From Geosiphon pyriformis uo1 (Eukaryota > Fungi > Glomeromycota): a stretch of 64,000 nucleotides of DNA. Location of the stretch: positions 1,284,546 to 1,348,545 of the forward strand of contig JAAOMT010000523.1 of assembly GCA_016748015.1 (NCBI GenBank), in the 5' to 3' direction. Shown here one piece after another: positions 1 to 64,000 of this stretch; within the stretch, counting starts at the first letter, position 1, and the number at the start of each line of letters is the position of its first letter. The notes under the pieces were generated by a model, which was not told the DNA's origin, did no database searches, and saw only the letters and a list, made by a program, of their open reading frames with translations. A program made the position numbers and the translations under genes.

Positions 1-324
1 TAATCGATTGAGGATTAAAACGCTGAGATACAAACATCATAGGGACTGGTAAAAGACCCATAAAACAAGAGTAGAACACTCATAGATTTGAGGATAGCTT
101 ACCAGGAAAATTACCAGCCACTACACTGAGAAAAAAATTTGACAGAATTGCAATTCCGGAAGGCTACTAAAAACAACCATTAAATCTTTGTCTATTATAC
201 AAAGAACTTTATAACAACACCTTCAGATTAACAAAACCTACAGATATCAACACCAGAATACCAACCAAGCACCAAGTTACAGATTTGTTATTTGATTTGA
301 GATCCCAAATAATTATCTGTAACA
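1..324 (+). repeat. 3' part (R/U5) of a family L2 LTR inserted into gag of element D; continues left of the window
   Basis: Reverse-complement similarity to 2692-3030 and direct similarity to 57820-58142. Ends CTGTAACA at 324 with no PBS after it, so it is a 3' or solo LTR. Flank is GTGT. Confidence 0.85.
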
Positions 325-2629
325 GTGTAGATGTCAGTTCCTCAAGTTTAAACAAAAAAATAGCTGTGAGTAACTTGTTGTTGGTAATGGTGGCTGAAAG
401 TATATTGCTGATAAGTGTTTATTTGTGGTTGGATTCTGTTTTGTTGGATGCAGCGTCTTCTGGAGTTATCAGGAGACTTAAATAGTTTTAAGAACTTGGG
501 TTTTAAGTATATCTGGTTCCTGAACTCTGCTGGCATGATCCTGATGGCTGGTTTGAGAAGCTGAGAATTAGTTGGTAGATAACCATTACTGATCTCCAGT
601 TTTGAGTAACTCTGAATCTGGGATTTTCTGATGTCACTTAAGTTGAATTTGGAGTTGAGATTGCTGGTGTCTGATAGATTACTTGTAACTATGGTGGTTG
701 ATAGACTATGGATATTGCTGGTTGATAAATTGATGCTGAAGTCTGATATACTAGAGGTGAGTATAATTGCTGTGTCATTGGGGTTTGATAAATTGGTTAC
801 ATTACTAAAGAGTAATATAATTGAGATTGGTATTGTTCTGGTGATTGATTACTGACGTAATTCTGAGTTTGTAGTTAGCAATTGGAGTTTCAATACTGAT
901 TAGTTGATCTCTGGTCGCTTATCTTTTTTCAACATTCAAATTGCAAATGTTCTTGTTTACCACAATAGTGACATGCATGCATTTCCTGATACCACTGTTA
1001 ATTGGTCAAGGATGATGCTGGATGTGACTGATTTTGGAAGTAATTTTTATTTTCCTGATTGTTGTATCATTGTGGAGATTAATAAATGGCTTGATTGGTG
1101 TTAGCTAAGTATCTCTCTAATTTCTGATTGATTGATTCACTAAATTGCTTTAATTTGGAATCCAATTTAGATGATCCATTCATTACTAGATTTATGGCTT
1201 AGGCATGATTAGTTTCGAGTTTAACTGCTTCAAAATCTCTAGCATTTGTAATGACAACTTGAAGATCTGCTGGATGCATTGAACATACATGTTGGAGGAT
1301 GCTACTGCACAGGCCTCTAATGAATTGATTTAGAATTTGTGGTGCTGTAAAATAATCAGCCTGTATGGTCTGAATTTGGTGCAGATTTCTGTAGAAATGT
1401 CCTAAGTAAGTAGTAACTGCTTCATTTTCTCCTTGCTTAATGGTGGTAAAAGTGTTGGCCAATTGGTTGATGCTATTATTATTACTGAAATATTGTAGGA
1501 ATGCAAGCTTGAATGTATTAAAATCTTGGAGTTTGTTAACCAAGCTTTGATACCATGAATTGGCAGTATCTTGGAGAAAATAGGGGATGGCTTGTATGGC
1601 TCTAGCATTATTCCATCCATTGGCTGTGATGGCTTTTTCCATGTTGTTCAGCCATACTTGGGTGTCATCTTCTTTACTGGTGAACTTTTCAAGTTTTGCT
1701 ATTAGAGTGTAAGCTATTTGATTTAAGTTTAATTGTTGTGATGGTTAAAATGGTAATTGAATTTGAGGTTGCAGTGGTGGCTGTTGTTGTGAAGCAATTG
1801 GTAGTGGGTTAATAACAATTACTGAAGATAAGTGTTGTTGATTATTAATGTTGGGGTTTTGATCGTTTTGATTTTGCTGTATTTGAAAATTTGGAGTTTC
1901 AATTTTCAGGTTTTCTGGAATCGGGTTCTGGTAAGTAAATTCCTAATCTTCGGCTTCTTTTTCTTTTTCTTTTTCTGATTCCATTATTTCCCATGGGTCA
2001 ACTATTCCAAAATTTGGTGGAGGTGGTGGTAATTGGTATTTTGATGGGGTGGTTGATTGCAATTTAAATTCTTCAAAATAATTGCCATAGGTTCCTAATA
2101 ACTCTGCTTTCTTTTGTTTACTTTGAAATAGAAGTCATCCAAATGTTAATGTCATATTTGATGTGAACGTGCCTGTTGATGAGATGTTAATGGCACTTCC
2201 AGATGTATAATGGTATGATGGATTTGTTGGTGGTTCTATTCTTGTTTTCTTTCAAGTTGGTAGTTGTATTCCTTTAGGTGTTATTGCTGGTGTTTGTAAT
2301 CTTCCTTTGCCTTTGTCTGCATAAGTAATAGAAAATTGTTGTTAAGTGTATCTTTTAATGGTTTGGTTGATTTCCTTAATGATTGATGTGAAACTGTGGT
2401 TTCTTGGTAAGCTGGTGTGTTGAAATAATTCTGTATAAAAGTTTTCTCTTACTAATTTGATGTTAATTATTCCTCTTAAGCAGTCTGTGATTTTATCATT
2501 AACGTAGAAGTTGAAGGCTGATTCCACTGAGAAATGATTATTATTTAATCCTAATTGTTGACTGTACTGTTGAAATAAGAATTTGGTGAATTCTAAATAA
2601 TTTGCTCTTATGTTTTCTGGTTCTGCCAC
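325..2629 (-). pseudogene. gag: Element D gag: N-terminal extension, retrotransposon capsid domain, zinc knuckle, low-complexity tail
   Basis: ORFs 2342-2629 and 1199-1642 (ANGW..AIPYFL..W..F...F...IKQGENEAVTTY..F..QFIRGL). CHYCGKQEHLQFEC (CX2CX4HX4C) near 935-978. Several stops. Confidence 0.85.
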
Positions 2630-2671
2630 TTTTGGATGGTTGTTGTTAGTGCTGGTTTTCTGTAAGATTAT

Positions 2672-2689
2672 ACTTTATAGAGAGCACCA
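2672..2689 (-). promoter_or_regulatory. Primer-binding site of element D (TGGTGCTCTC...)
   Basis: Starts TGG 2 nt after the LTR end and is complementary to a tRNA 3' end ...GAGAGCACCA. The tRNA identity is not determined. Confidence 0.8.
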
Positions 2690-2691
2690 AA

Positions 2692-3537
2692 TGTTACAAG
2701 TAATTATTTGGAATCTCAAAGCAAATAACAAACTTGTAACTTGGTGCTCAGTTGATGTAGTAACATTGGTTCTTAAAAATCTGTTGATCTGAAGGGTTTG
2801 TTGTTGTAGAGTTCTTTGTATAATGGACAAAGATTTGATTGTTATTTTTCCAGTAGCCTCCCAGAATTGCAATTCTGTCAAATTTTTTTCTTAGCATGGT
2901 GGCTGGTAATCTGGCAGAGATGTCTTTCTGGTAAGCTTATCCTTAAATTTTCAATTCCTATACTCTTCCTTTGGGGTCTTTTACTAGGCTATCCTTGATG
3001 TTAATAACTCAGTACTTAATCTTCAATTGATTAATAAACAAAGAAATAACAAAACTAAAAGAAATAAAAGAAGACAATGAATGTTAGTATCCCATTAATA
3101 GCCGTGATCAAGAGCTATTGTTCCAGTATGGTTAAGTATCAATTGTTATTAACATAAAATGTTAATAGTAGAAAGTGGATTCGAGATATTGAATAATTAT
3201 TTATTGATATTTGTGATGTGGAAGATCACTTAGATTAAATCTAAACTGAGAGGTCTCTCTTTTCTACTTCTAATGCTACCACTATATATACATAATTGAG
3301 ATTTTTTAATTCCTCAATTTTTCACACCAGGAATTCTGAAATTTCTGGCATCCTGTAATTTCTTTTGAGAAGAATTCTGGAATTCTAGAATTCTGCAATT
3401 CCTTTGTATAAGAATCCTGAAATTCCTGGAATTCTGCAATTTCTCTTGAGAGGAATCTTGGAATTCCACATTTACTATGACTACTTCTGATTGGCTAATT
3501 TATATGCTAATATATTCCCTATATTCTATAAGTAACA
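2692..3537 (-). repeat. 5' LTR of element D (family L2, 846 bp)
   Basis: TGTTAC...GTAACA termini, TATATATA near 3283-3290, and GGAATTC(C/T)-type tandem repeats in U3 at about 3327-3467. Confidence 0.9.
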
Positions 3538-4256
3538 ATGTCAATTACTACTACCACTACTAGATTTCAGAGCTGCTAGTCTTTGGGAATTAACCAACTC
3601 TGAAGAAAAAAAAAATAGCAATTGAAAAATTAATACTCAAAACCTGAAAACTCAGAAATACAAATTTTGACAGTTTAGGCTCAGCAAAACCCAAACAATC
3701 CAAATCCAGCTCTTATTATTTCTCCAAACTTATCTCCAGTAATCATGATCAATCCTTTACCAGTTGCATCAATAGTTGCTCACCAACAACAACTACAACC
3801 TCAGCAGTTACCACAACAATAACCAATGGCCTATGTACCAATTACCAAAATCAAAAAATTTACCAGCAAAAAGAACAATGTCCAAGCATGATTAAACAAT
3901 ATTGTCAAAGCAATTGTAGCCAATAATTGAAACAATATCAGAGCCTTTTAGGCAATCTCATATTTTTTTCAAGATACAGTCAATTTATAATACCAAAATC
4001 TTGTAAACAAACTACAAGATTTTAAGACATTTAAAATCATGTTCCTACAATATTTTAACAATCATAACAGTATTAATTATCTAGCCACTATCTTTACTAC
4101 AATCAAACAAGGAGATACTAAAGCAGTTACTACTTATTTGAGATGTTTCCACAGAAATTTGCATCAGATCCAAGCAATTGAAGTTAACTATTTCATAGTG
4201 TCACAGATATTAAATCAATTTATTCAAGGCCTATGCAAAAGTTTATTGCAATATGT
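3538..4256 (+). pseudogene. gag: Element C gag, first segment (capsid domain)
   Basis: MAYVPITKIKKF...IKQGDTKAVTTYLRCFHRNL...LNQFIQGL, homologous to D gag. Confidence 0.85.
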
Positions 4257-5203
4257 TGTTACTAGAGGTTTTTGGTCTTTTTTTTTAAATGTTGTTAATG
4301 TCTGTTTGTTGTAAATTCACATTTTCTAGAAGTAATTAAACCTCTAATAACTGAATTTATTTTCAAATTATTTCTATAATTTGAATTGCTGGACTTATAA
4401 GTAAAATGGCCAATTCTATGCCAGTTATTTTATGTAGTTACATTGTAGTAAATGTCAACTTTTTTCCAAGAATTGCTTGTTTAAAAACTTACTAAAATGT
4501 GTAGTTACTTTGCTGTAAAAGTCAACTCTTCTACAGGAATCTCATCTGTAGGCTACTCTAATGATTATAATAGGAAAAGAAAAAAAATATAAAAGAAGTA
4601 GAGTTTTGTCAAGTGAAATGTTTTTTATTTAAGCCTAGAATCACTAACAGATTACTGAAATTGGTAGCTAATTAATTTCAAAATGTTAATTGTGTTAAGA
4701 GAATTTCAAGTGTAATAATTTGGTTTTCAAATATTTAATTTTTATTTGAGATGTATAAAAAATGATTTGTTCTAATTAAGATATTTAAAGTAAAATATTA
4801 TGTTAAGATGTGAAAAGATATATTTTCTTAAAGAGAAAAGCTCTTCTTATATACAACTTGTTGTAGTACTAGTTTTTGAACTTGCACTTTTCTCCTTTTT
4901 ATAATTTTGGTGAACTAAAAGTACATTTCAGTAAACTACAAGTTATTTCTCTAAACTATTGATTATTTCGGCAAATTTTCATTACTTTTGGTGAATTTTG
5001 ACTATGTTAAGTAATTCAAAGTATTGTGTAATTTGATCATCTTAATTTCTATAGTACAAATTGGATTATTAATTAAATAATAATATTTGATAATTAATTA
5101 AATAATAAGTGATGATTGAAATAATAATAATATATACTAATTAATAATAGAAATTATAAGAGTAATTTTATGCTAATTAATAGCTAAAATTCTACTGGTA
5201 ACA
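4257..5203 (-). repeat. 3' LTR of element B (family L1)
   Basis: TGTTACTAG...CTGGTAACA, with the PPT GAGGAGGAAATTA adjacent on the minus strand. Confidence 0.92.
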
Positions 5204-5846
5204 TAATTTCCTCCTCAAAACTGAGCTCTGTTAAAGTTCAAACATTATCTGTAATATTGAGATAGTGGTTTAAAATAATTAAAGTAATCTAATCTGAAAA
5301 TTGTTGAAATTTCAGTTCTATGAGCTTTCCAATATACTGAATTTTTATTAAATAAAGTATTGAATTTTATAGGACATTTTTGCAAGTATTAAACAAATCA
5401 TAGAGTTTAAAAGCTGCTCTAAATTTGTAACAAGTATTTGTTAGTCTAACTGTTGTTTTGAACTTATTGTGAATTTGTTTTTGTATAGCTTTAGAAGTAA
5501 GATTTGTTGTTTTAAGTTCCAGTTTTCGTTCATAAAGTGTTTTTTCAATATAAAAATATCTATAAATAAGGGTATGTTTATTGTTTTGTTTATTGATAAA
5601 TAGTAGAAGTTTTTGTTAAATTGTGGCATTTGGTAAAATATCAATAAGAGCAAATAAGAAATTTTTTAAAGCTTGTTTTAAAAGTTCTGGTAATTAATTT
5701 CTAGTATAACTTCTTGTGTTTTTTCTATAAGGGTGATAATTCTGAGAATTGTTTACTATTGGAGCTGTGGTTTCTTTCTGAATGTAATTAATTTGATTTC
5801 CATTAATTGTTATGAATAAGTCAGGAAGTATTTTTAAAGCTAGCAT
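5184..5846 (-). pseudogene. Element B ORF3 (decayed homologue of 8991-9656)
   Basis: Colinear nucleotide similarity to A ORF3 from ATG (5846) to the stop inside the LTR; contains stops. Confidence 0.82.
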
Positions 5847-6971
5847 TAATTTTTGAAATATTTGTTAGATATTTCGGAAAATAATCATGATAAAAGTAAC
5901 TAACTAATAAAAAAAATAAAAAAAATTATTTTTGGGTATGGAGTTTTTACTTGTTTTTGGGTTTGGGTGTTTTTTGTAATTATTTACTATTTTTGTTTTT
6001 TGTTTTTGTGTATTATTAAAAAGATTATTGTAAAAATGTTAAATTAAGTATTCAAGTTTGGTTATTGTTCTATTATAACTATTGGTTCTAAATTTTGTGA
6101 AATATCTTCAGGATTAATTAAAGGAGAATGTATACCAATTTGTGGAATTAATAGTTCAGAATTGTTTCTGAAATGATAGTGTTTTAATCAATCTCCATGT
6201 GCAACTTTTGCTAGTACTTTGTTATCAAGTCTTAACTTGTATGATCTATTGCCTAAAATTTCGTTAATATAAAATGGTTTATTCTATTTATGTTCAAATT
6301 TTTTATTCCATTGTTTTTCAGTCTTAGTTCTGTACAAAATAACTTTATTTTTAACTTTAAATTTGTTAATAACTGGTGGCAATTTGTTGTCATGTCTTTC
6401 TTTTTGTTGAGCTTGAGAGTGTTCAATATGGATGGCTGCTATTTGTTTTTTTTTTTCAAGATACTAAAAAGAGTGTAAACTCTCTTTTAAAGTGTCTCTT
6501 AAAAGTTTTCTTTATTGATTGGTTGTACTGGATATGTTTCTATTGTGAAATTAATTGGTAATGTTGCTGTCTTTCCATAAATCAAATCAAATGATGTGTG
6601 TTTCATAGTATCTTGTTTTAATGTTTTTTATGTTAATAATACTGATAAAATAAAGATATCTTATTCTTGCTCAAAATCAGTTGAAACTTTAACTAAAGAT
6701 TCATACAATTTTCTATTGAAACATTCTATAAGTTTATTTGTTTGAAAATAATAAGCTGATAATAGAAATCTTTTGACATTAAATCATTTACAAATTTTTT
6801 GTATCAAGTTGTTCACAAAATATGTTTCTTAATCAGATAAAAGTTCAATTGGACATTCATGTTTACAAATAATGTTTTCATGGATAAAATTTGCTACTAA
6901 TTTTGCATCTGTTTTTTGGATGGCTCTAGCTTCAGACCATTTGGTAAGATAATCTATTATAACTGTAATAT

Positions 6972-7710
6972 TGTTATAGTTGAAACTTATACTTTTTATT
7001 CATTATTATATGTATTAGCTACTAATGTTATATAAATTAGCCACTCTATTTTTAGAAAGTAATCATTAACCTGATCAATAACCTGATCATTGACCTGATC
7101 ATTGACTTAATCAATGACCTAATTATTGAACTGATCATTAACTTGATTATTGACTTAGTTATTAACTTGATTATTGACCACTTTTGATAACTATATAAGC
7201 AATAAATCTCTTAACTGTAGAAAAACATGTAGAAATCAAGGAAATAAAATAAATAAAATAACAACTTTTATCTTAATCTTTCTCTTATTACTAATTTCTT
7301 TTTTCCTATCTTTAAGTATCCAAACATCTTGGAATAAAAGATCATTTATTGGTTATTCTTTACCTTTTTCCTGAAATATGTAATTGCAGCATTTAAAGAT
7401 TATTGAATAAAATGTGACTGAAGAGTACATCTAATACTTAATATTGAATTCTAAGAGTGTTGACATAAGGCATAGAATTATACTAGATGTGATCATTTGT
7501 TAACAGTATAAACTATTTCTCTATCTTCAGATTTTCTGGTTATCTTTTGAAAAGTATAGCGACTAAGATATTTTATAAGACTGATCTTGCACATTGAATC
7601 CATACTTATTCAATTTGCTCTTTGAAGTTGAATTCTCTTTGATTTCTTTCATCACCCTACAATTCTGTTCTCCTTTGCTATTCATTAGCTTGTTACTCCA
7701 ATCTGTAATA
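6972..7710 (+). mobile_element. Solo LTR, family L4 (739 bp)
   Basis: TGTTATAG...CTGTAATA termini, TSD ATAT/ATAT, 12-bp tandem array, TATATAA at about 7192 and AATAAA motifs. Host integrase resumes exactly after it. Confidence 0.85.
7060..7180. repeat. Tandem repeat, about 10 x 12 bp (TGACCTGATCAT consensus), in L4 U3
   Basis: Directly visible: CCTGATCAATAA CCTGATCATTGA CCTGATCATTGA CTTAATCAATGA... Confidence 0.9.
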
Positions 7711-8099
7711 ATATAATGATTTTTTTTGGTTGTGATAAGTAATGGTCTGACTAAATTAATTCCAACTCTGTCAAAAAGTTGTCCAACTTTGATTAGATTT
7801 AAAAGTTCTGTGAAATGAATTCCTTCTCTTTTTTGACAACTATTACAAGATTCTACATATTGTTGAATGTTTTTTTGCATATGTGACCAAAAATAATCAA
7901 GAATTCTTTGGATTGTTTTATCTCTTCTCAAGTGTGCTGAAAATGGATCTGTGTACATGTTGTATATAATTGTTTCTTTTTTATTCTCTTGTACTAATCT
8001 GAATAGTTGGTTTGGATTTCTACAATTTTTATAATAGATTTTGTTGTGGTGTATGAAATATTGTTTTGATTAATGTTATAATCGATGTTTTTTACTTGG

Positions 8100-9010
8100 T
8101 GTTACCAGAGGTTTTTGGTCTCTTTTCTTAAATATTGGTAATGTTAATTTGCTGTGAATTCACGTTTTCAGGAAGTAGTTGAACCTCCAATAATTGAATT
8201 TATCTTCAAATTATCTCCTATAATTTGAACTGCTGGGCTTATAAGTGGAATGGCCAATTCCTTGCCAGTTACTTTATGTAGTTACATTGTAGTAAACGTC
8301 AACTCTTTCCCAGGAATTGCTCATCTGGAAGCTCACTAAAAATGTGTAGTTACTTTGCTGTAAAAGTCAACTCTTCTACAGAAATCTTGTCTGTAGGCTA
8401 CCCTAATGATTGTAATAAGAAAAAAAAAGGAAAATAAAAGAAATATAAAAGAAATAGAATTTTGTCAAGAGAAACGTTTTCTATCCAGGCCTGGAGTCAC
8501 TAACAGTTTACTGAAATTGGTAGCTAATCAATTTCGAAATGTTAGTTGGATTTTGGGGATTTTCCAAGTACAATAATTAAAGAATTTGGTTTTTTCGAAT
8601 TATTTGATATTTATTTCTTTTTGTGTGTATAGGAACGGTTTTAAGAGATAAATCTAAAGTAAGATACATTTTCCAGAAGAAAAAAGCTCTTCTTTTATAC
8701 AACTTGTTGTAGTACTAGTTTATGAACTTGCACTTTTTTCTCTTTGCCCAAATTCCGGCAAACTAAAGATACATTTTGATGAACTACAAGTTATTTCGCT
8801 GAACNNNNNNNNNNNNNNNNNNNNGGGTATTGTGTAATTTGATCATCCTACTTTCTGTTATACTAATTAGATTATTTTAATTGAATCGTGATATGTGATA
8901 ATTGATTAAATAATAAATAATAATTTGAAATGATATTAATATACTAATGAATTATAGGAATTATAAGGGTAATTTCATGCTAATTAATAGCTAAAATTCT
9001 ACTGGTAACA
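8100..9010 (-). repeat. 3' LTR of element A (assembly gap 8805-8823)
   Basis: TGTTACCAG...CTGGTAACA 9-bp terminal inverted repeat; TATAAAAG on the minus strand near 8692-8699. Confidence 0.95.
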
Positions 9011-9656
9011 TAATCTCCTCCTCAAGACTGAGCTCCGTCGAAATCCAAGCACTATCTGTAATATTGAGATAGTGATCTAAAATGATTGAAGTAATCTGGT
9101 CTGAAAATTGTTGAAATTTCAGTTCTGTGAGTTTGCCAATGTATTGGACTTTCATTGATTGCAGTATTGGATTTTGTAGAACATTTTCACAAGTATTAAA
9201 CAAATCATAGAGTCTAAAAGCTGCTCTAAGTTTGTAGCAAGTGTTTGTTGGTCCAGCTGCTGTTTTGAATTCATTGTAGATTTGTTTTTGTATAACTTCA
9301 GGAGTAAGATTTGTTGCTTCAAGTTCCAGTTTTCGTTCATAAAGTGTTTTTCCAATTTGAAAGTATTTATAGATAGGGGTGTGTTCATTGTTCTGTTTAT
9401 TAAGAAGTAGTAGTAGTTTTTGTTGCATTGTAGCATTTGGTGGAATGTTAATAGGGGCAATTAGCAGATTTTCTTCTAGTGTCTGCTTCAAAAGTCTTGG
9501 TAATCTATTCTCAGAGTGACTTCTTGTTTCTCTTCTATAGAGGTGATAGTTCTGTAAATGATTTGCTACTGGGGCTGTGGTTTTTTTCTGAATGTATTTA
9601 ATTTGACTTCCATTAATCGTTATAGATAAGTCAGGGAGTGTTTTTAAGACTAACAT
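8991..9656 (-). CDS. Element A ORF3: 221-aa protein of unknown function in the env position; stop lies inside the 3' LTR
   Basis: Intact ORF with decayed homologues at the same position in B, C, E and F (motif YFQIGK...AAFRLYDLF...IGKLT). No signal peptide or TM helix seen. Confidence 0.82.
   Translation of the reverse strand: MLVLKTLPDLSITINGSQIKYIQKKTTAPVANHLQNYHLYRRETRSHSENRLPRLLKQTLEENLLIAPINIPPNATMQQKLLLLLNKQNNEHTPIYKYFQIGKTLYERKLELEATNLTPEVIQKQIYNEFKTAAGPTNTCYKLRAAFRLYDLFNTCENVLQNPILQSMKVQYIGKLTELKFQQFSDQITSIILDHYLNITDSAWISTELSLEEEIMLPVEF
9011..9023 (-). promoter_or_regulatory. Polypurine tract of element A (GAGGAGGAGATTA)
   Basis: Purine run immediately 5' of the 3' LTR on the sense strand. 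Confidence 0.85.
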
Positions 9657-9847
9657 TAATTTTTGGGATATTTGTTAAATATTTCGGGGAATAATCATAA
9701 TAAAATTGACTAATTATGAAAAGAGAGAATAAAGAAAATTATTTTTTTTTGGATATGGGGTTTTTTTTATTTGTTTTTGGGTTTGGGTGTTTTGTAATTA
9801 TTTGCTATTTTTGTCTTTGTGTTTTTAGTAGAGAATTATTGTAAAAT

Positions 9848-11233
9848 TTAAGTGTTCAAGTTTGGTTGTTGTTCTATTATAATTATTGGTTTTAAATTTT
9901 GGGGAATATCTTCAGAATTAATTAAAGGAGAATGTGTACCAATTTGTGGAATTAATGGTTCAGGATTGTTTCTGGAATGATAGTGTTTCAGTCTGTCTCC
10001 ATGTGCAACTTTTGCTAATATTTTGTCATCAAGTCTTAACTTATATGATCTATTACCTAGAATTTCGTGAATATAAAATGGTCCATCCCATTTGTTTTCA
10101 AATTTCCCACTCCATTGTTTTTCAGCCTTAGTTCTGTGTAAGAGAACATTATTTCTAACTTTAAATTCGTTGGTAATAGATGGTAATTTGTTGTCATGTC
10201 TTTCTTTTTGTTGAGCTTGGAAATGTTCAATATGAGCTGCTGCTATTCTTCTTTTTCCTTCCAGTGTACTAAGAAGAGTGTAGGCTCTTCTTTGGAGTGT
10301 CTCTTGAAAGTTTTCTTCATTGATTGGTTGCATTGGGTATGTTTCTACTGTGAAATTAATTGGTAATGTTGCTGTCCTTCCATAAGTAAGATCAAATGAT
10401 GTGTGTTTCGTAGTATCTTGTTTTAGTGTTCTGTATGCTAGTAACACTGATGGAATAAAGATATCCCATTCCTGTTCAAAGTCTGTTGAGACTTTGGCTA
10501 AAGATTCACACAATGTTCTGTTGAAATGTTCTACAAGTCCATTTGTTTGAGAGTGATAAGGTAATGATAGAGGTCTTTTAACATTGAACCGTTCACAAAT
10601 TTTTTGTATCAAGTTGTTCACAAAATGTGTTTCTTGATCAGATAAGAGTTCAAATAGGCATCCATGTCTACAGATAATATCTTCATAGATGAATTTTGCT
10701 ACTGATTTTGCATCTGCTCTTTGGATGACTCTAGCTTCAAGCCATTTGGTAAGATAATCCACTGCAACTACAATATAATGATTTTCTTGGGTTGTGATAG
10801 GTAATGGTCTGACTAAATCAATTCCAACTCTGTCAAAAGGTTGTCCAACTTTGATTGGATTTAAAGGTTCTGTGAGGTGAGTTCCTCTTCTTCTTTGGCA
10901 GTTATCACAAGATTCTACATATTGTCGAATGTCTTTTTGCATGTGAGGCCAAAAATAATGTTCAAGGGTTCTTTGAATTGTTTCCTCTTTTTCCAAGTGT
11001 GCTGAAGACGGATCTGTGTACATGTTGTATAATATTGTTTTTTTTTCATTCTCTTGTACTAATCTGAGTGGCTGGTTTGGTTTTCTGTGATTTTTATAAT
11101 AAATTTTATTCTGGTGTATGAAATATTGTTTTAATTGGTGTTGTAAGTGGTGTTTTTTACTTGGAGACCAGTTTTCTGGCATGGTAAGGGTCTCCAAATA
11201 ATTTTTAAGATTGCTGTAGTTTCTGGAGTCCAT
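9848..11233 (-). CDS. int: Element A integrase, stand-alone 461-aa ORF (zinc finger, DDE core, GPF module, no chromodomain)
   Basis: H...YFWPHM...CDNCQ; VGIDLV, LLSDQETHF, NGLVEHFN; KWDGPFYIHE...SYKL. Open frame but with likely damaging substitutions (first zinc-finger His appears as Tyr). Confidence 0.93.
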   Translation of the reverse strand: MDSRNYSNLKNYLETLTMPENWSPSKKHHLQHQLKQYFIHQNKIYYKNHRKPNQPLRLVQENEKKTILYNMYTDPSSAHLEKEETIQRTLEHYFWPHMQKDIRQYVESCDNCQRRRGTHLTEPLNPIKVGQPFDRVGIDLVRPLPITTQENHYIVVAVDYLTKWLEARVIQRADAKSVAKFIYEDIICRHGCLFELLSDQETHFVNNLIQKICERFNVKRPLSLPYHSQTNGLVEHFNRTLCESLAKVSTDFEQEWDIFIPSVLLAYRTLKQDTTKHTSFDLTYGRTATLPINFTVETYPMQPINEENFQETLQRRAYTLLSTLEGKRRIAAAHIEHFQAQQKERHDNKLPSITNEFKVRNNVLLHRTKAEKQWSGKFENKWDGPFYIHEILGNRSYKLRLDDKILAKVAHGDRLKHYHSRNNPEPLIPQIGTHSPLINSEDIPQNLKPIIIIEQQPNLNT

Positions 11234-11290
11234 TCTTGTTTGGTTATTTTGTTGGTAAGTTGGTAAGTTGTGGTGAAATTGTTGTTGGTA

Positions 11291-12664
11291 TTAATCTTGT
11301 CTCATTTTTGAGAGGCTATCGACATTGGTATGTAGTTTTCCTGGTTTGTGGTGTACAATATATTTGTAGTCTGCTAGGAAGTCATTCCATCAAGACTGTT
11401 TGGCACTCTGTTCAGTTTTCTTTTTATTGAGCCATTTGAAGCCAATGTTGTCCGTTATTATGTCAAATTCTTTTCCATTTTTCAGATATTGTTAAAAATG
11501 TTTAAGAGCCCAAATAACTGCAGCAGCTTCCAATTCAGTTGAGCCATATTTGAGTTCTGTTGGCTTGAGTGTTCTGCTGGCATAGGCAATAACTTGTTCT
11601 TGGCCATTTTCATCTAATTGTGATAAGATGACACCAAATACTATATGTGAGACATCAGTGGCTAATTGGAATCATTTGTTGAAGTCTGGGTAAGCAAGAA
11701 CTGGGGCTGTTGTCAATTTTGTTTTGAGAATTTCAAAAGCTTTTTGTTGTTCTTCAGTCCATTTGTATGGTATGTTTTTGTTGGTAAGATAATTGAGTGG
11801 TTTGGCAATTTCTAAGAATCCTTTTATGAATTTTCGATAGTAAGAGGCTAATCCCACAAATCCTCTTAGTTCTGTAGTATTTCTGGGGGTTTGAAAGTTT
11901 TTAACAGCATTGATTGTTCCTGGATTTGGTTTGATTCCATCTTTACTAACTATGTGTCCAAGAAAGATCAAACTTGTTTTTCCAAAGTGACATTTCTCAA
12001 TATTTAACTTTAATTCTGCTTTCTGTAATCGTTGAAAAACTTCTTGCAGATGAATGAGATGGGCTTCAAAGCTTGGTGAGTATACATCAGTATCATCAAG
12101 ATAAACAACTACTAATTGCCACAAAAGCCCTTCATAGACAACATCCATGAGTTGCTGAAATGTTGCTAGTGCATTGCAGAGTCCAAAAGGCATAACATTA
12201 AACTCATAATTTCCTTCTTGAGTGGTGAATGCTGTTTTGGGTCTATCTTTTGGGTCCAATTCGACTTGCCAGTATCCACTTTTCAGGTCTAAAGTTGAAA
12301 AAAACTTGGCTTTTCCCAGAGCATCTAGCATGTTATTAATTCTTGGAAAAGGGTAGGCATTTCCAATTGTAACACTATTCTGTTGTCTATAATCAACACA
12401 GAATCTAATTTTTTCGTTTTTCTTTTTAACTAAAACTACTAGTGAGGTCCAAGAACTTCTTGATGGTTGAATCAATTCGTTATTGAGCATTCTTTGGATC
12501 TCTTCTCTGATAAATTGGTGGCTGGTAGGTGGCACTCGATAAGCTTGTTGATGTTTTGGTAGAGCATCTCCTGTATGGATCTGATGTTGAACAATGTTTG
12601 TTTTTCCCAAGTCATTGTTGTCTTTTGCAAATATATCTGCAAATTCAGCTATCAATTGTTTCAA
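11291..12664 (-). pseudogene. pol: Element A reverse transcriptase plus RNase H domain
   Basis: IRFCVDYR, FSTLDLKSGYWQ, TAFTT, VMPFGL, VVYLDDT, FLGH, GFVGLASYYRKFI. RNase H continues in frame past 11672 with stops. Confidence 0.95.
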
Positions 12665-13135
12665 TTGTCTTTGTTGTTAAGGTTCTAAGGAATCCATATT
12701 AATTCGAGAGAGTTTTTCTTCCAACAAGTGGTAGTTTTCAGTAGTGGGAATGATATTTGTATTTGGGAGTAGAGTGTGCTTTATAATTTCGATGAATTTA
12801 GAGACAATTTGAGAGTTTTCATCTTGAAAGATATTGCTGTGTATGATTCCAATTTCTAATTTGTTTAATAAAACAATAGGGTAATTATTGGGGTTGTAGA
12901 ATGTAACTCAAAATTTTTTTATTCCTTTGGGAATATAAACATTTGGAATTGATATTTCATGCTTCAAACAGATTTGTTTATTGGATTCAAAGATTTGTTG
13001 TGTAGTGGTGGGTTTTGAGCAAGTGTAAATTTCGTGATGTTTTCCAAAAAGTGAAATGGTAATTGGCTGAGGAAGTTGAAGAATCTGGTGAGATTCATTT
13101 TGTGTATTAAGAACTATGTTTACTGGAACTGTAAA

Positions 13136-13510
13136 TCATCCAGTTGAACCAAAACCTTGAGTTCCTCTTTCACTTTTTCCCAATTGTTCTCTGTTGTTTA
13201 CTGATTGTAAACCCGAAATGTTGATTAAGGGTAAGTAAATTGCTTGAGCAATTTTTTCAGCATGTTCAATTTTGAATGGTTTGTCTGTCTCATTCTGTAA
13301 CATGATGGTAATGTCTCCAGTGTATTCTGTATCTATAACTCCTCCTCTAATATTGATTCTTTTGCTTGCCAATGATGATCTGGAGGCAATTTGAACCATT
13401 GCTTCTGGTGGAATTTTAAGAGCAATTTTTAAATTGATTTTTGTCAAAGACTTTGGTTGGAGAATCAAAGTATCTTTTTCTGGGTATCTCAAGTCATATC
13501 CAGCATCAAT
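13136..13510 (-). pseudogene. dut: Element A dUTPase domain within pol
   Basis: All five trimeric dUTPase motifs: DAGYDL, ASRSSLA, GGVIDTEYTG, KIAQ, RGTQGFGSTG. Confidence 0.95.
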
Positions 13511-13689
13511 TTTGTGTGCTTTTTCTGGTCTGATTCCTTGGCCATGGTTGTCAAAATATTTAAGATGTAGAGGTGGTTGCTTTTCAAGAAGATAGATGGG
13601 AGTGGTTGGTAGTTCTTCTACTTATTCAGATACTCCAAATTCGATTTCATTTTTATCATTCTCATCTGGCAGAGGAATGCTAAGAGCAT

Positions 13690-14290
13690 AACATTCTAAA
13701 CACCATTGGTCATCACAAAGCCTAACACATTCTTCACACAATTAAATGTTCATTTGCTCTAATCGTTGAATTTGAGCTTTTTTGGTCGGATATGTGTGGC
13801 TTGCAATTTGGTGGTAGGTTTCTACTTCATCTTCATAATCAAATCCAGCTAATTCCATAGTGTACTCAATATATTCGGCTTCTTTCATTTGGTGGACATC
13901 TTCTTGAGTGGCTCTATTGATTAATGCCATTGCTAGGTCAAAAATCATTTCAGCATCATAAGAGTAGTGGTAAAGTTTATTGAGAGCACTGTTGTATGCT
14001 GCATCAAATGGTGTCTCTCTTCTGACTTTTTCCGAGATTGATAGAGCATATTGACAGGTTTGATCACATACTCCTCCTCTCATTGCTACATCAATCCAAT
14101 TGCATTCTTCTGGTAGTATTTCTCCACATGTAAGACAAGGTGTGTTGTCCCATTTTCCACTTCTTTTTGGAGATCCAAATCGTTTTCTATGGCATGCTTT
14201 GCAAAAGTAACAGGTACAAGTTTCATATTCCTCTTCTAGAGAAATACATGCTTCCATTGATGAAAGTTTTTTGTTGCAATCTTTGCATTT
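13690..14290 (-). other. Cys-rich domain of pol between protease and dUTPase (putative Zn-binding)
   Basis: CKDC..CKAC..CLTC..CDQTC...CEECVRLCDDQWCLEC, with the same spacing visible in B, C, E and F. Confidence 0.75.
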
Positions 14291-16940
14291 GAGTGGAATA
14301 TAGAGTGGTTGTTTCTGTGGTTCTGGTGTAGAATATCTAACTTTTTTTCATCCCCTTGATTCTTTGAAAATCTCTTGTTCGGTTTCTTCAGCCCAATTGG
14401 ATGTTGATCCAAGAGCCATGTAGGTTTTAGTAAGTGGCATTTCTTTCTCCTCTTCAAATTCAAATACTGGAGCTTTTTCTGATCATTTATTAAAGGTATT
14501 ACAGGTTGCAGGTACTATAGTATATTGTCCTTGGTATGAGATTTTAAGTTCTTAAGTTTCCCAGTTCAGGTTTGCATTGGCCTTGAGAAGCCAATCATTT
14601 CCAACTAGAGCTTGGTATTGGGGTGCATCCATAATAAGAACTTTAACTGAAATGGTGATTCCATCAATTGAAAAAGGGAAATCATCAATTTCTCCTACTG
14701 GAGTCTTCTTCATATCATCAGCTGTGACAATAAATGTTTAAGCTGGTCTGTTTACGTTTTGTTTAAGTTGTTGCATCAGCTGGTAAGTGATAATACTTCT
14801 AGCTGATCCACTATCTAAGATTAAGCAAATGGGTTTTTCTTCTACTGTAGCTTCTGTGTACATGGCAGTAATTGCTTTCTGTTCATTGACTGCTGCATTA
14901 CTAAGCAGAAATGGTGATTCATTTGCCTCAAATTCAAATGGAAATATATCTGACAGATTAGCATTTTGGGCAATTTGAGCTGGGAGAATGGTGTGGTTGG
15001 AAGAGTTTGATCTTGGTGCTGCAATTTCACCTTCAGAAAGTGCAGTTTGTTGAAAATCCGATTCTTCTGGTATTGTAAGATAACTGGGTTGAGTGTGATA
15101 GTAATTGGGTCTTTGCTGGCCCGAATTTCTGGGAACCAACTGGTTATTTGGATTGATTCTGTTGTGGTTATTCTGCAATTGATTCTGGGGTGTGAATTGG
15201 TTATATTGAACCAATTTTCTTGCTAGTACTTGATATTGTTGAGTGAGTGGTGTCTGATATGGCTGAATTGGTAAAGGTTGCTGATATTGTTGCTGCATTG
15301 ATTGTGGAGCTGGTAGATAGTAACTGTTTTGATTTTGTGGTCTTGGTGAATAATAAGTTGGTGGTGGAGATTGGTAATAGGATTGTTGTGGTGAAGAGTA
15401 ATGTTGATTACTCCTGTTTTGTTGGTCTCTTTGTAATTTTCTACAATCTTGTTTCCAGTGTCCTGGAATTCCACAATAATGACAATTTTGAGATTGGTTG
15501 TTGGATGATGATCTAAAATTGTTTTGGTTGTGTTGTTGTGGGGGTTGATATCTTTCTGGTTGTTGTTGCTATTGTTGTTGGTTTGTGAAGTAGCTTTCAA
15601 CTTTTTTTGTGAGTTGGTTTATCTTTTCTTCAGCTGCTGAGCTGGTTTTTCCAATTGCAAGGTTTACAAGCTTGGTGTGATTTACTTCTTTCATTGCCAT
15701 TTCATAACTCTTTGCATGTTTAATAGCAGTTGCTAAGTCTGCTGGAGCATGTGGATGGACTTTTTTAATCAGTTTGTCTTTTAACCCTGTTATAAACTGA
15801 TCCAGAATTTGAGCATCAGAATAGTAGTCATTGGTTTCCAATTGTCGGATTCATCTAAGAAGTTTGTTAAATCTTCTGAGATAGGTTATAACAGATTCAG
15901 ATATTTCTTGTTTGATATTGCAAAAGCGGTTTCTGAGAGTGATAGAGGTATTGTTGTTGGTGAATTGTTATAGAAAAACATTTTTAAATGCTTGCCAGTT
16001 TTCAAATGGTTCTTCTAAATTTTCAAACCATTCTTCTGCTATTCCTTGGAGAAAGTAGGGAATTGCTTTGAGCATTCTTGCTGCAATCCAACCATTTGCA
16101 TCTCCTGCTTTTTGAACTTTGTCCAGCCATTCTTGGGGACTGGTATCATTGTTTTCACCAGTGAATTCTGGGATTTTTGCAATGTAAGCAGTTGCCATTT
16201 CTTCTTCATTTTCTGGAATTTCTTCTGGTTCTGATTCAGTTTCTTTACTTTCTAAGCTTTCTGAGTGATTACTTTCGTTTTCCTGTAAGTAATCAATGAT
16301 GTTGGCACTTGTTGATATTGGTTCTTACTGTTGAGTAGGATTTCTAGGTGACTGAAAATCTTCTGGTCTGGAGAAATGGCTAAGTAGTGAACTTGGTGTT
16401 TGTGGTTAAACAAGTGAAATTGGAAATGGTGTAATAGAAAGTGGTAATTTGACACTGGTTTCTTGTTTAGGTGTTTGCAAGTGTTTGGCAGTTGTCTTTT
16501 GTAGTGTTAGAGTGTTTGGAGTGGTTCTTGAGTATTGCTTCAATCTTTGTTTGCCTTTATTGCTTGTTTTTGTCTCTAATTCAAACTCAAAAGAGTATTT
16601 ACACTGTACTGGGTATTTTTCTTCACAATACTTAATAATATTAAAATTAAGTTCTTGGAAGTAGATAGCAAGTGTTTCACTGTTCAGGTCTTCTGTTCCC
16701 AAATGTGAATAATGCACTAAATTATTGTAGAGGTTGCTTCTAACTTCTGAAATGTTGTAGTTTCCAAAAAGATAATTGTTGATGCAGTTTTTAATGTATT
16801 GGTATACTGATTTCTTTACAATTTCAATTCCGTCTGAAATGTTGAATCTTTGCTTGCAGTGGGTGTAAATTAACTGGTAATACTCTAGAGTTGCTGTGTT
16901 TGGTATGGTCGCCACTTTGAATTTGTTGTTGCTGTGTTAT

Positions 16941-16958
16941 TTCCATGGGAGAGCACCA
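16941..16958 (-). promoter_or_regulatory. Primer-binding site of element A (TGGTGCTCTCCCATGGAA)
   Basis: Starts TGG 2 nt after the 5' LTR end. Confidence 0.85.
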
Positions 16959-16960
16959 AA

Positions 16961-17964
16961 TGTTACCAGAGGTTTTTGGTCTCTTTTCTTAAATATTGGT
17001 AATGTTAATTTGCTGTGAATTCACGTTTTCAGGAAGTAGTTGAACCTCCAATAACTGAATTTATCTTCAAATTATCTCCTATAATTTGAACTGGTGGGCT
17101 TATAAGTGGAATGGCCAATTCCTTGCCAGTTACTTTATGTAGTTACGTTGTAGTAAATGTCAACTCTTTCCTAGGAATTGCTCGTCTGGAAGCTCACTAA
17201 AAATGGGTAGTTACTTTGCTGTAAAAGTCAACTCTTCTACAGAAATCTTGTCTGTAGGCTACCCTAATGATTGTAATAAGAAAAGAAAAGGAAAATAAAA
17301 GAAATGTAAAAGAAATAAAATTTTGTCAAAAGAAACGTTTTCTATCCAGGCCTGGAGTCACTAACAGTTTACTGAAATTGGTAGCTAATCAATTTCGAAA
17401 TGTTAGTTGGATTTTGGGGATTTTCCAAGTACAATAATTAAAGAATTTGGTTTTTTCGAATTATTTGATATTTATTTCTTTTTGTGTGTATAGGAACGGT
17501 TTTAAGAGATAAATCTAAAGTAAGATACATTTTCCAGAAGAAAAAAGCTCTTCTTTTATACAACTTGTTGTAGTACTAGTTTATGAACTTGCACTTTTTT
17601 CTCTTTGCCCAAATTCCGGCAAACTAAAGATACATTTTGATGAACTACAAGTTATTTCGCTGAACTATTGATTAATNNNNNNNNNNNNNNNNNNNNNNNN
17701 NNNNNNNNNNNNNNNNNNNNNNNNNNNTTCGGCGAATTTCTGTAAATTTCGGCAAATTTTTGAATGTTACAAAGTTCAGGGTATTGTGTAATTTGATCAT
17801 CCTACTTTCTGTTATACTAATTAGATTATTTTAATTGAATCGTGATATGTGATAATTGATTAAATAATAAATAATAATTTGAAATGATATTAATATACTA
17901 ATGAATTATAGGAATTATAAGGGTAATTTCATGCTAATTAATAGCTAAAATTTTACTGGTAACA
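16961..17964 (-). repeat. 5' LTR of element A (assembly gap 17677-17727)
   Basis: Near-identical to 8100-9010. Confidence 0.95.
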
Positions 17965-18095
17965 TTGGAAACCAATTTTCTGGCATAGTAAGAGTCTCCA
18001 AATAGTTTTTGATATTGTTGTAATTTCTGAGATCTATTGTTGTTTGGTTATTTTTGTTGATAGGTTGGTAAGTTGTGGTAGTGTTGTTGTTGGTA

Positions 18096-21000
18096 TTAAT
18101 CTTGTCTCATTTTTGAAAGGCTATCAATATTAGTGTGTAGTTTTCCTAGTTTGTGATGTACAATATACTTGTAGTCTGCTAAGAAATTATTCCATTAAGA
18201 CTGTTTGGCATTTTGTTCTGTTTTCTTTTTATTGAACCATTTAAAGCCAATATTGTTAGTTATAATATCAAATTTTTTTCCATTTTCAGGTATTGTTAAA
18301 AGTGTTTAAGAGCCCAAATGACTGTGGCAGCTTCTAATTTAGTTGAGCTATATTTGAGTTCTGTTGGTTTAAGTGTTTTATTGATATAGGCAATAACTTG
18401 TTTCTGGTGTTACCAGTAGAATTTTAGCTATTAATTAGTACGAAATTACCCTTATAATTCCTATTATTAATTAGCATACATTATTATTATTTCGATTATC
18501 ACTTATTATTTAATCAAATTATTAAATATCATTACTCAATCAATAATCCGATTTGTACTCTAGAAATTAAGATGATCAAATTACACAATACCCTGAACCA
18601 TTTAACATAGTCAAAATTCGCCGAAATTAATGAAAAATCGCCGAATAATCAATAGTTTAGTGAAATAACTTGTAAATTTGCCAAAATGTATCTTTAGTTC
18701 ACCCAAATTGTAGAAAAGAGAAAAGTGCAAGTTCAAAGACTAGTACTACAACAAGTTGTATAAAAAAAGAGCTTTTCTCTTCAAGAAAATGTATCTTCTC
18801 ATAGTATCTTACTATAGCATCCTACTTTAGATATCTTAATTAAAACAAATCACCTTTTACACATTTAAATAAAAATTAAATATTCGAAAACCAAATCCTT
18901 AAATTATTACACTTGAAATTCTCTCAACACAACTAACGTTTTGAAATTGATTAGCTACCAATTTCAATAATCTGTTAGTGACTCCAAGCCTGGATAGAAA
19001 ACGTTTCCCTTAATAAAATTCTATTTCTTTTACATTTTTTTTGTTTTATTTTCTTTTCTTATCATAATCATTAGAGTAGCCTACAGACAAGATTTCTGTA
19101 GAAGAGTTAACTTTTACAACAAAGTAACTACACATTTTTAGTGAGCTTCCAGATGAGCAATTCCTGGGAAAGAGTTGACATTTACTACAACATAACTACA
19201 CAAAGTAACTGGCATAGAATTGGCTATTTCACTTATAAGCCCAACAGTTCAAATTATAGGAGATAATTTGAAGATAAATTCAGTTACTAGAGGTCCAACT
19301 ACTTTCTAGAAACATGAATTCACAGCAAATCAACATTAACAACATTTAAGAAAAGAGACCAAAAACCTCTGGTAACACTGGCCATTTTCATTCAATTGTG
19401 ATAAAATAGCACCAAATACTATATGTAAAACATCAGTAACTAGTTGGAACTATTTGTTGAAATTTGGGTAAGCAAGACCTGGGGCTGTTGTCAATTTTGT
19501 TTTGAGAGTTTCAAAAGCTTTCTGTTGTTCTTTAGTCCATTGATATGGCACATTTTTGTTGGTAAGATAATTGAATGGTTTGGCAATTTTTGAGAATTCT
19601 TTGATGAATTTTTGATAGTAAGAAGCTAATTCTACAAATCCTCATAGCTCTGTAATATTTTTGGAAGTTTGAAAGTTTTTGACAGCACTGATTGTTCTAG
19701 AGTTTGGTTTGACTCCATCTTTGCTAATAATGTATTCAAGAAAAATTAAGCTTGTTTTTCTAAAGTAATATTTTTCAATGTTCAATTTTAATCTTGCTTT
19801 TCATAATCATTGAAAAACTTTTCACAAGTGGATAAGATGAGCTTTGAAGCTTGGTGAATATACATTAGTGTTATCTAGATAGACAACTAATAATTGTCAT
19901 AAAAGTCTTTTATATACAACATCCATAAGTTGCTGAAATGTTGCTGGTATATTGCAAAATCCAAAAGACATAATATTAAATTCATAGTTTTCTTCTTGGG
20001 TGGTAAATGCTGTTTTGGGTTAATCTTTTAGGTCTATTTTGACTTGCTAATATTCACTTTTTAAGTTTAAAGTTGGCTTTTTCTAAAGCATTTAGCATGT
20101 CATTAATTCTTGGAAGAGAATAGATATTTCCAATTGTTATGCTGTTAAGCTGATAATAATTTACACAGAATCTAATTTTTCTATTTTTTTTCTTGACAAA
20201 AACCACTGGTAAGGCCCAAAAACTTCTTGATGGTTGAATTAATCAATTATTGAGCATTCTCTGGACTTCTTCCCTAATGAATTGGTGGCTGACAAGTGGT
20301 ACTCTATAAGCTTGTTGACATTTTAGTGGAACATCTCTTGTGTAAATCTGGTGTTAAACAATATTAGTTTTTCCAAGATCATTATTGTCTTTTGCAAATA
20401 TATTAGCAAATTCAGCTATCAACTGTTTCAATTGTTTTTGTTGTTAAAATTCCAAGGGACCCATGTTAATTTGAAATAGTTTTTCTTCTAAAAAATGGTA
20501 GTTTTTAATAGTAGCAATGATATTTGGGTTTGGAAATAGTATATGTCTTACAATTTTGATAAAATTGCTAACAATTTGAGGGTTTTTATTTTGAAAGATA
20601 TTGCTATGTATGATTCCAGTTTCTAATTTATTTAATAAAACAATAGGGTAGTTATTGGAATTGTAAAAAATAACTCGAAATTTTTTATTTCTTTTGGTAT
20701 GTAAACATTTGGAATTATGATTTTATGTTTTGAACAGATTTGTTTATTGGATTCAAAGACTTGTTGAGTAGTAGTAGATTTCGAGCAAGTGTAAATTTTG
20801 TGATGTTTTTCAAAAGATAAAATGGTAATTGGATGAAGAAGTTGAAGAATTTGGTAAGATTTATTTTGTACATTGAAAGCTATATTTACTGGAACTGTAA
20901 ATCATCCAGTTGAACCAAAATCTTGAGTTCCTCTTTTACTTTTTCCTAATTGTTCTCTGTTGTTAACTGATTGTAAATCTGAAATGTTGATTAAGAGTAG

Positions 21001-24000
21001 ATAAATTGCTTGAGCAATTTTTTTAGCATGTTCAATTCTGAATGATTTGTCTGTTTCATTCTGTAACATGATTGTAATGTCTCCAGTGTATCCTGCATCT
21101 ATAATTCCTCTTCTAACATTGATTCCTTTGCTTGCCAGTAATAATCTGGATGCAATTTGAACCATTGATTCTAGTGGTATTTTAAGAGCAATTTTGAGGT
21201 TAATTTTTGTTAAAGATTTTAGTTAAAAAACCAAAGTGTCTTTGCCAAGATATCTTAAATTATATTCTGCATCGATTTTATGGACTTTTTCTGGTTTTAT
21301 TTCTTGTTTATTGTTGTCAAAGTATTTGAGTTGTATAACAGGCTGATTTTTAGTAAGATAGATTAGAGTTGTTGTAATTTCTTTTTCTCTCTTAGATTCT
21401 CTAAATTAAATTTTCTTCTGGTTATCTTTGTTGAGTAGGAGAATGCTAAGGGCATAGCATTCTGAACACTCTTTGTTATTACAAGGCATGATACATTTTT
21501 CACACAATTGAATGTTCATTTGTTTTAATTGTTAAATTTGAGTTTCTTGGATTAGATAAGTATGACTTGCAATTTGGTGGTATGTTTCTACTTTATCTTC
21601 ATAGTTAAATCCAGCTAATTTCATTGTGTATTCAATGTATTCAGCTTTCTTTATTTGGTGGACATCTTTTTATGTGGCTTTATTGATCAAAGCCATTGCT
21701 AAGTCAAAGATTATTTCAGTATCATAAAAATAGTAGTAAAGTTTGTTGAGAGCACTGTTGTATACTGCATTGAAGAGTGTTCTTTTTCTGACTTTTTCTT
21801 AAATTGATAGAGCATATTGACAGATTTAATTACATACTTCTTCTCTCATTGTAACATCAATTCAGTTGTATTCTTCTGATAACATATTTCCACATGTGAG
21901 ACAAGAAGTGTTGTTCCATTTTCTACTTTGTTTGGAATATTCAAATCATTCTCTATGGCATGCTTTACAGTAGTAATAGGTGTGAGTTTTATATTTTTCT
22001 TTTGGAAAAATACATGCTTCTATTGATGAAAGTTTTTTGTTGCAATTTTTGCATTTAAGTGGGATGTAAGATGATTGTTTCTGTGTTTCTGGTGTAAAAT
22101 ATCTAATTACATTTCATTTTCTGGTCTCCTCAAAGATTTCTTGTTCTGTTTCTTCAGCCCAATTGAATGTTGATCTAAGAGCCATAAAGGTTTCAGTAAT
22201 TGGTAATTCTTTTTCCTCTTCAAATTCGAATACTAGAGCTTTTTCAGATTTTTTATTAAAAGTACCACAGGTGGCAAGTACTTTGGTATATTGTCTTTAG
22301 TATGAAATTTTTAATTTTTGGGTTTTTCAGTCTAAATTTGCATTGACTTTGAGAAGCCAATCATTTCTGACAAGAGCTTGGTATTGAGGTGCATTTATAA
22401 CTAAAATTTTGACTGGAATTGTAATTTCATCAATGGTAAATAGGAAGTTGTTAATTTCTCTTACTGGTATTTTTTTTATATCATCTGCTGTAACAATAAC
22501 TGTTTGGACAGATCTGTTAACAGTTTATTAAAATTGTTGCATTAATTGATAGATAATAATAATATTAGCAGATCTATTGTCTAGATTGGTTTTCTTTCTA
22601 CTTCAGCTTCAGTATATATAGCTGTAATTACTTTTTGTTTATTAACTGCTGCATTGCTAAGCAAGAATGGTGATTCATTTGCTTTAAATTCGAATGAGAA
22701 TATATCTGAAAGGTTGGTGTTTTGGGCAATTTGGGCTGGTGGAATAGTATTGTTGGAAGGGTTTGATTTTGGTGTTGTAGCTTTACCTTTAAAAAGTGCA
22801 GTTTGTTGAAAATTCTGTTCTTCAGACATTGTAAGATAACTGGATTGAGTGTGATAGTAATTGGGTTTTTGCTAACCAGAATTTCGAAGACCAACTGGTT
22901 GTTTAAGTTGATTCTGTTGTTGTTATTCTAAAATCAATTTTGAGGTGTAAATTGGTTTTGGTAAACCAATTTTTAAGCAGATATTAGACATTGTTGAGTA
23001 AATGGTGCTTGATATTGCTGAATTGGTAAAGGTTGCTGATATTATTGTTGTATTGATTGTGGAACAGATTGATAGTAATTGTTTTGATTTTGTGGTCTTG
23101 GTAAGTAATAAGTTGGTGATAGAGGTTGGTAATAAGATTGTTGTGGTAAAAAGTGATATTAATTACTCTTATTTTGTTGGTCTCTTTGTAGCTTTCTGCA
23201 ATCTTATTTCCAATGTTCTGGAATTTTACAATAATAACAGCTCTGTGGTTAACTGTTTGGTAATGATGAGTAGTTGTTTTGGTTTCATTGTTGTGATGGC
23301 TGGTATTTTTGTGTTTGTTGTTGCTGTTGTTGGTTGGTGAAATAGTTTTCAACCTTTTTTGTAAGTTGGTCATATTTTTTTTTCAGCTGTTGAGCTGGTT
23401 GCTCTAATAGCAAGATTTACAAGTTTTGTGTGATTGGCTTCTTCTATAGTTATTTCATAATTTTTTGCATGTTGGATAGCAGTGAGCAAATCTTTAGGTA
23501 AATGTAGATGCATTTTTTTTATGAGTTTATCTTTTAATTCAGTAATGAATTGATTCAAGATTTGGGCATTAGAATAGTATTCATTGGTTTCTAACTGGCA
23601 AATTTTTCTGAGAAGTTTGTTGAACTTCTCTATGTAGGTTATGACTGATTCACTTGGTTTTTGTTTGATATTTCAGAACTGATTTTGAAGGGTAATAAAT
23701 GTGTTGTTGCCAATAAATTGTTGTAAAAAAGCATTTTTGAATGCTTGCCAGTTTTCAAATGATTTCTTTAAGTTTTCAAACTATTCTTCAGCTGTTCCTT
23801 GGAGAAAATATGAAATTGTTTTGAGCATTTTTGCTGCATTCCATCTATTTGCATCTCCTGCTTTTAAGACTTTATCAAGCCATTTTTGGGGGTTGGTATC
23901 ATTATCTTCATCAGTGAATTCTGGAATTTTTGCAATATAAGCAGTTGCCATTTTTTCTTTGTTTTCAGTGGTTTCTTCTTGTTCCAATTCGGTTTTTTTA

Positions 24001-24668
24001 CTTCCTAAGTTTTCCAAATGATTACTTTGGTTTTTTTCTAAGTAATTAAGAAAATTGGTGCTGGTTGATATTGGTTTCTGTTGTTGAGTAGAATTTTTAG
24101 GTAACTGAAAATCTTCTGGTTTTGAGAACCAGATAAGTGGTAAGTTTGGTGTTTGTGGTTAAACAAGTAAAATTGAAAATAATGTAACTGAAAGTGAAAG
24201 TTTGGTGCTGATTCTTTGTTCTGAAATTTGCAAGTGTTTGGCAGTTATTATTGGTGTTTTTGGAATGGTTGGAGTGATTCTTGAGTATTGTTTCAATTTT
24301 TGTTTGCTTTTGTTGCTTGTTTCTGTTTTTGATTTAAAGTCAATAGTGTATTTGGACTGTACTGAATATCTTTTTTTACAATACTGAATAATGCTAAAGT
24401 TAAGTTCTTAAAAGTAAATGTTAAGTGTTTTACTATTAAGGTCTTCAATTTTCAATTGTGAATAGTGCAATAAATTATTGTAAAGACTGCTTCTAGCTTC
24501 TGAAATGTTGTAATTTCCAAAAAAATAATTGTTGATGTGGTTTTTGATGTATTGGTATAATGTTTTCTTGAGAACTTTAATTCCGTCTTGGATGTGAAAT
24601 CTTTGCTCACAGTAGGTGTAAATTGACTGATAATACTCTAAAGTTGTTGTGTTTGGTGTGGTCATCAT
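18096..24668 (-). pseudogene. gag-pol: Element B gag-pol, including dUTPase at about 20902-21275; interrupted by solo LTR 18408-19377
   Basis: Colinear with A gag-pol: MATAYIAKIPEF, GIIDAGYTG, RGTQDFGSTG, YLDNTNV. Confidence 0.9.
18408..19377 (+). mobile_element. Solo LTR, family L1, in RNase H of B
   Basis: TGTTACCAG...CTGGTAACA, perfect TSD CTGG/CTGG. Confidence 0.93.
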
Positions 24669-24713
24669 TTTAAAGTTGTTATTGCTATGTTATTTTTGTG
24701 TAAGAGCACCAAA

Positions 24714-26645
24714 TGTTACCAGTGTTACTGGAGGTTTTTGGTCTCTTTTCTTAAGTATTGTTAATGTCTAGTTGTTGCCAATTTACGTTTTTTAGAGATA
24801 GTTGAACCTCCAATAACTGAATTTATCTTTAAATTATCTCCTATAATTTGAACTGCTGAGCTTATAAGTGGAATAGCCAATTTTGTGCCAGTTACTTTAT
24901 GTAGTTATGTTGTAGTAAACGTCAATTCTTTCCCAAGAATTGCTCATCTGGAAGCTTATTAAAAATGTGTAGTTATTTTGCTGTGAAAGTCAACTCTTCT
25001 ACAGGAATCTTGTTTGTAGGCTACTCTAATGATTATGATAAAAAAATAAATAAAAAATAAAAAAAAATGTAAAAGAAATAGAATTTTGTCAAAGAAAACG
25101 TTTTCTATTCAGGCCTGGAGTCACTAACAGTTTATTGAAATTGATAACTAATCAATTTCAAAACGTTAGTTGTGTTTGAGGGAATTTTAAGTGTAATAAT
25201 TTAAGGATTTGGTTTTTGAATATTTGATTTTTATTTGATTTTGTAAAAATGATTTGTTTTAATTAAGATATCTAAAGTAAAATACTATGATAAGATATAA
25301 AAAGATATATTTTCTTAAAAAAAAAAGCTCTTCTTTTATACAACTTGTTGTAGTACTAGTCTTTGAACTTGCACTTTTTTTTTTGCTACAATTTTGGTAA
25401 ACTAAAGATATATTTTGGCAAACTACAAGTTATTTCACTAAACTATTAATTATTTCGGCCAATTTTTATTAATTTCGGCAAATTTTGACTATGTTAAATG
25501 GTTTAGGGTATTGTGTAATTTGATCATCTTAATTTCTATGATAAAAATTGGATTATTGATTAAATAATAATAATTGCTAATTTGATTAAATTATAAATAA
25601 TAATTGAAATGGTAATTATATATGCTAATTAATAATAGGAATTATAAGGATAATTTCATGCTAATTAATAGCTAAAATTATACTGGTAACACCAAAGGTT
25701 TTTGGTCTCTTTTTTTAAATATTGTTAATGTCTGATTGTTGCTAATTTACGTTTTCTAGAGATAGTTGAACCTCTAATAACTGAATTTATCTTTAAATTA
25801 TCTCCTATAATTTGAACTGCTGGGCTTATAAGTGGAATGACCAATTCTCTACCAGTTACTTTATGTAGTTACATTGTAGTAAATATTAATTCTTTTCCAA
25901 AAATTGCCTATCTAGAAGTTCATTAAAGTGTGTAGTTACTTTGCTGTAAAAGTCAACTTTTCTACAAGAATCTCATTTGTAGGCTACCTTAATAATTATG
26001 ATAAGAAAAGAAAAAAAATAGAAAAAAAATATAAAAAAAGTAGAGTTTTGTTAAGTAAAATGTTTTCTATCCAGACCTGAAATCACTAACAGATTACTGA
26101 AATTGGTAGCTAATCAATTTTAAAATGTTAATTGTGTTAAGAGAATTTCAAGTGTAATAATTTGGTTTTCAAATATTTAATTTTTATTTGAGATGTATAA
26201 AAGATGATTTGTTCTAATTAAAATATCTAAAGTAAAATACTATGTTAAGATGTGAGAAGATATATTTTCTTAAAGAGAAAAGCTCTTTTTATATACAACT
26301 TGTTGTAATACTAGTTTTTGAACTTGCACTTTTTTCCTTTTTACAATTTTGGTAAACTAAAAGTATATTTCAATAAACTACAAGTTATTTCTCTGAACTA
26401 TTGATTATTTCGGCCAATTTTTATTAATTTCAGCAAATTTTAACTATGTTAAGTGGTTCAGAGTATTGTGTAATTTAATCATCTTAATTTTTATGATACA
26501 AATCGAATTATTAATTAAATAATGATATTTGATAATTGATTAAATAATAAGTAATGATTGACATAATAATAATATATACTAATTAATAATAGAAATTATA
26601 ATGGTAATTTCATACTAATTAATAGCTAAAATTCTATTGGTAATA
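24714..26645 (-). repeat. 5' LTR of element B, split 9 bp from its inner end by a solo L1 LTR
   Basis: TGTTACCAG at 24714-24722 resumes as (CCAA)AGGTTTTTGG at 25692 and ends TTGGTAATA at 26645. Confidence 0.88.
24723..25691 (-). mobile_element. Solo LTR, family L1, inserted in the terminal inverted repeat of B's 5' LTR
   Basis: TGTTACTGG...CTGGTAACA, TSD CCAG/CCAA. Confidence 0.88.
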
Positions 26646-26649
26646 ATAT

Positions 26650-27875
26650 ACATTCAATGCATCCAAATATGCTTCAAGTCACAGTTAATCATGCCAAAAA
26701 CTTTGAATCAGCTAAATTAAAAGCCAATCATGCCCAGACCATTAATTTAGTGATAAATAGATTATTTGACTTGAATTCAAAACTGAAGCAATTTACTGAA
26801 TTCATTAATCAAAAATTAAAGAAATACTTAGCTAATAACAATCAAGCCATTTATCAGCTATCACAATAACATAAAAATCCAAAAAGTTTTAATCAAGTCT
26901 AGAATTAGTTGTATTTATCATTATTATATCAACAGTGACAACAGAAGACACATATCTGCTACTATTATGATAAACAAGAACACTTATAAATAAGTTGCCA
27001 ATTAAGATTAAATAATCAATAATCAGATTATTAATATTGAAATCCTAATTGTCAATTTCAAACTTCAAATTATTCTCTAAATTAAGATTAATATCAATCT
27101 TATTACTCACAAATAATGCAATAACCAATATATGCATCTCCAATTTATCAAACCCTAGTCTCAGTTATTTATTAAATGCAGCCACAAATAATTTATCAAC
27201 CCTAATCTATTCTAATACTGTCATAAAACCCAGCTCAAATGTCATTTAGAAACCAAAGGCCAAGAATTACACATATATAGCAAAACTGAAAATCAGCAAT
27301 AGTAATGTACCAACCAATCTCCAGTTTATCAAACCAGCCATCAGAATCTTGCCAACAGAGTTCAGGTACTAGGTACAGCCAAAACCTGAATTTTCAGAAC
27401 TATTTAAGTTTCTTAGTTATCCCAAAAGACACCCAATTCAACAAGCTGAAAACTAATCAAAAACAAACACTTACTAAAACATTCCATCTGCAACCATCAC
27501 AAAAGATAAATCTCTTACTATAATATTCTCTTTTGAAATAGAAACTCCATTAGAAACACCATTATTCAGTAAAGTTACTCTTGACACAAAATTCATCACT
27601 GTAATGTACACTAATGCCAAAATTAATAGTCAGTTTATCAAACTGATCCTTGACAGCAGGTTAGCAGACAGCATCATTATTACACAACAACTTATGAACC
27701 AATTAGGTTGCTGAGTTGATCACACTGCCAGTACTAGAATTATTACAGCCAATAAAGCAATCAAAACTTCTATTGGCAAAATCAATGACTTTTCTTTTAA
27801 AATTAATGGTATTATTATATTGATTAAGGTCTTCATAATAGAAACAATTCAATATTAGACTCTTGTTGGTAATAA
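26650..27875 (+). pseudogene. gag-pol: Element C gag C-terminal part and protease
   Basis: HAKNFESAKLKANHAQ, decayed zinc knuckle near 26957-27000, IKLILDSRLADSII protease motif near 27640-27680. Confidence 0.85.
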
Positions 27876-28250
27876 TATTATGAATAAACTGGTGGAGTAT
27901 AAATGTAATATTTGGTGCTCTTAATTTGTATTGAAACCATTTTGGTCTTTTATTTGTTTGGTATTATCAGTCTCTAAAAATTTTTTCTATATCTAAATTT
28001 ACTCATGGAGTTCTTTGATTATAAAATACAGAGTTCTAATTTCATGTGTTACAACTTTCCATAAATGTGAACTATCTTTTTTGAGCTAACAAGTATAGTT
28101 GTTAGGGTTTGGTGGTGTCTTTTTGCCCTTTTGGTAAGCTAATAAAATAATGTTAATATTTAATTTTTAGGGAGAGCTTTTCTCTTTTACTAAGGTATCA
28201 CAAAGTCTATTTTCAGACAGTTGATTTTTCTATGTTGCCACTTCTCAAGA

Positions 28251-28251
28251 G

Positions 28252-28322
<71 letters not shown>

Positions 28323-28323
28323 A

Positions 28324-28397
<74 letters not shown>
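28251..28397. repeat. About 147-bp poly(A) tract inside the 3' LTR of E (poly-T on the sense strand)
   Basis: Directly visible. The matching tract in the 5' LTR (about 39052-39098) is much shorter. Confidence 0.95.
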
Positions 28398-28399
<2 letters not shown>

Positions 28400-28921
28400 A
28401 AAGAAAATTAGTATTGTTAATTGCTATGATCAAAAGTGATTGGTCCAAGTTGTTATGGGTTTAAGACATTTATGCTAATAACATCTATTCTAAAACAAAA
28501 ATAGAAACAATAATTAGTTTAATTGAAATACAAAAGTTTAAAAAACATGTATTTGTGAGTTTGATTTTAAAAGATTATTTTATTTAAATATGACTATAAA
28601 ATATTGGGTATATAGTAAAAAAGATTATTATTATGTTTTTTTTACTGTTATATATTCTTTTTGTTTTACAAAATTGCTTCTAATTGCTTTGTTATTTCTG
28701 TTATCACTTTGTTTTTCTATGTTATTGTTAGTTATATTATGTTATAATATTTTATTCTATGTTATTGCTAGTTATACTATGTTATAATATGTTATCCTAT
28801 GTTATTATGTATTATCTTATGTTTTTTATATTATCTTGTGTTATTTTGTATAGTCATGTTTTGGTCACATTTTCTTTATAACTTTGGATTAGTTTTACTA
28901 TTCAGATGATATTATTTCTGT

Positions 28922-30498
28922 TTAGAATTGAGTTTCTGCAAAATTGTCTATATCTATTAATATGGCTTTGTTTGTGTAATGTTTAATTGTTATGTTGAGT
29001 ATTGTTTTTTGTAGGTCTTTTAACTGTTGGTTGGTTATTCATCCTATGTTGTTAACTGTTATAGTTTTTATAAATCTATATAACAGTACATTTGGATAAT
29101 ATTGGAAAACAATATACAGTCAATATGCTGTTTTGTAATATAAGATCAGGTTGCTTCTTCCTACAAATTTTTCTACTTGTTGTATTGTTTTTTTGTTAAA
29201 AGTTTTCTGTTCAAGATCTCTGTATGGTGTCTTCAAATTTAGCTGTTTACTAATTTTGTTGAACCAATATATTAGAGGAAGTTTTTCTTTCCATTTTTGG
29301 ATGTTATTATGAGATGGTTTTCTTGGTATATTTAATTGTTGATCTCCCATTTTAATTGCAATCAGTCTCTTGTGAGTTCCTCTATTTTATGTGTTGGATA
29401 TTAATGATAATATATTAAAGGTTTTCTCTTGATGTTGTAATATAAGTCTTCTCTTTAATTCTAGTTGTCTTTGTATGTTGTGTACTCTTTCTCAAAGGTT
29501 AATCTGAAGTTTACCCATTGTCTGGGGTCTTCTCTGAAGCTATTCTTACAATTGTCTGATGTGTTTTTCTAATCTAGAAACACGGAATATTAATGGCCTT
29601 TTCACGATTTCTCTAAGTATATAATAAAGCTTTTTTCAATTTAATTAGTAACCACATAAATAATCTTGATCAGAGATTATTCTTCCAAAGAGTTTAAAGA
29701 TGGAATGATAGTTTTATTTGCTAGAGAGAGTATGTGAATTCTATTGTTAATCTCATAATTGTGATGTTCATTCAATTTATTATTTTTATTAATTCTTTTT
29801 GAATAAGATTTTATTTAGATATTTGTTGCTTTTAGTTGAAGCTTGTTTTTTTTTATTATTAAAACTATTGTATATATATAATTATTGTTTTACAAAATAA
29901 CGTTTTATAATACTCTATTTCTGTTATTTCTAAATAGTGCTTGCTGCTATTGTGAAATAGTATTTGCTGCTTTTGCACAATAATGCTTGCTCCTATTGTA
30001 AAATAGTGCTTGTTGCTATTACATAGTAGTGTTTGCTGTTATTTGTAAATTATTTCTTTTTATAAATTGTTGCTGTGCTATTTCATAATTGACTGATTTA
30101 TATTATTTATAATTCCTATTAAATTTTTGAATTGTAACAGTGTTGTCTGGTGTCTATTCCCTTGTTTTAGAGAGTTTAGTCTTGCAAGCTAAAGAAGCTT
30201 TAATTTTTTTTTATTTGAAGACTAAGTATTCTTTTTTTTGACTTTTTTTAGTTCCTCTTTTTTTTTTTTTCTATGTCTCATCTGAAAGAGATTTTTTTTT
30301 TCTAATTTCTTTCTTTTAGACATTATGTAGGAATAAGAATAGTTGGTTCTAGTTGAATTCTTGTCTATTTCTTTCTTTCTTTTGTCTTTATATCTTATCT
30401 TTTTTTTATTGATAATAATCTTTAGTTGAGATGTTAATTGCTAAATTGCTTTAAATAGTTGTTTTAAAAGTTGTAGAATTTGATTTGAAAAATCCATG
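28922..30498 (-). pseudogene. Element E ORF3, interrupted by solo LTR 29305-30139
   Basis: MDFSNQILQLLKQLFKAI... and ...KTFNKKTIQQVEKFVGRSNLILYYKTAY*LYIVF...NFAETQF*, homologous to F and C ORF3. Confidence 0.78.
29305..30139 (-). mobile_element. Solo LTR, family L5 (835 bp), with about 6 x 23-bp U3 repeats (AAATAGTGCTTGCTGCTATTGTG) at about 29930-30075
   Basis: TATTATGAG...TTGTAACA termini, TSD ATGT/GTGT, absent from the colinear ORF3 of F, TATA run near 29870. Confidence 0.8.
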
Positions 30499-30580
30499 TT
30501 AAAGATTCTATTATTTTTTACTGTTTCTTTTTGGATATTATATATACTTGAATTTCCCAATTTAATTTGCTGTATATTGT

Positions 30581-31947
30581 TTATGTTTTGATAACAATGA
30601 TTGGTTTCAGATTTTATAGTATATTTTTTGGTCTGATTAATAGAATTTGTGTTTTTAGTTAAAGTACTAATGACAATATCTGTTGTTTTGTATAATAAAT
30701 TTTTAACCAATTTCCATAAGCTACTTTCTTTAAAATTCTGTCTTCTAATTATAATTTGTAAGTTTTATTGCTTAAAGCTTCATGTATGTAGAATGGACTA
30801 TTCCATTTCAAGTCAAACTTTCTACTTCACTGTTTTTTAGCTTTTGTACAATGTAATAGGACTTGGTTTCCAATCTTGAATTCTATTGGTTGTTTAGATA
30901 GATGGTTATTATGTCTTTCTTTCTGTTGTTCTTGAGTGTTACTAATATTGTCAGCTGCTATTTTACAATTGTCTTCTAATGTTTTCATTAGCTGGTATGT
31001 TTTTTGGTATAAGATAGCTTTAAAATTTTCTTTGGTAATTGTATTTGTTGAGTAGGATAGTATTTTTTATTCAATAGGTAACATAGCTTTTCTTTCATAG
31101 ACTAATTCAAATAGTGTAAACTGAATTGTATTTTGCTTCAATATTTGGTATGCCAATAATACAAAGAATATAAATAGATCTCATTCTTGTGTATTTTTAT
31201 AACTTATTTTTGTTAGTGCTTTACACAATGTTTTGTTGAATTATTCTACCAGTTTATTTGTTTGTGGATGATAGAATAACAATAAAGATTGTTTTATTCC
31301 AAATCATTGGCTTAATTTAGTCAATGTATTATTAACAAAATGTATTCCTTGGTCAGATAGTAATTTTTTTGGGCATTCATGTCTGCAAATTAGGTTTTGA
31401 TGTATGAATTTGGTTACTGTTTTGGTATCAGCTACTTGAATTGCTCTGACTTCTGGCCATTTTATAAGATAGTCTATGGCTATAGTAATGTACCAATTTT
31501 TTTTAAATGTAATTGAGAGAAGACTAACCAAATTAATTTTAATGTATTAAATGGATTTCCAACTGGAATGGATTGAAGTGGTTTCATTGATTTTGTTTTT
31601 CTTTTTCTTTGACAAAAGTTACAATTAAGCACATATTCAAAAATATTCTTATATATTGTTAGCCAATAGTACCTGTTTATGATTTTTTCCAAAGTAGCAT
31701 TCTTATTAAAGTGTTTTGTAGTTGAGTCAGAATGCATGCTATGTAAAATCATTTCTTTTTCATTGTCTTTTATAACTTATTATGAGGTAAAACAGTTTCA
31801 ACATTTTTGACAATATAGCTGGTTATTTTGGATAAAGTAATTTTTGGCTTGTTTTTGTACAATACTTTGTTTCTGTTAAGATAATATCTTCTTGAACTGA
31901 AGTGTCAATAAGTACTGATGTAATCACTAATAAGTAGTGATATCTAT
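30581..31947 (-). pseudogene. int: Element E integrase ORF
   Basis: LHSMHSD..HF..YYW..CNFCQ; IAIDYLIKWPEVRAI; LLSDQGIHF. Confidence 0.88.
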
Positions 31948-31957
31948 GGATTTGAGA

Positions 31958-34900
31958 CTAGACTTGTATTATCTTCAACAAACTGTCAGCATTGGTATTC
32001 TTAGATTTTTTCTTGTAATGGGCTTTGTATAAAAATTGTTGCAGATAAGTGTTCTATTGTGCATATTTTCTTCTTGGTTGTGGCTTGTTAAGTAGCCAAA
32101 TAAGTTTTTTATGATCAATATATATGTCAAATAGTTGGCTAAAATAGTGTTTTCAAGTGTATATGGTCTAGTAAATGGTAAGACATTCTAAATTCATTGT
32201 ATTATATATTCTTTTAGCTGAATTTGTACTATAACTAATATACATAATTGAATGTTCTCTGTTGTTTGGTTCTATTTGGGACAAAACTGTTCTTAATGCA
32301 TTCTTCAAGGCATCTATTGTGATTATAAACTTTTTGTTGAAGTTGAAGTAGATCAAAATTGGTGCTGTGATTAATTGTTGCTTAAGATAATCAAAGATTT
32401 CTTGTTGTTCTTTTTTCTAAAAGTATAGTACATGTTTTAACAGTAAGTGGTGAAAGGGTTTGGCAATATCTAAAAATCTTTTTATGAACTAATGATAGTA
32501 TTTAGCCAGTTCTAAAAATCCTCTCAGTTCTTGTAGATTAGTTAGAACTGAAAAATCTTTGATTTTTTGTACTTTGTTTAGATCAAATTTGACTTTATCT
32601 TTGCCAATCAAATATTCTAGAAATTTCAGTTCTTTTTTTCCAAAGAAGCATTTATCAGAGTTGAGCTTTAGCTCTGCACCTTGAAGGTGTTTAAAGATCT
32701 GTTGGAGGTAGAGTAAATGGTTGTCAAAGGTTTCAAAAAACACATTGGTATTATCTAGGTATACTACAACTGATTTTTATAGGATTTCTTTGTATACAAC
32801 ATCTATTAGCTGCTGAAAGATAGCAAAGGTGTTAAAAAGCCTGAAAAGCATCATGTTGAACTCAAAGTTTCTATTTTATATAGTAAATGCCATTTTTTTT
32901 TGTTCTTTGAGTCCATTTTAACTTGTCAATATCTACTGATAAGATCTAATAACAAATACCATTTTTTATTTCTCAGATTGTCCAGAATTTTTTGAATGAG
33001 TGAAATAAGATAACTATTTCCTTAAGTAATATTATTTAGTTTCCAATAGTCCATGCAGAATCTTATCTTTTCATTTTTTTTTGTAACTAATACAACTAGA
33101 GAGAATCAAGAGCTTAAAAATTTTTTGATCAGTCCATTGTTAAGCATTCATTGTATTTCTTGTTTAATTAGATTATCACTGGATGAAAGTACTTGATAAA
33201 TCCATTGTTTAATAAATCAAACATCTTCTATGTCAATCTGGTGTTTCATAATATCGGTGTGTTCAAATTCATTTTTACTGGCAAAGACATTAACATATTA
33301 GTTTAATAGAACTTTGAGTTGTATCTACTGTAGCATGCTCAAGTTTCCCAAGTTTAGTTTGTTGATTTCTTCTGGTGTAAACAGATAACTTTCCTTTGGC
33401 AGATTTCATACTTGTGAGATAATGTCACAGAATAAGAATAATTGTGCAAAGTCTGAAATGGGTTGAAGTTTCTTTGGATTCTGAATGTCTGGGAATATGG
33501 AATCAATGAAGGTTTTTTCTGAGATTTTGATGGTGTCTTCTATGTAATTATAAATAAAAATCTTTAAATGGTTATGAGCTTTAAATAGTATATACAGATT
33601 GGCTACGTCAACTAGGAAACAGATCTTAGAATTGGCTCCAAATAATATGACTTGATCTTGAATTTTTTAATCTACTTTGAGAATATATTGTCTGTATAGA
33701 AGAATGAAAATGACTGTATCAGTGGAAATAAATTCTACCTGATCACTGTCTTCTTCTATAAAATTAACTGGTATGTTCTCTTTTTCACTTAATTCAAATC
33801 TGTTAATTTTTTTAGTAATGAGACCTAATTCTTTGCATATAATAACTGGAATCAATTGGAGTACTTTCACAAAAGGCAAAAAGATTGCTTGGACAATCTT
33901 CTCTTGTGACTCAATTTTGTAGGTTTGTTTGAATTGTTTTGTGGCATCACAATAATGTTTCCAATATAACCAGCATCAATAATTCCTTTTTTTACATTGA
34001 TTTTTTTCTTTGCAAGACTAGATCTGAATGCTATTTGTACTATCATACTAACAGGAATTTTTAACACTATTTTAAGATCTATTATTACAAGAAAGTGTAA
34101 GACTATAATTACAGATGATTGTTCAGAGTATCTTAAATTAAAACCAGTATTGGTGTTATATGCTCTTTTAAAGCATACTTTTTTGTTATTGTCACTATAC
34201 TATTTCAATTCTAATTCTTTGAAAAGGTCAAGATAAATAAGATACTGTTTTATTTCAGTAATCTAACTTGACTCTTAAAACAATATGTTTTTAATAGGTA
34301 ACTCATATTCTTCTTTAAGTTCTGTTAATTTTGCTATAGAATATAATGTCTTTGGAGGTGAATTAAATAGAAGATTATACTTATCACAGTACTAAAAATG
34401 GCATAAAACCAAACAATAATTGTACAGCTTTGTGTTAAGATTAGCTAACCTTTGTTCCTATTCTTCCCAGGTAGAAACCAATTCCTAATATCAATCCTAA
34501 AATGCATCTGGATTATCTGTGAAAAGATCATCCATAACATAGTTGAGTTTATTATATTTAAGCATGAAAGGATTGTTCTTGATTTCTCATATTTCACAGA
34601 GTGTAGTGCTTTTGGCTTTTGCACTTACTATTCTCCAAATTTTATGCTTATTGTGTAAATAATCTTCTAATTGTATTAGTGTTTCTCTCTAAACATTCTC
34701 AATTAAAGTTCTTTTTTGTACCTAATTATTGATTAAAATTATGTATTGAAATGCTTTGTTATATGTTTTTTCTTTGCCAGATACATTATTTTAAAATTCT
34801 TTATTTGCCAGAATTTTTTCATATATAAGGCATGATATATGGTCTCATTTATCCTGTCATTTTGGTCATCCAAATTTTTTTAACACACAAAGTTTGCAAT

Positions 34901-37900
34901 AATATCTAGTAGCAATTGGTTATTTTTTATTGTCTCTGATACATGTACTCATTGATAACAACTTTTTCCTACAATTAACACAAATTAATTTCAGAGATCT
35001 GTAAAATTGATTTCTTTAATACAGTGCTTGATAATTTGGTGGTAGTATTTAAGAATCTTTATTAGTCTTTCTTTTTCCTTTTTTTTTACAAGTAGAGGGT
35101 GGTGGTAGCTCTGTTTAGAAATCATCCATCCAAGAAACTTGGTATGTTTCTAAGGTTGATTGGGAAATTAGTTTATCAAATTCAATTAAAGGCTGTTTTG
35201 GAGTGGCTATTTGGAAGTGTCCACAGGTGATGAGTACTCAGGTATTTTGTTCTTTGAAAATAATTTGAAGTTTCTGTGTGTTTCAATCTAGAGTAGTGTG
35301 AGTTTTTGTTAGCCAATTATTTTCTATAAAAGCCTAATATTAGGTGGCTTCTATGACAAGCATCTTGGTTGAAATTTGAATACCACTGATTTTGAAAGAG
35401 AAATTATCAATTTCTCTGATTGGAGTTTTGATATTGCCATTTGCAGTAATAATTTAGACAGTGGCAGCATGATCTATTCAGTAACTTAATTGATCTATTA
35501 ACTGTTTTATAATTATACTTCCTGCTAATCTGCTATTGAGAATTAATTTAATGTCTATGTTTTTGACTCTAGCATCAGTGTATATTGTCATGATTGGTTT
35601 GTCCAAATTGATGACAGCTCCATTAAACAGGCTAGTTGTGTTCAGGTTTTCAATTTTAAAAAGGAAAATAACAGCCAAAGTGGTGTTTTCTATAATAGTA
35701 GCAGGTGAAATTGTATTGTTGGTTTGGTTTAAAGTTGAAAGATTGAAAATTTTTTTTATATTTTTCTTTTTTACAAGTGTGATATTACCAAAATTTAGAA
35801 TTTTGATAAGACCAAGATACAAGACTTGATTGGAATATTCAGTTTGTGTTGGTTGAGATATTGTGTTGCTATAATTGATTGGTCTGAATAATCTACTGAT
35901 AGATTATGGTTGATTTCCACTAATGTTTTGTTATCCTTAATTGTAGTTAATTGCTTATAGTTTTAGTTAATAATATATGAGATTTTAGTACTGAAATGCT
36001 AATTGAGCCATTGCTGATGGTAGCTGATAGTAATTCTGGGGCATTTTTTATGAGTACTGTGGCAGTTGATATTGGGGTACTAAGAGTTGTGGTTTTATGG
36101 TCTAAGAATATCTTAGTTGTTGATAATATTGATTTCTTTTGTTTTGGTCTGCTAATTTTTTTTGGCAGTCTCAAACAATATGTCCAGGTTTCTGACAATA
36201 ATAACAACTATAGAGATTTGTTTTCTAGAGTTGTTGTTGCTGCTGACAATTCTGCTGTTATTAATGTTTATTGTTGTTAGTGTTGTCTTTCTGTTAAGAT
36301 GGCTGATAGGTTCTTGTGGTACTGGCTAAAAATCCCTCAATTTTTTGAGTTAATGTCTTACTTAATTGGATTATTTTTGTGTTAATATTTGAAGTTCTAT
36401 TAATGGTCAAGTTAATGGCTTGAGTATGATTGGCTTTTTGCTTTGCTAACTTAAAATTATAAGCAAGAATAACTGTTTCTTTTAGATTTGTTGGGTGGTA
36501 GGGTCTTACTAATTATAGAATACTATTCCTTAATTTTTTAACAAATTGGTTAAGAATTTGTCCAGGGGTGTAATAGTCTCTTTTAATTGTCTAAACCTGT
36601 TAAAAAATTTGATTAAACCATCAAAAATAAGTGGTTATGGTGTTATAGGTGAATATTTGAGGTTTCGAAACAAATAACAAACCCATAATTTGGTGCTTAA
36701 TAACTAATACAGTTGGTAATATCTAAAGGTTTTGATGAATTTAAAGGTTTTGGGTTTGGAGTTCTTTATATAATGGATAGAGATTTAATAATCATGGTAT
36801 ATAAGTTGTTGGTAATGTGTTTCTCAATTTCTTTTTTCAATTTGGTGGCCAGTTTATTCTGACAGTTGTGCTCTTTTGATAAGTTATCCAAATTTTTCAA
36901 TCTATACTCTTCTATTTGGGTCTTTTACCAGATTATCCATGACATCAATTATTCAGTGCATATTCTCTTAATTAATTAGTAAACAACATAAAAACAACAA
37001 AAAAAGAATAATGATTAAAGAAAGATGAAGAAATTAAGCCAAGACAATTCAGTTAGTATCTTGTTAATAGCTATGATCAAGAACTATTGTTTCAGTATAG
37101 TTAAGTATTTATAGTTATCAACATGAAGTGTTGATAATAAAAAGTGGATTAAGATAACAAATAATTATTTATTGATATTTGTAATTTAAAAGATTGTTTA
37201 GATAAAATCTAAACTGAAAGATCTGTCTTTTTTGCTTCTAATGCTACTACTATATATACATAATTTAGGTTCTACAAGATTGCTCATATTTCCAAGCAAT
37301 ATGCTATAATTTCTTGAGCAATACTTACATTACTGAACAATGAACCCTAATTTTCTAATATTGCTCCACATTGCTGAACAATATGCCATAATTTCTGACA
37401 TTGCTCCATATTACTGAGCAATATGCTCATATGCTAACTACTACTCTCCCATTGGTCTATCTGTTTTTCCCACTATTTTTTTTATATATTTTCTTTATGA
37501 ATAACAATGGCTTTATGATTCTTTTGTTTTACTATGTTGAACTGATTTTGTAGTCGAATGAGTGTATTAGGGTTGCAAAAATATTACAAGAAGGCAAGTT
37601 TGAAAGTGGCAAAGTCAGTTGGTTTTTTTTCAAGACTTTGGTATTACAAATTTGCTATTTTTGTTAAAAAAAAAGCAATGCTTAGATTGTTCTGTTATTA
37701 TTCCAATTGTTGATGGTGATTGCTTTCTCAGCTTTTATAATCCAAAAATATGCATTATCTTTTTCTTCAGAAAATTTCTTGAGCCTAGTAATATTTCTGT
37801 AAGTTATATTTTAATTGACTAGAGATAAAGTATTAGTTAAGACTGAGAAAATTAATGGTAGTATACTGTAGTGTTTCTTTGGTGCTAATGCTAGTTGTTT

Positions 37901-38616
37901 TTTTATTAATCAAACCAATAAGTTGTAAAATGACTGTTTCTTTTGAAAGAGTAGTTGTTGATTTAGTTAAAAGCTGTGCTAATGGTGGTTCTTATGTCAA
38001 CAAGTTTTTATCTGGTATACTGTCTGCTGGAACAAAATTCCCAAATAACAATCTGTATTCTCCTAGTGATCTGTTCCAAAGATTATTATTCTGGCCCCAA
38101 AAGTACAGCATCCTAAAAATTCATGGAGTTTGTAATTGTGCTTTTATAAATTAGTGAAATAGTATTCTACTTCTTGGTGTTTGATGGTATAAAAGAGTAG
38201 TTGGTAAGAAAACTCTTGGTTTTTTACTGTCTGTAGACTGAGTTTGTTCTTTTGTGGCAGTTGTGATGTTTGACTCAGTTTTTTTGGAATTGGATTTCAC
38301 TGGTTGTTTTATTTGAGAATATTTTTTTTTCATATATTCTTCAATTTTCTTATCAATTATCTAAAGAATCTCAGTAATCACTCTAATGGTGGTATTTGTT
38401 GAATATGTTAATAGTCTTTGATAGATTTTTTTTTTCAAGTTTCCCTGTGTCTGTTGTTTGGCTTAGTAAGCAGTCAATCTTTGCATATAAATAATTACAG
38501 AAATTGTTTTCTGTAATAATGGCTTCTAATAGTATTCTTAAGTCTTCCTAAAAATATTGAAATATTGCTTTCTTATATGGTAAATAATCCTTTTCTACTG
38601 TTTCAATAGTCATTAT
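31958..38616 (-). pseudogene. gag-pol: Element E gag-pol, including dUTPase at about 33780-34150; interrupted by solo LTR 36641-37506
   Basis: RT/RH fragments (32489-32743, 32168-32356), RSSLAKK..GIIDAGYIG, IKLILNSRLAGSII, and gag remnants. Confidence 0.88.
36641..37506 (-). mobile_element. Solo LTR, family L2 variant, in gag of E
   Basis: TGTTATAG...GAATAACA, perfect TSD ATGG/ATGG. R/U5 resembles 2692-3300; U3 has a different repeat (TTGCTC..ATTGCTGAGCAATATG). Confidence 0.88.
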
Positions 38617-39051
38617 TTCTGTGAATTTCTGGAGTATTCTGTTTCTGTGGATTTTATAATCTTACAGAGAACACTAAATGTTACAAATAAACTGGTGGAA
38701 TATGAATGTAATGTTTGGTGCTCTCAATTTGTGTTGAAACTATTTTGGTCTTTTGTTTGATCAATATTATCAATCTTTAAAAGTCTTTTTTATATCTAAA
38801 TTTACCTATAAAGTTCTTTAATTATAAAACACAGAGTTCTAATTTTGCATGTTATAACTTTTCATAAATATGAGCTATCTTTTCCAAGCTAATGAATACA
38901 GTTATTAGAGTCTGGCAGTGTTTTTTTGCCTTTTTGGTAAGCTAACAAGATAACATTAATATCCAATTTTTAGGGGAGCTTCTCTCTTTTACCAAGCTAT
39001 TACAAAGTCTATTTCTAGACAATCAATTTTTTTATGTTGCAGCTCCTCAAG

Positions 39052-39091
<40 letters not shown>

Positions 39092-39635
39092 AAAAAAAAT
39101 TAGTATCATTAATCATCATAATCAAGAGCAATTGGTTCAAATTATTATGAATTTGAAATATTTATGCTAATGGCATCTGTCCTGGAACAAAAATAGAAAC
39201 AATAATTAGTTTAATTAAAATACAGAAGTTTGGAAAACATGTATTTGTGAGTTTAATTTCAAAGAATTGTTTTATTTGAATATAACTATGAGATATTGGG
39301 TATATAGTAAAAAAGATTATTATTATGTTTTTTTTTGACTGTTTTTTCTAACTTTTACATTACACATTTTTATATATTTTTTGTTCTACAGAATTGCTTC
39401 TGATTGCTTTGTTATTTTTGTTATTATTTTGTTTTTCTATATTATTGTTAGTTATACTATGTTATAATACATTATTCTATATTATTACTAATTATACTAT
39501 ATTATAATATGTTATCCTACATTATTATGTATTATTCTATGTTTTTTGCATTATCCTGTGTTATTTTGTATAGTTATATTTTGGTTATGTTTTTTTTATA
39601 ACTTTGAATTGGTTTTACTATTTAGATAACAACAA

Positions 39636-42074
39636 CTGGTTATCCAAGACTAATACAATACTAGACTACCTAAGAATTACAATTCAGCCAAAATGATAGA
39701 TACACTCAAGTACCAACCACCTGTGGTTATTTTAAACCCAGTACCACATTAGTCTCACTAATCAAATTTGAGAAAAAAGTAAACAAACCTACTTGGAAAG
39801 CCTACCAAGTCTTATAAGTTAACACTAATCACAATAAATTACCATTAGTACTCTCTTGAAACAACAAGAGAAAAGAAAAAAAAAGATAAACTACAAGAAA
39901 ACATCACTACCAGCAAAATAACAAGTGGCTAGGAAAGATTATATTCACACAAACTAGTAAAAGAGCCATCATACATCCCATTCAAATGCAAAAATGGCAA
40001 GAAAAAACTGTGCTCTATAAAAGCATAGATTGCATTTAACAAAGATTATTAGACATGTATGCACTACTATTATAAGCCATGCTACTGAGAATACTATAAT
40101 TATCACAAATGGCAAGACAAGTGGGACAACAAATCATGTCTTACTTATGGAGAACAGCTACTCAACAAAGAAATGTAGAATAATATTTTCAGTTGAGAAG
40201 AAATATGTAATGCTTCATGTCAATATACGATTTTTATTAGTAACTGGATGAGCTGAGAAACATTTTTTAATACAGCATAAAACCAAACACTCTCACATTT
40301 AGATAGTTACTTATACAATGAAGACGAAATCTGGAGAATGGCAAGTGCCAAAGTCAAAGGTACTTTGTCCAATAAAATATTAAAAATTAAAAACAACCCA
40401 CCAGAACCAGTTAAAACTGTTTTTATTCTCAACTCAGATGCTTTCTTCAACATTGAAGCTAGACCAGAAGAGTTTTATGAATACTATTAAAATTTAGCAC
40501 TAATCAAAACAGAACAAGAAAAATGATTGAAATAGTTAAATGTTTGACTTTGTTAACACTGTTTAATTCCATGTGACTTTTAATATTGTAATGAATGTAG
40601 TCTCATTTACAATCCACTATCATACATAATCTACATGATTATAAAAGAGAAAAAACCAATTAGCAACTGTGGAACAGAATCAGAATTGCCACTCAATTAC
40701 AATTCAAACTCTGACAATAATAATGATAACAATGGTTTCAGTTTTATTCAAGATGGCAACAACTACAGTAACAATTCAAACTCTGATTTAAACTCAAAAC
40801 AATATATCACATTTCTTGATCTTTCAAAAAAGCAAGAACTTAAATGGTTTAGTAATAATAATAAAGGTATTATGCCAAAATGTGTGCATAATACTAATAC
40901 AAGATTTGATTTTAGATATCTTGAAAAAGATGCTATCAAATTGGAACCATATTTACACATCTGTATTGATCTGAAAGTAGCATTGGAAATCTCAACAACA
41001 ATAATAGTTCAACTAGCATCCAGGAGTAGCTTAGCAAAAAAAAATTAATATAAAAAGAGGAATAATTGACACAGAATTTATAGAAAATATTATTGCAATA
41101 CTACAAAATGATTCAAAAAAGACTCATATCATTGAGCCAAATGAAAAGATAGCACAGGCAATATTTCTGTTTCTGATTAAAATAGTTTAGTTAGTGTTAG
41201 TAGAAAATAGAAAAAAATTAGAAATAACAGCAAGAAGAAAAAATGGATTTGGATTAACAGATAGAATAGATGTATCAATCAATATAGCAGAGAAAGAAGT
41301 TATTAACAAAGGAAAAATTATCTCCACCTGTCAATCAATTTTCATTTCACCATATGACCAGTACATAATAACTATAGAAAAAAAAGTAAAGAATCAGGCT
41401 TAAATTTTTGAAGCAGAAGCTATAATTTGTAAATCAGAAAAGATTAGACTTTTTAATCTCTACATACCAGCTAAGAACTATAGCCACATAAAAATTCTGG
41501 TCTACAATACCACTGGAAATATTATCAAAATACCAAAAGGAATTACCATTAAATACTTAAGCCCAAAAGCTGAAAACCAACCACCAAATTCTATTTCAGA
41601 TTTTTCACAACTGTGTGGATATGTAGATATTACATCACAAACAATCTATAGACAATAGGAATATTATTTGCTCCAACCAAAACAATTGGAACAAATGAAC
41701 TTGAAAAACTAAGACCCACTACAACAGATGCAATTCAAGCTGTTACTTAATAATTTCACCAACATTTTTGCCAGTAAAAACGAATTTGGCAGAACTGATA
41801 TTATTCAGCATCAGATCAAGACCAAAGATGCAATGCCAATTAAACAAAAAGCATACCAAATACTACCAGCAAGCCATGAAATCATTCAACAGAAAATTAA
41901 TCAAATGTTAGACATTAGATTAATTCAATCATCAATAAGTTTATAGTCATTACCAGTGATACTAGTCCATAAGAAAAATAGAAAAATTCATTTTTATGTA
42001 GATTATAGAAAACTTAATGACATTACTTATGGAGACAGCTATTCAACTCTATAAATTCAGAAATTATTTGATGC
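39636..42074 (+). pseudogene. pol: Element C pol middle: protease end, Cys-rich domain, dUTPase (about 40895-41260), spacer, RT start
   Basis: QLASRSSLAKK, RGIIDTEF, EKIAQA, RRKNGFGLTD; FASKNEFGRTDIIQHQI; FYVDYRKLN. Confidence 0.88.
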
Positions 42075-43122
42075 TGTTATGAGTAAACTTGATAAGATAG
42101 AGAGATGGTAACATTTGGTGTTCTTAATTATTAGTAATACATGTTTTGCATAATTCTGGTGGCTTAATCTTTGTTTATTAATCTTTAAAGGTCTTATTTT
42201 ATTGGTTGTGAATTTATCTGTTGAGCTCTTTGGTTATAAGACACAGAGTTTTGGTTCTCACTAATTGTAACTTCTTATAAAAATAAGCTTTTTTTTCTGA
42301 GCTAATGAGTGCAGTTATTAGGGTCTGACATTGTCTTTTTGCCTTTTTAGTAAGCTATCAAGATAATGTTAATATCCAAAAACCTAGGGGGAGCTTCCCT
42401 CTTTTACCAGACTATTACAAAGTCTATTCTCAGACAGTCGATTTTACTATGTTGTTGCTCCACAAAAATAAATAAATAAATAAATAAAAAAAAATAAAAT
42501 AAAAAAAAAAATAAATAAATTAGTATTATCAATTGTCATAATCAAGAGCAATTTGTTCAAATTGTTAATAGTTCAAGATGGTTATGCTAAGAGCATTTAC
42601 CTGGAACAAAGATACAAAACAATGGTTAATTTATGTAAATTTTACAAAGTTTGAGAACATGAATTCGTGATTCTGATTTCTTAATAATTGATTTATTTCA
42701 GAAGATAAATATGGAATATAATAAATGATGAAGGAGTATAGATATGTGATTCTTGTCTAGTGGTTCATATTTATCTGTCTGTCTGTTTCTACCTTCTACA
42801 ACTACTCACTTTTATATATTCTTTTGGTTTTACAGAATTGCTTCTAATTGTTTTGTTATTGCTAACTATTGCTTTGTTATTTCTGTTATTATTTCATTTT
42901 CCTATGTTATTACTAATTATCCTATATTATAACACGTTATTTAGTGTTATTATGTATTATTCTGTGTTATCTCACATTGTAACATATTATTCTGTACTAT
43001 CCTAAATTATAATATATTATTCAATGTTATTGCATACTATTCTGTATTATGTTATGTTCTGGTCATGTTTCTTTATAACTTCGGATTAGTTTTTTTACTT
43101 GAATAATATTATCTCTCTTTTT

Positions 43123-43860
43123 TTAGAATTGAGCTTCTGTGAAATTATATGTATTTGTTATCTTGGCTTTATTTATATAGTGTTTGATGGTCACATTGAG
43201 TATTGTTCTTTGTAGATTTTTGAACTGTCGATTGATTATTTGTCCTATGTTGTTAACTGTTATAGTCTTTATAGATTCATACAACAGTATATTTGGACAA
43301 TGTTGGAAAGCAGCATATAGTCAGTATGCTGCTTTGTAATATAAGATCAAATTGCTTTTTTCTATGAATTTTTCTACTTGTTGTATTGTTTTTTTGTTAA
43401 AATTTTTCTGGTTAAGATCTCTATATGGTGTCTTTAAATCTAGTTGTTCACCAATTTTGTAGAACTAATATGTTGGAAGAAGTTTTTTTTTCTATTCCTG
43501 GATATTGTCAGGTGTTCATTCTCCTGTTTCAAGAAATTTGATCCTACAAGCTAAAGCTTCTTTAATTTCTTTGAGCTCAAAGACCAAGTATCTTCTTTTA
43601 TAAACTTTTTCTCATTCCTCTACTTTTTTTTTAAGCTCTACTCGAAACAATTTAATTCTTTTTTGTAAAATTTTTTTCTTAGGCAAAGTGTAGGGATAAG
43701 AATAATTAGTTTTAGTTAAACTTGTGTCCATTTCTTTTTTGCTCCTATCTTTATAGTGTTTTTTTTTTCTATTAATTGTTATTTTTATTTGAGCAGAAAA
43801 TTGTTGAATTGTATTAAATAGTTGTTTTGAGAGTTGTACAATTTGATCTAACAGGTCCAT
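43123..43860 (-). pseudogene. Element F ORF3
   Basis: MDLLDQIVQLSKQLFNTIQQ... continuing to ...YYKAAY*LY...NFTEAQF*. Confidence 0.8.
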
Positions 43861-43941
43861 GTTGAAAGTTCTATCATTTTTTTGCCACTTTTTAAATGAT
43901 ATATATATTTAAATTCTTTAATTTAATTTGCTGCACATTGT

Positions 43942-45309
43942 CTATGGTACAATGATAATAATTGGTTTTAGATTTTGTAATATATCTTTTGGTTTGATTA
44001 ATAAAATTTGTGTTCCTAGTTGAGATACTGATGATGATGATTTTTGTTTTGCATAATAAATTTTTAACTGATTTCTATGTATTACTTTCTTTAGAATTTT
44101 TTCTTTTAATTGTAATTTGTAAGTTCTATTGCCTAAAACTTCGTGTATATGAAAAAGATCATCTCACTTTGGGTCAAACTTTCCATTTCATTGTTTTTTA
44201 GCTTTTGTACAATGTAATAGTACTTGGTCTTCAATCTTGAATTCCATTGGTTGTTTAGGTAGGCATTAATCATGTCTTTTTTTTTGTTGTTCTTAAGCAT
44301 TACTAATATTGTTAGCTGCTGTTCTATGATTATTTTCTAATATTTCCATAAGCTGATATGTTCTATGGTATAAGATTGCTTTGAAATTTTCTTCAGTGAT
44401 AGCTTCTGTTGAGTACAACTGTATTTCTTTTTTAATAGATAGAATGGCTTTTTTTCTATAGACTAATTCAAATAATGTGAACTGAATTGTATCTTGTTTC
44501 AGTGTTTAGTATGCAAAAAGTACAGAAGATATGAATAAGTCTTATTCTTGTTCATTTTCATGACTTATTTTTACTAGTGCTTCACATAGTGTTTGGTTAA
44601 ATTGTTCTACCAATCTGTTTATTTGTGAGTAATATGGTAACAATAAAGGATGTTTTATTTTAAACTGTTGACTTAATTCAGTTAACATATTATTGACAAA
44701 ATGCATTCCTTGATTGGATAGCAGTTTTTTTGGGCATCCATGTCTGCAAATCAGATTTTGGTGTACAAACTCAGCTACTGTTTTAGCATTTGCTACTTAG
44801 ATGGCTCTGGCTTCTGGCTATTTTGTCAAGTAATCTACAGCTACAATGATATAACAATTTCCTTTGGATGTTATGGAGAGAGAACCAACCAAATTAATCC
44901 CAATTCTATCAAATAAATTTCCAACTGGAATGAATCGAAGTAGTTTTGTTGTTCTGGTTTCTTTTCTTCACTGGCATAAGTCTCAATTAAGCATGTATTT
45001 GAAAATGTCTTTGTATATTATTGGCCAATAGTATAAATTTAGGGTTTTTTTGAGAATAGCATCTTTGTTAAAATGTCCTGCAATTAGATCAGAATACATA
45101 CAATGTAATATAGTTTCTTTTTTATTGTTTTTTATAACTCGTTATGAGGTGGAGCAGTTTTGGCATTCTTATCAATATAGTTGGTTGTCTTGAATAAAAT
45201 AATTTCAGACTTGTTTTTGTATGGTATTTTGTTCTTATTAAGATAATATCTCCTTAAAACATAATGTTAATAGGTACTGATATAGTCATTGATAAGTGAG
45301 TGTGTTCAT
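43942..45309 (-). pseudogene. int: Element F integrase ORF (own ATG at 45309)
   Basis: MNTLTYQ..., FDRIGINLVG, AVDYLTK, LLSNQGMHF, C-terminal QNLKPIIII. Confidence 0.88.
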
Positions 45310-46434
45310 GGGTCTAGGATTAGGTTTGTAGTATTCTTAATAAACTGTTGGTATTGATGTTCTTAGATCCTTTCTTATAATAGACTTTGAATGAGAATTG
45401 TTGCAGATAAGTACTCTATCTTGTATATTTTTTTCCAGTTGTGAGTTATTGAGTAACCAGATAAGTTTCTTATGATCTGTATATAGATCAAATAGTTGAC
45501 TAAGATAGTGTTTTCATGTTTGTACTATTCAATAAATGGTGAGATATTTTAGATCTATTGTGCTGTAAATTTTTTTAGCTGGACTTGTGCTATAATTAGC
45601 ATATATGATTGAATGTTCTCTGTTGTCTGGTTTTATTTGCAATAAGATGGCTTTTAGTGTATTCTTTAAGGAATCTGTAACAACAATAAAATGTTTAATA
45701 AAATCAGAGTAGATCAATATTAGGGATGTGATCAGTTGCTGTTTAAGATAATCAAAGGCTTTTTGTTAATCTTTCTTTTATAAATACAGCACATATTTGG
45801 ACAACAAGTAGTGAAGAAGTTTTGTGATAGCTAAAAACCCTTTAACAAATTGGCAGTAGTATTCTGCCAATTCTAAAAATTCTCATAACTTTTGAAGGTT
45901 AATTAAAGCTGAAAAATTTTTAACTTTTTGGACCTTGTTCAGATCAGATTTGACTCTGTTTTTGCCAATCACATGTCCTAGAAATTTCAACTCAGTTTTC
46001 CCAAAGAAACATTTTTCGGAATTGAGTTTTAATCCAGCATTTCAAAGACATTTGAAGACTTGTTAAAAGTGTAGCAGATGATCATTGAATGTTTCAAAGA
46101 ACATGTTTGTGTCATCTAAGTAAACTATGACTGATTTCCAAAGAATTTCTTTGTACATGATATCCATAAGGCATTAGAACATGACAAAAACATTACAAAA
46201 TTCAAAAAACATTATGTTAAATTCAAAATTGCCATCTTGAGTAGTGAATGCCATTTTTTTTTTGTCTTTGGGATCCATTTCTATTTGCCAATATCTACTG
46301 GCTAGATCCAATGATGAGAACCATTTTTTTTCCTAAGTTGTCCAGAATTTCTTGAATAAGAAGAGTAGAATAACTATTTTCTTAGATAATGCTATTTAAT
46401 TTTTAATAATTCATGCAGAATTGTATCTTTTAGT

Positions 46435-47380
46435 TGTTACCAGTAGAATTTTAGCTATTAATTAGCATGAAATTATCCTTATAATTCCTATTATTAATTA
46501 GCATATATTATTATTATTTCAAATATCACTTATTATTTAATCAAATTATGAAATATTATTACTCAATTATTAATCCGATTTGTACTCTAGAAATTAAGAT
46601 AATCAAATTACACAATATTTTAAACCATTTAATATAGTTAAAATTCGCCAAAATTAATAGAAATTGGCCAAAATAATTAATAGTTCAGTGAAATAACTTG
46701 TAGTTTGCTGAAATGTATCTTTAGTTTACCCAAATTATAGCAAAAAAAAAAGTGCAAGTTCAAAGACTAGTACTACAACAAGTTGTGTAAAAGAAGAGCT
46801 TTTCTCTTCAAGAAAATATATCTTTTCATAGTATCTTATTATAGCATCCTACTTTAGATATCTTAATTGAAACGAATCACCTTTTACACATTCAAATAAA
46901 AATTAAATATTCAAAAACCAAATCCTTAAAGTATTATACTTGAAATTTTCTCAACACAACTAATGTTTTGAAATTAATTAGCTACCAATTTTAATAAACT
47001 GTTAATGACTCCAGGCCTGAATAGAAAACGTTTTCCTTGATAAAATTCTATTTTTTTTTCTTATTATAATCATTAAGGTAGCCTACAGACAAGATTCTTG
47101 TAGAAGAGTTGGCTTTCACAGCAAAGTAACTACACATTTTTAGTGAGCTTCCAGATGAGCAATTCCTGAAAAAGAGTTGACATTTACTACAATGTAACTA
47201 CATAAAGCAACTGATATGGAATTGGTTATTTCATTTATAAGCCCAGTAGTTTAAATTATAGGAGATAATTTGAAGATAAATTCAGTTACTGGAGGTCCAA
47301 TTACTTCCTGAGAATATGAATTCACAGCAAATTAACATTAACAACATTCAAAAAAAAGAGACCAAAAACTTTCAGTAATA
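46435..47380 (+). mobile_element. Solo LTR, family L1, in RT of F
   Basis: TGTTACCAG...CAGTAATA. TSD is poor (TAGT/CCGT) but the host RT resumes. Confidence 0.88.
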
Positions 47381-50300
47381 CCGTTTTTCTTAGTAATTAA
47401 GACTATTAAGGAGAACCAAAGGCTTAATGATTCTTTGATTAAGTCATTATTAAGCATTTATTGTACTTCTTGCTTAATTAAATTGTCACCAGTTGGAGGT
47501 ACTTGGTAAGCCCATTGTTTAATAGGTTGAGTGTCTCTCATATCAATCTAATGCTTTACAATGTCAGTGTGTTCAAACTTATTTTTGCTGCAAAGACATT
47601 GGTATATTAATTCAAGAGAACCTTAAGTTGCATTTGCTGCAGAGTATTTAAGTTCCCTAGATTTAATTTATTGATTTCTTCTAACATAAACAAGTAACTT
47701 TTTTTTGGCAGGTTTCATACTTGTAAGGTAATGTCACAGAATAAGAACAATTGTGCAAAATTTGAAATAAACTGGAGTTTATTTGAATTTCAAATATCTG
47801 GAGATATGAAACCAATGAGGATTCCCTTCAGGATTTCTATAATGTCTTTGGTCGGATTGTAAATGGGAATTTTAAAGTGCTTATAGGTCTTTGCTGGTAG
47901 ATATAAGTTAGCAACATCAGCTAGAGAACAGATTTTAGAATCTACTTCGAATAACAGGACTTGATTTTGGATTGTTCTGTTCACTTTAAGAACATATTGT
48001 CAGTATGAAGGGATGGAAATAATGGTGTCAGTGTAGATAAGTTCTACTTTGTTACTGTTCTTTTCTGTGAAATTAACTGGTATGTTTTTTCTTCCACTTG
48101 ATCCAAATTCATTGATTTCTTTAACAGTAAGGCCTAATTCTTTGCAGATTATCACTAAGATTAATTGTAGTATTTTCATTAAGGGCAAAAAAATAGCTTG
48201 AACTATTTTTTCATGTAATTCTATTTTGTAGGTTTATCTGAATTGTTTTACAACATTATGATGATGTTTTTTATATAATTGGCATCAATAATTCTTCTCT
48301 TTATGTCGATTTCTTTCTTGGCTAAACTAGATCAAAAGGCAACTTGTATCATTATACTAACAGGAATTTTTAATGCTATTTTAAGATCTATTGTTATAAG
48401 AAAATGTGAGGCTATAACTATGGTTGATTGTTCAAAGTATCATAGGTTGAAACCAGTATCAGTACTATGCACTCTTTTGGGGCAGATTTTTTTCTCATTG
48501 TCACTGTATTATTTTAATTATAATTCTTTGGATAGGTTAGAATATGTGAGATATTGCTCTGTTTTAGTATTCTCAGTTAGATCTTAAAATGACATGTCTT
48601 CAATGATTAATTCCTCTTCTATTTCAGGTTCAGGTAGTTTAATAATCAGGTATAGTTTTCTTGGAGGTGAGTTGAACATGATATTACATTTGTTGCAATA
48701 TTGAAAGTGACAAGAGATCAAACAATAATCACATAGTTTTATGTTTAGGTCAGCTAACCATTATTTCTGCTCTTCCCTAGTTGATGCCAGGTTCTAGTAG
48801 TGCTCATGGAAGTATTTTGGATTGTCTTTAATGTTGCCAAAAATGTCAAAAGTCATAACATATTTAGGTTCTGAAAGAAATAAGGAGTTGTTTTTGATTT
48901 CTAGTAATTTCCTGGTTGTAGTGCCCTCTGTTTTTGCACTTGCTATTCTCCAAATCTTATGTTTGTCATGAGGATATCTGTCTAATTGTTATAATGCTTA
49001 TTTCCAGGTGTCATCAATTGAAGTTCTTTTTTGTATTCAATCATTGATTAAGATTATATATTAACATGCTTTGTCATATGTTCTTCCTCTGCCAAAAACA
49101 TTATTCCATAGTCTTTTATTTGGCAGAATCTTGTCACAGGCAAGGCATAGTGTATTGTCCCATTTATCTTGTTGTTTTGGTCTGCCAAATTTTTTTAACA
49201 CACAAGATCTGCAATAATGTTTGGTGGCAGTTGGCCATTCCTTATTGTTTCCAATACATATTCCCATAGAAGATAACTTTTTTCTACAGTCAACACAAAT
49301 TAATTTTGGGATTTAATATTATTGACTTTCTTGACTTGGGACAGAATAGTCTGCAGGTGCTAATTGTAGTTTTTTTTCTGCTTTTCTTTCCTTTTTTTTC
49401 CCAAGTTGGTAGTAGAGGTAACTCTGTTTGGAAATCATCTGTTCACAAAACTTGATAGGTTTCTATGGTTGGTAGTAGTGTTGTGTCTTTGAATTCAATT
49501 AGTAGTTCCTTCAAGCTATGGACTTTAAAGTATCTGCACATAGCCAAGACTTGGGCATGTTATCTATTAAAGATAATCTGTAATTTCTGTGTGTTCTAGT
49601 TAAGAGTGGCATGGGCTTTAGCCAATCAGTCATTTCTAATGAGAGCTTGATATTGTGTGATTTTTATGACCAGAACTTTTGTAGAAATTTGGATTCCATT
49701 GATTTCAAAGAAAAAATTATCGATTTCTTTGATTGGAGTTTTGGTATTGCTATCTGCAGTAATAATTCAGGTGGTTGCAACACAATTTACTTGGTGACCT
49801 AATTAATTCATGAGTTGTTTTGTTATTATATTGCCTGCTGATCTACTATCGAGAATTAATTTAATGTCTATGTTTCTGACTTTAGCATTAGTGTATAGGG
49901 CCATAATTGGTTTGTCCTGATTTATGGCAGCTCTACTGAAAAGGCCATTTGTGTTTAAACTATCAATATTGAAGAGAAAAATAGCAGCAAGAGTGGTATC
50001 TTTAGTAATAGTGGTGGGTAAAATAGTATTGTTAGTTTAATTTTGCCTTGAAGGATTGAGAGTTTCTCCTACATCCTTCTTTTCTAAAGATGTAAAGCTA
50101 TAAAAATTCTGGTTTTCAGTGAAACCAAGATATGAGACTTGGTTAGGGTATTCAGTTGGTGCTGGTTAAGATGGAGCATTACTATAATTTAGAAATTGTG
50201 ATGGTACACTGTAAGTTAGCATTTGATTGTTGTTGGAGTTCCTCTATTCTTAATTGTAGTCAATTACATGATGTTTAGGTTGGTTATAAACAGGGTTTTG

Positions 50301-51461
50301 GTACTAGAGTGCTGCTTGAGCCATTGATTGCAATGACTGGTAATAATTTTGAGGTGGTTGCTAAGTATACTGAATTTGTTGTGAGTATTGAGACAGTTGA
50401 TATTGAGGTGTAAGGTATTGGAATATTATGTTTTGAAAGTATTTCGGTTGCTGATATTGATTTCTTTGATTTTGGTCTATTACTTTCTTATGGCAGTTCT
50501 AAGTGATATGTCCAGATTTCTGGCAATAGTAATAATTATAAGGATCAGATCTCCAAGATTGTTGTTGTTGCTGATAATTCTGTTGTTGTTGGTATCTGTT
50601 ATTATTACTATCTTTTTATTGTGGTGGCTAATAGGGTTCTATAGTACTGGCTAAAAATCTCTCAATTTTCTGAGTTAATTTCTTACTTAATTGAGTTATT
50701 TTTGTGTCAATATTGGATGTTCTATTAATAGCCAAGTTAACAGCTTGAGTATGATTAGCCTTTTGTTCTGCTGACTCAAAGTCATGAGCAAAAGTAACTG
50801 TTTCTTGTAGATTTGTTAAGTGGCAGGATCTTACAGATTGGAGGAGGCTGCTCTTTAATTCTTTAATAAATTGATTAAGGATTTGCATTACAGTATAGTA
50901 GTCCCTTTCAATGGCCTGGATTTGACAAAAAATTTGGTTGAATCATCCAAGATAAGTGGTCACTGCTTCATAATCTTTTTGTTTTATAATACTGAACTGA
51001 TTTTGTAATCTGATGAAAGTATTGAGGTCACAAAAGTATTGCAAAAAGACAAGTTTAAAGATGGCAAAGTCAGTTGGTTTCTTTGCAAAGCTTTGATACC
51101 ATAAATCTATAATTCTGATCAGAAAGAATGACAATGCTTGAATGGTCCTATCATCATCCCAATTGTTGGCAGTAATGGCTTTCTTGGCTTCTGCAATCTA
51201 TGTATATGTGTTATCTTTTTCATTGGAGAATTTTTCTAATTTGGCAATATTTTGGTAAGTCGTAATTTAGTGAATAGGTGAAGTTTTATTGGTTGATGCT
51301 GAAAGATTTGGTGTTTGCATGCTAGAATGTTTTTCTGGTGCTAATTTTGGTTGTTTTCTTTTGTTAATTTTCCCAATGGGCTGAAGGATAACTGTTTTTT
51401 TAGAGAAAATAGTTGATGATTTGGCCAAGAATTGGGTTGGTGGTAGTTTCTATGTTGATGT

Positions 51462-52429
51462 TGTTACTGGAGGTTTTTGGTCTCTTTTTTTAAATGTTGT
51501 TAATGTCTGTTTGTTGTAAATTCATGTTTTCTAGAAGTAGTTGAACCTCCAATAATTGAATTTATCTTTAAATTATCTCCTATAATTTGAACTGTTGGGC
51601 TTATGAGTGGAATGACCAATTTTTTGCCAGTTACTTGTGTAGTTATGCTGTAGTAAACATCAACTCTTTTCCAGAAATTGCTCATCTGGAAGCTCACTAA
51701 ATGCTTAGTTACTTTGCTGTGAAAGTCAACTCTTCTACAGGAATCTTGTCTGTAGGCTACTCTAATGATTATAATAAGAAAAAAAAAGAAAAATAAAAGA
51801 AATGTAAAAGAAATAGAATTTTGTTAAGGAAATCGTTTTTTGTCCAGGCCTGGAGTCACTAACAGTTTTATTGAAATTGGTAGCTAATTAATTTCAAAAT
51901 ATTAATTGGGTTTTGGAGATTTTTCAAGTGTAATAATTGAAAGATTTGATTTTTTTGAATTATTTGATATTTTTTTTTTTGTGTATATAAGAATGGTTCT
52001 AAGTAATAAATCTAAAGTAAAATACATTTCCTTGAAGAGAAAAGCTCTTCTTTTATACAACTTGTTGTAGTACTAGTCTATAAACTTGCACTTTTTCTCT
52101 TTGCTCAATTTTCGGTGAACTAAAAATACATTTTGATAAACTACAAGTTATTTTGCTGAACTATTGATTAATTTGGGTGAATTATTCATAATTTCGGCAA
52201 ATTTTTTATAAATTTCGGCGAATTTTAGAATGTTACAAAGTTCAGGATATTGTGTAATTTAATCATCCTACTTTCTGTTATACTAATTATATTATTTAAT
52301 TGAATCGTGATATGTGGTAATTGATTAAATAATAAGTAATAATTTGAAATGATATTAATATACTAATTAATTATAGGAATTATAAGTGTAATTTCATGCT
52401 AATTAATAGCTAAAATTCTACTGGTAACA
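51462..52429 (-). mobile_element. Solo LTR, family L1 (A-like subtype), in gag of F
   Basis: TGTTACTGG...CTGGTAACA, perfect TSD ATGT/ATGT. Confidence 0.93.
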
Positions 52430-54137
52430 ATGTATTTCTGTCTGTTTTATTAATTGTTGAAGTGAGATTTCCAAACAATGATCCATATTTTCTTAATGAT
52501 TTGGTCCAACTGTGTTGACCCTAGAGGTCTAAATTTCCAGAAGTTTGTGGTGTTTCTAACTGGGTTTCTAGAGATGGGTTGAATACAATTCTACTTTGGG
52601 GTATTTGATGATATAATAGAGTTGTTGGGGAGAGGAACCTTGGTTTCTTGTTAACTGTAAACTTGGCTTGGACAGTTGTGGAGTTGTTGGATTTGTCTTC
52701 ATATTCTTCAAAGTCGAATTCTACTGGTTGTTGTACTTGAAGAAATTGTTTTGTCATGTAATATTTAATATCTGTATCAATTATGCATAGAGTTTCAGTG
52801 ATTGTTCAGGTAGTTGTGGCTGTTAAGTATCTTAATAAGCTTTGATGGATTTGTTCTTTCAGTTTTCCATTATCAGTTGTACAGTCTAATAAGCAATCAA
52901 TTTTTGCATTGATATAGTTACAAAAATCACTTTTTGCATAAGCAGTTTCTACTAATATTTCTAGATTTTTTCAAAAGTATTAAAATAATGCTTTTCTGTA
53001 TAAGAAGTGGTCCTTTTTTACTGTTTCAATAGTTGCCACTTCTGGAGTGCTCTGTCTCTGTGGATTTATAACCTCATAGGAAGCATCAAATATTATAAAT
53101 AAACTTGGTAGAATAAGGAGATAGTAACATTTGGTGCTCTCAATTATTGGTAATGTGTGTTTCATGTAATTCCAATAGCTTAATCTTTGTTTATCAGTCT
53201 CTAAAGATCTTATTTTATTGGTTGTGAATTTACTTGTTGAATTTTTTGGTTATAAGACATAGAGTTTTGGTTTTTGCTAATTGCAACTTCTTATAAAGAT
53301 GAGCTTTCTTCTCTGAACTAATAAGTGCAGTTATTAAGGTCTGGTGTTGTTTTTTTACCTTTCTGGTAAACTATCAAGATAACATTAATATTTAAAAACC
53401 TAAGAAGAACTTCTTGCTTTTACCAGACTATTACAAAGTCTATTCTTAAACAGTCAATTTTACTATGTTGCCACTCCACAAGAAAAAAATAGAAAAAGAA
53501 AAATAAAATAAAATAAAAAAAATAAAATAAAAAAAAAGATAAATTAATATCATCAATCACCATGATCAAGAACAATTGGTCCAAATTGTTAATAGTTTAA
53601 GGTGATTATACTAAAAGCATCTGTTCTAGAACAAAAATACAAAACAATAATTAATTTACATAAATTTCACAAAGTTTGAGAACATAAATTCATGATTCTG
53701 ATTTTTTAAAAATTAATTTATTTCAGAAGATGAATATGGAATATAATAAATAATAAAGAGGTATGGATATGTGATTCTTGTCTAGTGGTTTGTATTTATC
53801 TGTTTGCCTGTTTCTACCTTTTACAACTACTCACTTTTATACATTCTTTTGGTTTTACAGAATTGCTTCTGATTGTTTTATTATTGCTAACTATTGCTTT
53901 GTTATTTTTGTTATTACTTTATTTTCTTATATTATTACTAGTTATTCTATGTTATAGTATATTATCTAGTATTATTATGTATTATTCTGTATTATCTTAT
54001 GTTGTAACACATTATTCTGTACTATCCTAAGTTATAATACATTATCCAATGTTATTGTGTACTATTCTGTGTTATGTTATATTCTGGTCATATTTTTTTA
54101 TAACTTCAGATCAGTTTTTTTACTTGGGTAATAATGC

Positions 54138-55091
54138 TTTCAAAGATAAAAAAAAGACTGCATTTATCACAAGAAAAAAAAATATTAAATTTAATATAAT
54201 ATCTTTTAGCTTAATCAATGTACTAGTCACTTTTTAACAGCTTATGAAAATTGTTTATACTAAACTGCTATAGAAATCAGTAGTTGTTTATCTAAATAAC
54301 ACCAATGTGTTTTCAAAAACATTTAATAATCATCTGCATCACCTTCAACAAGTGTTTGAAAGATTGAGAAAAGCAAAATTAAAACTGAATGCAACAAAAT
54401 GCTTTTTTGGAAAAACAAAACTGAGATTTTTGGGACATGTTATTAGCAAAAATGGCATTAAAACAGATCCAAACAAAATTGAAATTGTAAAAAACTTTCT
54501 AGTACCAACCAACTTAATAGAACTAAGAGTATTCTTAGAATTTATTGAATATTACTACTATTTTATCCAGAATTTCTCCAAATTGGCTTAACCACTCCAC
54601 CAGCTTTAAGCCAAAAATGTGAAATATGAATGGACAAAAACCCAGCAAGAAGCTTTTGACATACTAAAAAAAAAGCTCATCTAAACACCAGTATTAATTT
54701 ATTCAGATCACAACAAACTATTTATCATTATCACTAATGCATTAGATCAAGCATTAGAAGCAATACTATCTCAAAAAAAACCAGATAGAAGAGAACACCT
54801 AGTAGCATATACCAGCCAAAGCTTAAGCCCAGCTAAAAAGAACTATGGAACTCTAGCATTAGAACATTTGGTTATCTATTGGGCTGTTATTAAATGGAAG
54901 AAATATTTAAGTCAAAAGTTTAATGTATACACTGATCACAAAAGATTGACATCAATCCAAAAGTAAAAATTTGGAGACAATTACCATGCAAGATAAAAAT
55001 AGAACTTGCACTATTTAAATATACAGTACATTATAAAAAAAGAAAAAAAAATGGAAATGCCAATGGTTTGTTATGAATGAAACAAATCTAA
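54138..55091 (+). pseudogene. pol: Element C RT and RNase H, ending at TAA 55089-55091
   Basis: VVYLNNTNV, KCFFGKTKLRFLGHVIS, IITNALDQALEAILSQ, VYTDHK, NANGLL. Confidence 0.88.
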
Positions 55092-55123
55092 GAACATTTT
55101 CAACCCAAAAATACAACAAAAAA

Positions 55124-56501
55124 ATGAACACACAAAAATATTAACAATTCTAACATTATATTAATATCCAATTGTTTAAAAAAAAATTATCTCAAAAGGA
55201 ACAAAACAACATAAAACAACAATCAAAATATTTTATCACTCACTAAAACATATTTTATTGGAAAAACAGAAGAAACTCAGATTAACCAACCACAGTAATT
55301 ACAGAACCAGAAAAAGAAACAATACTGTTTAACATGTACTTAAATCCAACAGCAGGACATTTTCATAAAGAAGCAACCATAAAAAGAACCAGAAAAAGAT
55401 ACTATTGGCCATCAATATATCCAAACATTATCTAATATGTTCAAAATTGTAATACTTGTCAGAAAAAAAGAGAAACAAGACAGCAAACCATTGAGACCAA
55501 TCAAAGTAGGACAAACATTTGATCAGATTGGAATTGATTTGGTCAGACCATTAACAATAACCAACAGAGACAACAGATATATTACAGTAGCCATAGATTA
55601 TCTTACAAAATAGCCAGAAATGAAAACAATTCAAAAAGCAGATGCAGAATTCATAGCCAAATTTGTTTATTAAGATTTGATTTATTAGCATAAATGTCTA
55701 AAAAAATTGTTATCAGATCAAGGAATTTACTTTGTAAACAAAATATTAACAGAATTAAGCCAAAAATTTGGAATCAAACAATTATTATCATTACTATATT
55801 ATCCACAAACCAATAGTTTAGTTGAAAAATTCAATAGAACACTGTGTAAAACAATTGCCAAGATCAGCCAAAAAAACCAGAATGAATAGAATTTGTTTAT
55901 ACTATTAGTATTATTTGCTTATTAGACAATGAAGCAAAATACTACACAAGTGACACCATTTGAATTAGTATATAATAGAACTGCAATATTATTAATTGAG
56001 ATAAAAGTCAACATATATTCAATAGAACTAATAACAGAATCCAATTTCCAAGAAACATTATTAAGAAAAACATATGATTTAATGAAAACTCTAGAAAACA
56101 AATGATAAAAAGTAGTTAATAACATCCAAAAGTTACAAGCAAAACAAAAAAAATGACATGATAACCAATTATCAAATAAATCAGTCAAATTCAAAATTGA
56201 AGACAAAGTACTTCTATATTATATCAAAACAAAAAAACAATGGAATGGAAAGTTTGACTTCAAATGAAATAAACTATTTTACATTGAAGAAATTCTAAAA
56301 AATAGAGCTTACAAGCTAAGATAAAACAACAAAATCTTAGCCAAAGCAGCACATAGTAATTGACTAAAATTCTATCACTATACATTATTATTTATCAATA
56401 ATATTCCACAACTGGGAGTACAAAGAATACTAGTTAAACCAGATAAGATTTCATGAGATCTAAAACCAATCATATTTATTAAAACAAACATGTCAATTTA
56501 A
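55124..56501 (+). pseudogene. int: Element C integrase ORF (own ATG at 55124)
   Basis: MNTQKY, GHFHKEAT, YYWPS, CNTCQ, FDQIGIDLV, LLSDQGIYF, LVEKFNRTL, LKPIIFI. Confidence 0.88.
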
Positions 56502-56554
56502 TCTACCAAAACAATATATAAGAAACCAAAGCACATGACAATGACAACAATAAG

Positions 56555-57190
56555 ATAGAAATTTTAGACCACATTCATTAATTAGCACAACAATTATTTC
56601 AGGCCATAAATTAACAACAAACAGACATAAAAATAATGATCAATTATCAAACCATCTGCTATAAAAACACTAAAAAAGAAAAAAAAAAGACCACACCATA
56701 TTAATAAGCACATAAAAAAGTCAACAATAATATTAACAAAATTGTTAAAAAAGTAAAAAACATTTTTAAAAAACTGATTGTTACTATCCAACCAAGAAAA
56801 ATGACAACAAAAAATTGGAATCAATAGATAGAACAATTTTCAGTTTTATATTGCTATTGATATTTGAAACAAAAACTAAGGATCCAAAATTTGTATATTG
56901 ATCAAACCAAAAGAGTCTTCAATCAAAAGATTATATAAGACATAGAAAATTTTATTGGAAAGAAATCCAATTTGAATATTTATATTAAAACTATCTACCA
57001 CTTTTTAAGACTATTCAGAGATACTACTACAACCAGAAATTAATAGCTTATTAATCAATTAATAAAAAAGAATGATCAATAGTCAATTTAAGAAGCTTTA
57101 CAGAAAAATAGATAAGATAATCTTAAAAAAAAAGTTATGAAATTATTATAAGAAAGAATATTAAAAAATTTTGATGAAGTTCAATATTAA
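56555..57190 (+). pseudogene. Element C ORF3
   Basis: (M)EILDHIH.LAQQLFQAIN...RVFNQKII.DIENFIGKKSNLNIYIKTIYHF...NFDEVQY*, homologous to E and F ORF3. Confidence 0.72.
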
Positions 57191-57203
57191 AAAAAAAAAA
57201 TAA

Positions 57204-58142
57204 TATTATATGTAGAAAAGAAAAAAAAATAATACATAATCAATAAATAAAAACACATAATAATAAATTAGCCAATTAAAATAGAAAAAAAAAAATGATT
57301 TTTCAGAAAATTCTGAATGTTTCAGAAAATCTAGGATTATTTAGAAAATCCAAGATATTTTAAAAAATTAAGAATTTCTCAGAAAAATTCTGAATCTATT
57401 AGGAAATCAAAGATTTTGTAAGAAATTTAGCAAAAAAAAATTTCTTATGTAAAGAAAATTATGTATATATAACAGTAACATTAAAAGCAAGAAAAGCATT
57501 CAACTTAATTTAAAATTTCTTATTTCTATCTATTTATTAATCACTTCAAAAATAATTACTATTAACCAAAGTAAAATTATCAAATATTAAATAAAACATA
57601 CTTGTTATCATTTCATTCATATTACTGTTAACTAATTAAGAAGCTGAATTACTCTTCCACTATTAACACTCTATGTTGATAATATTCAATATGTAACTAC
57701 ACTAGAATAATAGCTTTTGATCATGACTATTGACAGAATACTAACTTTCATTGTCTTGACTTATTTTCTTTATTTTTTTTTATTGTTTTTTTCTTTTGTT
57801 TTGTTTCTTTGTTATTACTAATTGATTAAAGATTAAGTGCTGATTAAATTGATGTCAAAGATTGTTTGATAAAAAACTTCTACAAGAGAATAGAATACTT
57901 ACAAATTAAGAATTGCTTATTAGAAGATTGCTGGCCACCAAGCTGAAAAAAAAATTAATAGAATTGTGATTCCAGAAAGCTATGAATCAAACATTAAGTA
58001 AATTTCTGTCTACTATACAAAAAACTCAGCCAAAATCTTCAGATACATAAAATTTTTAGACAACCACCAATTCAAAGTATTAATTGAGCACCAAGTTATA
58101 GGTTTATTATTTATTCTACCACCCAAATAATTACCTGTAACA
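57204..58142 (+). repeat. 3' LTR of element C (family L2)
   Basis: Preceded by an A-run (decayed PPT); ends CCTGTAACA; similar to 1-324 and to the reverse complement of 2692-3537. Confidence 0.85.
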
Positions 58143-59403
58143 GTGTCAAGTGTTTTACTGTTAAGGTTTTTAGTTTCTAAGTAAAAATTGTTTCTAACTT
58201 CTGAAATATTATAGTTTCTAAAAAATAATTATTAATATGGTTTTTAATATATTGATATTATGTTTTCTTAAAAATTTCAATTCTATTTTGAATGTTGAAT
58301 CTTTGCTTGCAGTAAGTGTAAATTGATTAATAATACTTTAGAGTTATTGTGTTAAATGTGGTTGCTACTTTAGAGTTATTGTGTTAGATATGGTTGCTAC
58401 TTTGAAGTTATTGTTGTTGTGTTATTTTTGTAGAAAACCACCAAATATTATTAAAGATTTTTGGTCTCTTTTTTTAATTGTTGTTAATATTAGTTTGCTG
58501 TTTAATTTACATTTATTGGAAGCTATTGAACCTCTGATAACTGAATTTATCTTCAAATTATTTCTTATAATTTGAATTGCTGGGCTTATAAATAAAATGG
58601 CCAATTCTATACTAGTAGCTTTATATAATTATATTGTAGTAAATATTAACTCTTTTTCAAGAATTGTTTATCTAGAAGCTTACTAAAAATATATAGTTAC
58701 TTTGCGGTAAAAGTCAATTTTTCTACAGAAATTTTGTTTGTAGATTATCCTAATAATTATAATAAGAAAAAAATATAAAATATAAAAATATAAAAAAAAT
58801 AAAATTTTGTTAAGAAAATTGTTTTTTTGGTCCAAATTTGGAATTACTAATGGTTTACTAAAATTGGTAGCTAATTAATTTCAAAACATTAGTTAAATTT
58901 TGAAGAATTTCAAGTGTAATTATTTCAAAAATTGGTTTTTAAAGTATATTTTATTTATTTTGAATTTGTATTGTTAGATAATTTTAAGAGAAAATAAGAT
59001 AAGATATTTATAGTTAAATACATTTTCTTAAAGAAAGAGAAGCTTTTCTTTTATAAAACTTGTTGTAGTACTAGTCTATAAACTTAAACTTTTTTTTTGC
59101 TATAATTTTGATAAACTATAAGTTATTTTATCAAACTATTAACTATTTTGGTAAACTATTTATTATTTTGGCGAATTTTAGCAAATTTTAGCAAATTTTT
59201 AAATATTACATAGTTCAGAGTATTGTGTTATTTAATTATCCTAATTTCTATTGTACAACTTGAATTATTAATTAAGTAGTAATATTCAATAATTTGGTTA
59301 AGTAATTAATAATAATTGAAATAATATTAATATATGCTAATTAATAATAGAAATTATAAAAATAATTTTATGCTAATTTATAACTAAAATTTTACTGGTA
59401 ATA
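58143..59403 (-). mobile_element. Element G: 5' end of an old L1-family element (gag start, PBS, 5' LTR 58446-59403); host of element C
   Basis: 58143-58445 aligns with A 16670-16960. Heavily A/T-shifted L1 LTR; right flank TTGA. Confidence 0.85.
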
Positions 59404-62400
59404 TTGATATGCTCTCTGTTTAATTGGTATTGTATTTTTAGTTTTAATTTAATACTGGATGATATTAGTTCTGATAAATTCATTTTTATTTGTAAAAATA
59501 AAATTGTTGAATAATAGTTTAAGTTGCATATGTTAAAATGAATTCAAGTTTCTTAAGTTCATTTGTTCTAATTGTTCTGGTTAAAACAAGTAATATTCTT
59601 TTTGTTTATAAATTATTTGTAATATAAAGTCCACATATTTACAAAGTTATGGAAAATTTAGAATGGTAATTGGTATTTAATTTTCAATTTTAGTATTTAA
59701 GTATCTGATAATAATTTCTTTTAGTATTTCTATTAGATTTTTGGTTGTATTATATATTAAAATTTTGATGTTTTTGTGGTTTTTGGCTGGTACATAAAAA
59801 TTAGTAATGGCAGTTTTTTCTAATTTACAAATAATAAATTCTATTTCAAAAATCTGGAGTTGATTTTTCACTTTCTTTTCTATAATTAATATATATGATT
59901 ATATAGTAAAATAAAAATTAATTAATTAATAAAGATAATTTTTTTCTAATCAATAGTTTTTTCTTTACCATATTAACTGGTACTTCTATTCTATTTATGA
60001 ATTCAAATTCTTTTATTTCTCTTGCTGTGATCTCTAACTCTTTTATTGTTTTTACTAATACTAATTAAGCTATTTTTACCAAAGATAAAAATATTGTCTG
60101 TGCTATTTTTTTATTTGATTTGATAATATATGTCTTTTTTAATTCATTTTATAGTATTGTAATAATATTTTTATATATTTTACATTAATTATTTCTTTTC
60201 TAATATTAATTCCTTTTTTATTAAATTAAATCTAGATGCTAATTAAATTATTATTGTTGTTGTTAGAATTTCCAGTACTATTTTTAAATTTATGTTGATG
60301 CATAACTAAAATTCCAATCTAATAACAATTTTTCTAAGATATCTAAGATCAAAATTTGTATTAGTATTATGTATATATTCTGGCATAATATTTTTGTTGT
60401 TATTATTGAACTATTTAAAGTTTTGCTCTATTAAGAGATTTGAAAGCACAATATATTGTTCAGGATTTTTATTGAAGTTGAAATCACTGTTATTGTTATT
60501 ACAATTGTAAATAGTATTGGAATCATTGTTGTTATTATTGCCAGAATTTGAATTGAGATTAAGTTCTAGTCCTAATTCTGAAGTATAATTGTTAATTGGT
60601 TTTTTTTTTGAAAATTGAATAGATTATGCACAGTAGTAAATTGTAAATAAAGTTACAATTATTACAATATTTAAAATCACTGGAAATTAGACAATATTTA
60701 CAGAATTTAGTGTTTAATTGCTTTAAATACTACTTTTATTCTTTTTGCATGAGTATTAGATCTTGGTAATGTTTATAAAATTGTTCTGAATCACTTATAA
60801 TATCAACAAAAATATTTGGATTTAAAATAAAAATGGTTTTAACAAATTCTAATGAGTTGTTTTTGATTACTAATATCTTATTAAGTAAAGTGTTTTTAAC
60901 TTTAACATTTGCTATTTGCCAGATTTTGTTTTTGTTATGTGAATAGCCATTTAAACATGACAGAGCTCTGTTTTACATAATGTTGAAAAACATTTCTCTG
61001 CTTATCCAATTATTAATAAGAATTATATATTAACATAATATATTGTATGTTTTTCTTTAATCAAAAATATTATTTTATATTCTTTTATTGAATAGAGTTT
61101 TTTTACAGACTAAATAAAATTCATTGTTTTATTTTCTCTGTTATTTTGAATATTCAAAATGTTTTCAATGATATATTTTGCAATAATAACAGATATGTAT
61201 TTTGTATTTTTTTTGACAAGATTCAAGCTTTCATAAATAAAAGCTTTTTGTTATAATTAATGTATTTAGATGAGATATAAAATAAGTGTTTTCTTGGTAT
61301 TAGTATTAAATATAGAATATTCTAACTGTTGGTTGTTTTTTCTGTGATAGTAGTGGCTTGAGATTTGTTTTTTTTTTATCTTTTTATTCCAAATAAGTAT
61401 TAATAGTAGTTTATTGTATTTGTTTTTAGCCTATAAGACTTGATAGACTTTTCAAATAGGTTTTTCTTTTTTTTTTCCAACTTGATCAATGATTGCTTTT
61501 TTAAAAAAGCTTTAAAGTATCTACAAGTAACAAATATTCAAGTATGCTGACTACTGAATGTTAGCTGGTATTATAGCTGTTTATTTGGAGTATGAAAACA
61601 AATAATAAATCTGTAACTTAGTGTTTAATAGCTAATACAATTGATAATATCTGAAAGTTTTCTGGATCTGAAGATTTTCAGTTGATCTAAAGATTTTGGG
61701 TGGAGTTCTTTGTATAATGAACAGAGATTTAATAGTTGTTTTCAATTCTGTTAATTTTTTTTTCAGCTTAATGGCTAATAATCTTCCTAATAAGTAATCC
61801 TTAATTTTTGAGTGTTTACCCTTTTTCTGGGGTTTTTTATCAGTGTCTTTAATATTAGTAACTCCACATATTAAATTTTTAATCAATTAATAAACAACAA
61901 AGAAACAAAAAAAAAGAAAATAAAAGAAATAAAGAAAATAAAGAAAAAAAATAAGCCAAGGCAATTAAAGAATTAGTATTCTATCAATAGCCATAATCAA
62001 GAGCTATTAGTTTAGTATGGTTAAGTGTTAATAACTATCAACATAAAATGTTAATAGTAGAGAGTAATTAATATTCTTTAATTAAATGATAACAACATAA
62101 ATTGAATAATAATAAATAATTTATTAATATTTAATGATTTTACTTTGGTTAATAGTAATTATCTTTGAAGTGTTTATTTTATTAGATAGGAAGGGGATTT
62201 TACTCTCTGAATTCTTTGTATTAATTCTGTCTTTTTTGGTTCTAACACTACTGTTATATATACATAAATCTCATTATATGAAATTTCTTGAATTTTTTAA
62301 TTTCTTAACCTAAAATCCTGCAATTCCTTCTAAGAGAATTTTGTAATTTTGGAATCTTGCAATTTTTTGACAAGAATTCTGGAATTCTTTTTTTACTACA

Positions 62401-62716
62401 TTTATCTCTAATTGGCAAATTTATATATTAATACATAATTTCTATATTCTATGAGTAATACTGAAGCTTTTGAATGTTCTAATTAAATATGAAATTAGTT
62501 TTAGACAGCCAGTTATTATCAATGAGAGCTTGGTACTGTATGGCTTCCATTACTAAAACTTTGATTGGTGTAATAATACCATTAATTTCAAAAAGAAGTT
62601 GTTAATTTTACCAATAAGAGTCTTAATCACTTTATTAACAGTAATAATTCTGGCACTGGCAATACAATCAACTTGGTGACTTAATTGGTCCATGAATTGT
62701 TGTGTAATGATGCTGT
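59404..62716 (-). pseudogene. pol: Element H: very decayed C-like pol fragment (protease, Cys-rich, dUTPase about 59995-60360, spacer, RT start); host of G; 5'-truncated at about 62716
   Basis: Reverse-complement similarity to C 27665-27875 and 39636-41870. Confidence 0.8.
61569..62460 (-). mobile_element. Solo LTR, family L2, in protease of H
   Basis: TATTATAG...GAGTAATA termini, TSD CTGG/CTGA, similar to 2692-3537. Confidence 0.85.
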
Positions 62717-63365
62717 TCTTACTTTATCATACCAGAATGTGATGCCTATAAACCATAACATGATTAATATAGGATTATCTCTATATAAAAAATATAATAT
62801 GAAACTAATATACATTAAGTCCACTATGGAACCAAAGAATTACAGCACTATTAAAAGCATATTAAAGAAAGCTTAAGGAGAAAAAATTGCTTCATATGTT
62901 TTTAAAATCAACAATACCCAAACTCTCCAGGAGTATCTAAATAAAGAAAAAATCATTAATGAAATTTACCAAGAAGAACAAAAAATAATAAATAATAAAC
63001 GAGCATTAACACCAACACATGATGAACCAAGAAAGAAACGAAAACTAAAAACATAAAACAAATATCTGTTTCTTATAATTATCGATAATCGGGACAAATT
63101 TCCATGATTCTTTATATACTGTTCAAGTAATAATAATAATATGCAAAAGTACTGTACATACTTTGTTTAAGAGAGTAATAAAAAGAATCGATTGTTGTAA
63201 CTGTTTTTTGCAATTCAAATTCAGTTATCCATTATCATACGACTCGTTACAATACACACGTAAAAAACAATTGCTTCACTTCCAAAAACAGAATTGCATT
63301 ACGTAGTAGTAGCAGAATATTAAACCATTTGTTAATTGTTCCATAACGTGATATGCAAAGAAGCG

Positions 63366-63372
63366 TATAAAA
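63366..63372 (+). promoter_or_regulatory. Candidate TATA box of the host gene
   Basis: GCGTATAAAAG in CpG-retaining unique sequence about 220 bp upstream of the ATG. Confidence 0.5.
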
Positions 63373-63499
63373 GAGATTTCCCTTTGTCTTGTCTCTGACA
63401 AAAGCATGGAGGGTTCCCGATCTGCTTTGCCAAGTGTGCTGGATCCGGGTAACTATAGTTGATTCGGCGCTTCAATACGGAGAAGTATCACATGTTTGT

Positions 63500-63586
63500 G
63501 TAAGTAAAACGTATAAACAGGGCTGACGCAGATCGCGACTGTTCCTTTTTATCACTATCTTTCACTAACTTACGAAAAACATCTAG
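63500..63586 (+). other. Candidate spliceosomal intron in the 5' UTR
   Basis: GTAAGT donor, pyrimidine tract, CTAAC branch (63565-63569), and TAG acceptor 2 nt before the ATG. Confidence 0.6.
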
Positions 63587-63588
63587 AC

Positions 63589-63778
63589 ATGGACGTGGAT
63601 GCAAAAGTAATGGAGAAAATGTTCTTTACTTGGAAATACAGTAAAGACTATCCCAGCGCAACCTTTGAACAATGGGATGCTGCATACAACGAATACAAAG
63701 ACTTCTACGCTAAATACCATCAAGACAACCCTGGCGCGACCACAAACTGCTATGAGGAATACCTCAAGACAAAGCAAG
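63589..63778 (+). CDS. Probable first coding exon of a host gene of unknown function (MDVDAKVMEKMFFTWKYS...LKTKQG)
   Basis: Normal GC/CpG, C-ending codons, and a strong G|GTAAGC donor at 63779; the gene likely continues beyond the window. Confidence 0.6.
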
Positions 63779-64000
63779 GTAAGCAATGAATACACGTTTA
63801 TTGGAGGATAGAGGAGCAACGTGGAGAAGAGTTTGAATACTGTTACTGGTTTTGTGCTATATTGCAAGAGAGGCAGTTGGACGTTGTTAGTTGGGGCAGA
63901 GCTTATCGTAGCAGAGCTAGGTTTATACGTAAACCCATTTGAAAGACAAATAAGCAAGATACGATACGTTTGGGGTCGTAGGAGAAGTGGTTGCTGTGCT

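What the first reader, a model, noticed from the sequence alone, without database searches (positions are those of the whole stretch)
2681..2750. U5 carries an antisense copy of the LTR end plus PBS in three LTR families: a PBS-occluding hairpin
Seen in L2: GAGCACCAA(AT)GTTACAAGT at 2682-2701 is mirrored by ACTTGTAAC-TTGGTGCTC at 2732-2749, with an inner TTATTTG/CAAATAA stem. In L3, GTAACATTTGGTGCTCTC lies about 30 nt inside the LTR (53124-53141; also about 27905, 38708, 42108) and could form an 18-bp stem with the real PBS. In L1, AGAGACCAAA lies 12 nt before the LTR end and pairs with TTTGGT(G)CTCT. Known: retroviral U5-PBS stems modulate priming, and Tf1-type elements self-prime from RNA complementary to the PBS. 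Inference: a conserved switch controlling tRNA access, or an alternative self-priming route using an internal CCA-ending mimic.
Basis: partly seen in the sequence, partly recalled or inferred. Interest (0 to 1): 0.7.

Follow-up and report, generated by a model that had tools for sequence, protein, structure and literature searches.

The report
Primer-site-hiding hairpin in fungal retrotransposons
These fungal jumping genes carry, just inside their end repeat, a mirror copy of the site where copying starts; it is predicted to fold back over half of that site, and likely controls when a host methionine tRNA can load as primer rather than replacing the tRNA.

Summary
The host is most likely the glomeromycete Geosiphon. 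In family L2 the predicted hairpin has 26 bp (-30 kcal/mol, z -6.4). In L3 it holds 15 of 18 pairs in both decayed 5' copies. In L1 it is weak (z -1.7), though the motif is conserved. Nine PBS junctions of related gypsy elements lack such a mirror. Self-priming is unlikely. The L2/L3 PBS matches 17 of 18 nt of an intron-bearing elongator tRNA-Met (not the host's own) and runs 8-10 nt beyond the mirror. PBS nt 9 varies where the mirror does not. TATA and AATAAA lie 510-750 nt upstream, and the one integrase tested has no chromodomain. Best reading: a tRNA-primed gypsy lineage whose U5 buries PBS nt 1-8/10 and leaves a distal toehold, like the HTLV-1 PBS hairpin. Covariation is not significant (C>T decay can mimic it), and no RNA data were available. 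New variant of a known kind; moderate interest.

The parts
2732..2749 (-). L2 U5 mirror: 2749-2741 complements one spacer T plus PBS nt 1-8; 2740-2732 complements the U5 end
2703..2729 (-). L2 inner stem (8 bp) and 11-nt loop
2692..2701 (-). 3' end of the L2 5' LTR (ends TGTAACA at 2692), 3' arm of the U5 stem
2672..2689 (-). L2 PBS, 18 nt, elongator tRNA-Met type. This copy matches 14 of 18; most copies carry the matching letter at nt 12, 14 and 16
3282..3290 (-). L2 TATA-like box, about 600 nt upstream of the LTR end (inferred promoter)
3200..3205 (-). L2 AATAAA, 514 nt from the LTR end (inferred polyA signal)
1199..1744 (-). Gag capsid frame of the L2 element
   Evidence: PF03732, PF19259
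260..324 (+). L2 LTR end with mirror, no PBS behind it
36641..36705 (-). L2 LTR end with mirror, no PBS behind it
58079..58142 (+). L2 LTR end with mirror, no PBS behind it
61569..61633 (-). L2 LTR end with decayed mirror, no PBS behind it
53124..53141 (-). L3 mirror, 18 nt: complement of 6 nt of LTR end, TT and PBS nt 1-10
53071..53088 (-). L3 PBS (decayed; 13 of 18 to the tRNA-Met complement; C at nt 9); LTR ends at 53091
38708..38725 (-). L3 mirror, second 5' LTR
38659..38676 (-). L3 PBS (decayed; 13 of 18; T at nt 9); LTR ends at 38679
42108..42125 (-). L3 mirror in an LTR without PBS
27905..27922 (-). L3 mirror in an LTR without PBS
16975..16984 (-). L1 conserved motif AGAGACCAAA, imperfect PBS complement (10 bp with one bulge)
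16941..16958 (-). L1 PBS: first 10 nt as in L2/L3, then different; LTR ends at 16961
8100..17964 (-). Youngest full element (L1): LTRs 98.4% alike over 705 nt, 4-bp target duplication, gag-PR-dUTPase-RT-RH-IN, extra frame, PPT; no chromodomain

Best explanation
These are Ty3/gypsy retrotransposons whose U5 carries a mirror of the LTR end and PBS; they are likely primed by a host elongator tRNA-Met (L2, L3), and the mirror is predicted to fold over PBS nt 1-8 to 1-10 and likely gates primer loading. Shown: the inverted repeat, its conservation, the PBS match to a real tRNA-Met 3' end from another organism, and the LTR layout. Inferred: the hairpin forms in the genomic RNA. PBS nt 10-18 stay open (in L2, 1.0 kcal/mol to open against 15.2 for nt 1-9) and serve as a toehold. 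The tRNA, with Gag/NC or host chaperones, displaces only the PBS part of the mirror. The remaining U5 stem then lies 3 nt ahead of the primer end, as a U5-IR-like stem for initiation. L1 has at most a weak version.
For: Fold. Mirror conserved in window copies: G/C sites changed 1 of 36 (L1), 3 of 25 (L2), 1 of 20 (L3) against 18-26% in upstream U5; binomial P 0.007, 0.076, 0.028. Contigs of run X1: depth 281,000-426,000 over 2680-2751, falling to 13,000 and then about 200 over 2752-2775 (3570 contigs laid); no variant at 2% or more over 16970-16982 (1747 contigs). Controls: 0 of 9 related PBS junctions reach p under 0.05 for an antisense match, against p 0.002 for L2 and 0.017 / 0.055 for L3. 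tRNA priming: locus L109 is an intron-bearing tRNA with a CAU loop and G1-C72 (Rfam RF00005, 53.6 bits). Three decayed PBS copies differ from its complement only by G>A or C>T, plus nt 18, plus nt 9 in one copy. Most L2 copies carry the matching letter at nt 12, 14, 16 (94%, 57%, 68%), giving 17 of 18. Nt 9 is T or C in both L2 (39% C) and L3 (one copy each), whereas the L2 mirror does not reach nt 9 and all 4 L3 mirrors have A there. Cofolding puts the tRNA end on the L2 PBS with the U5 stem kept. Precedent: HTLV-1 PBS in a 10-bp hairpin that slows annealing (PMC13366004, passages).
Against: No RNA, probing or mutant data, so neither folding in vivo nor gating is shown. Covariation is not significant: 3 doubly changed pairs in 5 L2 copies, 55 of 500 shuffles as high. 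All are G-C versus A-U, which the 12-18% C>T decay would give with P 0.17. Four cells at G-C pairs are broken. The matching tRNA is not the host's, was found with a pattern designed from the PBS, and differs at nt 18. The L1 hairpin is not above chance, and no tRNA matches the distal L1 PBS (11 of 18 to L109's). By duplex or hairpin energy, 2 of 9 and 1 of 9 controls also fell under p 0.05, and several controls have PBS nt 1-10 largely paired with U5 in the ensemble (0.56-0.79 in four). Sequence near an LTR end may be conserved for integrase. X1 may be the sample behind the window, so it is not independent.
Confidence: 0.55

Rival explanations
1. Tf1-like self-priming, alone or as a back-up: the mirror is the primer, freed by an RNase H cut at its CCA. 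It would need a second start site at the mirror or a jump to the co-packaged RNA.
For: The geometry resembles the Tf1 primer-PBS duplex with an adjoining U5 stem (bioRxiv 10.1101/2022.12.06.519325, passages). An intact L3 mirror meets the 10-bp screen used to call self-primers (PMC6317226, passages). Tf2 switches start sites (PMC5341516, passages). A TTATA-containing block lies roughly 70-110 nt upstream of the mirror in all three families (read by eye).
Against: Main TATA 596-753 nt and AATAAA mostly 485-632 nt from the LTR end, while the mirror starts only 23-57 nt from it; sushi-type LTRs have AATAAA near the 3' end (PMC3601003, passages). The PBS matches tRNA-Met 8-10 nt beyond the mirror. 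Nt 9 varies independently of the mirror. The L1 mirror lacks a base present in its PBS. No chromodomain in the one integrase tested.
Confidence: 0.1
2. The mirror acts on the copy or between two genomes, not as a gate. Once copied, it lets the strong-stop DNA fold back on its own primer end and leave the template, or it pairs with the PBS of the second packaged RNA to form a dimer.
For: The opposite strand folds as well: RNA -30.4 kcal/mol; DNA -20.1, z -7.9. The mirror reproduces the primer-cDNA junction, LTR end and spacer included (L3). Window copies show no clear excess of sense-strand G-U over A-C.
Against: A fold-back DNA:tRNA hybrid could expose the primer to early RNase H removal (inference). 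Two stem C's are often T on the sense strand (33% at 2736, 32% at 2700), which keeps G-U pairs only in the RNA; their partners were not among the 40 rows shown.
Confidence: 0.15
3. Neutral relic: an old template switch copied the primer-cDNA junction into U5 in reverse, and it looks conserved only because LTR ends are constrained.
For: Covariation is not significant. Such a switch explains the exact junction copy. L1 is weak. L2 and L3 LTRs share blocks, so they count as one origin.
Against: The mirror is kept while the 50 nt upstream and the loop have diverged between L3 subfamilies and between L2 and L3. It is not mirrored at the U3 end of L1, whose terminal repeat is 9 bp. Coverage collapses right behind it.
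Confidence: 0.2

Closest known systems
HTLV-1 PBS hairpin (PMC13366004, passages read)
   Same: An 18-nt tRNA PBS partly buried in a stem of about 10 bp; there, deleting one side of the stem was used to make the PBS more accessible to annealing.
   Different: Here a fungal gypsy retrotransposon; the partner is a U5 mirror of the LTR end, spacer and PBS, continuous with a U5 stem (26 bp in L2). No annealing data here.
Tf1/sushi self-priming 'pretzel' (bioRxiv 10.1101/2022.12.06.519325, PMC7175516, PMC4600332, passages read; Levin's original papers not held)
   Same: An LTR sequence complementary to the PBS, with an adjoining duplex to the U5 end.
   Different: There the complement is the first 11 nt of the RNA, the PBS is not tRNA-like and the integrase has a chromodomain. 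Here it lies some 500 nt or more past the inferred start, the PBS matches tRNA-Met, and no chromodomain was found.
Retroviral U5-IR / U5-PBS stems (avian sarcoma virus, HIV-1; details recalled, named in passages of PMC3601003 and PMC3185550)
   Same: A U5 stem next to the primer 3' end.
   Different: As recalled, those stems pair few PBS bases and are not a long mirror of the junction.
tRNA-primed non-chromovirus gypsy elements among fetched loci (L007, L027, L028, L029)
   Same: LTR end, short spacer, PBS starting TGG with G at nt 16.
   Different: Other PBS sequences and no mirror; they fall outside the supported clade that holds the window's RT.

Membership tests
Ty3/gypsy LTR retrotransposon | Order gag-PR-RT-RNase H-IN | tested here: met
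   Pfam hits along 8100-17964 minus; best solved relative is 4ol8/7q5b Ty3 RT, E 9e-68
Ty3/gypsy LTR retrotransposon | TG..CA LTRs, target duplication, PPT | tested here: met
   4-bp duplications at three L1 insertions; purine tract before 9010
Tf1/sushi self-priming chromoviruses | Chromodomain after integrase | tested here: not met
   No Pfam chromodomain at E up to 1 in 9848-11290 or 8991-9674; one element tested
Tf1/sushi self-priming chromoviruses | PBS not complementary to a tRNA 3' end | tested here: not met
   L2/L3 PBS matches a tRNA-Met end at 17 of 18 by majority letters; proxy tRNA, not the host's
Tf1/sushi self-priming chromoviruses | PBS complement at the 5' end of the RNA | tested here: inconclusive
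   TATA and AATAAA place it deep in U5, but start sites are not mapped
Tf1/sushi self-priming chromoviruses | Three-duplex pretzel | tested here: inconclusive
   Two duplexes predicted; only weak, inconsistent pairing downstream of the PBS
Tf1/sushi self-priming chromoviruses | RT groups with Tf1/sushi | not tested
   The tree held no Tf1/sushi reference
Tf1/sushi self-priming chromoviruses | RNase H cut frees the primer | not testable with these tools
   Needs RNA ends from particles
PBS-burying hairpin of tRNA-primed retroelements (HTLV-1 type) | 18-nt PBS complementary to a host tRNA | tested here: inconclusive
   Met with a non-host tRNA-Met for L2/L3; host tRNA set not available; L1 unassigned
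PBS-burying hairpin of tRNA-primed retroelements (HTLV-1 type) | PBS partly paired in a stable stem | tested here: met
   By prediction only, for L2 and L3; not above chance for L1
PBS-burying hairpin of tRNA-primed retroelements (HTLV-1 type) | Stem slows tRNA annealing; chaperones relieve it | not testable with these tools
   Needs annealing assays

The most novel reading that the evidence does not exclude
A gypsy lineage caught between the two priming modes: it still loads tRNA-Met, but its U5 holds a built-in mimic of the tRNA's CCA end that can be cut and used as a back-up primer. It would show how Tf1-type self-priming can arise from tRNA priming by one inverted duplication of the primer-cDNA junction.
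Probability: 0.1. Interest if true: 0.8.

Novelty: new variant of a known kind. Interest (0 to 1): 0.42.

Why it matters
If the hairpin gates primer loading, it is a retrotransposon counterpart of the HTLV-1 PBS barrier, in a family that X1 contig depth suggests is very abundant in a genome reported to be 41% LTR sequence (PMC11952901, passage). That many copies would allow a strong covariation test. It also warns that an LTR complement of the PBS, the usual sequence sign of self-priming, can sit in an element with a full tRNA PBS. And it offers a concrete precursor structure for the origin of self-priming.

Tried and rejected
No whole genome is held, so host tRNAs and genome-wide copies could not be read. 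No tRNA or Rfam family in the window. No RNA holder listed; runs X2 and X3 laid nothing. Viral contigs: 5 hits to the junction 17-mer had no mirror upstream and look like chance; no RT relatives. Metagenome scan: 80 loci kept of 582. None in the window's RT clade reached a 5' LTR (L025 and L037 checked by ORF lists; the others start under 2 kb before RT), so conservation in other glomeromycetes is untested. A scan of 701 CA..TGG candidates in the 80 loci gave 1 perfect stem of 9 bp or more (L078, unlikely a PBS). The tRNA pattern gave 17 viral and 14 prokaryote-collection loci; only L109 matched 17 nt of the L2/L3 PBS and none matched L1's distal half. Rejected: protein-coding constraint on U5 (stops in all frames vary among copies); the 24711 L1 hairpin as native (nested insertion). 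In some searches the 53088 junction was set one base off and the 58443 one; one search corrects the 53088 identity count. The tree is the quick version, with L026 and L055 left out for short RT coverage. The protein atlas did not answer, so the extra L1 frame stays unassigned. A full-text search for the PBS 10-mer returned nothing relevant among the 30 of 401 papers listed. No earlier findings of this scan.

Full report
Context. The window is a nest of Ty3/gypsy elements, mostly on the minus strand. Named RT relatives are from Rhizophagus and Dentiscutata (54% and 51%). Of 120 Gag relatives listed, 119 are named Geosiphon pyriformis and one is the window's own protein, so the host is most likely that glomeromycete (inference). 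In a quick RT tree of 93 rows the window's RT lies in a clade of 24 rows (SH-aLRT 98) with both named glomeromycete proteins (no Tf1/sushi reference; L026 and L055 left out). There are three LTR families: L1 with 9 copies, L2 with 5, L3 with 4. Four-base target duplications fix the L1 ends.

Observation. Read on the element strand, L2 runs: mirror 2749-2732, inner stem-loop, U5 end to 2692, TT, PBS from 2689. It folds into 26 bp at -30.0 kcal/mol, z -6.36, with 0 of 200 shuffles as good. Only PBS nt 1-8 are paired. The L3 mirror is an 18-nt complement of 6 nt of LTR end, the spacer and PBS nt 1-10; each of the two decayed 5' copies keeps 15 of 18 pairs (z -2.84 and -4.27; -0.96 and -3.08 in wider windows). 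The L1 motif gives 10 bp with a bulge and z -0.33 to -1.72. The better L1 fold at 24711 comes from a solo LTR inserted in the end of the true 5' LTR.

More than chance? With U5 shuffled and the junction kept, the antisense score has p 0.002 (L2), 0.017 and 0.055 (L3), 0.082 and 0.50 (native L1). Nine PBS junctions from related gypsy loci (7 fixed by LTR pairs, 2 by pattern) give p 0.08-0.92. By energy, 1 of 9 and 2 of 9 controls fall under 0.05, so modest U5-PBS pairing is common; the long exact mirror is not.

Conserved? In window copies, G/C sites in the motif changed in 1 of 36, 3 of 25 and 1 of 20 cases (L1, L2, L3), against 18%, 26% and 24% in the 330 columns upstream. DNA contigs of run X1 pile up over 2680-2751 and fall about 20-fold, then about 1000-fold, just upstream of the mirror. 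Over 16970-16982 of L1 no variant reaches 2%. These are unitig depths from one sample that may be the window's own; stretch edges are not called, and 44 variant rows were hidden. Covariation is weak: 93.8% of cells paired (19 of 500 shuffles as high), 3 doubly changed pairs (55 of 500). All three are G-C versus A-U, expected with P 0.17 from independent C>T decay.

Which primer? Majority letters in X1 extend the L2 PBS into a tRNA-like 18-mer with G at nt 16. A pattern built from it found, among 31 loci, L109: a tRNA with an intron at the anticodon, no encoded CCA and a T-run behind it. Rfam aligns it with a CAU loop and G1-C72; by established tRNA rules (recalled) this is a eukaryote-type elongator tRNA-Met. 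It lies on a small contig of a bacterial bin with no clear bacterial genes and is not the host's gene. ARAGORN labelled it Thr by placing the intron differently. The three L2/L3 PBS copies match its complement at 14, 13 and 13 of 18, differing by G>A or C>T, at nt 18, and at nt 9 in one copy; the L2 majority matches 17 of 18. A self-primer would template only what it covers, yet the match runs 8-10 nt beyond the mirror. Nt 9 is T or C in both families while the mirror does not follow, which two tRNA isodecoders would explain (inference). L1 shares nt 1-10 and then differs: either a 10-nt use of the same tRNA or another tRNA, unresolved.

Where is the RNA start? All families have a TATA-like box 596-753 nt and most copies an AATAAA 485-632 nt from the LTR end, the usual U3-R-U5 order (PMC3601003, passages). 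The mirror begins 23-57 nt from the end. In Tf1 the primer is the first 11 nt of the RNA (PMC7175516, passages). An internal cut here would give a strong-stop DNA without R (inference). A second start cannot be excluded: a TTATA block lies upstream of the mirror, and Tf2 switches starts. The integrase tested has no chromodomain.

Mechanism. In L2, opening PBS nt 1-9 costs 15.2 kcal/mol and nt 10-18 only 1.0; cofolding with the tRNA end displaces the PBS part of the mirror and keeps the U5 stem 3 nt ahead of the primer (on a decayed copy, net gain only -1.5). In the 38676 L3 copy the contrast is smaller (10.2 against 6.4). I commit to a toehold-gated tRNA-Met loading site with a residual U5 stem (0.55). 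Rivals: neutral relic (0.2), action on the cDNA or in the dimer (0.15; the other strand folds equally well), self-priming (0.1).

Known and new. PBS-burying stems are known in HTLV-1 (PMC13366004, passages), and LTR complements of the PBS define Tf1/sushi, Tcn1 and TAR self-primers (PMC6317226, passages). Nine full-text searches listed no paper on the priming of glomeromycete gypsy elements or on a tRNA-primed retrotransposon with such a mirror. I saw listings and selected passages only, no supplements, and the original Tf1 and retroviral U5-IR papers and most subscription journals were not held. Other papers seen as passages: PMC4600332, PMC2864245, PMC11181671, PMC3185550, PMC1865047, PMC5006619, PMC3286476, PMC11952901. 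Verdict: real for L2 and L3, weak for L1; a new variant of a known kind; interest 0.42.

Noticed in passing
window 13136-13621 (-): dUTPase between protease and RT in the L1 element; reported for some fungal gypsy elements (PMC2864245, passage).
   Followed up: partly
window 8991-9674 (-): A 227-aa stop-free frame between integrase and the polypurine tract, with no Pfam hit at E up to 1; similar DNA near 5500 suggests it is shared by the other L1 element.
   Followed up: partly
window 3040-3100, 17255-17420, 53480-53600 (-): All three LTR families have a long pyrimidine tract in U5, in L2 preceded by a branch-point-like TACTAAC and followed by AG. It could be a 3' splice site, a polyA downstream element or a nucleosome-excluding tract.
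   Followed up: no
window 24714-26645: A solo L1 LTR (24723-25691) is inserted 9 nt from the 3' end of another L1 LTR. Its target and that of the solo LTR at 18408-19377 both read CTGG (one flank TTGG).
   Followed up: yes
window about 2629, 16905, 53030 (-): The first reading frame behind the PBS seems to begin at GTG in a similar context in three copies from all three families, with ATG in two other copies.
   Followed up: no
window 2760-2774 (-): A second, degenerate mirror-like stretch lies just upstream of the L2 mirror in this copy only.
   Followed up: no
window 15418-15432 and 23173-23187 (-): The L1 motif also occurs nearly whole inside gag, a reminder that this A-rich word can recur.
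   Followed up: no
window L1 LTR alignment: Copies change C to T at 12-18% in all dinucleotide contexts, not just CpG.
   Followed up: partly
L109 / L118:3301-3411: A eukaryote-type intron-bearing tRNA-Met on a contig filed in a bacterial genome bin, likely contamination.
   Followed up: partly
L025:1-1420 and L037:5605-7345: Relatives in the same RT clade carry unusual extras: a long cysteine-rich repeat region at the front of Gag (L025) and two overlapping long frames behind integrase (L037).
   Followed up: no

Follow-up and report, generated by a model that had tools for sequence, protein, structure and literature searches.

The DNA analysed here, a 64,000-nucleotide stretch of the Geosiphon pyriformis genome (the window), raises the question of whether the LTR retrotransposon at 8100-17964 (element A) is an ordinary Ty3/gypsy element in decay or represents a lineage in which integrase is a gene of its own. 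This element, a Ty3/gypsy LTR retrotransposon, is decayed and lies on the minus strand, as do its parts and element B. Its 5' LTR, which belongs to family L1 (16961-17964), and its 3' LTR (8100-9010) each contain an N gap, have TG...CA ends, and are 98.7% alike, with 12 differences per 891 compared sites. The pair is bordered by a 4-bp target duplication, TTGG, at 17965-17968 and 8096-8099. Perfect 4-bp duplications also flank two further L1 LTRs (CTGG and ATGT), so that the duplications claimed in the original prediction are present at three of seven ends inspected, and none extends to 5 bp. A polypurine tract (PPT) with an upstream pre-PPT motif is found at 9014-9023, and this motif recurs in relatives, as had been expected.

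The main frame of element A runs from 16936 to 9848 and comprises 2363 codons with 18 internal stops and no frameshift. It encodes, in order, an N-terminal extension, Gag, protease (PR), a Cys-rich domain, dUTPase, reverse transcriptase (RT), and RNase H (RH), followed by a stop and integrase (IN); ORF3 lies beyond the end of this frame. The extension (16199-16936), which has no ATG, precedes a segment from the Gag capsid to a CCHC zinc knuckle (15443-16198, first Met at 16198). Next come an aspartic protease (14522-14869, LILDSG at 14824), the Cys-rich domain (13637-14359), the dUTPase (13133-13564), and RT plus RNase H (11291-12620, YLDD at 12103), which end with a stop found lineage-wide (TAA, 11293-11291). 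An AUG-free spacer of 57 nt (11234-11290) separates this stop from the ATG of a stand-alone integrase ORF (9848-11233), which starts with MDSRNY and contains a zinc finger, a DDE domain, and a GPF/Y-SH3 region. Pfam matches were obtained for CCHC, dUTPase (PF00692, E 7.7e-25), RT, RNase H, integrase, and SH3/GPF-Y, while those for Gag and protease were weak. A Spuma_A9PTase match before RT was considered as a second protease and rejected; relatives show the same match, which we read as the N-terminal lead-in of RT. No chromodomain was detected by Pfam anywhere in element A, integrase included, and none of the 120 relatives listed bears a chromo family label in Pfam. In line with the original prediction, element A and these relatives thus lack the chromodomain that chromoviruses carry at the integrase C terminus.

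Most hallmarks of the Metaviridae are in place: direct TG...CA LTRs with target duplication, PBS and PPT, a Gag capsid, the order PR-RT-RH-IN, and an RT-RNase H of the Ty3/gypsy type, which trees place among fused gypsy-type polyproteins. The usual presence of integrase inside the pol polyprotein is the exception. One account would be that of an ordinary Ty3/gypsy element in which the stop between RNase H and integrase is a decay stop or is read through. The integrase of element A is indeed in frame with RT-RNase H, and CpG is low (0.16 of expectation). Decay is heavy, with 17 premature stops in the frame and motifs invariant in 50 relatives eroded (YHSQ for YHPQ, VEHFN for VERFN), and this combined missense and nonsense damage contradicts the original description of element A as a near-complete template for reconstruction. 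Element B (4257-25691), a member of the same family (∼80% nucleotide identity) that carries A within its integrase gene, shares eight of the 18 internal stops, i.e. seven besides the one at issue. A stop closes RNase H in window elements A, B, C, D, and F. However, because A and B share stops through decay, the window copies cannot by themselves prove that integrase is separate.

The decision comes from metagenome relatives. Of 505 confirmed loci the best 80 were kept, and 36 of these are informative because their contig includes RNase H. Integrase is separate from RNase H in all 36, and many of these relatives have otherwise open frames. The integrase frame relative to RNase H is distributed 12/13/11 over the three frames, not what readthrough or a fixed frameshift would give, and 24 loci are out of frame. 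The number of independent cases is lower than 36, since some loci are near-copies (L013/L015, L011/L041, L037/L040/L046, and L034/L073). The integrase Met is invariant in all 61 aligned sequences, and a purine occupies position -3 of its ATG in 56 of 66. Three close database proteins appear fused: two have no RNase H end, one has neither RT core nor RNase H, and P0242 hardly differs from the stand-alone P0213. The relatives, with integrase unlinked from RNase H in each of the three frames, establish the split: throughout the lineage, integrase forms a gene of its own that begins at its own start codon. The ordinary-element explanation is largely refuted, and we give it very little chance of being right. 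Since the split holds in every informative locus, we file the lineage as a variant rather than as an ordinary Ty3/gypsy member.

How would a separate integrase be translated? In 16 of the 36 loci the RNase H stop overlaps the integrase start, by -1 to -14 nt (15 called automatically, plus L028), and element A has its 57-nt AUG-free spacer, an arrangement expected for termination-reinitiation. Long RNase H-integrase "spacers" often contain extra ORFs chained by overlaps (ATGA twice in L038, -13/-8 in L042, and ATGA in L028), and the integrase-ORF3 junction is built likewise (TGATG in L052, -8 in L010); in element A it is an AUG-free spacer of 149 nt (9699-9847). Short spacers lack AUG in 24 of 30 cases. 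RNase H-integrase spacers contain six AUGs versus 14.5 expected (p 0.01), and integrase-ORF3 spacers one out-of-frame AUG versus 8.9 expected (p 0.001), in-frame AUGs upstream of ORF3 being ruled out by the construction of this count. The depletion is not specific to AUG, because GTA is equally depleted (nine each, versus 26-32 for the other four permutations), and part of it may stem from splice-donor avoidance. Restart after an ORF as long as 1,900 codons requires a helper element, and the search for one in element A gave no result. Also against restart are the 103 nt that remain after the bridging ORF of L018 and the long spacer of L054 described next.

The main rival to serial termination-reinitiation is that the same three-gene lineage expresses integrase and ORF3 from subgenomic RNAs, generated by 5'-leader splicing or internal promoters. 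Such RNAs would tolerate any frame and any spacer, including that of L054 (727 nt long, with 12 AUGs but without a bridging ORF of at least 25 codons). The strong -3 purine context would suit ordinary scanning, a CAG lies mostly 2-13 nt upstream of the ATG in one subclade defined by a pre-integrase motif, and plant pararetroviruses are described as making 3' genes in this way (PMC5902531). Yet several spacers are devoid of any YAG, the nearest being as much as 267 nt distant, T-rich sequence does not accumulate ahead of the ATG, and subgenomic RNAs have no need of repeated exact stop/start overlaps and overlap chains. We consider this rival rather unlikely, though a serious contender.

The same motif could point to internal initiation, whereby a structured RNA brings ribosomes to the integrase AUG in at least one subclade. 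A 47-nt model matches directly before the integrase ATG in 17 loci; in the 14 aligned loci, 140 of 140 pair cells are paired and five of ten pairs change on both sides. The motif has no Rfam match in the 10 loci scanned, and assignment to the hammerheads or another known RNA family was therefore rejected. However, the hairpin was derived from the same sequences that tested its pairing, neither the window nor the remaining loci contain the motif, and a role in enhancing restart or as a signal for splicing is just as conceivable. Internal initiation is in our view improbable.

We lean, by a little, toward a Ty3/gypsy lineage of arbuscular mycorrhizal (root-symbiotic) fungi with a separate integrase gene, in which integrase and ORF3 are translated from one genomic RNA by stop-restart. 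Ribosomes would read the extension-Gag-PR-(Cys-dUTPase)-RT-RH frame from a GUG or from the Gag AUG, and some would restart at the integrase AUG, either in place at overlaps or, as in element A, after scanning a short AUG-free spacer; a second restart would occur at ORF3. In LTR elements and retroviruses, integrase is usually delivered within Gag-Pol and freed by protease cleavage. Since a polyprotein cannot carry a separate integrase, the latter would presumably join the particle by binding to Gag, RT, or RNA. A tRNA would then prime at the PBS, gated by the U5 hairpin, dUTPase would prevent uracil from entering the cDNA, and ORF3 may act as an optional helper. The broader proposal adds up to a clade with integrase out of Pol, a serial stop-restart mRNA, a subclade RNA element, a new helical protein, and its own packaging route for free integrase. 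What has been observed of it comprises the split, the integrase ATG, the free frame, the overlaps, AUG-poor spacers and ORF chains, the tree grouping, and the ORF3 family; as a whole, we hold it with slightly more doubt than confidence.

ORF3 (8991-9698) has one premature stop near its start, crosses the PPT, and ends within the 3' LTR. Homologues lie 3' of integrase in window elements A, B, C, and D. The protein is modelled as small and all-helical, and its highest 19-residue hydropathy is ≤1.05 across 21 sequences, some N terminally trimmed (1.01 in the 227-aa frame of A). ORF3 is a soluble helical protein of a conserved, unnamed family with no membrane segment. It is not an envelope, and the lineage, whose third ORF encodes no membrane glycoprotein, does not belong with Errantivirus or other env-bearing gypsy elements; the epithet "retrovirus-like" is not justified in that sense. 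No significant match to ORF3 was found in Pfam, PDB sequences, Foldseek PDB, or BFVD, and VIA-align gave a best Z of 4.8, with none ≥5, which does not amount to a new fold. The best PDB sequence match, Mdm2 (E 0.11), was rejected, as was a closterovirus coat protein (Atlas 0.91) with few features in common; the other Atlas matches are two unnamed Mucoromycota clusters at 0.92. One ORF3 profile comparison is not independent, A-type rows being present in both alignments, and an independent homology test gave weak matches (iE 0.001-0.06, four of six at ORF3 positions). In one subclade integrase is followed directly by PPT and LTR (L018, L020, L028, L029, L034, L050, and L073). As these loci retain the split integrase, ORF3 was rejected as an obligatory activator of restart; our best guess is a role in counter-silencing or RNA handling.

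The claim that one layout underlies dissimilar LTR families holds within the window, where protease, Cys-rich domain, and dUTPase recur, whole or partial, in six elements of three LTR families. The predicted accessory genes fared unevenly. ORF3 is conserved and usual in the lineage; neither the Cys-rich domain nor dUTPase marks it, because among metagenome loci the former occurs in none and the latter in one. The Cys-rich domain, common to window elements only, belongs to no known family (no match in Pfam, PHROG, or Atlas, the last giving nothing above 0.79), and shows codon-position bias between A and B. The extension has no match in Pfam or PHROG and contains two in-frame stops. Its proposed GUG start, a GTG in strong context at 16915, is an unproven candidate: AAAGTGGC is present there in A and in the L3 element, but the codon is ATG in B and C and GTA in G, and between A and B the extension has no third-position excess (0.21/0.19/0.19), unlike the Cys-rich domain, dUTPase, and ORF3.

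The U5 anti-PBS hairpin and primer-binding site span 16948-16984, with TGGTGCTCTC at 16958-16949, 2 nt past the LTR end. The hairpin folds, as predicted, in members of L1 (A and B), L2 (C), and L3 (the element at 2692, -30.9 kcal/mol), but a shuffle test gave p<0.05 only for C and the L3 element, and the anti-PBS is not significant in metagenome loci. Tf1 uses self-priming. A Tf1-like mode was set aside because the PBSs start with TGG and diverge after TGGTGC like different tRNA ends, and because of the non-significant anti-PBS.

The lineage groups together in trees obtained by quick or FastTree searches, in which named reference clades were not among the sequences: 27 of 28 members by RT (SH-aLRT 97; L049 falls outside in this RT-only tree), 22 of 22 by RT plus RNase H (support 87), and 37 plus one long-branch outsider by integrase (support 80). 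Members with a named host belong to five genera of Glomeromycotina (Geosiphon, Rhizophagus, Cetraspora, Entrophospora, and Paraglomus), and the family is very abundant, with 55,331 contigs in run X1. These data support a lineage that spans Glomeromycotina and has three or more cistrons (gag-pol lacking integrase, integrase itself, and ORF3), bearing out that part of the original prediction. No description of it was found in the literature searched, Repbase and GyDB being outside this comparison. That a successful clade has integrase as its own gene implies that its Gag-Pol coupling is dispensable, and raises the questions of how fungal ribosomes resume translation beyond so long an ORF and by what route free integrase reaches the particle. 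Rhizophagus irregularis, a culturable species reported to express gypsy elements (bioRxiv 2021.03.30.436303), has annotated copies, and the GET57239.1 cluster is an example of those that are naturally intact. In Geosiphon, 41.2% of whose genome is given as LTR elements (PMC11952901), well over 100 ORF3 copies are annotated as "hypothetical proteins" (best 120 matches listed), and recognizing the family corrects gene catalogues.

Among known systems, Ty3 shares the LTRs, PBS, PPT, Gag with CCHC, and PR-RT-RH-IN order, and it is the best match among PDB structures for RT-RNase H of the intact relative L016 (E 9e-103). It differs in lacking the long Gag extension and 3' ORF3 and in its integrase, which here lies outside the pol frame; review passages on Ty3/gypsy have pol encoding PR, RT, RH, and IN (PMC3248453, PMC10224137). 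dUTPase between PR and RT is not new, being already known from the fungal elements PosPlaTy3-5, Tuber Tmt1, and those of Phanerochaete, in the descriptions of which we saw no mention of a separate integrase (PMC2864245, PMC6431247). Element A resembles them in this placement, and differs by its Cys-rich domain before dUTPase and its missing chromodomain. The Ylt1-like and SN_1006 clades are likewise fungal non-chromovirus Ty3/gypsy elements, likened here by description; the survey reporting them covers no Glomeromycotina, and most of its full-length elements have a single ORF or two (PMC2864245). Caulimoviruses, in the account of TAV/P6, offer a similar layout, with long ORFs in series on a reverse-transcribed RNA and a 3' accessory gene (PMC5902531). 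Comparisons with Pfam, PDB, and BFVD revealed no likeness in sequence or fold between ORF3 and TAV, nor a significant match to anything else, and ORF3 is absent from a subclade that retains the split. Precedents for restart are described for SART1, LINE-1 (63-nt spacer), fungal victoriviruses, and hypoviruses (PMC5972666), with which the lineage shares stop/start overlaps or a spacer of ∼60 nt. These are non-LTR elements or RNA viruses, whereas here restart would take place within the pol region of an LTR element, and again at ORF3.

Element A (window 8100-17964, minus strand) is a decayed Ty3/gypsy retrotransposon inserted in the integrase gene of a related copy, element B. Its LTRs, which show 12 differences over 891 sites compared, have TTGG on both flanks. 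A single frame (16936 to 9848; 2363 codons) has 18 internal stops and no frameshifts. Pfam recovered, in this order, Gag, a CCHC knuckle, protease, dUTPase, reverse transcriptase (RT), RNase H, and integrase with an SH3/GPF-Y tail, and detected no chromodomain in the element. The catalytic motifs DSG, YLDD, and integrase D-D-E are retained. ORF3, a small gene downstream of integrase on the same strand, runs from 9698 into the 3' LTR, where it ends. It runs through the polypurine tract (PPT), which there codes for EEE, to a stop inside the LTR (8994-9023), as it also does in the metagenome locus L005. The layout put forward in the original prediction is real. In the dUTPase-RT linker (12680-13132), one stretch resembles by eye a portion of another, degenerate dUTPase-like fold. 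The top database match of element A ORF3 is 95% identical, and because all 120 ORF3 matches listed are "hypothetical proteins" of Geosiphon pyriformis, this fungus is the likely host. The element A family is very abundant among the contigs of one DNA run. Solo LTRs of the L1 family lie at 18408-19377, 46435-47378, and 51462-52429, and two L1 LTRs abut at the 5' end of element B (24714-26646), one apparently having landed a few bases within the other. Most L1 LTRs in the window are inside or adjoin other copies of the split-integrase lineage.

CpG is at 0.16 of expectation. Element A has 17 premature stops versus 5 expected from LTR divergence (a ∼3-fold excess under a simple transition model), and conserved integrase residues are likewise eroded. 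It is not near-intact and is a poor template for reconstruction. The template of element A may itself have been defective, or homogenisation may have acted on the LTRs of A. Because A and B have 8 of 18 internal stops in common, a stop common to window copies proves little, and the window stops from which a separate integrase had been proposed are therefore weak evidence on their own.

The separate integrase stands on its relatives instead. A protein search with integrase, from which long proteins were excluded, yielded 682 relatives; of the 120 listed, nearly every one is a stand-alone protein about 400-450 aa long. All 61 aligned integrases (element A and 60 of the 120 listed) share the first Met, which matches the MDSRNY of element A at 11233. 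Because this search excluded long proteins, we examined DNA loci, taking the best 80 of 505 confirmed metagenome stretches. Thirteen lack the integrase 5' end, 31 lack RNase H on the contig, and all 36 informative loci, which have RNase H, show a stop between RNase H (or an extension of it) and integrase. The integrase frame relative to RNase H is distributed 12/13/11 across these loci, among which near-copies make the independent cases fewer. In 15 loci, and also in L028, stop and start overlap (-1 to -14 nt); the remaining 20 have a spacer of 24-727 nt. An ordinary decay stop, of the kind common in element A, is an extremely improbable reading of this junction, given the split in every informative relative and that spread of frames. 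Of 57 matches to a search for longer proteins, three are close (44-49% identity); of the other 54, 53 do not exceed 35% and the last is a fern match (39% identity, 25% coverage). All three close proteins come from fungal gene models, two of which omit the end of RNase H while the third has neither RT core nor RNase H, and a stand-alone integrase call is almost identical to one of these "fused" models. Among the loci retrieved, only L001 is clearly fused; it has 33% identity and lies outside the split-integrase group. As judged from these sequences, the split integrase is real and clade-wide. In P0035, P0041, P0044, P0058, P0070, P0183, and P0241-P0243, fungal gene models join pieces of the element (integrase, ORF3, dUTPase, Gag) into spurious multi-domain "host" proteins.

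In quick or FastTree searches, midpoint-rooted and without named reference clades, 27 of 28 split-integrase elements group together by RT (SH-aLRT 97), with L049 outside, as do 22 of 22 by RT plus RNase H (87; distant and long-branch rows omitted) and all 37 by integrase (80), where a single long-branch Trametes protein joins them. The named members belong to Geosiphon, Rhizophagus, Cetraspora, Entrophospora, and Paraglomus, which we take to represent five orders. Because most loci are metagenome contigs, a few at 45-51% G+C, hosts beyond the named Glomeromycotina genera are possible.

ORF3 is a family: among 25 downstream frames compared all against all, most are linked by matches. With A and L005 left out, an ORF3 profile matches 22 of the 31 loci that extend 800 nt or more past integrase, many of these being in the profile, and gives weak matches at the ORF3 positions of window elements A, B, C, and D. 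The predicted third gene is conserved downstream of integrase, but one subclade lacks it, with integrase followed directly by PPT and LTR. The L010 ORF3 model is confident (pLDDT 95.6) and all helical, that of element A is low-confidence (55.8), and structure searches with both found no known fold. ORF3 has no membrane segment, which rules it out as an envelope gene.

The Cys-rich domain between protease and dUTPase, and dUTPase itself, each recur in six window elements but are not the lineage-wide traits that had been supposed, since among metagenome loci dUTPase occurs in L049 only and the Cys-rich domain in none. Long pre-capsid regions are common (L016, L022, L028, L034, and L054). A GUG start for an N-terminal Gag extension is suggestive, but copies are split over the codon, and an A-B comparison shows no codon-position bias in the extension. 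All three window LTR families have the U5 anti-PBS hairpin, but it is not significant in metagenome loci. An L2 LTR carries, at 53124-53141, 18 nt that are perfectly complementary to the LTR end plus PBS found at 16966 and 2697.

Another hairpin, covarying and ∼35 nt long, lies directly 5' of the integrase ATG in 17 loci (L010:292-338, L016:5190-5236, L025:4461-4507, and 14 more). Of its 10 pairs, 5 show changes in both partners, and its covariation score was reached by 0 of 500 shuffles, a control that kinship can inflate and for which the structure was derived from these same sequences. Rfam gave no match in the 10 loci scanned. Hairpin loci with visible pol have a 240-315 aa extension past RNase H with no Pfam match, and the Rhizophagus irregularis integrase P0200 clusters with this subclade. 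Elsewhere, L054:4945-6702 encodes a 587-aa extension past RNase H, also with no Pfam match, which a 727-nt spacer separates from integrase, and ORFs of unknown family, chained via stop/start overlaps, lie between pol and integrase (L038:521-1237, L042:903-1399, and L028:602-736).

Full-text literature searches yielded no Ty3/gypsy clade whose integrase is a gene of its own and no account of Glomeromycotina gypsy structure; Repbase, GyDB, Dfam, and subscription papers may hold these families, as may the curated TE library behind PMC11952901. A dUTPase between protease and RT is already known from fungi (PMC2864245 and PMC6431247), and the GUG start is a candidate. What stands out is that integrase is stand-alone throughout the clade; ORF3 and the new RNA motif are further leads.

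Because all frames are used evenly, readthrough and a fixed frameshift are excluded, and integrase therefore starts afresh. The purine at -3 of its start (56 of 66 cases) points to normal start selection. We lean slightly towards integrase being made by termination-reinitiation on one RNA, a route favoured because TAATG/ATGA-type overlaps recur, inserted ORFs form overlap-coupled chains (L038, L042, and L028), the integrase-ORF3 junction has the same build, and 24 of 30 short spacers lack AUG. Counting against it, GTA is as depleted as AUG in short spacers, the long L054 spacer is full of AUGs, and element A shows no helper element for restart. Integrase might instead be translated from subgenomic RNAs, which is a tentative alternative, or by internal ribosome entry, which we consider quite unlikely. 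Our views on how integrase is packaged, what ORF3 does, and priming by a tRNA are inferences. Termination-reinitiation itself has precedents in SART1, LINE-1, and victoriviruses, as PMC5972666 describes, and a further one in caulimovirus TAV, according to PMC5902531.

Follow-up and report, generated by a model that had tools for sequence, protein, structure and literature searches.

A putative accessory gene shared by three diverged families of dUTPase-bearing Ty3/gypsy retrotransposons in Geosiphon pyriformis

Element A and its third open reading frame

The window analyzed here, a stretch of 64,000 nucleotides from the Geosiphon pyriformis genome, is an AT-rich, nested pile of LTR retrotransposons; LTR sequence makes up about 41% of this genome (PMC11952901). 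Element A, which is nested within the integrase of element B, is a Ty3/gypsy LTR retrotransposon as indicated by its LTRs, target duplication, PBS, PPT and the gag-PR-RT-RH-INT gene order. All features of A given below are on the minus strand. The 3' LTR (8100..9010) has TG...CA ends, followed by a 4-bp target duplication, CCAA, and matches the 5' LTR (16961..17964) at 880 of the 892 compared bases (98.7%); a TGG-initiated PBS-like site (16958) comes after the 5' LTR. The gag-pol gene (9848..16936) is a single frame of 2362 codons without a frameshift that contains 19 stops, compared to 115 and 189 in the other frames, and encodes, in this order, gag, CCHC, protease (a weak Pfam match), a Cys-rich block, dUTPase, RT, an RNase H region and integrase with SH3_Tf2-1. 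Given the 18 premature stops in this frame, element A is dead. In the Pfam scan of the 480-aa integrase ORF of A, only H2C2, rve and SH3_Tf2-1 were detected and no chromodomain; by this Pfam criterion, A does not belong to the chromovirus branch.

The LTRs of A are nearly identical despite the 18 premature stops, and N gaps are located in the same region of both; either a decayed copy was mobilized in trans or the LTRs were homogenized by the assembly. The Cys-rich block (13622-14550, approximately 300 aa), located between the protease and the dUTPase, contains several CxxC motifs and is kept in six elements of the window, with no Pfam match for the 201-aa part that was scanned. Upstream of the gag core, there is an in-frame extension of about 200 codons (16325-16936; A/B dN/dS of about 0.86), with no ATG seen ahead of the gag-core Met and no significant Pfam match. 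Five further LTR copies of the A family (18405-19381, 25691-26643, 46435-47380, 51462-52432, and 58455-59403) are mostly apparent solo LTRs that lie within B, F or C or adjoin the 5' LTR of B. Long A/T homopolymers are found at a matching site of the E/F-family LTRs (28250-28400, 39050-39100, and 42470-42510).

Between the integrase and the 3' LTR, element A contains a third open reading frame (ORF3; 8991..9656) of 221 open codons, with a conserved, predicted helical core at approximately residues 90-200, an acidic tail and the last codons inside the 3' LTR. The plus strand of this segment contains many stops, and the frame is open on the minus strand only. The original prediction described ORF3 of A as intact. 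The 221-codon frame is indeed there, running from 9656 to 8991, but is weak evidence of an intact gene: at the stop density of A's own gag-pol, 221 open codons are expected by chance with P≈0.19, and an upstream in-frame ATG is cut off by a TAA. The extension that begins with this ATG (14 codons, 9657..9698; ATG at 9698) and is interrupted by the TAA at codon 8 (9675-9677), a stop common to A and B, is likely the ancestral N-terminal helix of the protein. It is separated from the pol stop by a 149-nt spacer (9699..9847) that contains no TATAWA. At the opposite end, the PPT of A (9014..9023) lies within the ORF3 coding sequence, and in both A and B, ORF3 runs across the PPT and stops 20 nt into the 3' LTR. 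The claim that this frame always ends at the PPT is thus accurate for elements E and F, in which the stop abuts the purine tract and the database relatives of F end at the same residue, but not for A and B. The LTR terminus (8991-9010) encodes the last ORF3 residues, and the endings of two A subfamilies consist of 6 and 10 residues, respectively, so that LTR changes alter the tail of the protein. The 3' ORFs of foamy viruses overlap U3.

Homologs of ORF3 are present in all five integrase-bearing elements of the window, in the sense orientation and between the integrase and the 3' LTR; all five copies sit in dead elements. In agreement with the original prediction, the copies in B, F, E, and C are decayed. 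ORF3 of B (5184..5888, minus strand), an element of the same family as A, is 70% identical to that of A and contains 6 premature stops and no frameshift. In F, which represents a second family, the gene (43123..43860, minus strand) consists of 245 codons, with 5 premature stops, and its stop is directly before the PPT. The copy in E, also of the F family (28922..30498, minus strand), is frameshifted and split by an 839-nt insert. The third family is represented by C (56555..57190, plus strand; 3' end approximate), in which there are 14 stops in 222 codons and the start reads ATA. The insert in E (29306-30144) is probably a solo LTR of another family, with no second copy in the window.

Conservation across families and signatures of selection

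A single-sequence tblastn search from A detected ORF3 of E (E-value 7e-4) and F (0.006), and missed C. Trimmed profiles were constructed from 41 sequences for A (every third match and the reference) and from 19 segments for F; an untrimmed HMM of 120 matches that included integrase-fused gene models failed to detect the copies in E, F, and C (best iE 0.26) and was discarded. The A and F profiles align over 194 columns, end to end from residue 1, with an HH probability of 95% and an E-value of 4.1e-8. The A-family HMM yields 21.7-38.7 bits with F-family proteins, and the F-family HMM yields 23.6-29.7 bits with A proteins, scores that none of 500 shuffles reached in either direction. ORF3 of C gives no signal with the A HMM (395 of 500 shuffles score as high) and 32.8 bits with the F HMM (0/500), and is, judging by these sequence comparisons, homologous to ORF3 of A by way of the F profile. 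On the six-frame translation of the window, the F profile recovered A, B, E, F, and C, and on the reversed window, none. A search with the decayed C sequence itself gave 0 of 114 candidates. The C-terminal module that had been aligned across families by eye is therefore similar above chance at the profile level. Core identity across the families is 27-28% over 96 residues, and between the three families, integrase identity is no higher than 48-53%, which indicates that the ORF3 gene is old.

The N-termini had been thought to differ by family, which is probably not the case: with the upstream Met added, the N-terminus of A aligns with the motif of C, E, and F, with moderate support. When the N-terminus is compared alone, hhalign gives an E-value of 5.6e-4 and a probability of 30%, and in six comparisons of A with F or C, the score was reached by 0, 9, 14, 36, 227, and 975 shuffles per 1000. 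As the alignment of the A and F profiles begins at residue 1, an N-terminal helix plus hairpin seems to be common to the families, with moderate support when tested alone.

All 139 database relatives listed (the best 120 of 201 from the A search and 19 from the F search) are hypothetical proteins of Geosiphon pyriformis. In 22 of these, the gene model also takes in pieces of gag-pol, as would be expected if ORF3 occupied the same position elsewhere in the genome. Upstream starts are found in 3 and downstream starts in 26 of the 49 listed matches that have the A-type ending, whereas for the second ending (41 listed matches), the respective numbers are 22 and 12 (Fisher P=1e-5 between endings), a difference that gene-model start choice could bias. 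These counts suggest that an ORF3 of 235-245 residues is probably the ancestral form; the 221-residue version may have arisen from it as a genuine variant in subfamily A1. Beyond this genome, no match was found on viral contigs (0 of 218 with ORF3 and 0 of 604 with the integrase C-terminus) or by tblastn in phage genomes, and the metagenome contigs gave 0 of 593 in one search and 1 of 195 in another. This one metagenome locus, on a bacterial-looking, gene-dense contig (L107:228-407), with similarity limited to 42 residues at the seed motif, was judged to be a chance match.

For A and B, the dN/dS of ORF3 is 0.47, 0.56, and 0.62 at transition weights of 3, 6, and 10 (upper 95% bootstrap bounds 0.69, 0.81, and 0.92), compared with 0.32-0.43 for RT, 0.44-0.58 for dUTPase and 0.78-1.37 for three LTR frames, and the transversions are distributed over the codon positions as 5/0/11 (P=0.001). 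The A/B values are not near 1, but the +1 frame control of the same pair is also low (0.55-0.75), and for F and E, the dN/dS of 0.53-0.74 has upper bounds of 0.77-1.04 that reach 0.98-1.04 at the higher transition weights. The transversions in the F/E core are flat by codon position (4/4/4). In all these pairwise values, ancient change under selection is confounded with neutral decay; a DNA-level value of 1.17 for F versus C was discarded given that the sequences are unalignable at such a distance. Independent support comes from subfamilies A1 and A2, which have the same residue at 53 of 60 positions in the core (141-200) but at only 33 of 60 in the N-terminal part. ORF3 was under purifying selection in the active ancestors of these elements, with an imperfect signal. 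The description of ORF3 as a maintained accessory protein accordingly applies to those ancestors, as indicated by homology, codon selection and core conservation, but not to copy A itself, which is dead. The alternative of a functionless ORF3, either a relic that evolves neutrally or a frame open by chance, would accommodate the modest openness in A and the location of every window copy in a dead element, but is very unlikely and largely refuted by the protein homology across families with integrases about 50% identical, the zero second-position transversions in A/B and the conservation centered on the core.

Between A and B (11601-17960 vs 19379-25691), C→T (305) and G→A (296) changes dominate in all contexts; cytosines have changed in 54% of CG, 30% of CC, 28% of CT, and 22% of CA contexts, and the CpG observed/expected ratio in A is 0.22. 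This pattern is unlike classic RIP, which is CpA-specific.

Predicted properties and candidate domains of the ORF3 protein

The ORF3 protein was originally described as basic, and nucleic-acid binding was proposed on this ground. In the ORF3 sequences, decay runs as E→K in 17-21% and as K→E in 1-2.5%, and the majority-residue charge (K+R vs D+E) is 22 vs 24 in A1, 24 vs 24 in A2, and 37 vs 35 in F; the closest database copy has a pI of 5.8. The basic appearance is thus an artefact of G→A decay, and once the decay is removed, this argument for nucleic-acid binding fails. Along the protein, the core is weakly basic and, in A1, the tail is acidic (its final 29 residues include no K/R and 7 D/E). 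The expectation of a helical protein fares better: although weak overall (pLDDT 53 and 62), the AlphaFold models are mostly helical and agree on three consecutive core helices (94-113, 119-134, and 139-161; block pLDDT 71-91 over residues 71-150), whereas the later helices are predicted with low confidence.

The neutral net charge and the acidic tail, together with conserved positions that are chiefly hydrophobic or structural, would suit a protein-protein adaptor that does not bind nucleic acids and acts in particle assembly, in transport along the coenocytic hypha, in import into the nucleus or, as a substitute for the missing chromodomain, in the targeting of integration. An adaptor could also be read into the integrase without a chromodomain match and the nesting of the elements in the pile, but nesting is to be expected in a genome that is 41% LTR (PMC11952901). 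There is no positive evidence for any partner, and the weak matches of ORF3 that recur, described below, involve small helical domains found in phage proteins and nucleases; an adaptor role therefore appears unlikely, even if it is the strongest competitor of a DNA-binding one.

The absence of a signal peptide and of a transmembrane segment is borne out by hydropathy, the test used here in place of a dedicated signal-peptide predictor: the best 19-residue Kyte-Doolittle window is at most 1.5 in 120 of the 120 A-family proteins listed and at most 0.9 in three F proteins, and there is no TM-like stretch. Without a hydrophobic segment, ORF3 does not appear to be env. A degenerate envelope gene or another membrane-acting protein might be suspected from the env position, a possible splice acceptor in the A/B spacer and 3-4 N-x-S/T sites, but such hydropathy, the small helical model and the lack of any env family among the Pfam matches render this possibility extremely improbable.

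No match to a characterized domain reached significance in Pfam, PDB or fold searches. The Pfam scan of the window ORF3 gave no match; a PDB sequence search with the combined A and F profile produced nothing at E≤10; and five fold searches with the two models (pLDDT 53 and 62) produced nothing at E≤0.001 (best VIA Z 6.8 and 4.8). Below the thresholds, the Pfam family matched by most members is DUF1016_N (PF17761), with 8 of 52 at E≤1 and a best E-value of 0.0028; in 3 of 27 proteins, the score was 12.9-14.6 bits, under the Pfam gathering score of 32.8 bits. The similarity is in register from profile position 22, free of gaps over 65-68 residues, and starts at an aromatic-x-I-G motif. The same stretch was matched by phrog_23683 in 9 of 22 members (best E-value 1.4e-4); in bacterial genomes, phrog_23683 gave 0 of 5 and 1 of 301, the single match containing stops. 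Sub-threshold leads in the Atlas searches were DUF3102 (PF11300; 58% of the cluster, 0.86) and Plasmid_parti_N (16%, 0.85). The counts behind these weak domain matches are not independent, the members being close relatives. An HMM that we built from 72 YhcG-type DUF1016_N sequences scored 6.2 bits, less than the best shuffle (6.9), with no signal in the F-family proteins. With hhalign, ORF3 matched DUF1016_N and DUF3102 (shallow profiles, with 22 sequences for DUF3102) with a probability of at most 1.2%, in a set-up that gave only 0.9% for DUF1016_N versus DUF3102 and may be too blunt. Both domains are helix-turn-helix-like, judging by their sequence pattern. The DUF3102 alignment contained no informative solved relative.

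In the predicted core of ORF3, a long helix containing Y/W-x-I-G is followed by a second helix, a turn, and a helix with A-x-R-L-Y-x-x-F. The likeness of this core to DUF1016_N, DUF3102 and phrog_23683 is a weak, in-register one over about 65 residues, with an all-helical prediction, and falls below every cut-off; on this basis, the odds that the core is a nucleic-acid-binding domain of the DUF1016_N/DUF3102 type appear to be about even. In YhcG, as described in PMC1189080, DUF1016_N is 'mainly alpha-helical', with no confident fold and no DNA-binding activity shown, and is followed by a C-terminal PD-(D/E)XK nuclease (PMC1189080), whereas ORF3 has no nuclease match.

The top match in each of the two Atlas searches was a cluster of closterovirus coat proteins (0.92 and 0.91), with phage translation repressors also scoring high (0.89-0.90); the second rank was occupied by an unnamed Mucoromycota cluster of 190 aa (0.92), which may be a true relative of ORF3. 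The viral hits would fit an RNA-binding accessory protein, either a silencing suppressor, as in one of the original hypotheses, or a captured coat- or nucleocapsid-like shield against the host small-RNA system. PMC5902531 describes 3' accessory proteins of plant pararetroviruses that act against silencing, and the heavy C→T/G→A mutation of the elements suggests that host pressure is real. Conversely, only 134-151 of 256 features are shared in these matches, where true family members typically have 170, and a score of 0.9 is attained by 4-10 of 100 shuffled proteins; Closter_coat (PF01785) gave no Pfam match in 52 members, no coat protein stood out among the rows of two BFVD searches, and the protein is not basic. 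An RNA-binding role is accordingly somewhat less probable than an adaptor function.

Expression, possible function and implications

The pol-ORF3 spacers of C, E, and F are 71-92 nt long and contain TATAWA. The TATA-like boxes are located 47 nt upstream of the ORF3 start in F (43900..43907, minus strand), 48 nt in E (30539..30546, minus strand) and 40 nt in C (56515..56522, plus strand). The chance of TATAWA is 0.08-0.18 per spacer and about 0.015 for two independent families. In the ORF3 spacers of A and B, there is no TATA box; that of A contains a pyrimidine run followed by TAG (9710-9738), with the TAG 12 nt ahead of the upstream ATG, and the run with TAG is also present in B. This could be a 3' splice acceptor. 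Taken together, these signals make it probable that ORF3 is expressed separately, from its own short transcript.

The ORF VI of CaMV, encoding P6/TAV, is likewise a 3' accessory gene with its own promoter, preceded by a 106-bp spacer with a TATA (PMC5902531). This resemblance in 3' position and spacer recalls the original suggestion of a reinitiation factor for downstream cistrons. In element A, a single frame of 2362 codons covers gag-pol and no ORF follows ORF3, which leaves no downstream cistron in need of reinitiation. Furthermore, TAV-like activators are unknown outside Caulimoviridae by the account in PMC5902531, and no caulimovirus protein is among the Pfam matches of ORF3; this function is largely refuted by the layout and is highly improbable. 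The foamy virus Tas/Bet region offers another parallel, with a 3' accessory gene transcribed from its own internal promoter and a Tas protein that binds DNA and activates the LTR (PMC13220597). With both systems, the analogy is in layout only, without sequence similarity, and the promoter and activity of ORF3 are putative.

Among retrotransposons, the closest counterparts in position are the aORF-3S class (Athila, Bagy2), sense extra ORFs between pol and the 3' LTR (PMC7264820). As characterized in that source, they resemble the Geosiphon ORF3 in orientation and position, in being found in all copies examined and conserved like other element proteins, and in having no assigned function. ORF3 shares with this class the position and the consistent presence (five of five window elements) as well as the evidence of selection, the latter with the caveats of the +1 control and the F/E pair. 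The plant ORFs are env-like, some with transmembrane segments (PMC7264820), unlike ORF3, which has none, comes from a glomeromycotan host and shows no match to those proteins in Pfam. For fungi, Gypsy elements that encode dUTPase and an 'add. ORF of unknown function' were depicted in 2010 (PMC2864245); among them, PosPlaTy3-5 also has the dUTPase between protease and RT. That account is centered on chromoviruses, whereas no chromodomain was detected here, and the extra ORFs can be compared by description only (PMC2864245). The dUTPase-bearing elements of bdelloid rotifers encode a non-env ORF3, typically as a separate transcription unit, but their ORF3s are GDSL esterases, DEDDy exonucleases, or TM or coiled-coil proteins and are family-specific (PMC5408684); the Geosiphon ORF3 has no enzyme match and is common to three families. 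In the literature outside subscription journals and Repbase/GyDB, we found no description of the ORF3 protein family, nor, again with subscription journals aside, any paper that joins Glomeromycotina, LTR retrotransposons and dUTPase.

The following scenario can be proposed. ORF3 would be an extra gene of three diverged dUTPase-bearing Ty3/gypsy families that was kept by selection in their active ancestors and expressed separately; in C, E, and F, an internal TATA promoter would drive this expression, and in A and B, splicing might account for it. Its core would be a three-helix nucleic-acid-binding domain resembling DUF1016_N/DUF3102, and the target would be the element's own LTR or internal promoter, with the LTR being switched on or protected. 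A nucleic-acid-binding transactivator is still the leading guess for the function, now on the basis of the weak domain leads and the gene layout. In full, the reading of ORF3 as a separately expressed, soluble, helical DNA-binding regulator, Tas-like in action and unrelated to Tas, is plausible by analogy, if somewhat short of an even chance. A more specific version, in which an ancestor of these glomeromycotan elements acquired a prokaryotic or phage helical DNA-binding domain of the DUF1016_N/DUF3102 type and converted it into a transactivator that the element itself encodes and transcribes separately, is distinctly unlikely. If true, it would make these elements 'complex' retrotransposons with foamy-virus-like regulation and could help explain why LTR sequence accounts for about 40% of the genome.

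Altogether, by the sequence evidence, ORF3 appears to be a genuine accessory gene that is old and was kept by selection; its family has no name, and its function is putative. More than a hundred 'hypothetical' Geosiphon proteins, and well over that number, are hereby flagged as transposon cargo, and the charge analysis indicates that G→A decay can give proteins of dead transposons a basic look. Extra ORFs at the 3' end of LTR retrotransposons are common and almost none has a known function; ORF3, which is old, encodes a small, likely soluble protein and is represented by more than one hundred natural variants, lends itself well to testing. If ORF3 binds the LTR, a fungal retrotransposon would encode its own regulator, like complex retroviruses.

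What the first reader, a model, noticed from the sequence alone, without database searches (positions are those of the whole stretch)
9848..11293. Integrase is a separate ORF: conserved stop after RNase H and a dedicated start in five copies from three families
Seen: the RT-RH frame ends a few codons after the terminal (A/V)(D/N)xLS(K/R)-type RNase H motif in every copy. Stops are A TAA 11291-93, B TAA 18096-98, E TAG 31958-60, F TAA 45320-22 and C TAA 55089-91. Integrase then starts M(D/N)xxxY after spacers of 57, 58, 10, 10 and 32 nt, mostly out of frame; ATG appears as ATA in B and E. The longer spacers are G-poor and (CAA)-rich. Known: in Ty3/gypsy elements and retroviruses IN is normally cleaved from the Pol polyprotein, which is how it gets packaged. 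Inference: the shared position and non-conserved frame make this ancestral architecture rather than decay. IN would need independent translation (reinitiation, internal entry or a subgenomic RNA) and its own route into particles. I do not know this layout from a described lineage.
Basis: partly seen in the sequence, partly recalled or inferred. Interest (0 to 1): 0.9.

Follow-up and report, generated by a model that had tools for sequence, protein, structure and literature searches.

The report
Fungal retrotransposons with a free-standing integrase
A large family of gypsy-type jumping genes, found in mycorrhizal-type fungi, encodes its integrase as a separate gene behind the polymerase instead of as part of it, so the enzyme is likely made by ribosomes that stop and restart and would need its own way to reach the element's DNA.

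Summary
Confirmed, and not decay. In this genome's DNA run the terminal stops show no sense allele, while a nearby internal stop does. In 80 related metagenome loci, RNase H and integrase never share a frame (0 of 41 with RNase H within 900 nt); 17 loci have unbroken Pol and integrase frames on both sides. Junctions range from 14-nt overlaps (TAATG, ATGA) to 727-nt spacers in all frames. The integrase ATG is conserved, has a -3 purine (55 of 63), and spacers avoid upstream ATGs. Splicing and readthrough cannot restore a fused Pol in general. The elements also carry an unnamed third ORF after integrase, and one subclade has a covarying RNA structure just before the ATG. Most likely mechanism: termination-reinitiation on the genomic RNA (about 55%); an internal transcript or internal entry is not excluded, and no RNA data were available. 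A few fused relatives sit among the split ones, so a single origin is not proven. I found no description in ten literature searches; this scan noted the same layout twice before on other genomes.

The parts
8100..17964 (-). Copy A, full-length Ty3/gypsy LTR element, inserted into codon ~24 of copy B's integrase; 4-bp target duplication TTGG
   Evidence: TG...CA ends, LTRs 98-99% alike over the compared parts, both LTRs interrupted by N gaps
16961..17964 (-). 5' LTR of copy A
16943..16958 (-). tRNA primer-binding site of copy A (starts TGG; tRNA not assigned)
11294..16936 (-). One reading frame holding gag (CCHC), protease region, dUTPase, RT and RNase H; 17 internal decay stops, no frameshift
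11291..11293 (-). Terminal stop (TAA) of Pol in copy A, four codons after the RNase H end motif
   Evidence: no CAA allele at 5% or more of depth in run X1
11234..11290 (-). 57-nt spacer, one G, nine CAA, no ATG
9848..11233 (-). Integrase ORF, 461 aa: own ATG, H2C2 zinc finger (first His mutated in this copy), D139-D199-E235, SH3-like C-terminus
8991..9656 (-). ORF3, 221 aa, no Pfam family; runs through the polypurine tract into the 3' LTR; member of a family found after integrase across the lineage
8100..9010 (-). 3' LTR of copy A
18035..18098 (-). Copy B junction: TAA, 58-nt spacer, start decayed to ATA
5190..5864 (-). ORF3 of copy B (decayed), 71% identical to A's
31945..31960 (-). Copy E junction: TAG, 10-nt spacer, start decayed to ATA
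28964..29179 (-). ORF3 remnant of copy E
   Evidence: profile match iE 4e-4
45307..45322 (-). Copy F junction: TAA, 10-nt spacer, ATG; stop and spacer length fixed in the family
43168..43473 (-). ORF3 remnant of copy F
   Evidence: profile match iE 2.5e-5
55089..55126 (+). Copy C junction: TAA, 32-nt spacer, ATG

Best explanation
These are Ty3/gypsy LTR retrotransposons of a fungal lineage in which integrase is its own gene behind gag-pol, followed by a third unnamed gene, and integrase is likely made by ribosomes that finish Pol and restart at the integrase ATG on the same full-length RNA. Shown: the split, its conservation, a selected start codon, no general rescue by splicing or readthrough, and integrase-type insertion (TG...CA ends, 4-bp target duplication). 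Inferred: restart is direct where stop and start overlap and by a short scan where a spacer lies between; coupling would keep integrase at or below Pol levels. Inferred and untested: free integrase would join the particle by binding the RNA, Gag or RT at the site where it is made, rather than riding in as part of Pol.
For: Split: 0 of 41 loci with RNase H within 900 nt share a frame with integrase (80 loci kept of 517 relatives); 70 of the 71 loci holding the integrase start have an in-frame stop 1-47 codons before it, the other reaches the contig edge; 17 of 42 RNase H loci have an unbroken Pol of 400 aa or more and an unbroken integrase of 380 aa or more. 97 of 119 protein homologues begin at the same Met column. 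From the RT side, 28 of the 29 best-scoring hits end 1-21 aa after RNase H (111 of 120 listed examined). Fixation: family A shows no CAA allele at the terminal stop while the internal stop at 11392 is sense in 58% of depth; family E/F shows no change at stop or spacer length, 35 of 35 rows listed. Real start: -3 purine 55 of 63 versus 214 of 341 internal Met codons, P 7e-5; second residue D/E/N in 62 of 63. Restart: 13 of 51 junctions overlap by 1-14 nt (TAATG 2, ATGA 2, ATG-n2/n5/n8-stop 8, one -10), the spectrum listed for coupled termination-reinitiation in PMC5972666 (passages). ATG is normal in the 60 nt before the Pol stop (31 seen, 26.8 expected) and depleted after it (9 seen, 39.1 expected; 30.0 with dinucleotide shuffles, P 7e-6; control after ORF3 53 versus 57). 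8 of 14 overlap or near loci have ATGs in the 60 nt before the integrase ATG, up to five, which would intercept a ribosome scanning from an upstream cap but not one released at the stop.
Against: No expression data. ATG depletion is strongest in the ATG-proximal half of long spacers (3 versus 14.5) and not significant in the stop-proximal half (6 versus 9.2); outside the RNA-motif subclade it is weak (6 versus 11.8, P 0.05, with CAT as low): this fits an entry point or a transcript start inside the spacer equally well. Loci are related, so P values are optimistic. Three long spacers (365-727 nt) hold 7-12 ATGs, no depletion. Small overlaps arise from compactness alone once the frames are uncoupled. 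The calicivirus-type TGGGA motif is present in only 3 of 63 loci. Family E/F lacks the -3 purine. Family A is in frame with one stop, so readthrough is not excluded for it. Four fused proteins (P0126, P0292, P0348, P0293) lie in or beside the group.
Confidence: 0.57

Rival explanations
1. Integrase is translated from its own shorter capped RNA, started by an internal promoter in RNase H or in the spacer (as recalled for Ty1i RNA, the CaMV 19S RNA and the foamy-virus internal promoter); ORF3 would need a second such RNA.
For: Strong start context; G-poor, A/C- or T-rich leaders; ATG depletion concentrated near the ATG; long spacers with upstream ATGs and cargo ORFs (L012, L042, L062, L035, L050) are easier to explain this way.
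Against: In overlap loci the leader would lie in RNase H coding sequence, where 8 of 14 have ATGs within 60 nt, one 7 nt before the start. No promoter motif was sought or found.
Confidence: 0.23
2. Ribosomes enter internally, guided by spacer RNA: an unstructured CAA-rich leader in the window families, a conserved structure in one subclade.
For: A 40-nt two-helix structure 3-30 nt before the ATG in 17 of 80 loci (plus one partial), always at this place, 8 of 13 pairs with changes on both sides; no Rfam match.
Against: Absent from the window and from the other loci; overlap loci have no spacer at all. The structure could equally hold the post-termination ribosome or bind a protein.
Confidence: 0.1
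3. A spliced RNA removes the stop and restores a fused Pol-integrase.
For: Six NCBI gene models from Rhizophagus and Cetraspora are fused (P0123-P0125, P0374, P0375, P0382); three share one junction.
Against: Five of the six models lack the RNase H end motif, the sixth keeps it but runs through an unrelated linker into integrase position 41, and junctions differ between families. P0374's closest relatives are split. 18 of 35 short-tail loci and 4 of 5 window copies have no GT between the motif and the stop. Strong donors are rarer in the last 120 nt of RNase H than upstream (2 in 4191 nt versus 41 in 18044), and 1 of 35 loci has a donor with an in-frame acceptor (my own donor consensus). Acceptor and branch motifs are not enriched before the ATG.
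Confidence: 0.05
4. Stop-codon readthrough or a frameshift makes a minor fused product.
For: Copy A and 3 of 38 spaced loci are in frame with a single stop. The lineage appears to use readthrough elsewhere: 7 of 10 single stops inside pol read TGA CTA or TAG CAA TTA (motif names recalled).
Against: Frames are 15:11:12 across 38 spacers; none of those 38 stops has either context; family E/F is fixed out of frame; a conserved Met with initiation context is not needed for readthrough.
Confidence: 0.03
5. The stop is mutational decay of an ordinary fused Pol.
For: All five window copies are decayed; A has 17 internal stops; C>T and G>A are 33 of 47 differences.
Against: Terminal stops are fixed where an internal one is not; 17 intact relatives have the same split.
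Confidence: 0.02

Closest known systems
Ty3/gypsy LTR retrotransposons (Metaviridae), nearest the group whose integrase has the N-terminal YPYY-type motif (Athila/Tat-related, Gypsy-1_RO, DGLT-A1; PMC2836005, passages)
   Same: LTRs with TG...CA, primer site, polypurine tract, gag-PR-RT-RH-IN order, 4-bp target duplication; best solved match Ty3 (7q5b, E 4e-51); integrase groups with a plant element and other fused elements at 99 SH-aLRT; Y-x-P-x-Y/F-x-Y/F pattern seen by eye.
   Different: Integrase is not part of Pol; a third conserved ORF follows it. PMC2774666 (passage) lists five states for integrase position; it does not name a complete, same-sense, separate ORF after RNase H.
Coupled termination-reinitiation: caliciviruses, influenza B BM2, fungal victoriviruses and hypoviruses, SART1, LINE-1 ORF2 (PMC5972666, passages)
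   Same: Overlaps UAAUG, AUGA and AUG-n2/n5/n8-stop in 12 of 13 overlap loci; LINE-1 has a 63-nt spacer like the window's 57-58 nt.
   Different: No TGGGA-type motif (3 of 63); spacing is far more variable (-14 to +727); an LTR element, and the second product is integrase. Works-like comparison only.
Caulimovirus polycistronic translation by TAV (PMC5972666, passages)
   Same: Reverse-transcribing element with several tightly spaced long ORFs; TAV reinitiation is described as indifferent to spacing from a few to 700 nt and to cis signals, the range seen here; a last, element-specific ORF is present.
   Different: Caulimoviruses mostly lack integrase; ORF3 shows no detected likeness to TAV or anything else.
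REM1 of Chlamydomonas and DIRS elements
   Same: The integrating enzyme lies outside the RT ORF (REM1: PMC2774666 passage; DIRS: bioRxiv 10.64898/2026.05.21.726589 passage says the tyrosine integrase is typically in a separate ORF from DAM; its separation from RT is recalled).
   Different: REM1's is truncated and antisense; DIRS uses a tyrosine recombinase. Here a complete DDE integrase is in sense.
Ginger1 DNA transposons (PMC2836005, passages)
   Same: Free-standing ~400-aa gypsy-like integrase with its own start, YPYY motif, zinc finger and DDE.
   Different: Ginger1 has terminal inverted repeats, no gag or RT, and C-terminal protease domains; these loci are LTR elements with gag and RT. 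No Ginger sequence was in my trees.

Membership tests
Ty3/gypsy LTR retrotransposon | Two LTRs with TG...CA ends, primer-binding site, polypurine tract, short target duplication | tested here: met
   copy A
Ty3/gypsy LTR retrotransposon | Gag with Ty3-type capsid and CCHC; PR, RT, RNase H, then integrase | tested here: met
   window; protease not scored in decayed copy A; intact L016, L031, L060
Ty3/gypsy LTR retrotransposon | RT and integrase group with gypsy elements | tested here: met
   no copia, BEL or curated clade references were in the trees, so the named clade is not fixed
Ty3/gypsy LTR retrotransposon (canonical layout) | Integrase is the C-terminal part of the Pol polyprotein | tested here: not met
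Chromovirus | Chromodomain at the integrase C-terminus | tested here: not met
   no chromodomain family on copy A integrase or among the precomputed domains of the 120 listed homologues
Coupled termination-reinitiation (calicivirus type) | Stop and start overlap or lie within about 14 nt | tested here: inconclusive
   met in 14 of 51 loci and in window copies E, F (10 nt); not in the other 37
Coupled termination-reinitiation (calicivirus type) | Upstream TGGGA motif pairing with 18S rRNA | tested here: not met
   3 of 63 loci within 120 nt
Coupled termination-reinitiation | Downstream translation depends on upstream translation and stop position | not testable with these tools
   needs reporters or ribosome profiling
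TAV-type transactivated reinitiation | Element-encoded transactivator that binds eIF3 or the ribosome | tested here: inconclusive
   ORF3 is a candidate by position only; no family or fold match
Ginger1 DNA transposon | Terminal inverted repeats, no gag or RT | tested here: not met
   gag, RT and LTRs flank the integrase in copy A and the long loci

The most novel reading that the evidence does not exclude
A polycistronic lineage of LTR retroelements (gag-pol, integrase, ORF3) that works like a caulimovirus inside fungi: ORF3 is a new reinitiation transactivator or integrase-loading factor, one subclade has evolved a new ribosome- or protein-binding RNA in front of integrase, and integrase meets the cDNA as a free transposase-like protein, a living intermediate between LTR elements and Ginger-type DNA transposons.
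Probability: 0.2. Interest if true: 0.9.

Novelty: new variant of a known kind. Interest (0 to 1): 0.72.

Why it matters
In LTR retrotransposons and retroviruses integrase reaches the particle because it is part of Pol. A large, diverse lineage that has uncoupled it and kept transposing shows the rule is not absolute and makes two questions testable: how a eukaryotic ribosome restarts after a very long ORF, and how integrase finds its cDNA without the polyprotein. It also gives a new conserved protein family and a new RNA structure, explains spliced 'Pol' gene models in mycorrhizal fungus annotations as likely artefacts, and warns that tools which require a continuous Pol would call these intact elements broken.

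Tried and rejected
No whole genome is held for this window, so no genome-wide copy census. No RNA holder listed: no evidence on expression either way; runs X2 and X3 laid nothing. The one joint (149 nt skipped, TG..AG on the sense strand, one DNA contig) was treated as a deletion. Viral contigs gave two weak hits, not used. The representative-library search with an RT-RH query was dominated by multi-copy gene models; only its 27 single-stretch or near hits were inspected: 11 had integrase in the same protein, 16 did not. ORF3: no Pfam family shared by two or more of 20 members, no Foldseek match at E 0.001 in viral or PDB libraries, best VIA Z 4.8, no usable Atlas hit for the L013 member; none of this shows the fold is new. 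Rfam found nothing for the pre-integrase RNA; its likeness to a T-loop or T-box stem I head is recalled, not tested. A shared A/B stop before RT (12677-79) was considered as programmed readthrough and left open: E, F and C have sense codons there. Single origin: FastTree put all 53 split rows plus four fused in one clade at 98 (2 changes), IQ-TREE left them as a polytomy (3 changes), the integrase tree needs 3 changes; no AU test was run. Literature: ten searches found no description; the library lacks most subscription papers and Repbase reports, and no supplements were read, so curated repeat libraries of these fungi may hold the elements.

Full report
Observation. The window is a nest of decayed LTR retrotransposons. 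All five RNase H-integrase junctions are as described: stops at 11291-93, 18096-98, 31958-60, 45320-22 (minus) and 55089-91 (plus), spacers 57, 58, 10, 10, 32 nt, start ATG or its decay product ATA. They fall in three families. Copy A is a complete element, 8100-17964, with TG...CA LTRs, a primer site, a polypurine tract and a TTGG target duplication, inserted in copy B's integrase. Its one gag-pol frame has 17 internal stops and its spacer is in frame, so the window alone cannot separate design from decay.

Decay versus design in this genome. Contigs of DNA run X1 were laid on two junctions. For family A (1634 records laid) 47 places differ at 5% or more; all 8 A>G places are listed and none is at 11293, so there is no CAA allele of the terminal stop, whereas the internal stop at 11392 is sense in 58% of depth; one unlisted low-support T>G row could not be located. 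The ATG is kept in 64% of depth and decays to ATA in 36%. For family E/F (248 records) all 35 places at 8% or more are listed: none touches the stop, ATG decays in 8%, and no indel is listed, so TAA + 10 nt + ATG, out of frame, is fixed. X1 may be the window's own source and is not independent support for occurrence elsewhere.

Relatives. A protein search with copy A's integrase gave 709 hits, 120 listed, 42-51% identical and nearly all 400-440 aa, named ones from Rhizophagus irregularis and R. clarus, plus a 78% identical chimeric Geosiphon pyriformis model; the host is therefore likely a Glomeromycota-type fungus. Leaving out that model, 97 of 119 start at the same Met column, 14 at the next Met, 8 elsewhere. 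That search cannot show fused forms, so longer proteins were searched (45 hits): the three closest are NCBI gene models with truncated junctions; the best clearly fused protein is 34% identical. From the RT side, with lengths that admit both forms, 28 of the 29 best-scoring hits end 1-21 aa after RNase H. In DNA, 80 metagenome loci were kept of 517 (patterns came from stand-alone integrases, which favours this lineage): 41 have RNase H within 900 nt and none shares the integrase frame; five more have RNase H further up behind a long tail. 17 of 42 non-redundant RNase H loci have 400 aa or more of unbroken Pol and 380 aa or more of unbroken integrase, among them Gag-Pol frames of 1370-1621 aa. 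The split is thus present in intact elements.

Junction anatomy. 71 of 80 loci hold the integrase start, 63 after removing near-copies; 51 have an identifiable Pol end. Thirteen overlap by 1-14 nt, 38 have spacers of 2-727 nt in frames 15:11:12, and only 3 would be fused by one readthrough. The start looks selected: -3 purine in 55 of 63 against 214 of 341 internal Met codons, second residue D, E or N in 62 of 63. ATG is at expected frequency before the Pol stop and the most depleted trinucleotide after it, but the signal is mostly in one subclade and in the half nearer the ATG, and three long spacers show none. Splicing has no general support; the fused R. clarus model P0374 is sister to split L018. 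Readthrough-type contexts occur at 7 of 10 single stops inside pol but at none of the 38 spaced Pol-integrase stops.

More cistrons and an RNA. A third ORF of 140-300 aa follows integrase in the window (8991-9656; remnants in B, E, F) and in 19 loci that I aligned by position and BLAST links; the window protein links directly to L001 (34%, E 3e-16) and only weakly to the rest. A model from that alignment has mean pLDDT 78.5 with a confident helical core and no clear match. Its own junctions again range from overlaps to spacers, with few upstream ATGs in the shorter ones (4 seen, 10.6 expected). In one subclade a 40-nt structure lies 3-30 nt before the integrase ATG: 17 loci and one partial, 8 of 13 pairs changed on both sides, 0 of 500 shuffles as high, not in Rfam, not in the window; 15 of the 17 built the model. 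Cargo ORFs sit directly before integrase in some loci.

Phylogeny. On RT-RH, FastTree groups all 53 split rows with four fused ones (98) and needs two changes; IQ-TREE on 47 of the 106 rows does not resolve the group and needs three; the integrase tree needs three and nests two fused proteins next to split L063. The split is old and widespread, probably with re-fusion, but one origin is not shown.

Mechanism. I favour termination-reinitiation on the full-length RNA (0.57): overlaps of the kind listed in PMC5972666 (passages read), upstream ATGs tolerated right up to the stop, avoided after it, and a repeat of the pattern at ORF3. The same review describes caulimovirus TAV as permitting restart over a few to 700 nt, which makes ORF3 a candidate helper by position only. 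An internal transcript (0.23) or internal entry (0.10) remain open and may apply to long-spacer families. Packaging is pure inference: integrase made on the RNA that is being packaged could be taken in by binding RNA, Gag or RT, or could meet the cDNA after uncoating.

Known versus new. The elements meet the gypsy tests except the fused integrase. Papers seen: PMC5972666, PMC2836005, PMC2774666, PMC11952901, PMC2582038, PMC13524379, PMC12786077, bioRxiv 10.1101/2021.03.30.436303 and 10.64898/2026.05.21.726589 as passages only, the rest as search listings; none describes this layout, PMC11952901 notes that LTR elements cover 41% of the G. pyriformis genome. Two earlier AI notes of this scan reached the same reading on other genomes; I saw them after stating my reading and did not check their loci. 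Verdict: real, a new variant of a known kind, interest 0.72.

Noticed in passing
window 8991-9656 (-); L001:2456-3145, L013:1596-2039, L030:5455-5871 and others: Conserved third ORF of unknown function after integrase; in copy A its acidic end is encoded by the polypurine tract and it stops inside the 3' LTR.
   Followed up: partly
L031:4445-4510 and 16 other loci: New covarying RNA structure just before the integrase ATG, with an invariant internal loop and a possible 2-bp pseudoknot; no Rfam match.
   Followed up: partly
L012:870-872, L025:902-904, L029:3290-3292, L062:3358-3360, L080:1585-1587, L056:374-376 and 929-931: Single in-frame stops inside pol (mostly between protease and RT) in TGA CTA or TAG CAA TTA context: likely programmed readthrough at an unusual place.
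   Followed up: partly
L016, L021, L030, L031, L039 (end of Pol): Acidic, Cys/His-rich tail of 236-344 aa after RNase H, without Pfam match, in the subclade that has the RNA structure.
   Followed up: no
L035:509-1234, L050:2-784, L042:888-1396, L061:1571-2221: Cargo ORFs inside elements: a restriction-endonuclease-like ORF overlapping the integrase ATG (ATGA), a weak P-loop ORF ending 3 nt before it, two small ORFs, and a NUDIX domain between gag and pol.
   Followed up: no
window 13139-13621 (-), also B, C, E, F; L060: dUTPase between protease region and RT in all window families and some relatives.
   Followed up: no
window 13745-14347 (-): Cys-rich region of about 200 aa between protease region and dUTPase, conserved in five other copies, no Pfam match.
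   Followed up: no
window 8100-9010 and 16961-17964: LTRs of copy A are 98-99% alike although its coding frame has 17 stops; both LTRs hold N gaps at the same place, so the likeness may be an assembly artefact.
   Followed up: no
window 18405-19378 (+); 41722-42078 and 54142-54717 (+): Nested insertions: a solo LTR in B's RNase H, and copy F splitting copy C's RT.
   Followed up: no
proteins P0374, P0375, P0382, P0123-P0125: NCBI gene models of Rhizophagus and Cetraspora join RNase H to integrase by predicted introns that delete conserved ends; likely annotation artefacts.
   Followed up: partly

Follow-up and report, generated by a model that had tools for sequence, protein, structure and literature searches.

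A conserved GTG at the head of a Met-free Gag extension in Ty3/Gypsy retrotransposons of Geosiphon pyriformis, a putative non-AUG start

The window analyzed here, a 64-kb stretch of Geosiphon pyriformis DNA, is filled with nested, decayed Ty3/Gypsy LTR retrotransposons. Element A occupies the minus strand from position 17965 to 8100, and the sequence that hosts it is B, an older copy of the same family. The nest (4257-25691) holds element A and an inverted solo LTR, both within B. Element A is bounded by two direct LTRs with TG...CA ends, which share 98.4% identity across 705 nt (blastn), and it retains a primer-binding site and a polypurine tract (Table 1). LTR sequence makes up 41.2% of the G. 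pyriformis genome (PMC11952901).

The Gag-Pol frame of element A encodes, in order, an N-terminal extension, capsid, zinc knuckle, protease, dUTPase, reverse transcriptase (RT), RNase H, and integrase (Pfam). The order of protease, RT, RNase H, and integrase along one frame is that of Ty3/Gypsy elements, and the RT is assigned by its match to Ty3, the best among solved structures (E 9e-68). Between positions 16915 and 9000, the Gag-Pol frame is interrupted by 18 internal stops; the remaining two frames contain 139 and 193. The capsid of copy D matches Retrotrans_gag (E 7e-12) and Ty3_capsid (E 5e-9), and the broken capsid piece of A matches weakly (Pfam). The stretch between protease and RT of A contains a Cys-rich segment, the dUTPase, and then a weak match to the foamy-virus protease (A9) before the RT. 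The position of env, between the integrase and the 3' LTR, is taken by a separate 227-codon open frame (8991-9674, minus strand) without a Pfam match and without a transmembrane-like appearance.

Table 1 Features of element A and the Gag extensions of related copies in the window.
Feature	Position	Strand	Description
5' LTR of element A	16961..17965	-	TG...CA ends; blastn to 3' LTR
Primer-binding site	16945..16958	-	begins TGG, two bases past LTR end; out-of-frame ATG at 16946
Spacer	16916..16944	-	A/C-rich with scarce T and G; lacks a branch-point motif; -3 base is A
GTG, proposed non-AUG start	16913..16915	-	context aaaGTGgc
Extension part 1	16601..16915	-	predicted four-helix domain, helices 7-24, 31-50, 55-69, 79-100; acidic
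Extension part 2	16199..16600	-	Pro/Ser/Thr/Gln-rich linker, acidic run at end
First in-frame ATG, capsid start	16196..16198	-	gaaATGg; Met-Ala common to three families
Gag-Pol frame of element A	9848..16915	-	2,355 codons, GTG 16915 to TAA 9850, frameshift-free
3' LTR of element A	8100..9011	-	polypurine tract directly before it
Extension in copy B (family A)	23949..24668	-	first two codons ATG ATG
Extension in copy D (second family)	1715..2629	-	304 codons, starts GTG GCA
Extension in copy F (third family)	52434..53039	-	starts GTG GCA; interrupted by solo family A LTR at 52432-51462

The copies A to G, lettered in a preliminary description of this DNA, do not derive from one element; they belong to three families: A/B/G, C/D, and E/F (families A, D, and F below). 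The extensions have no blastn match from one family to another. The families have a common layout, consisting of the LTR, primer-binding site, A/C-rich spacer, GTG-GC, a helical domain of about 100 residues, a Pro/Ser/Thr/Gln-rich linker, and Met-Ala, placed five (or four) residues ahead of an IAK motif in the capsid. The solo LTR within the F extension is accompanied by a 4-nt target duplication, and copy D (2692-3540 region) is inserted into the extension of C. CpG is nearly missing window-wide, with 0-13 per kb, yet 34 in the last kb, and the differences between copies are mainly C/T and G/A, as expected from methyl-CpG deamination. Since every copy in the window is broken, any mechanism read from them pertains to active progenitors.

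Counts at the DNA level below refer to window copies, and genome-wide counts to 413 gene-model proteins, 398 of which were placed in six subfamilies and 284 of which include column 1, the first codon of the extension. Every named homolog is a gene model of G. pyriformis (best 120 of 545 hits, best 120 of 466, and 50 of 50). A profile search of 1.84 billion representatives returned 208 matches; the best 150 included 125 new ones, all in the three known families, and all ten matches checked by name are from G. pyriformis. Metagenome scans and one scan of viral contigs yielded no relative. So far, the feature is known from one species and from dead copies.

The extension begins with AAA-GTG-GCG at 16915 in A, AAA-GTG-GCA at 2629 in D, and GAA-GTG-GCA at 53039 in F, codons which the preliminary description had read correctly, as it had the G-to-A-decayed starts GTA GCA at 58400 (G), ATG ATG at 24668 (B), and ATA ATG at 38616 (E). 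Within the 1,200 nt that precede the capsid Met, GTG 16915 is the sole in-frame CTG, GTG, or ACG to combine a purine at -3 with a G at +4. A conserved near-cognate codon in a strong context lies in frame upstream of the Gag AUG. The codon itself is infrequent in A, providing five of 62 Val codons in sampled Gag-Pol segments. The frame was also said to open at the GTG, which does not hold literally: it stays open for about 35 further codons, up to a TGA at 17023. These codons contain no Met, and a stop at 16939 in A corresponds to Gln in other copies.

Genome-wide, column 1 is Val in 240 of the 284 gene models, Met in 33, Leu in 7, Ile in 3, and Lys in 1, and Val is the main and Met a minor state in each of the six subfamilies (15-69% identical). 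The consensus of the first codon is therefore not ATG, as most copies have Val. G-to-A decay converts GTG to a Met codon and the other Val codons to Ile codons; at the majority of other Val columns the decay product is Ile, unlike at column 1, which identifies column 1 as GTG. The Met share is inflated because gene finders prefer ATG starts. In family F, Met occurs at column 1 in just one of 29 models, and GTG in this family therefore rests chiefly on the window copy. The codon before the GTG has A as its first base in 238 of 246 models and a variable last base (Lys, Asn, or Thr), while residue 2 is Ala or one of its decay products in all six subfamilies. An A at -3, a variable base next to Val, and Ala at residue 2 form the pattern of a putative start context, with a purine at -3 and G at +4. 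GUG is a near-cognate start codon that is helped by both of these positions (PMC3542737, PMC5778536), and G at +4 raises GUG initiation five-fold in mammalian reporters (PMC5778536). No conserved or stimulatory hairpin follows the GTG (folding versus shuffles, z 1.59, -0.18, and -0.87).

Upstream of the GTG, the last ~440 nt of the 5' LTR of A contain no fixed ATG (nine LTR copies). Fixed LTR ATGs that are not of CpG type lie at least 464 nt from the LTR end (9, 5, and 4 LTR copies); the family F column at 471 is probably of CpG type, judging by its match to the D motif. The 35 nt preceding the GTG of A comprise 18 A, 9 C, 5 T, and 3 G, and fold worse than shuffled sequences (z about +1.6). 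The ATG at 16946 was considered as the true start and rejected, because it is in the wrong frame and has a CpG-type variant. The LTRs of all three families carry a branch-point-like ACTAAC/ACTAAT motif with a pyrimidine tract 400-455 nt before the LTR end (17406, 3087, and 39103, minus strand). The only fixed LTR ATGs are upstream of this motif, which may mark a leader intron or a polyadenylation element. The U5 regions of F (53127-53145) and D (2720-2740) contain the LTR end and the primer-binding site as an inverted copy, and in D an AGCAC motif after the primer-binding site can pair with the inverted U5 copy, giving possible hairpins that mask the primer-binding site.

A rival to be taken seriously is that the start codon is supplied by an upstream exon spliced at or just ahead of AAG|TGGC, for example one ending in A and creating an ATG, in which case the GTG would be part of a 3' splice site. 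AG precedes TGGC in all three window copies, the LTRs contain ACTAAC branch-point-like motifs, pyrimidine tracts, and donor-like sites, and one splice variant of PEG10 gains an upstream AUG (PMC2800197). The GTG is, however, preceded by just three to five T in 35 nt in A, D, and F, and the branch motif is absent from that position in A and F. In seven gene models, six of them in subfamily D2, Asn precedes the Val or Met, which makes an AG impossible there. An intron ending at this site would delete the primer-binding site, and several stops close the Gag frame from the acceptor-like sites in the LTR. Upstream exons in gene models are many and varied, with none dominant; in family D, models read the DNA just upstream of the GTG in differing frames (46, 8, and 20 other; n = 74). 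We found no splice route to an upstream AUG, a possibility that the preliminary description had named as fatal to its reading. The in-frame stop upstream and the missing splice signals argue against an upstream AUG, and we regard a spliced start as quite improbable.

The 239-codon extension of A is coding, with purifying selection on transversions, and it contains no in-frame AUG. The comparison of synonymous and non-synonymous change that had been proposed for the extension was made on transversions between A and B, which amount to 9.7 at 172 synonymous sites and 26.3 at 1,262 non-synonymous sites (ratio 0.37, Fisher P 0.007). The same ratio is 3.5 and 2.1 in the other frames of the domain and 0.13 in the capsid. 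Stops number 2-5 in the Gag frame of the extension versus 9-21 in the other frames, and those in frame sit at columns that gene models read mainly as Gln, Arg, or Trp. In the linker of A, decay-type TAA stops are found at 16408 and 16327. The nucleotide identity of D and F is flat by codon position (44-48%) and thus uninformative on coding.

The extension might instead be an untranslated leader, the relic of a formerly AUG-started domain, with the capsid AUG alone in use. Any scanned leader is expected to avoid ATG up to the capsid Met, and the A/B transitions, which are dominated by decay, reveal no selection (ratio 1.1). Such a leader would not account for the transversion ratio, nor for a reading frame, length, hydrophobic pattern, and predicted fold that are kept in families just 15-31% identical, nor for the retention in every family of a GTG with A at -3 and G at +4. 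We consider it very unlikely.

The extension is predicted to form a four-helix domain on a flexible linker. The domains of D and F can be aligned over residues 1-101 without a gap, with 23% of positions identical (HHalign E 5e-34, probability 99.9) and a score of 183 versus at most 22 in shuffled controls. Homology of family A to D and F is collinear but weak (HHalign E 6e-4 and 9e-4; scores of 26.2 and 25.2 versus shuffled maxima of 25.5 and 19.0), and the best pairs of subfamilies across A and D/F reach pairwise E values of 2e-6 and 2e-5. AlphaFold2 predicts four helices in A with pLDDT of about 90 over residues 11-100 (12 alignment rows), and matching helices in D from an alignment of 24 rows that left out family A, with one of five models above pLDDT 70. 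The domain contains 5-8 Lys and Arg versus 10-12 Asp and Glu.

The domain has no consistent Pfam match and no match by sequence to a solved structure; its models have no Foldseek match at E <= 0.001 and no usable match in the ESM Atlas. VIA-align returned nothing at Z >= 8 for the two models (best 7.3 and 6.4, both generic helical), and neither top 50 includes a matrix protein. The A and D models have 16 of their top 50 VIA-align rows in common, all generic. For the models of 16601-16915 (A) and 2300-2629 (D), VIA-align repeatedly matched capsid proteins with four helices from filamentous viruses of archaea (6wq2, 6v7b, 3fbz, 6d5f), at Z 4.9-5.9 and within the generic range. Missing fold matches do not show the fold of the domain to be new.

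Between the GTG and the capsid, the sense strand of A has no ATG in any frame between 16946 and 16209, and that of B none between 24665 and 23951, in agreement with the preliminary description. No other ATG-free run in the window, on either strand, is as long as these two of 737 and 714 nt. The two out-of-frame ATGs at the edges of the A run (16946 and 16209) are at columns with CpG-type variants in other copies. Two more long ATG-free runs are located on the minus strand at 61234-61869 (635 nt) and 36044-36621 (577 nt). Against 2,000 dinucleotide shuffles, the extension of A contains one ATG where 6.8 are expected (P 0.006), and that of B none where 4.5 are expected (P 0.008); the capsid, RT, and integrase have ATG at or above expectation. 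As a fraction of NTG triplets, ATG accounts for 1 of 24 in the extension of A versus 134 of 354 in its remaining frame (P 2.5e-4), and for 0 of 16 versus 82 of 214 in B. The tests on A and B are not independent, because the two copies belong to one family. Loss of TpG by a RIP-like process was rejected as the cause, since this stretch shows no depletion of CTG, GTG, or TTG.

The codon-shuffled control suggested for this depletion was run on A, where the depletion is significant when codon order is shuffled (P 0.016). Resampling synonymous codons with the protein fixed gives one out-of-frame ATG versus 2.5 expected, which is not significant (P 0.13). The depletion therefore reflects the order of residues and the content of Met rather than the choice of codons. 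Dipeptides able to hide an out-of-frame ATG occur twice in the A extension versus 9.8 expected (P 0.0008), six times in D versus 10.8 (P 0.04), and six times in F versus 9.7 (P 0.09). Met is the majority residue in 0 of 741 columns in the extensions of the three families; in capsids, such columns number 6 of 209 and 2 of 172.

The depletion of ATG is significant in family A, as the preliminary description required, but falls short of significance in copies D and F, whose extensions contain seven ATGs each, some of them in frame (dinucleotide shuffles, P 0.24 and 0.19). The fractions of NTG there are 7 of 22 in the extension versus 24 of 54 in the rest for D (P 0.23), and 7 of 27 versus 61 of 200 for F (P 0.40); in copy E the depletion is borderline (P 0.04). 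An interval free of AUG between the two proposed starts is found in family A, with no significant equivalent in D and F, whose copies are decayed. The ATGs in the D and F extensions are compatible with CpG decay. The capsids show an identical signature, so that a test for CpG decay fails to separate extension from capsid (Fisher P 0.16-0.43; rank test P 0.04).

The first in-frame Met coincides with the capsid start, as had been noted: it is codon 240 of A (16198), lies at 3826 in C, and in B is at 23951, after the decayed ATG ATG start. The capsid IAK motif occurs in 113, 81, and 37 of 120 (A), 120 (D), and 48 (F) gene models; at -5/-4 from it, 113 of 113, 80 of 81, and 36 of 37 of these, respectively, carry Met or the Ile to which that Met decays. 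The capsid Met is lost in window copies D and F.

This Met might be kept for a purpose other than initiation. If GUG were the sole start, Met-Ala could be retained because the protease cuts there, separating a matrix-like domain from the capsid, with one long Gag-Pol as the product. Such an arrangement explains just as well why the extension is coding and why the GTG is present, and it fits the unconserved -3 context of the capsid ATG, which is preceded by a Glu/Asp, Pro, or Ile codon, and the lack of significant ATG depletion in D and F. It gives no reason why avoidance of ATG in family A should end exactly at the capsid Met, and it leaves the absence of Met-majority columns from the extensions unexplained. 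Moreover, the capsid Met moves between -5 and -4 among family A subfamilies yet is never missing. We judge a sole GUG start to be unlikely.

We hypothesize that the conserved GUG starts the Met-free extension and that leaky scanning reaches the capsid AUG, with a long Gag-Pol as the minor product and a short one as the major product; judged from sequence features, this is the probable explanation. 43S complexes would scan from the transcript start in the LTR, and a minority would initiate at the GUG and produce the long form. Initiation at near-cognate codons is placed in a range of 2-30% (PMC3542737). Ribosomes passing the GUG would scan the AUG-free stretch to the capsid AUG and produce the short form. 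As Gag and Pol lie in a single frame, a polyprotein would result from either start, of 2,355 and 2,116 residues in A. The comparative predictions of this two-isoform reading that could be tested all hold in family A. Two families beyond it likewise have the GTG, an extension that is coding, and a capsid Met that is conserved; in their copies D and F, the depletion of ATG does not reach significance.

The short form could alternatively come from a second RNA started internally, as with Ty1i/p22, or from internal ribosome entry, with the long form still made from the GUG. The short Gag of Ty1 is known to come from an internally initiated RNA (PMC5408680, PMC4551931), and leaky scanning would demand that ribosomes, having passed a long LTR leader, scan 700 nt more. 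A second RNA would not require ATG to be avoided throughout the extension and over the final 440 nt of the LTR, and we hold this route to be rather improbable.

Under initiation at both GUG and AUG, the long form may co-assemble with the short one. The N-terminus of the Ty3 capsid protein is a 36-residue arm directed outwards (PMC6525542), and in a co-assembled long form the acidic domain would accordingly sit beyond the shell, held by a long tether. There, in the position of the retroviral matrix, the domain could serve as a low-copy handle for binding proteins. Co-assembly and display on the outside are the most speculative part of the proposal, and the protein-binding role is a guess.

The GTG-headed, Met-free extension is a real and well-supported sequence feature, and the mechanism proposed for it is likely. 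It would also account for the inconsistent upstream exons in hundreds of G. pyriformis gene models. A non-AUG-extended Gag has been documented so far in gammaretroviruses and in the domesticated PEG10; in the open-access literature, we found no report of a non-AUG Gag start in any fungal element or any LTR retrotransposon that transposes, and no paper on the present elements. Conserved extensions with non-AUG starts do occur in fungi, as in cpc-1 (PMC5487733). More tentatively, and with slightly less than an even chance of being right, we suggest that an old fungal Ty3/Gypsy lineage may use GUG together with ~700-900 nt of AUG-free scanning, in place of a frameshift or a splice, to set the number of capsid subunits that carry the four-helix domain in the matrix position, independently of glyco-Gag and PEG10. 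If the GUG does act as a start, the choice of start codon joins frameshifting, readthrough, and splicing as a means of tuning Gag forms, the output of the elements is tied to how strictly the host selects its start codons, and an unannotated domain is revealed where Ty3 carries just a short arm.

The glyco-Gag of the gammaretrovirus MLV, to which the preliminary description likened the extension, starts at a CUG, contains a signal peptide in its extension, and is a glycosylated product absent from virions. The likeness applies to the manner of initiation alone, as the fungal extension has no signal peptide or membrane anchor (best 19-residue Kyte-Doolittle means of 0.79, 0.45, and 0.50 in A, D, and F). 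Glyco-Gag proper was rejected as an identity on account of the Ty3-like RT, the GTG codon, and the lack of a hydrophobic segment. The extension resembles the retroviral matrix protein (MA) in having a helical domain of about 100 residues at the N-terminus of Gag, ahead of a flexible spacer and the capsid. MA carries a basic membrane-binding patch and is myristoylated at Gly-2. The fungal domain is acidic rather than basic, has Ala instead of Gly at residue 2 in all six subfamilies, and has no match to MA in sequence or structure among those found.

The elements share with Ty3 the LTRs, primer-binding site, polypurine tract, the order of protease, RT, RNase H, and integrase, and the Retrotrans_gag/Ty3_capsid domain. 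They differ from it in having 240-300 extra AUG-free residues, compared with the 36-residue arm of Ty3 (PMC6525542), in containing a dUTPase, and in lacking a frameshift. A dUTPase has been described previously in fungal Gypsy elements (PMC2864245). The closest precedent is PEG10, a retrotransposon-derived gene that starts at both CUG and AUG (PMC2800197). PEG10 is a domesticated host gene with a CUG 34 residues upstream and a -1 frameshift, whereas the fungal elements are transposon families that would use GUG to add 240-300 residues, including a predicted folded domain, to a single Gag-Pol frame.
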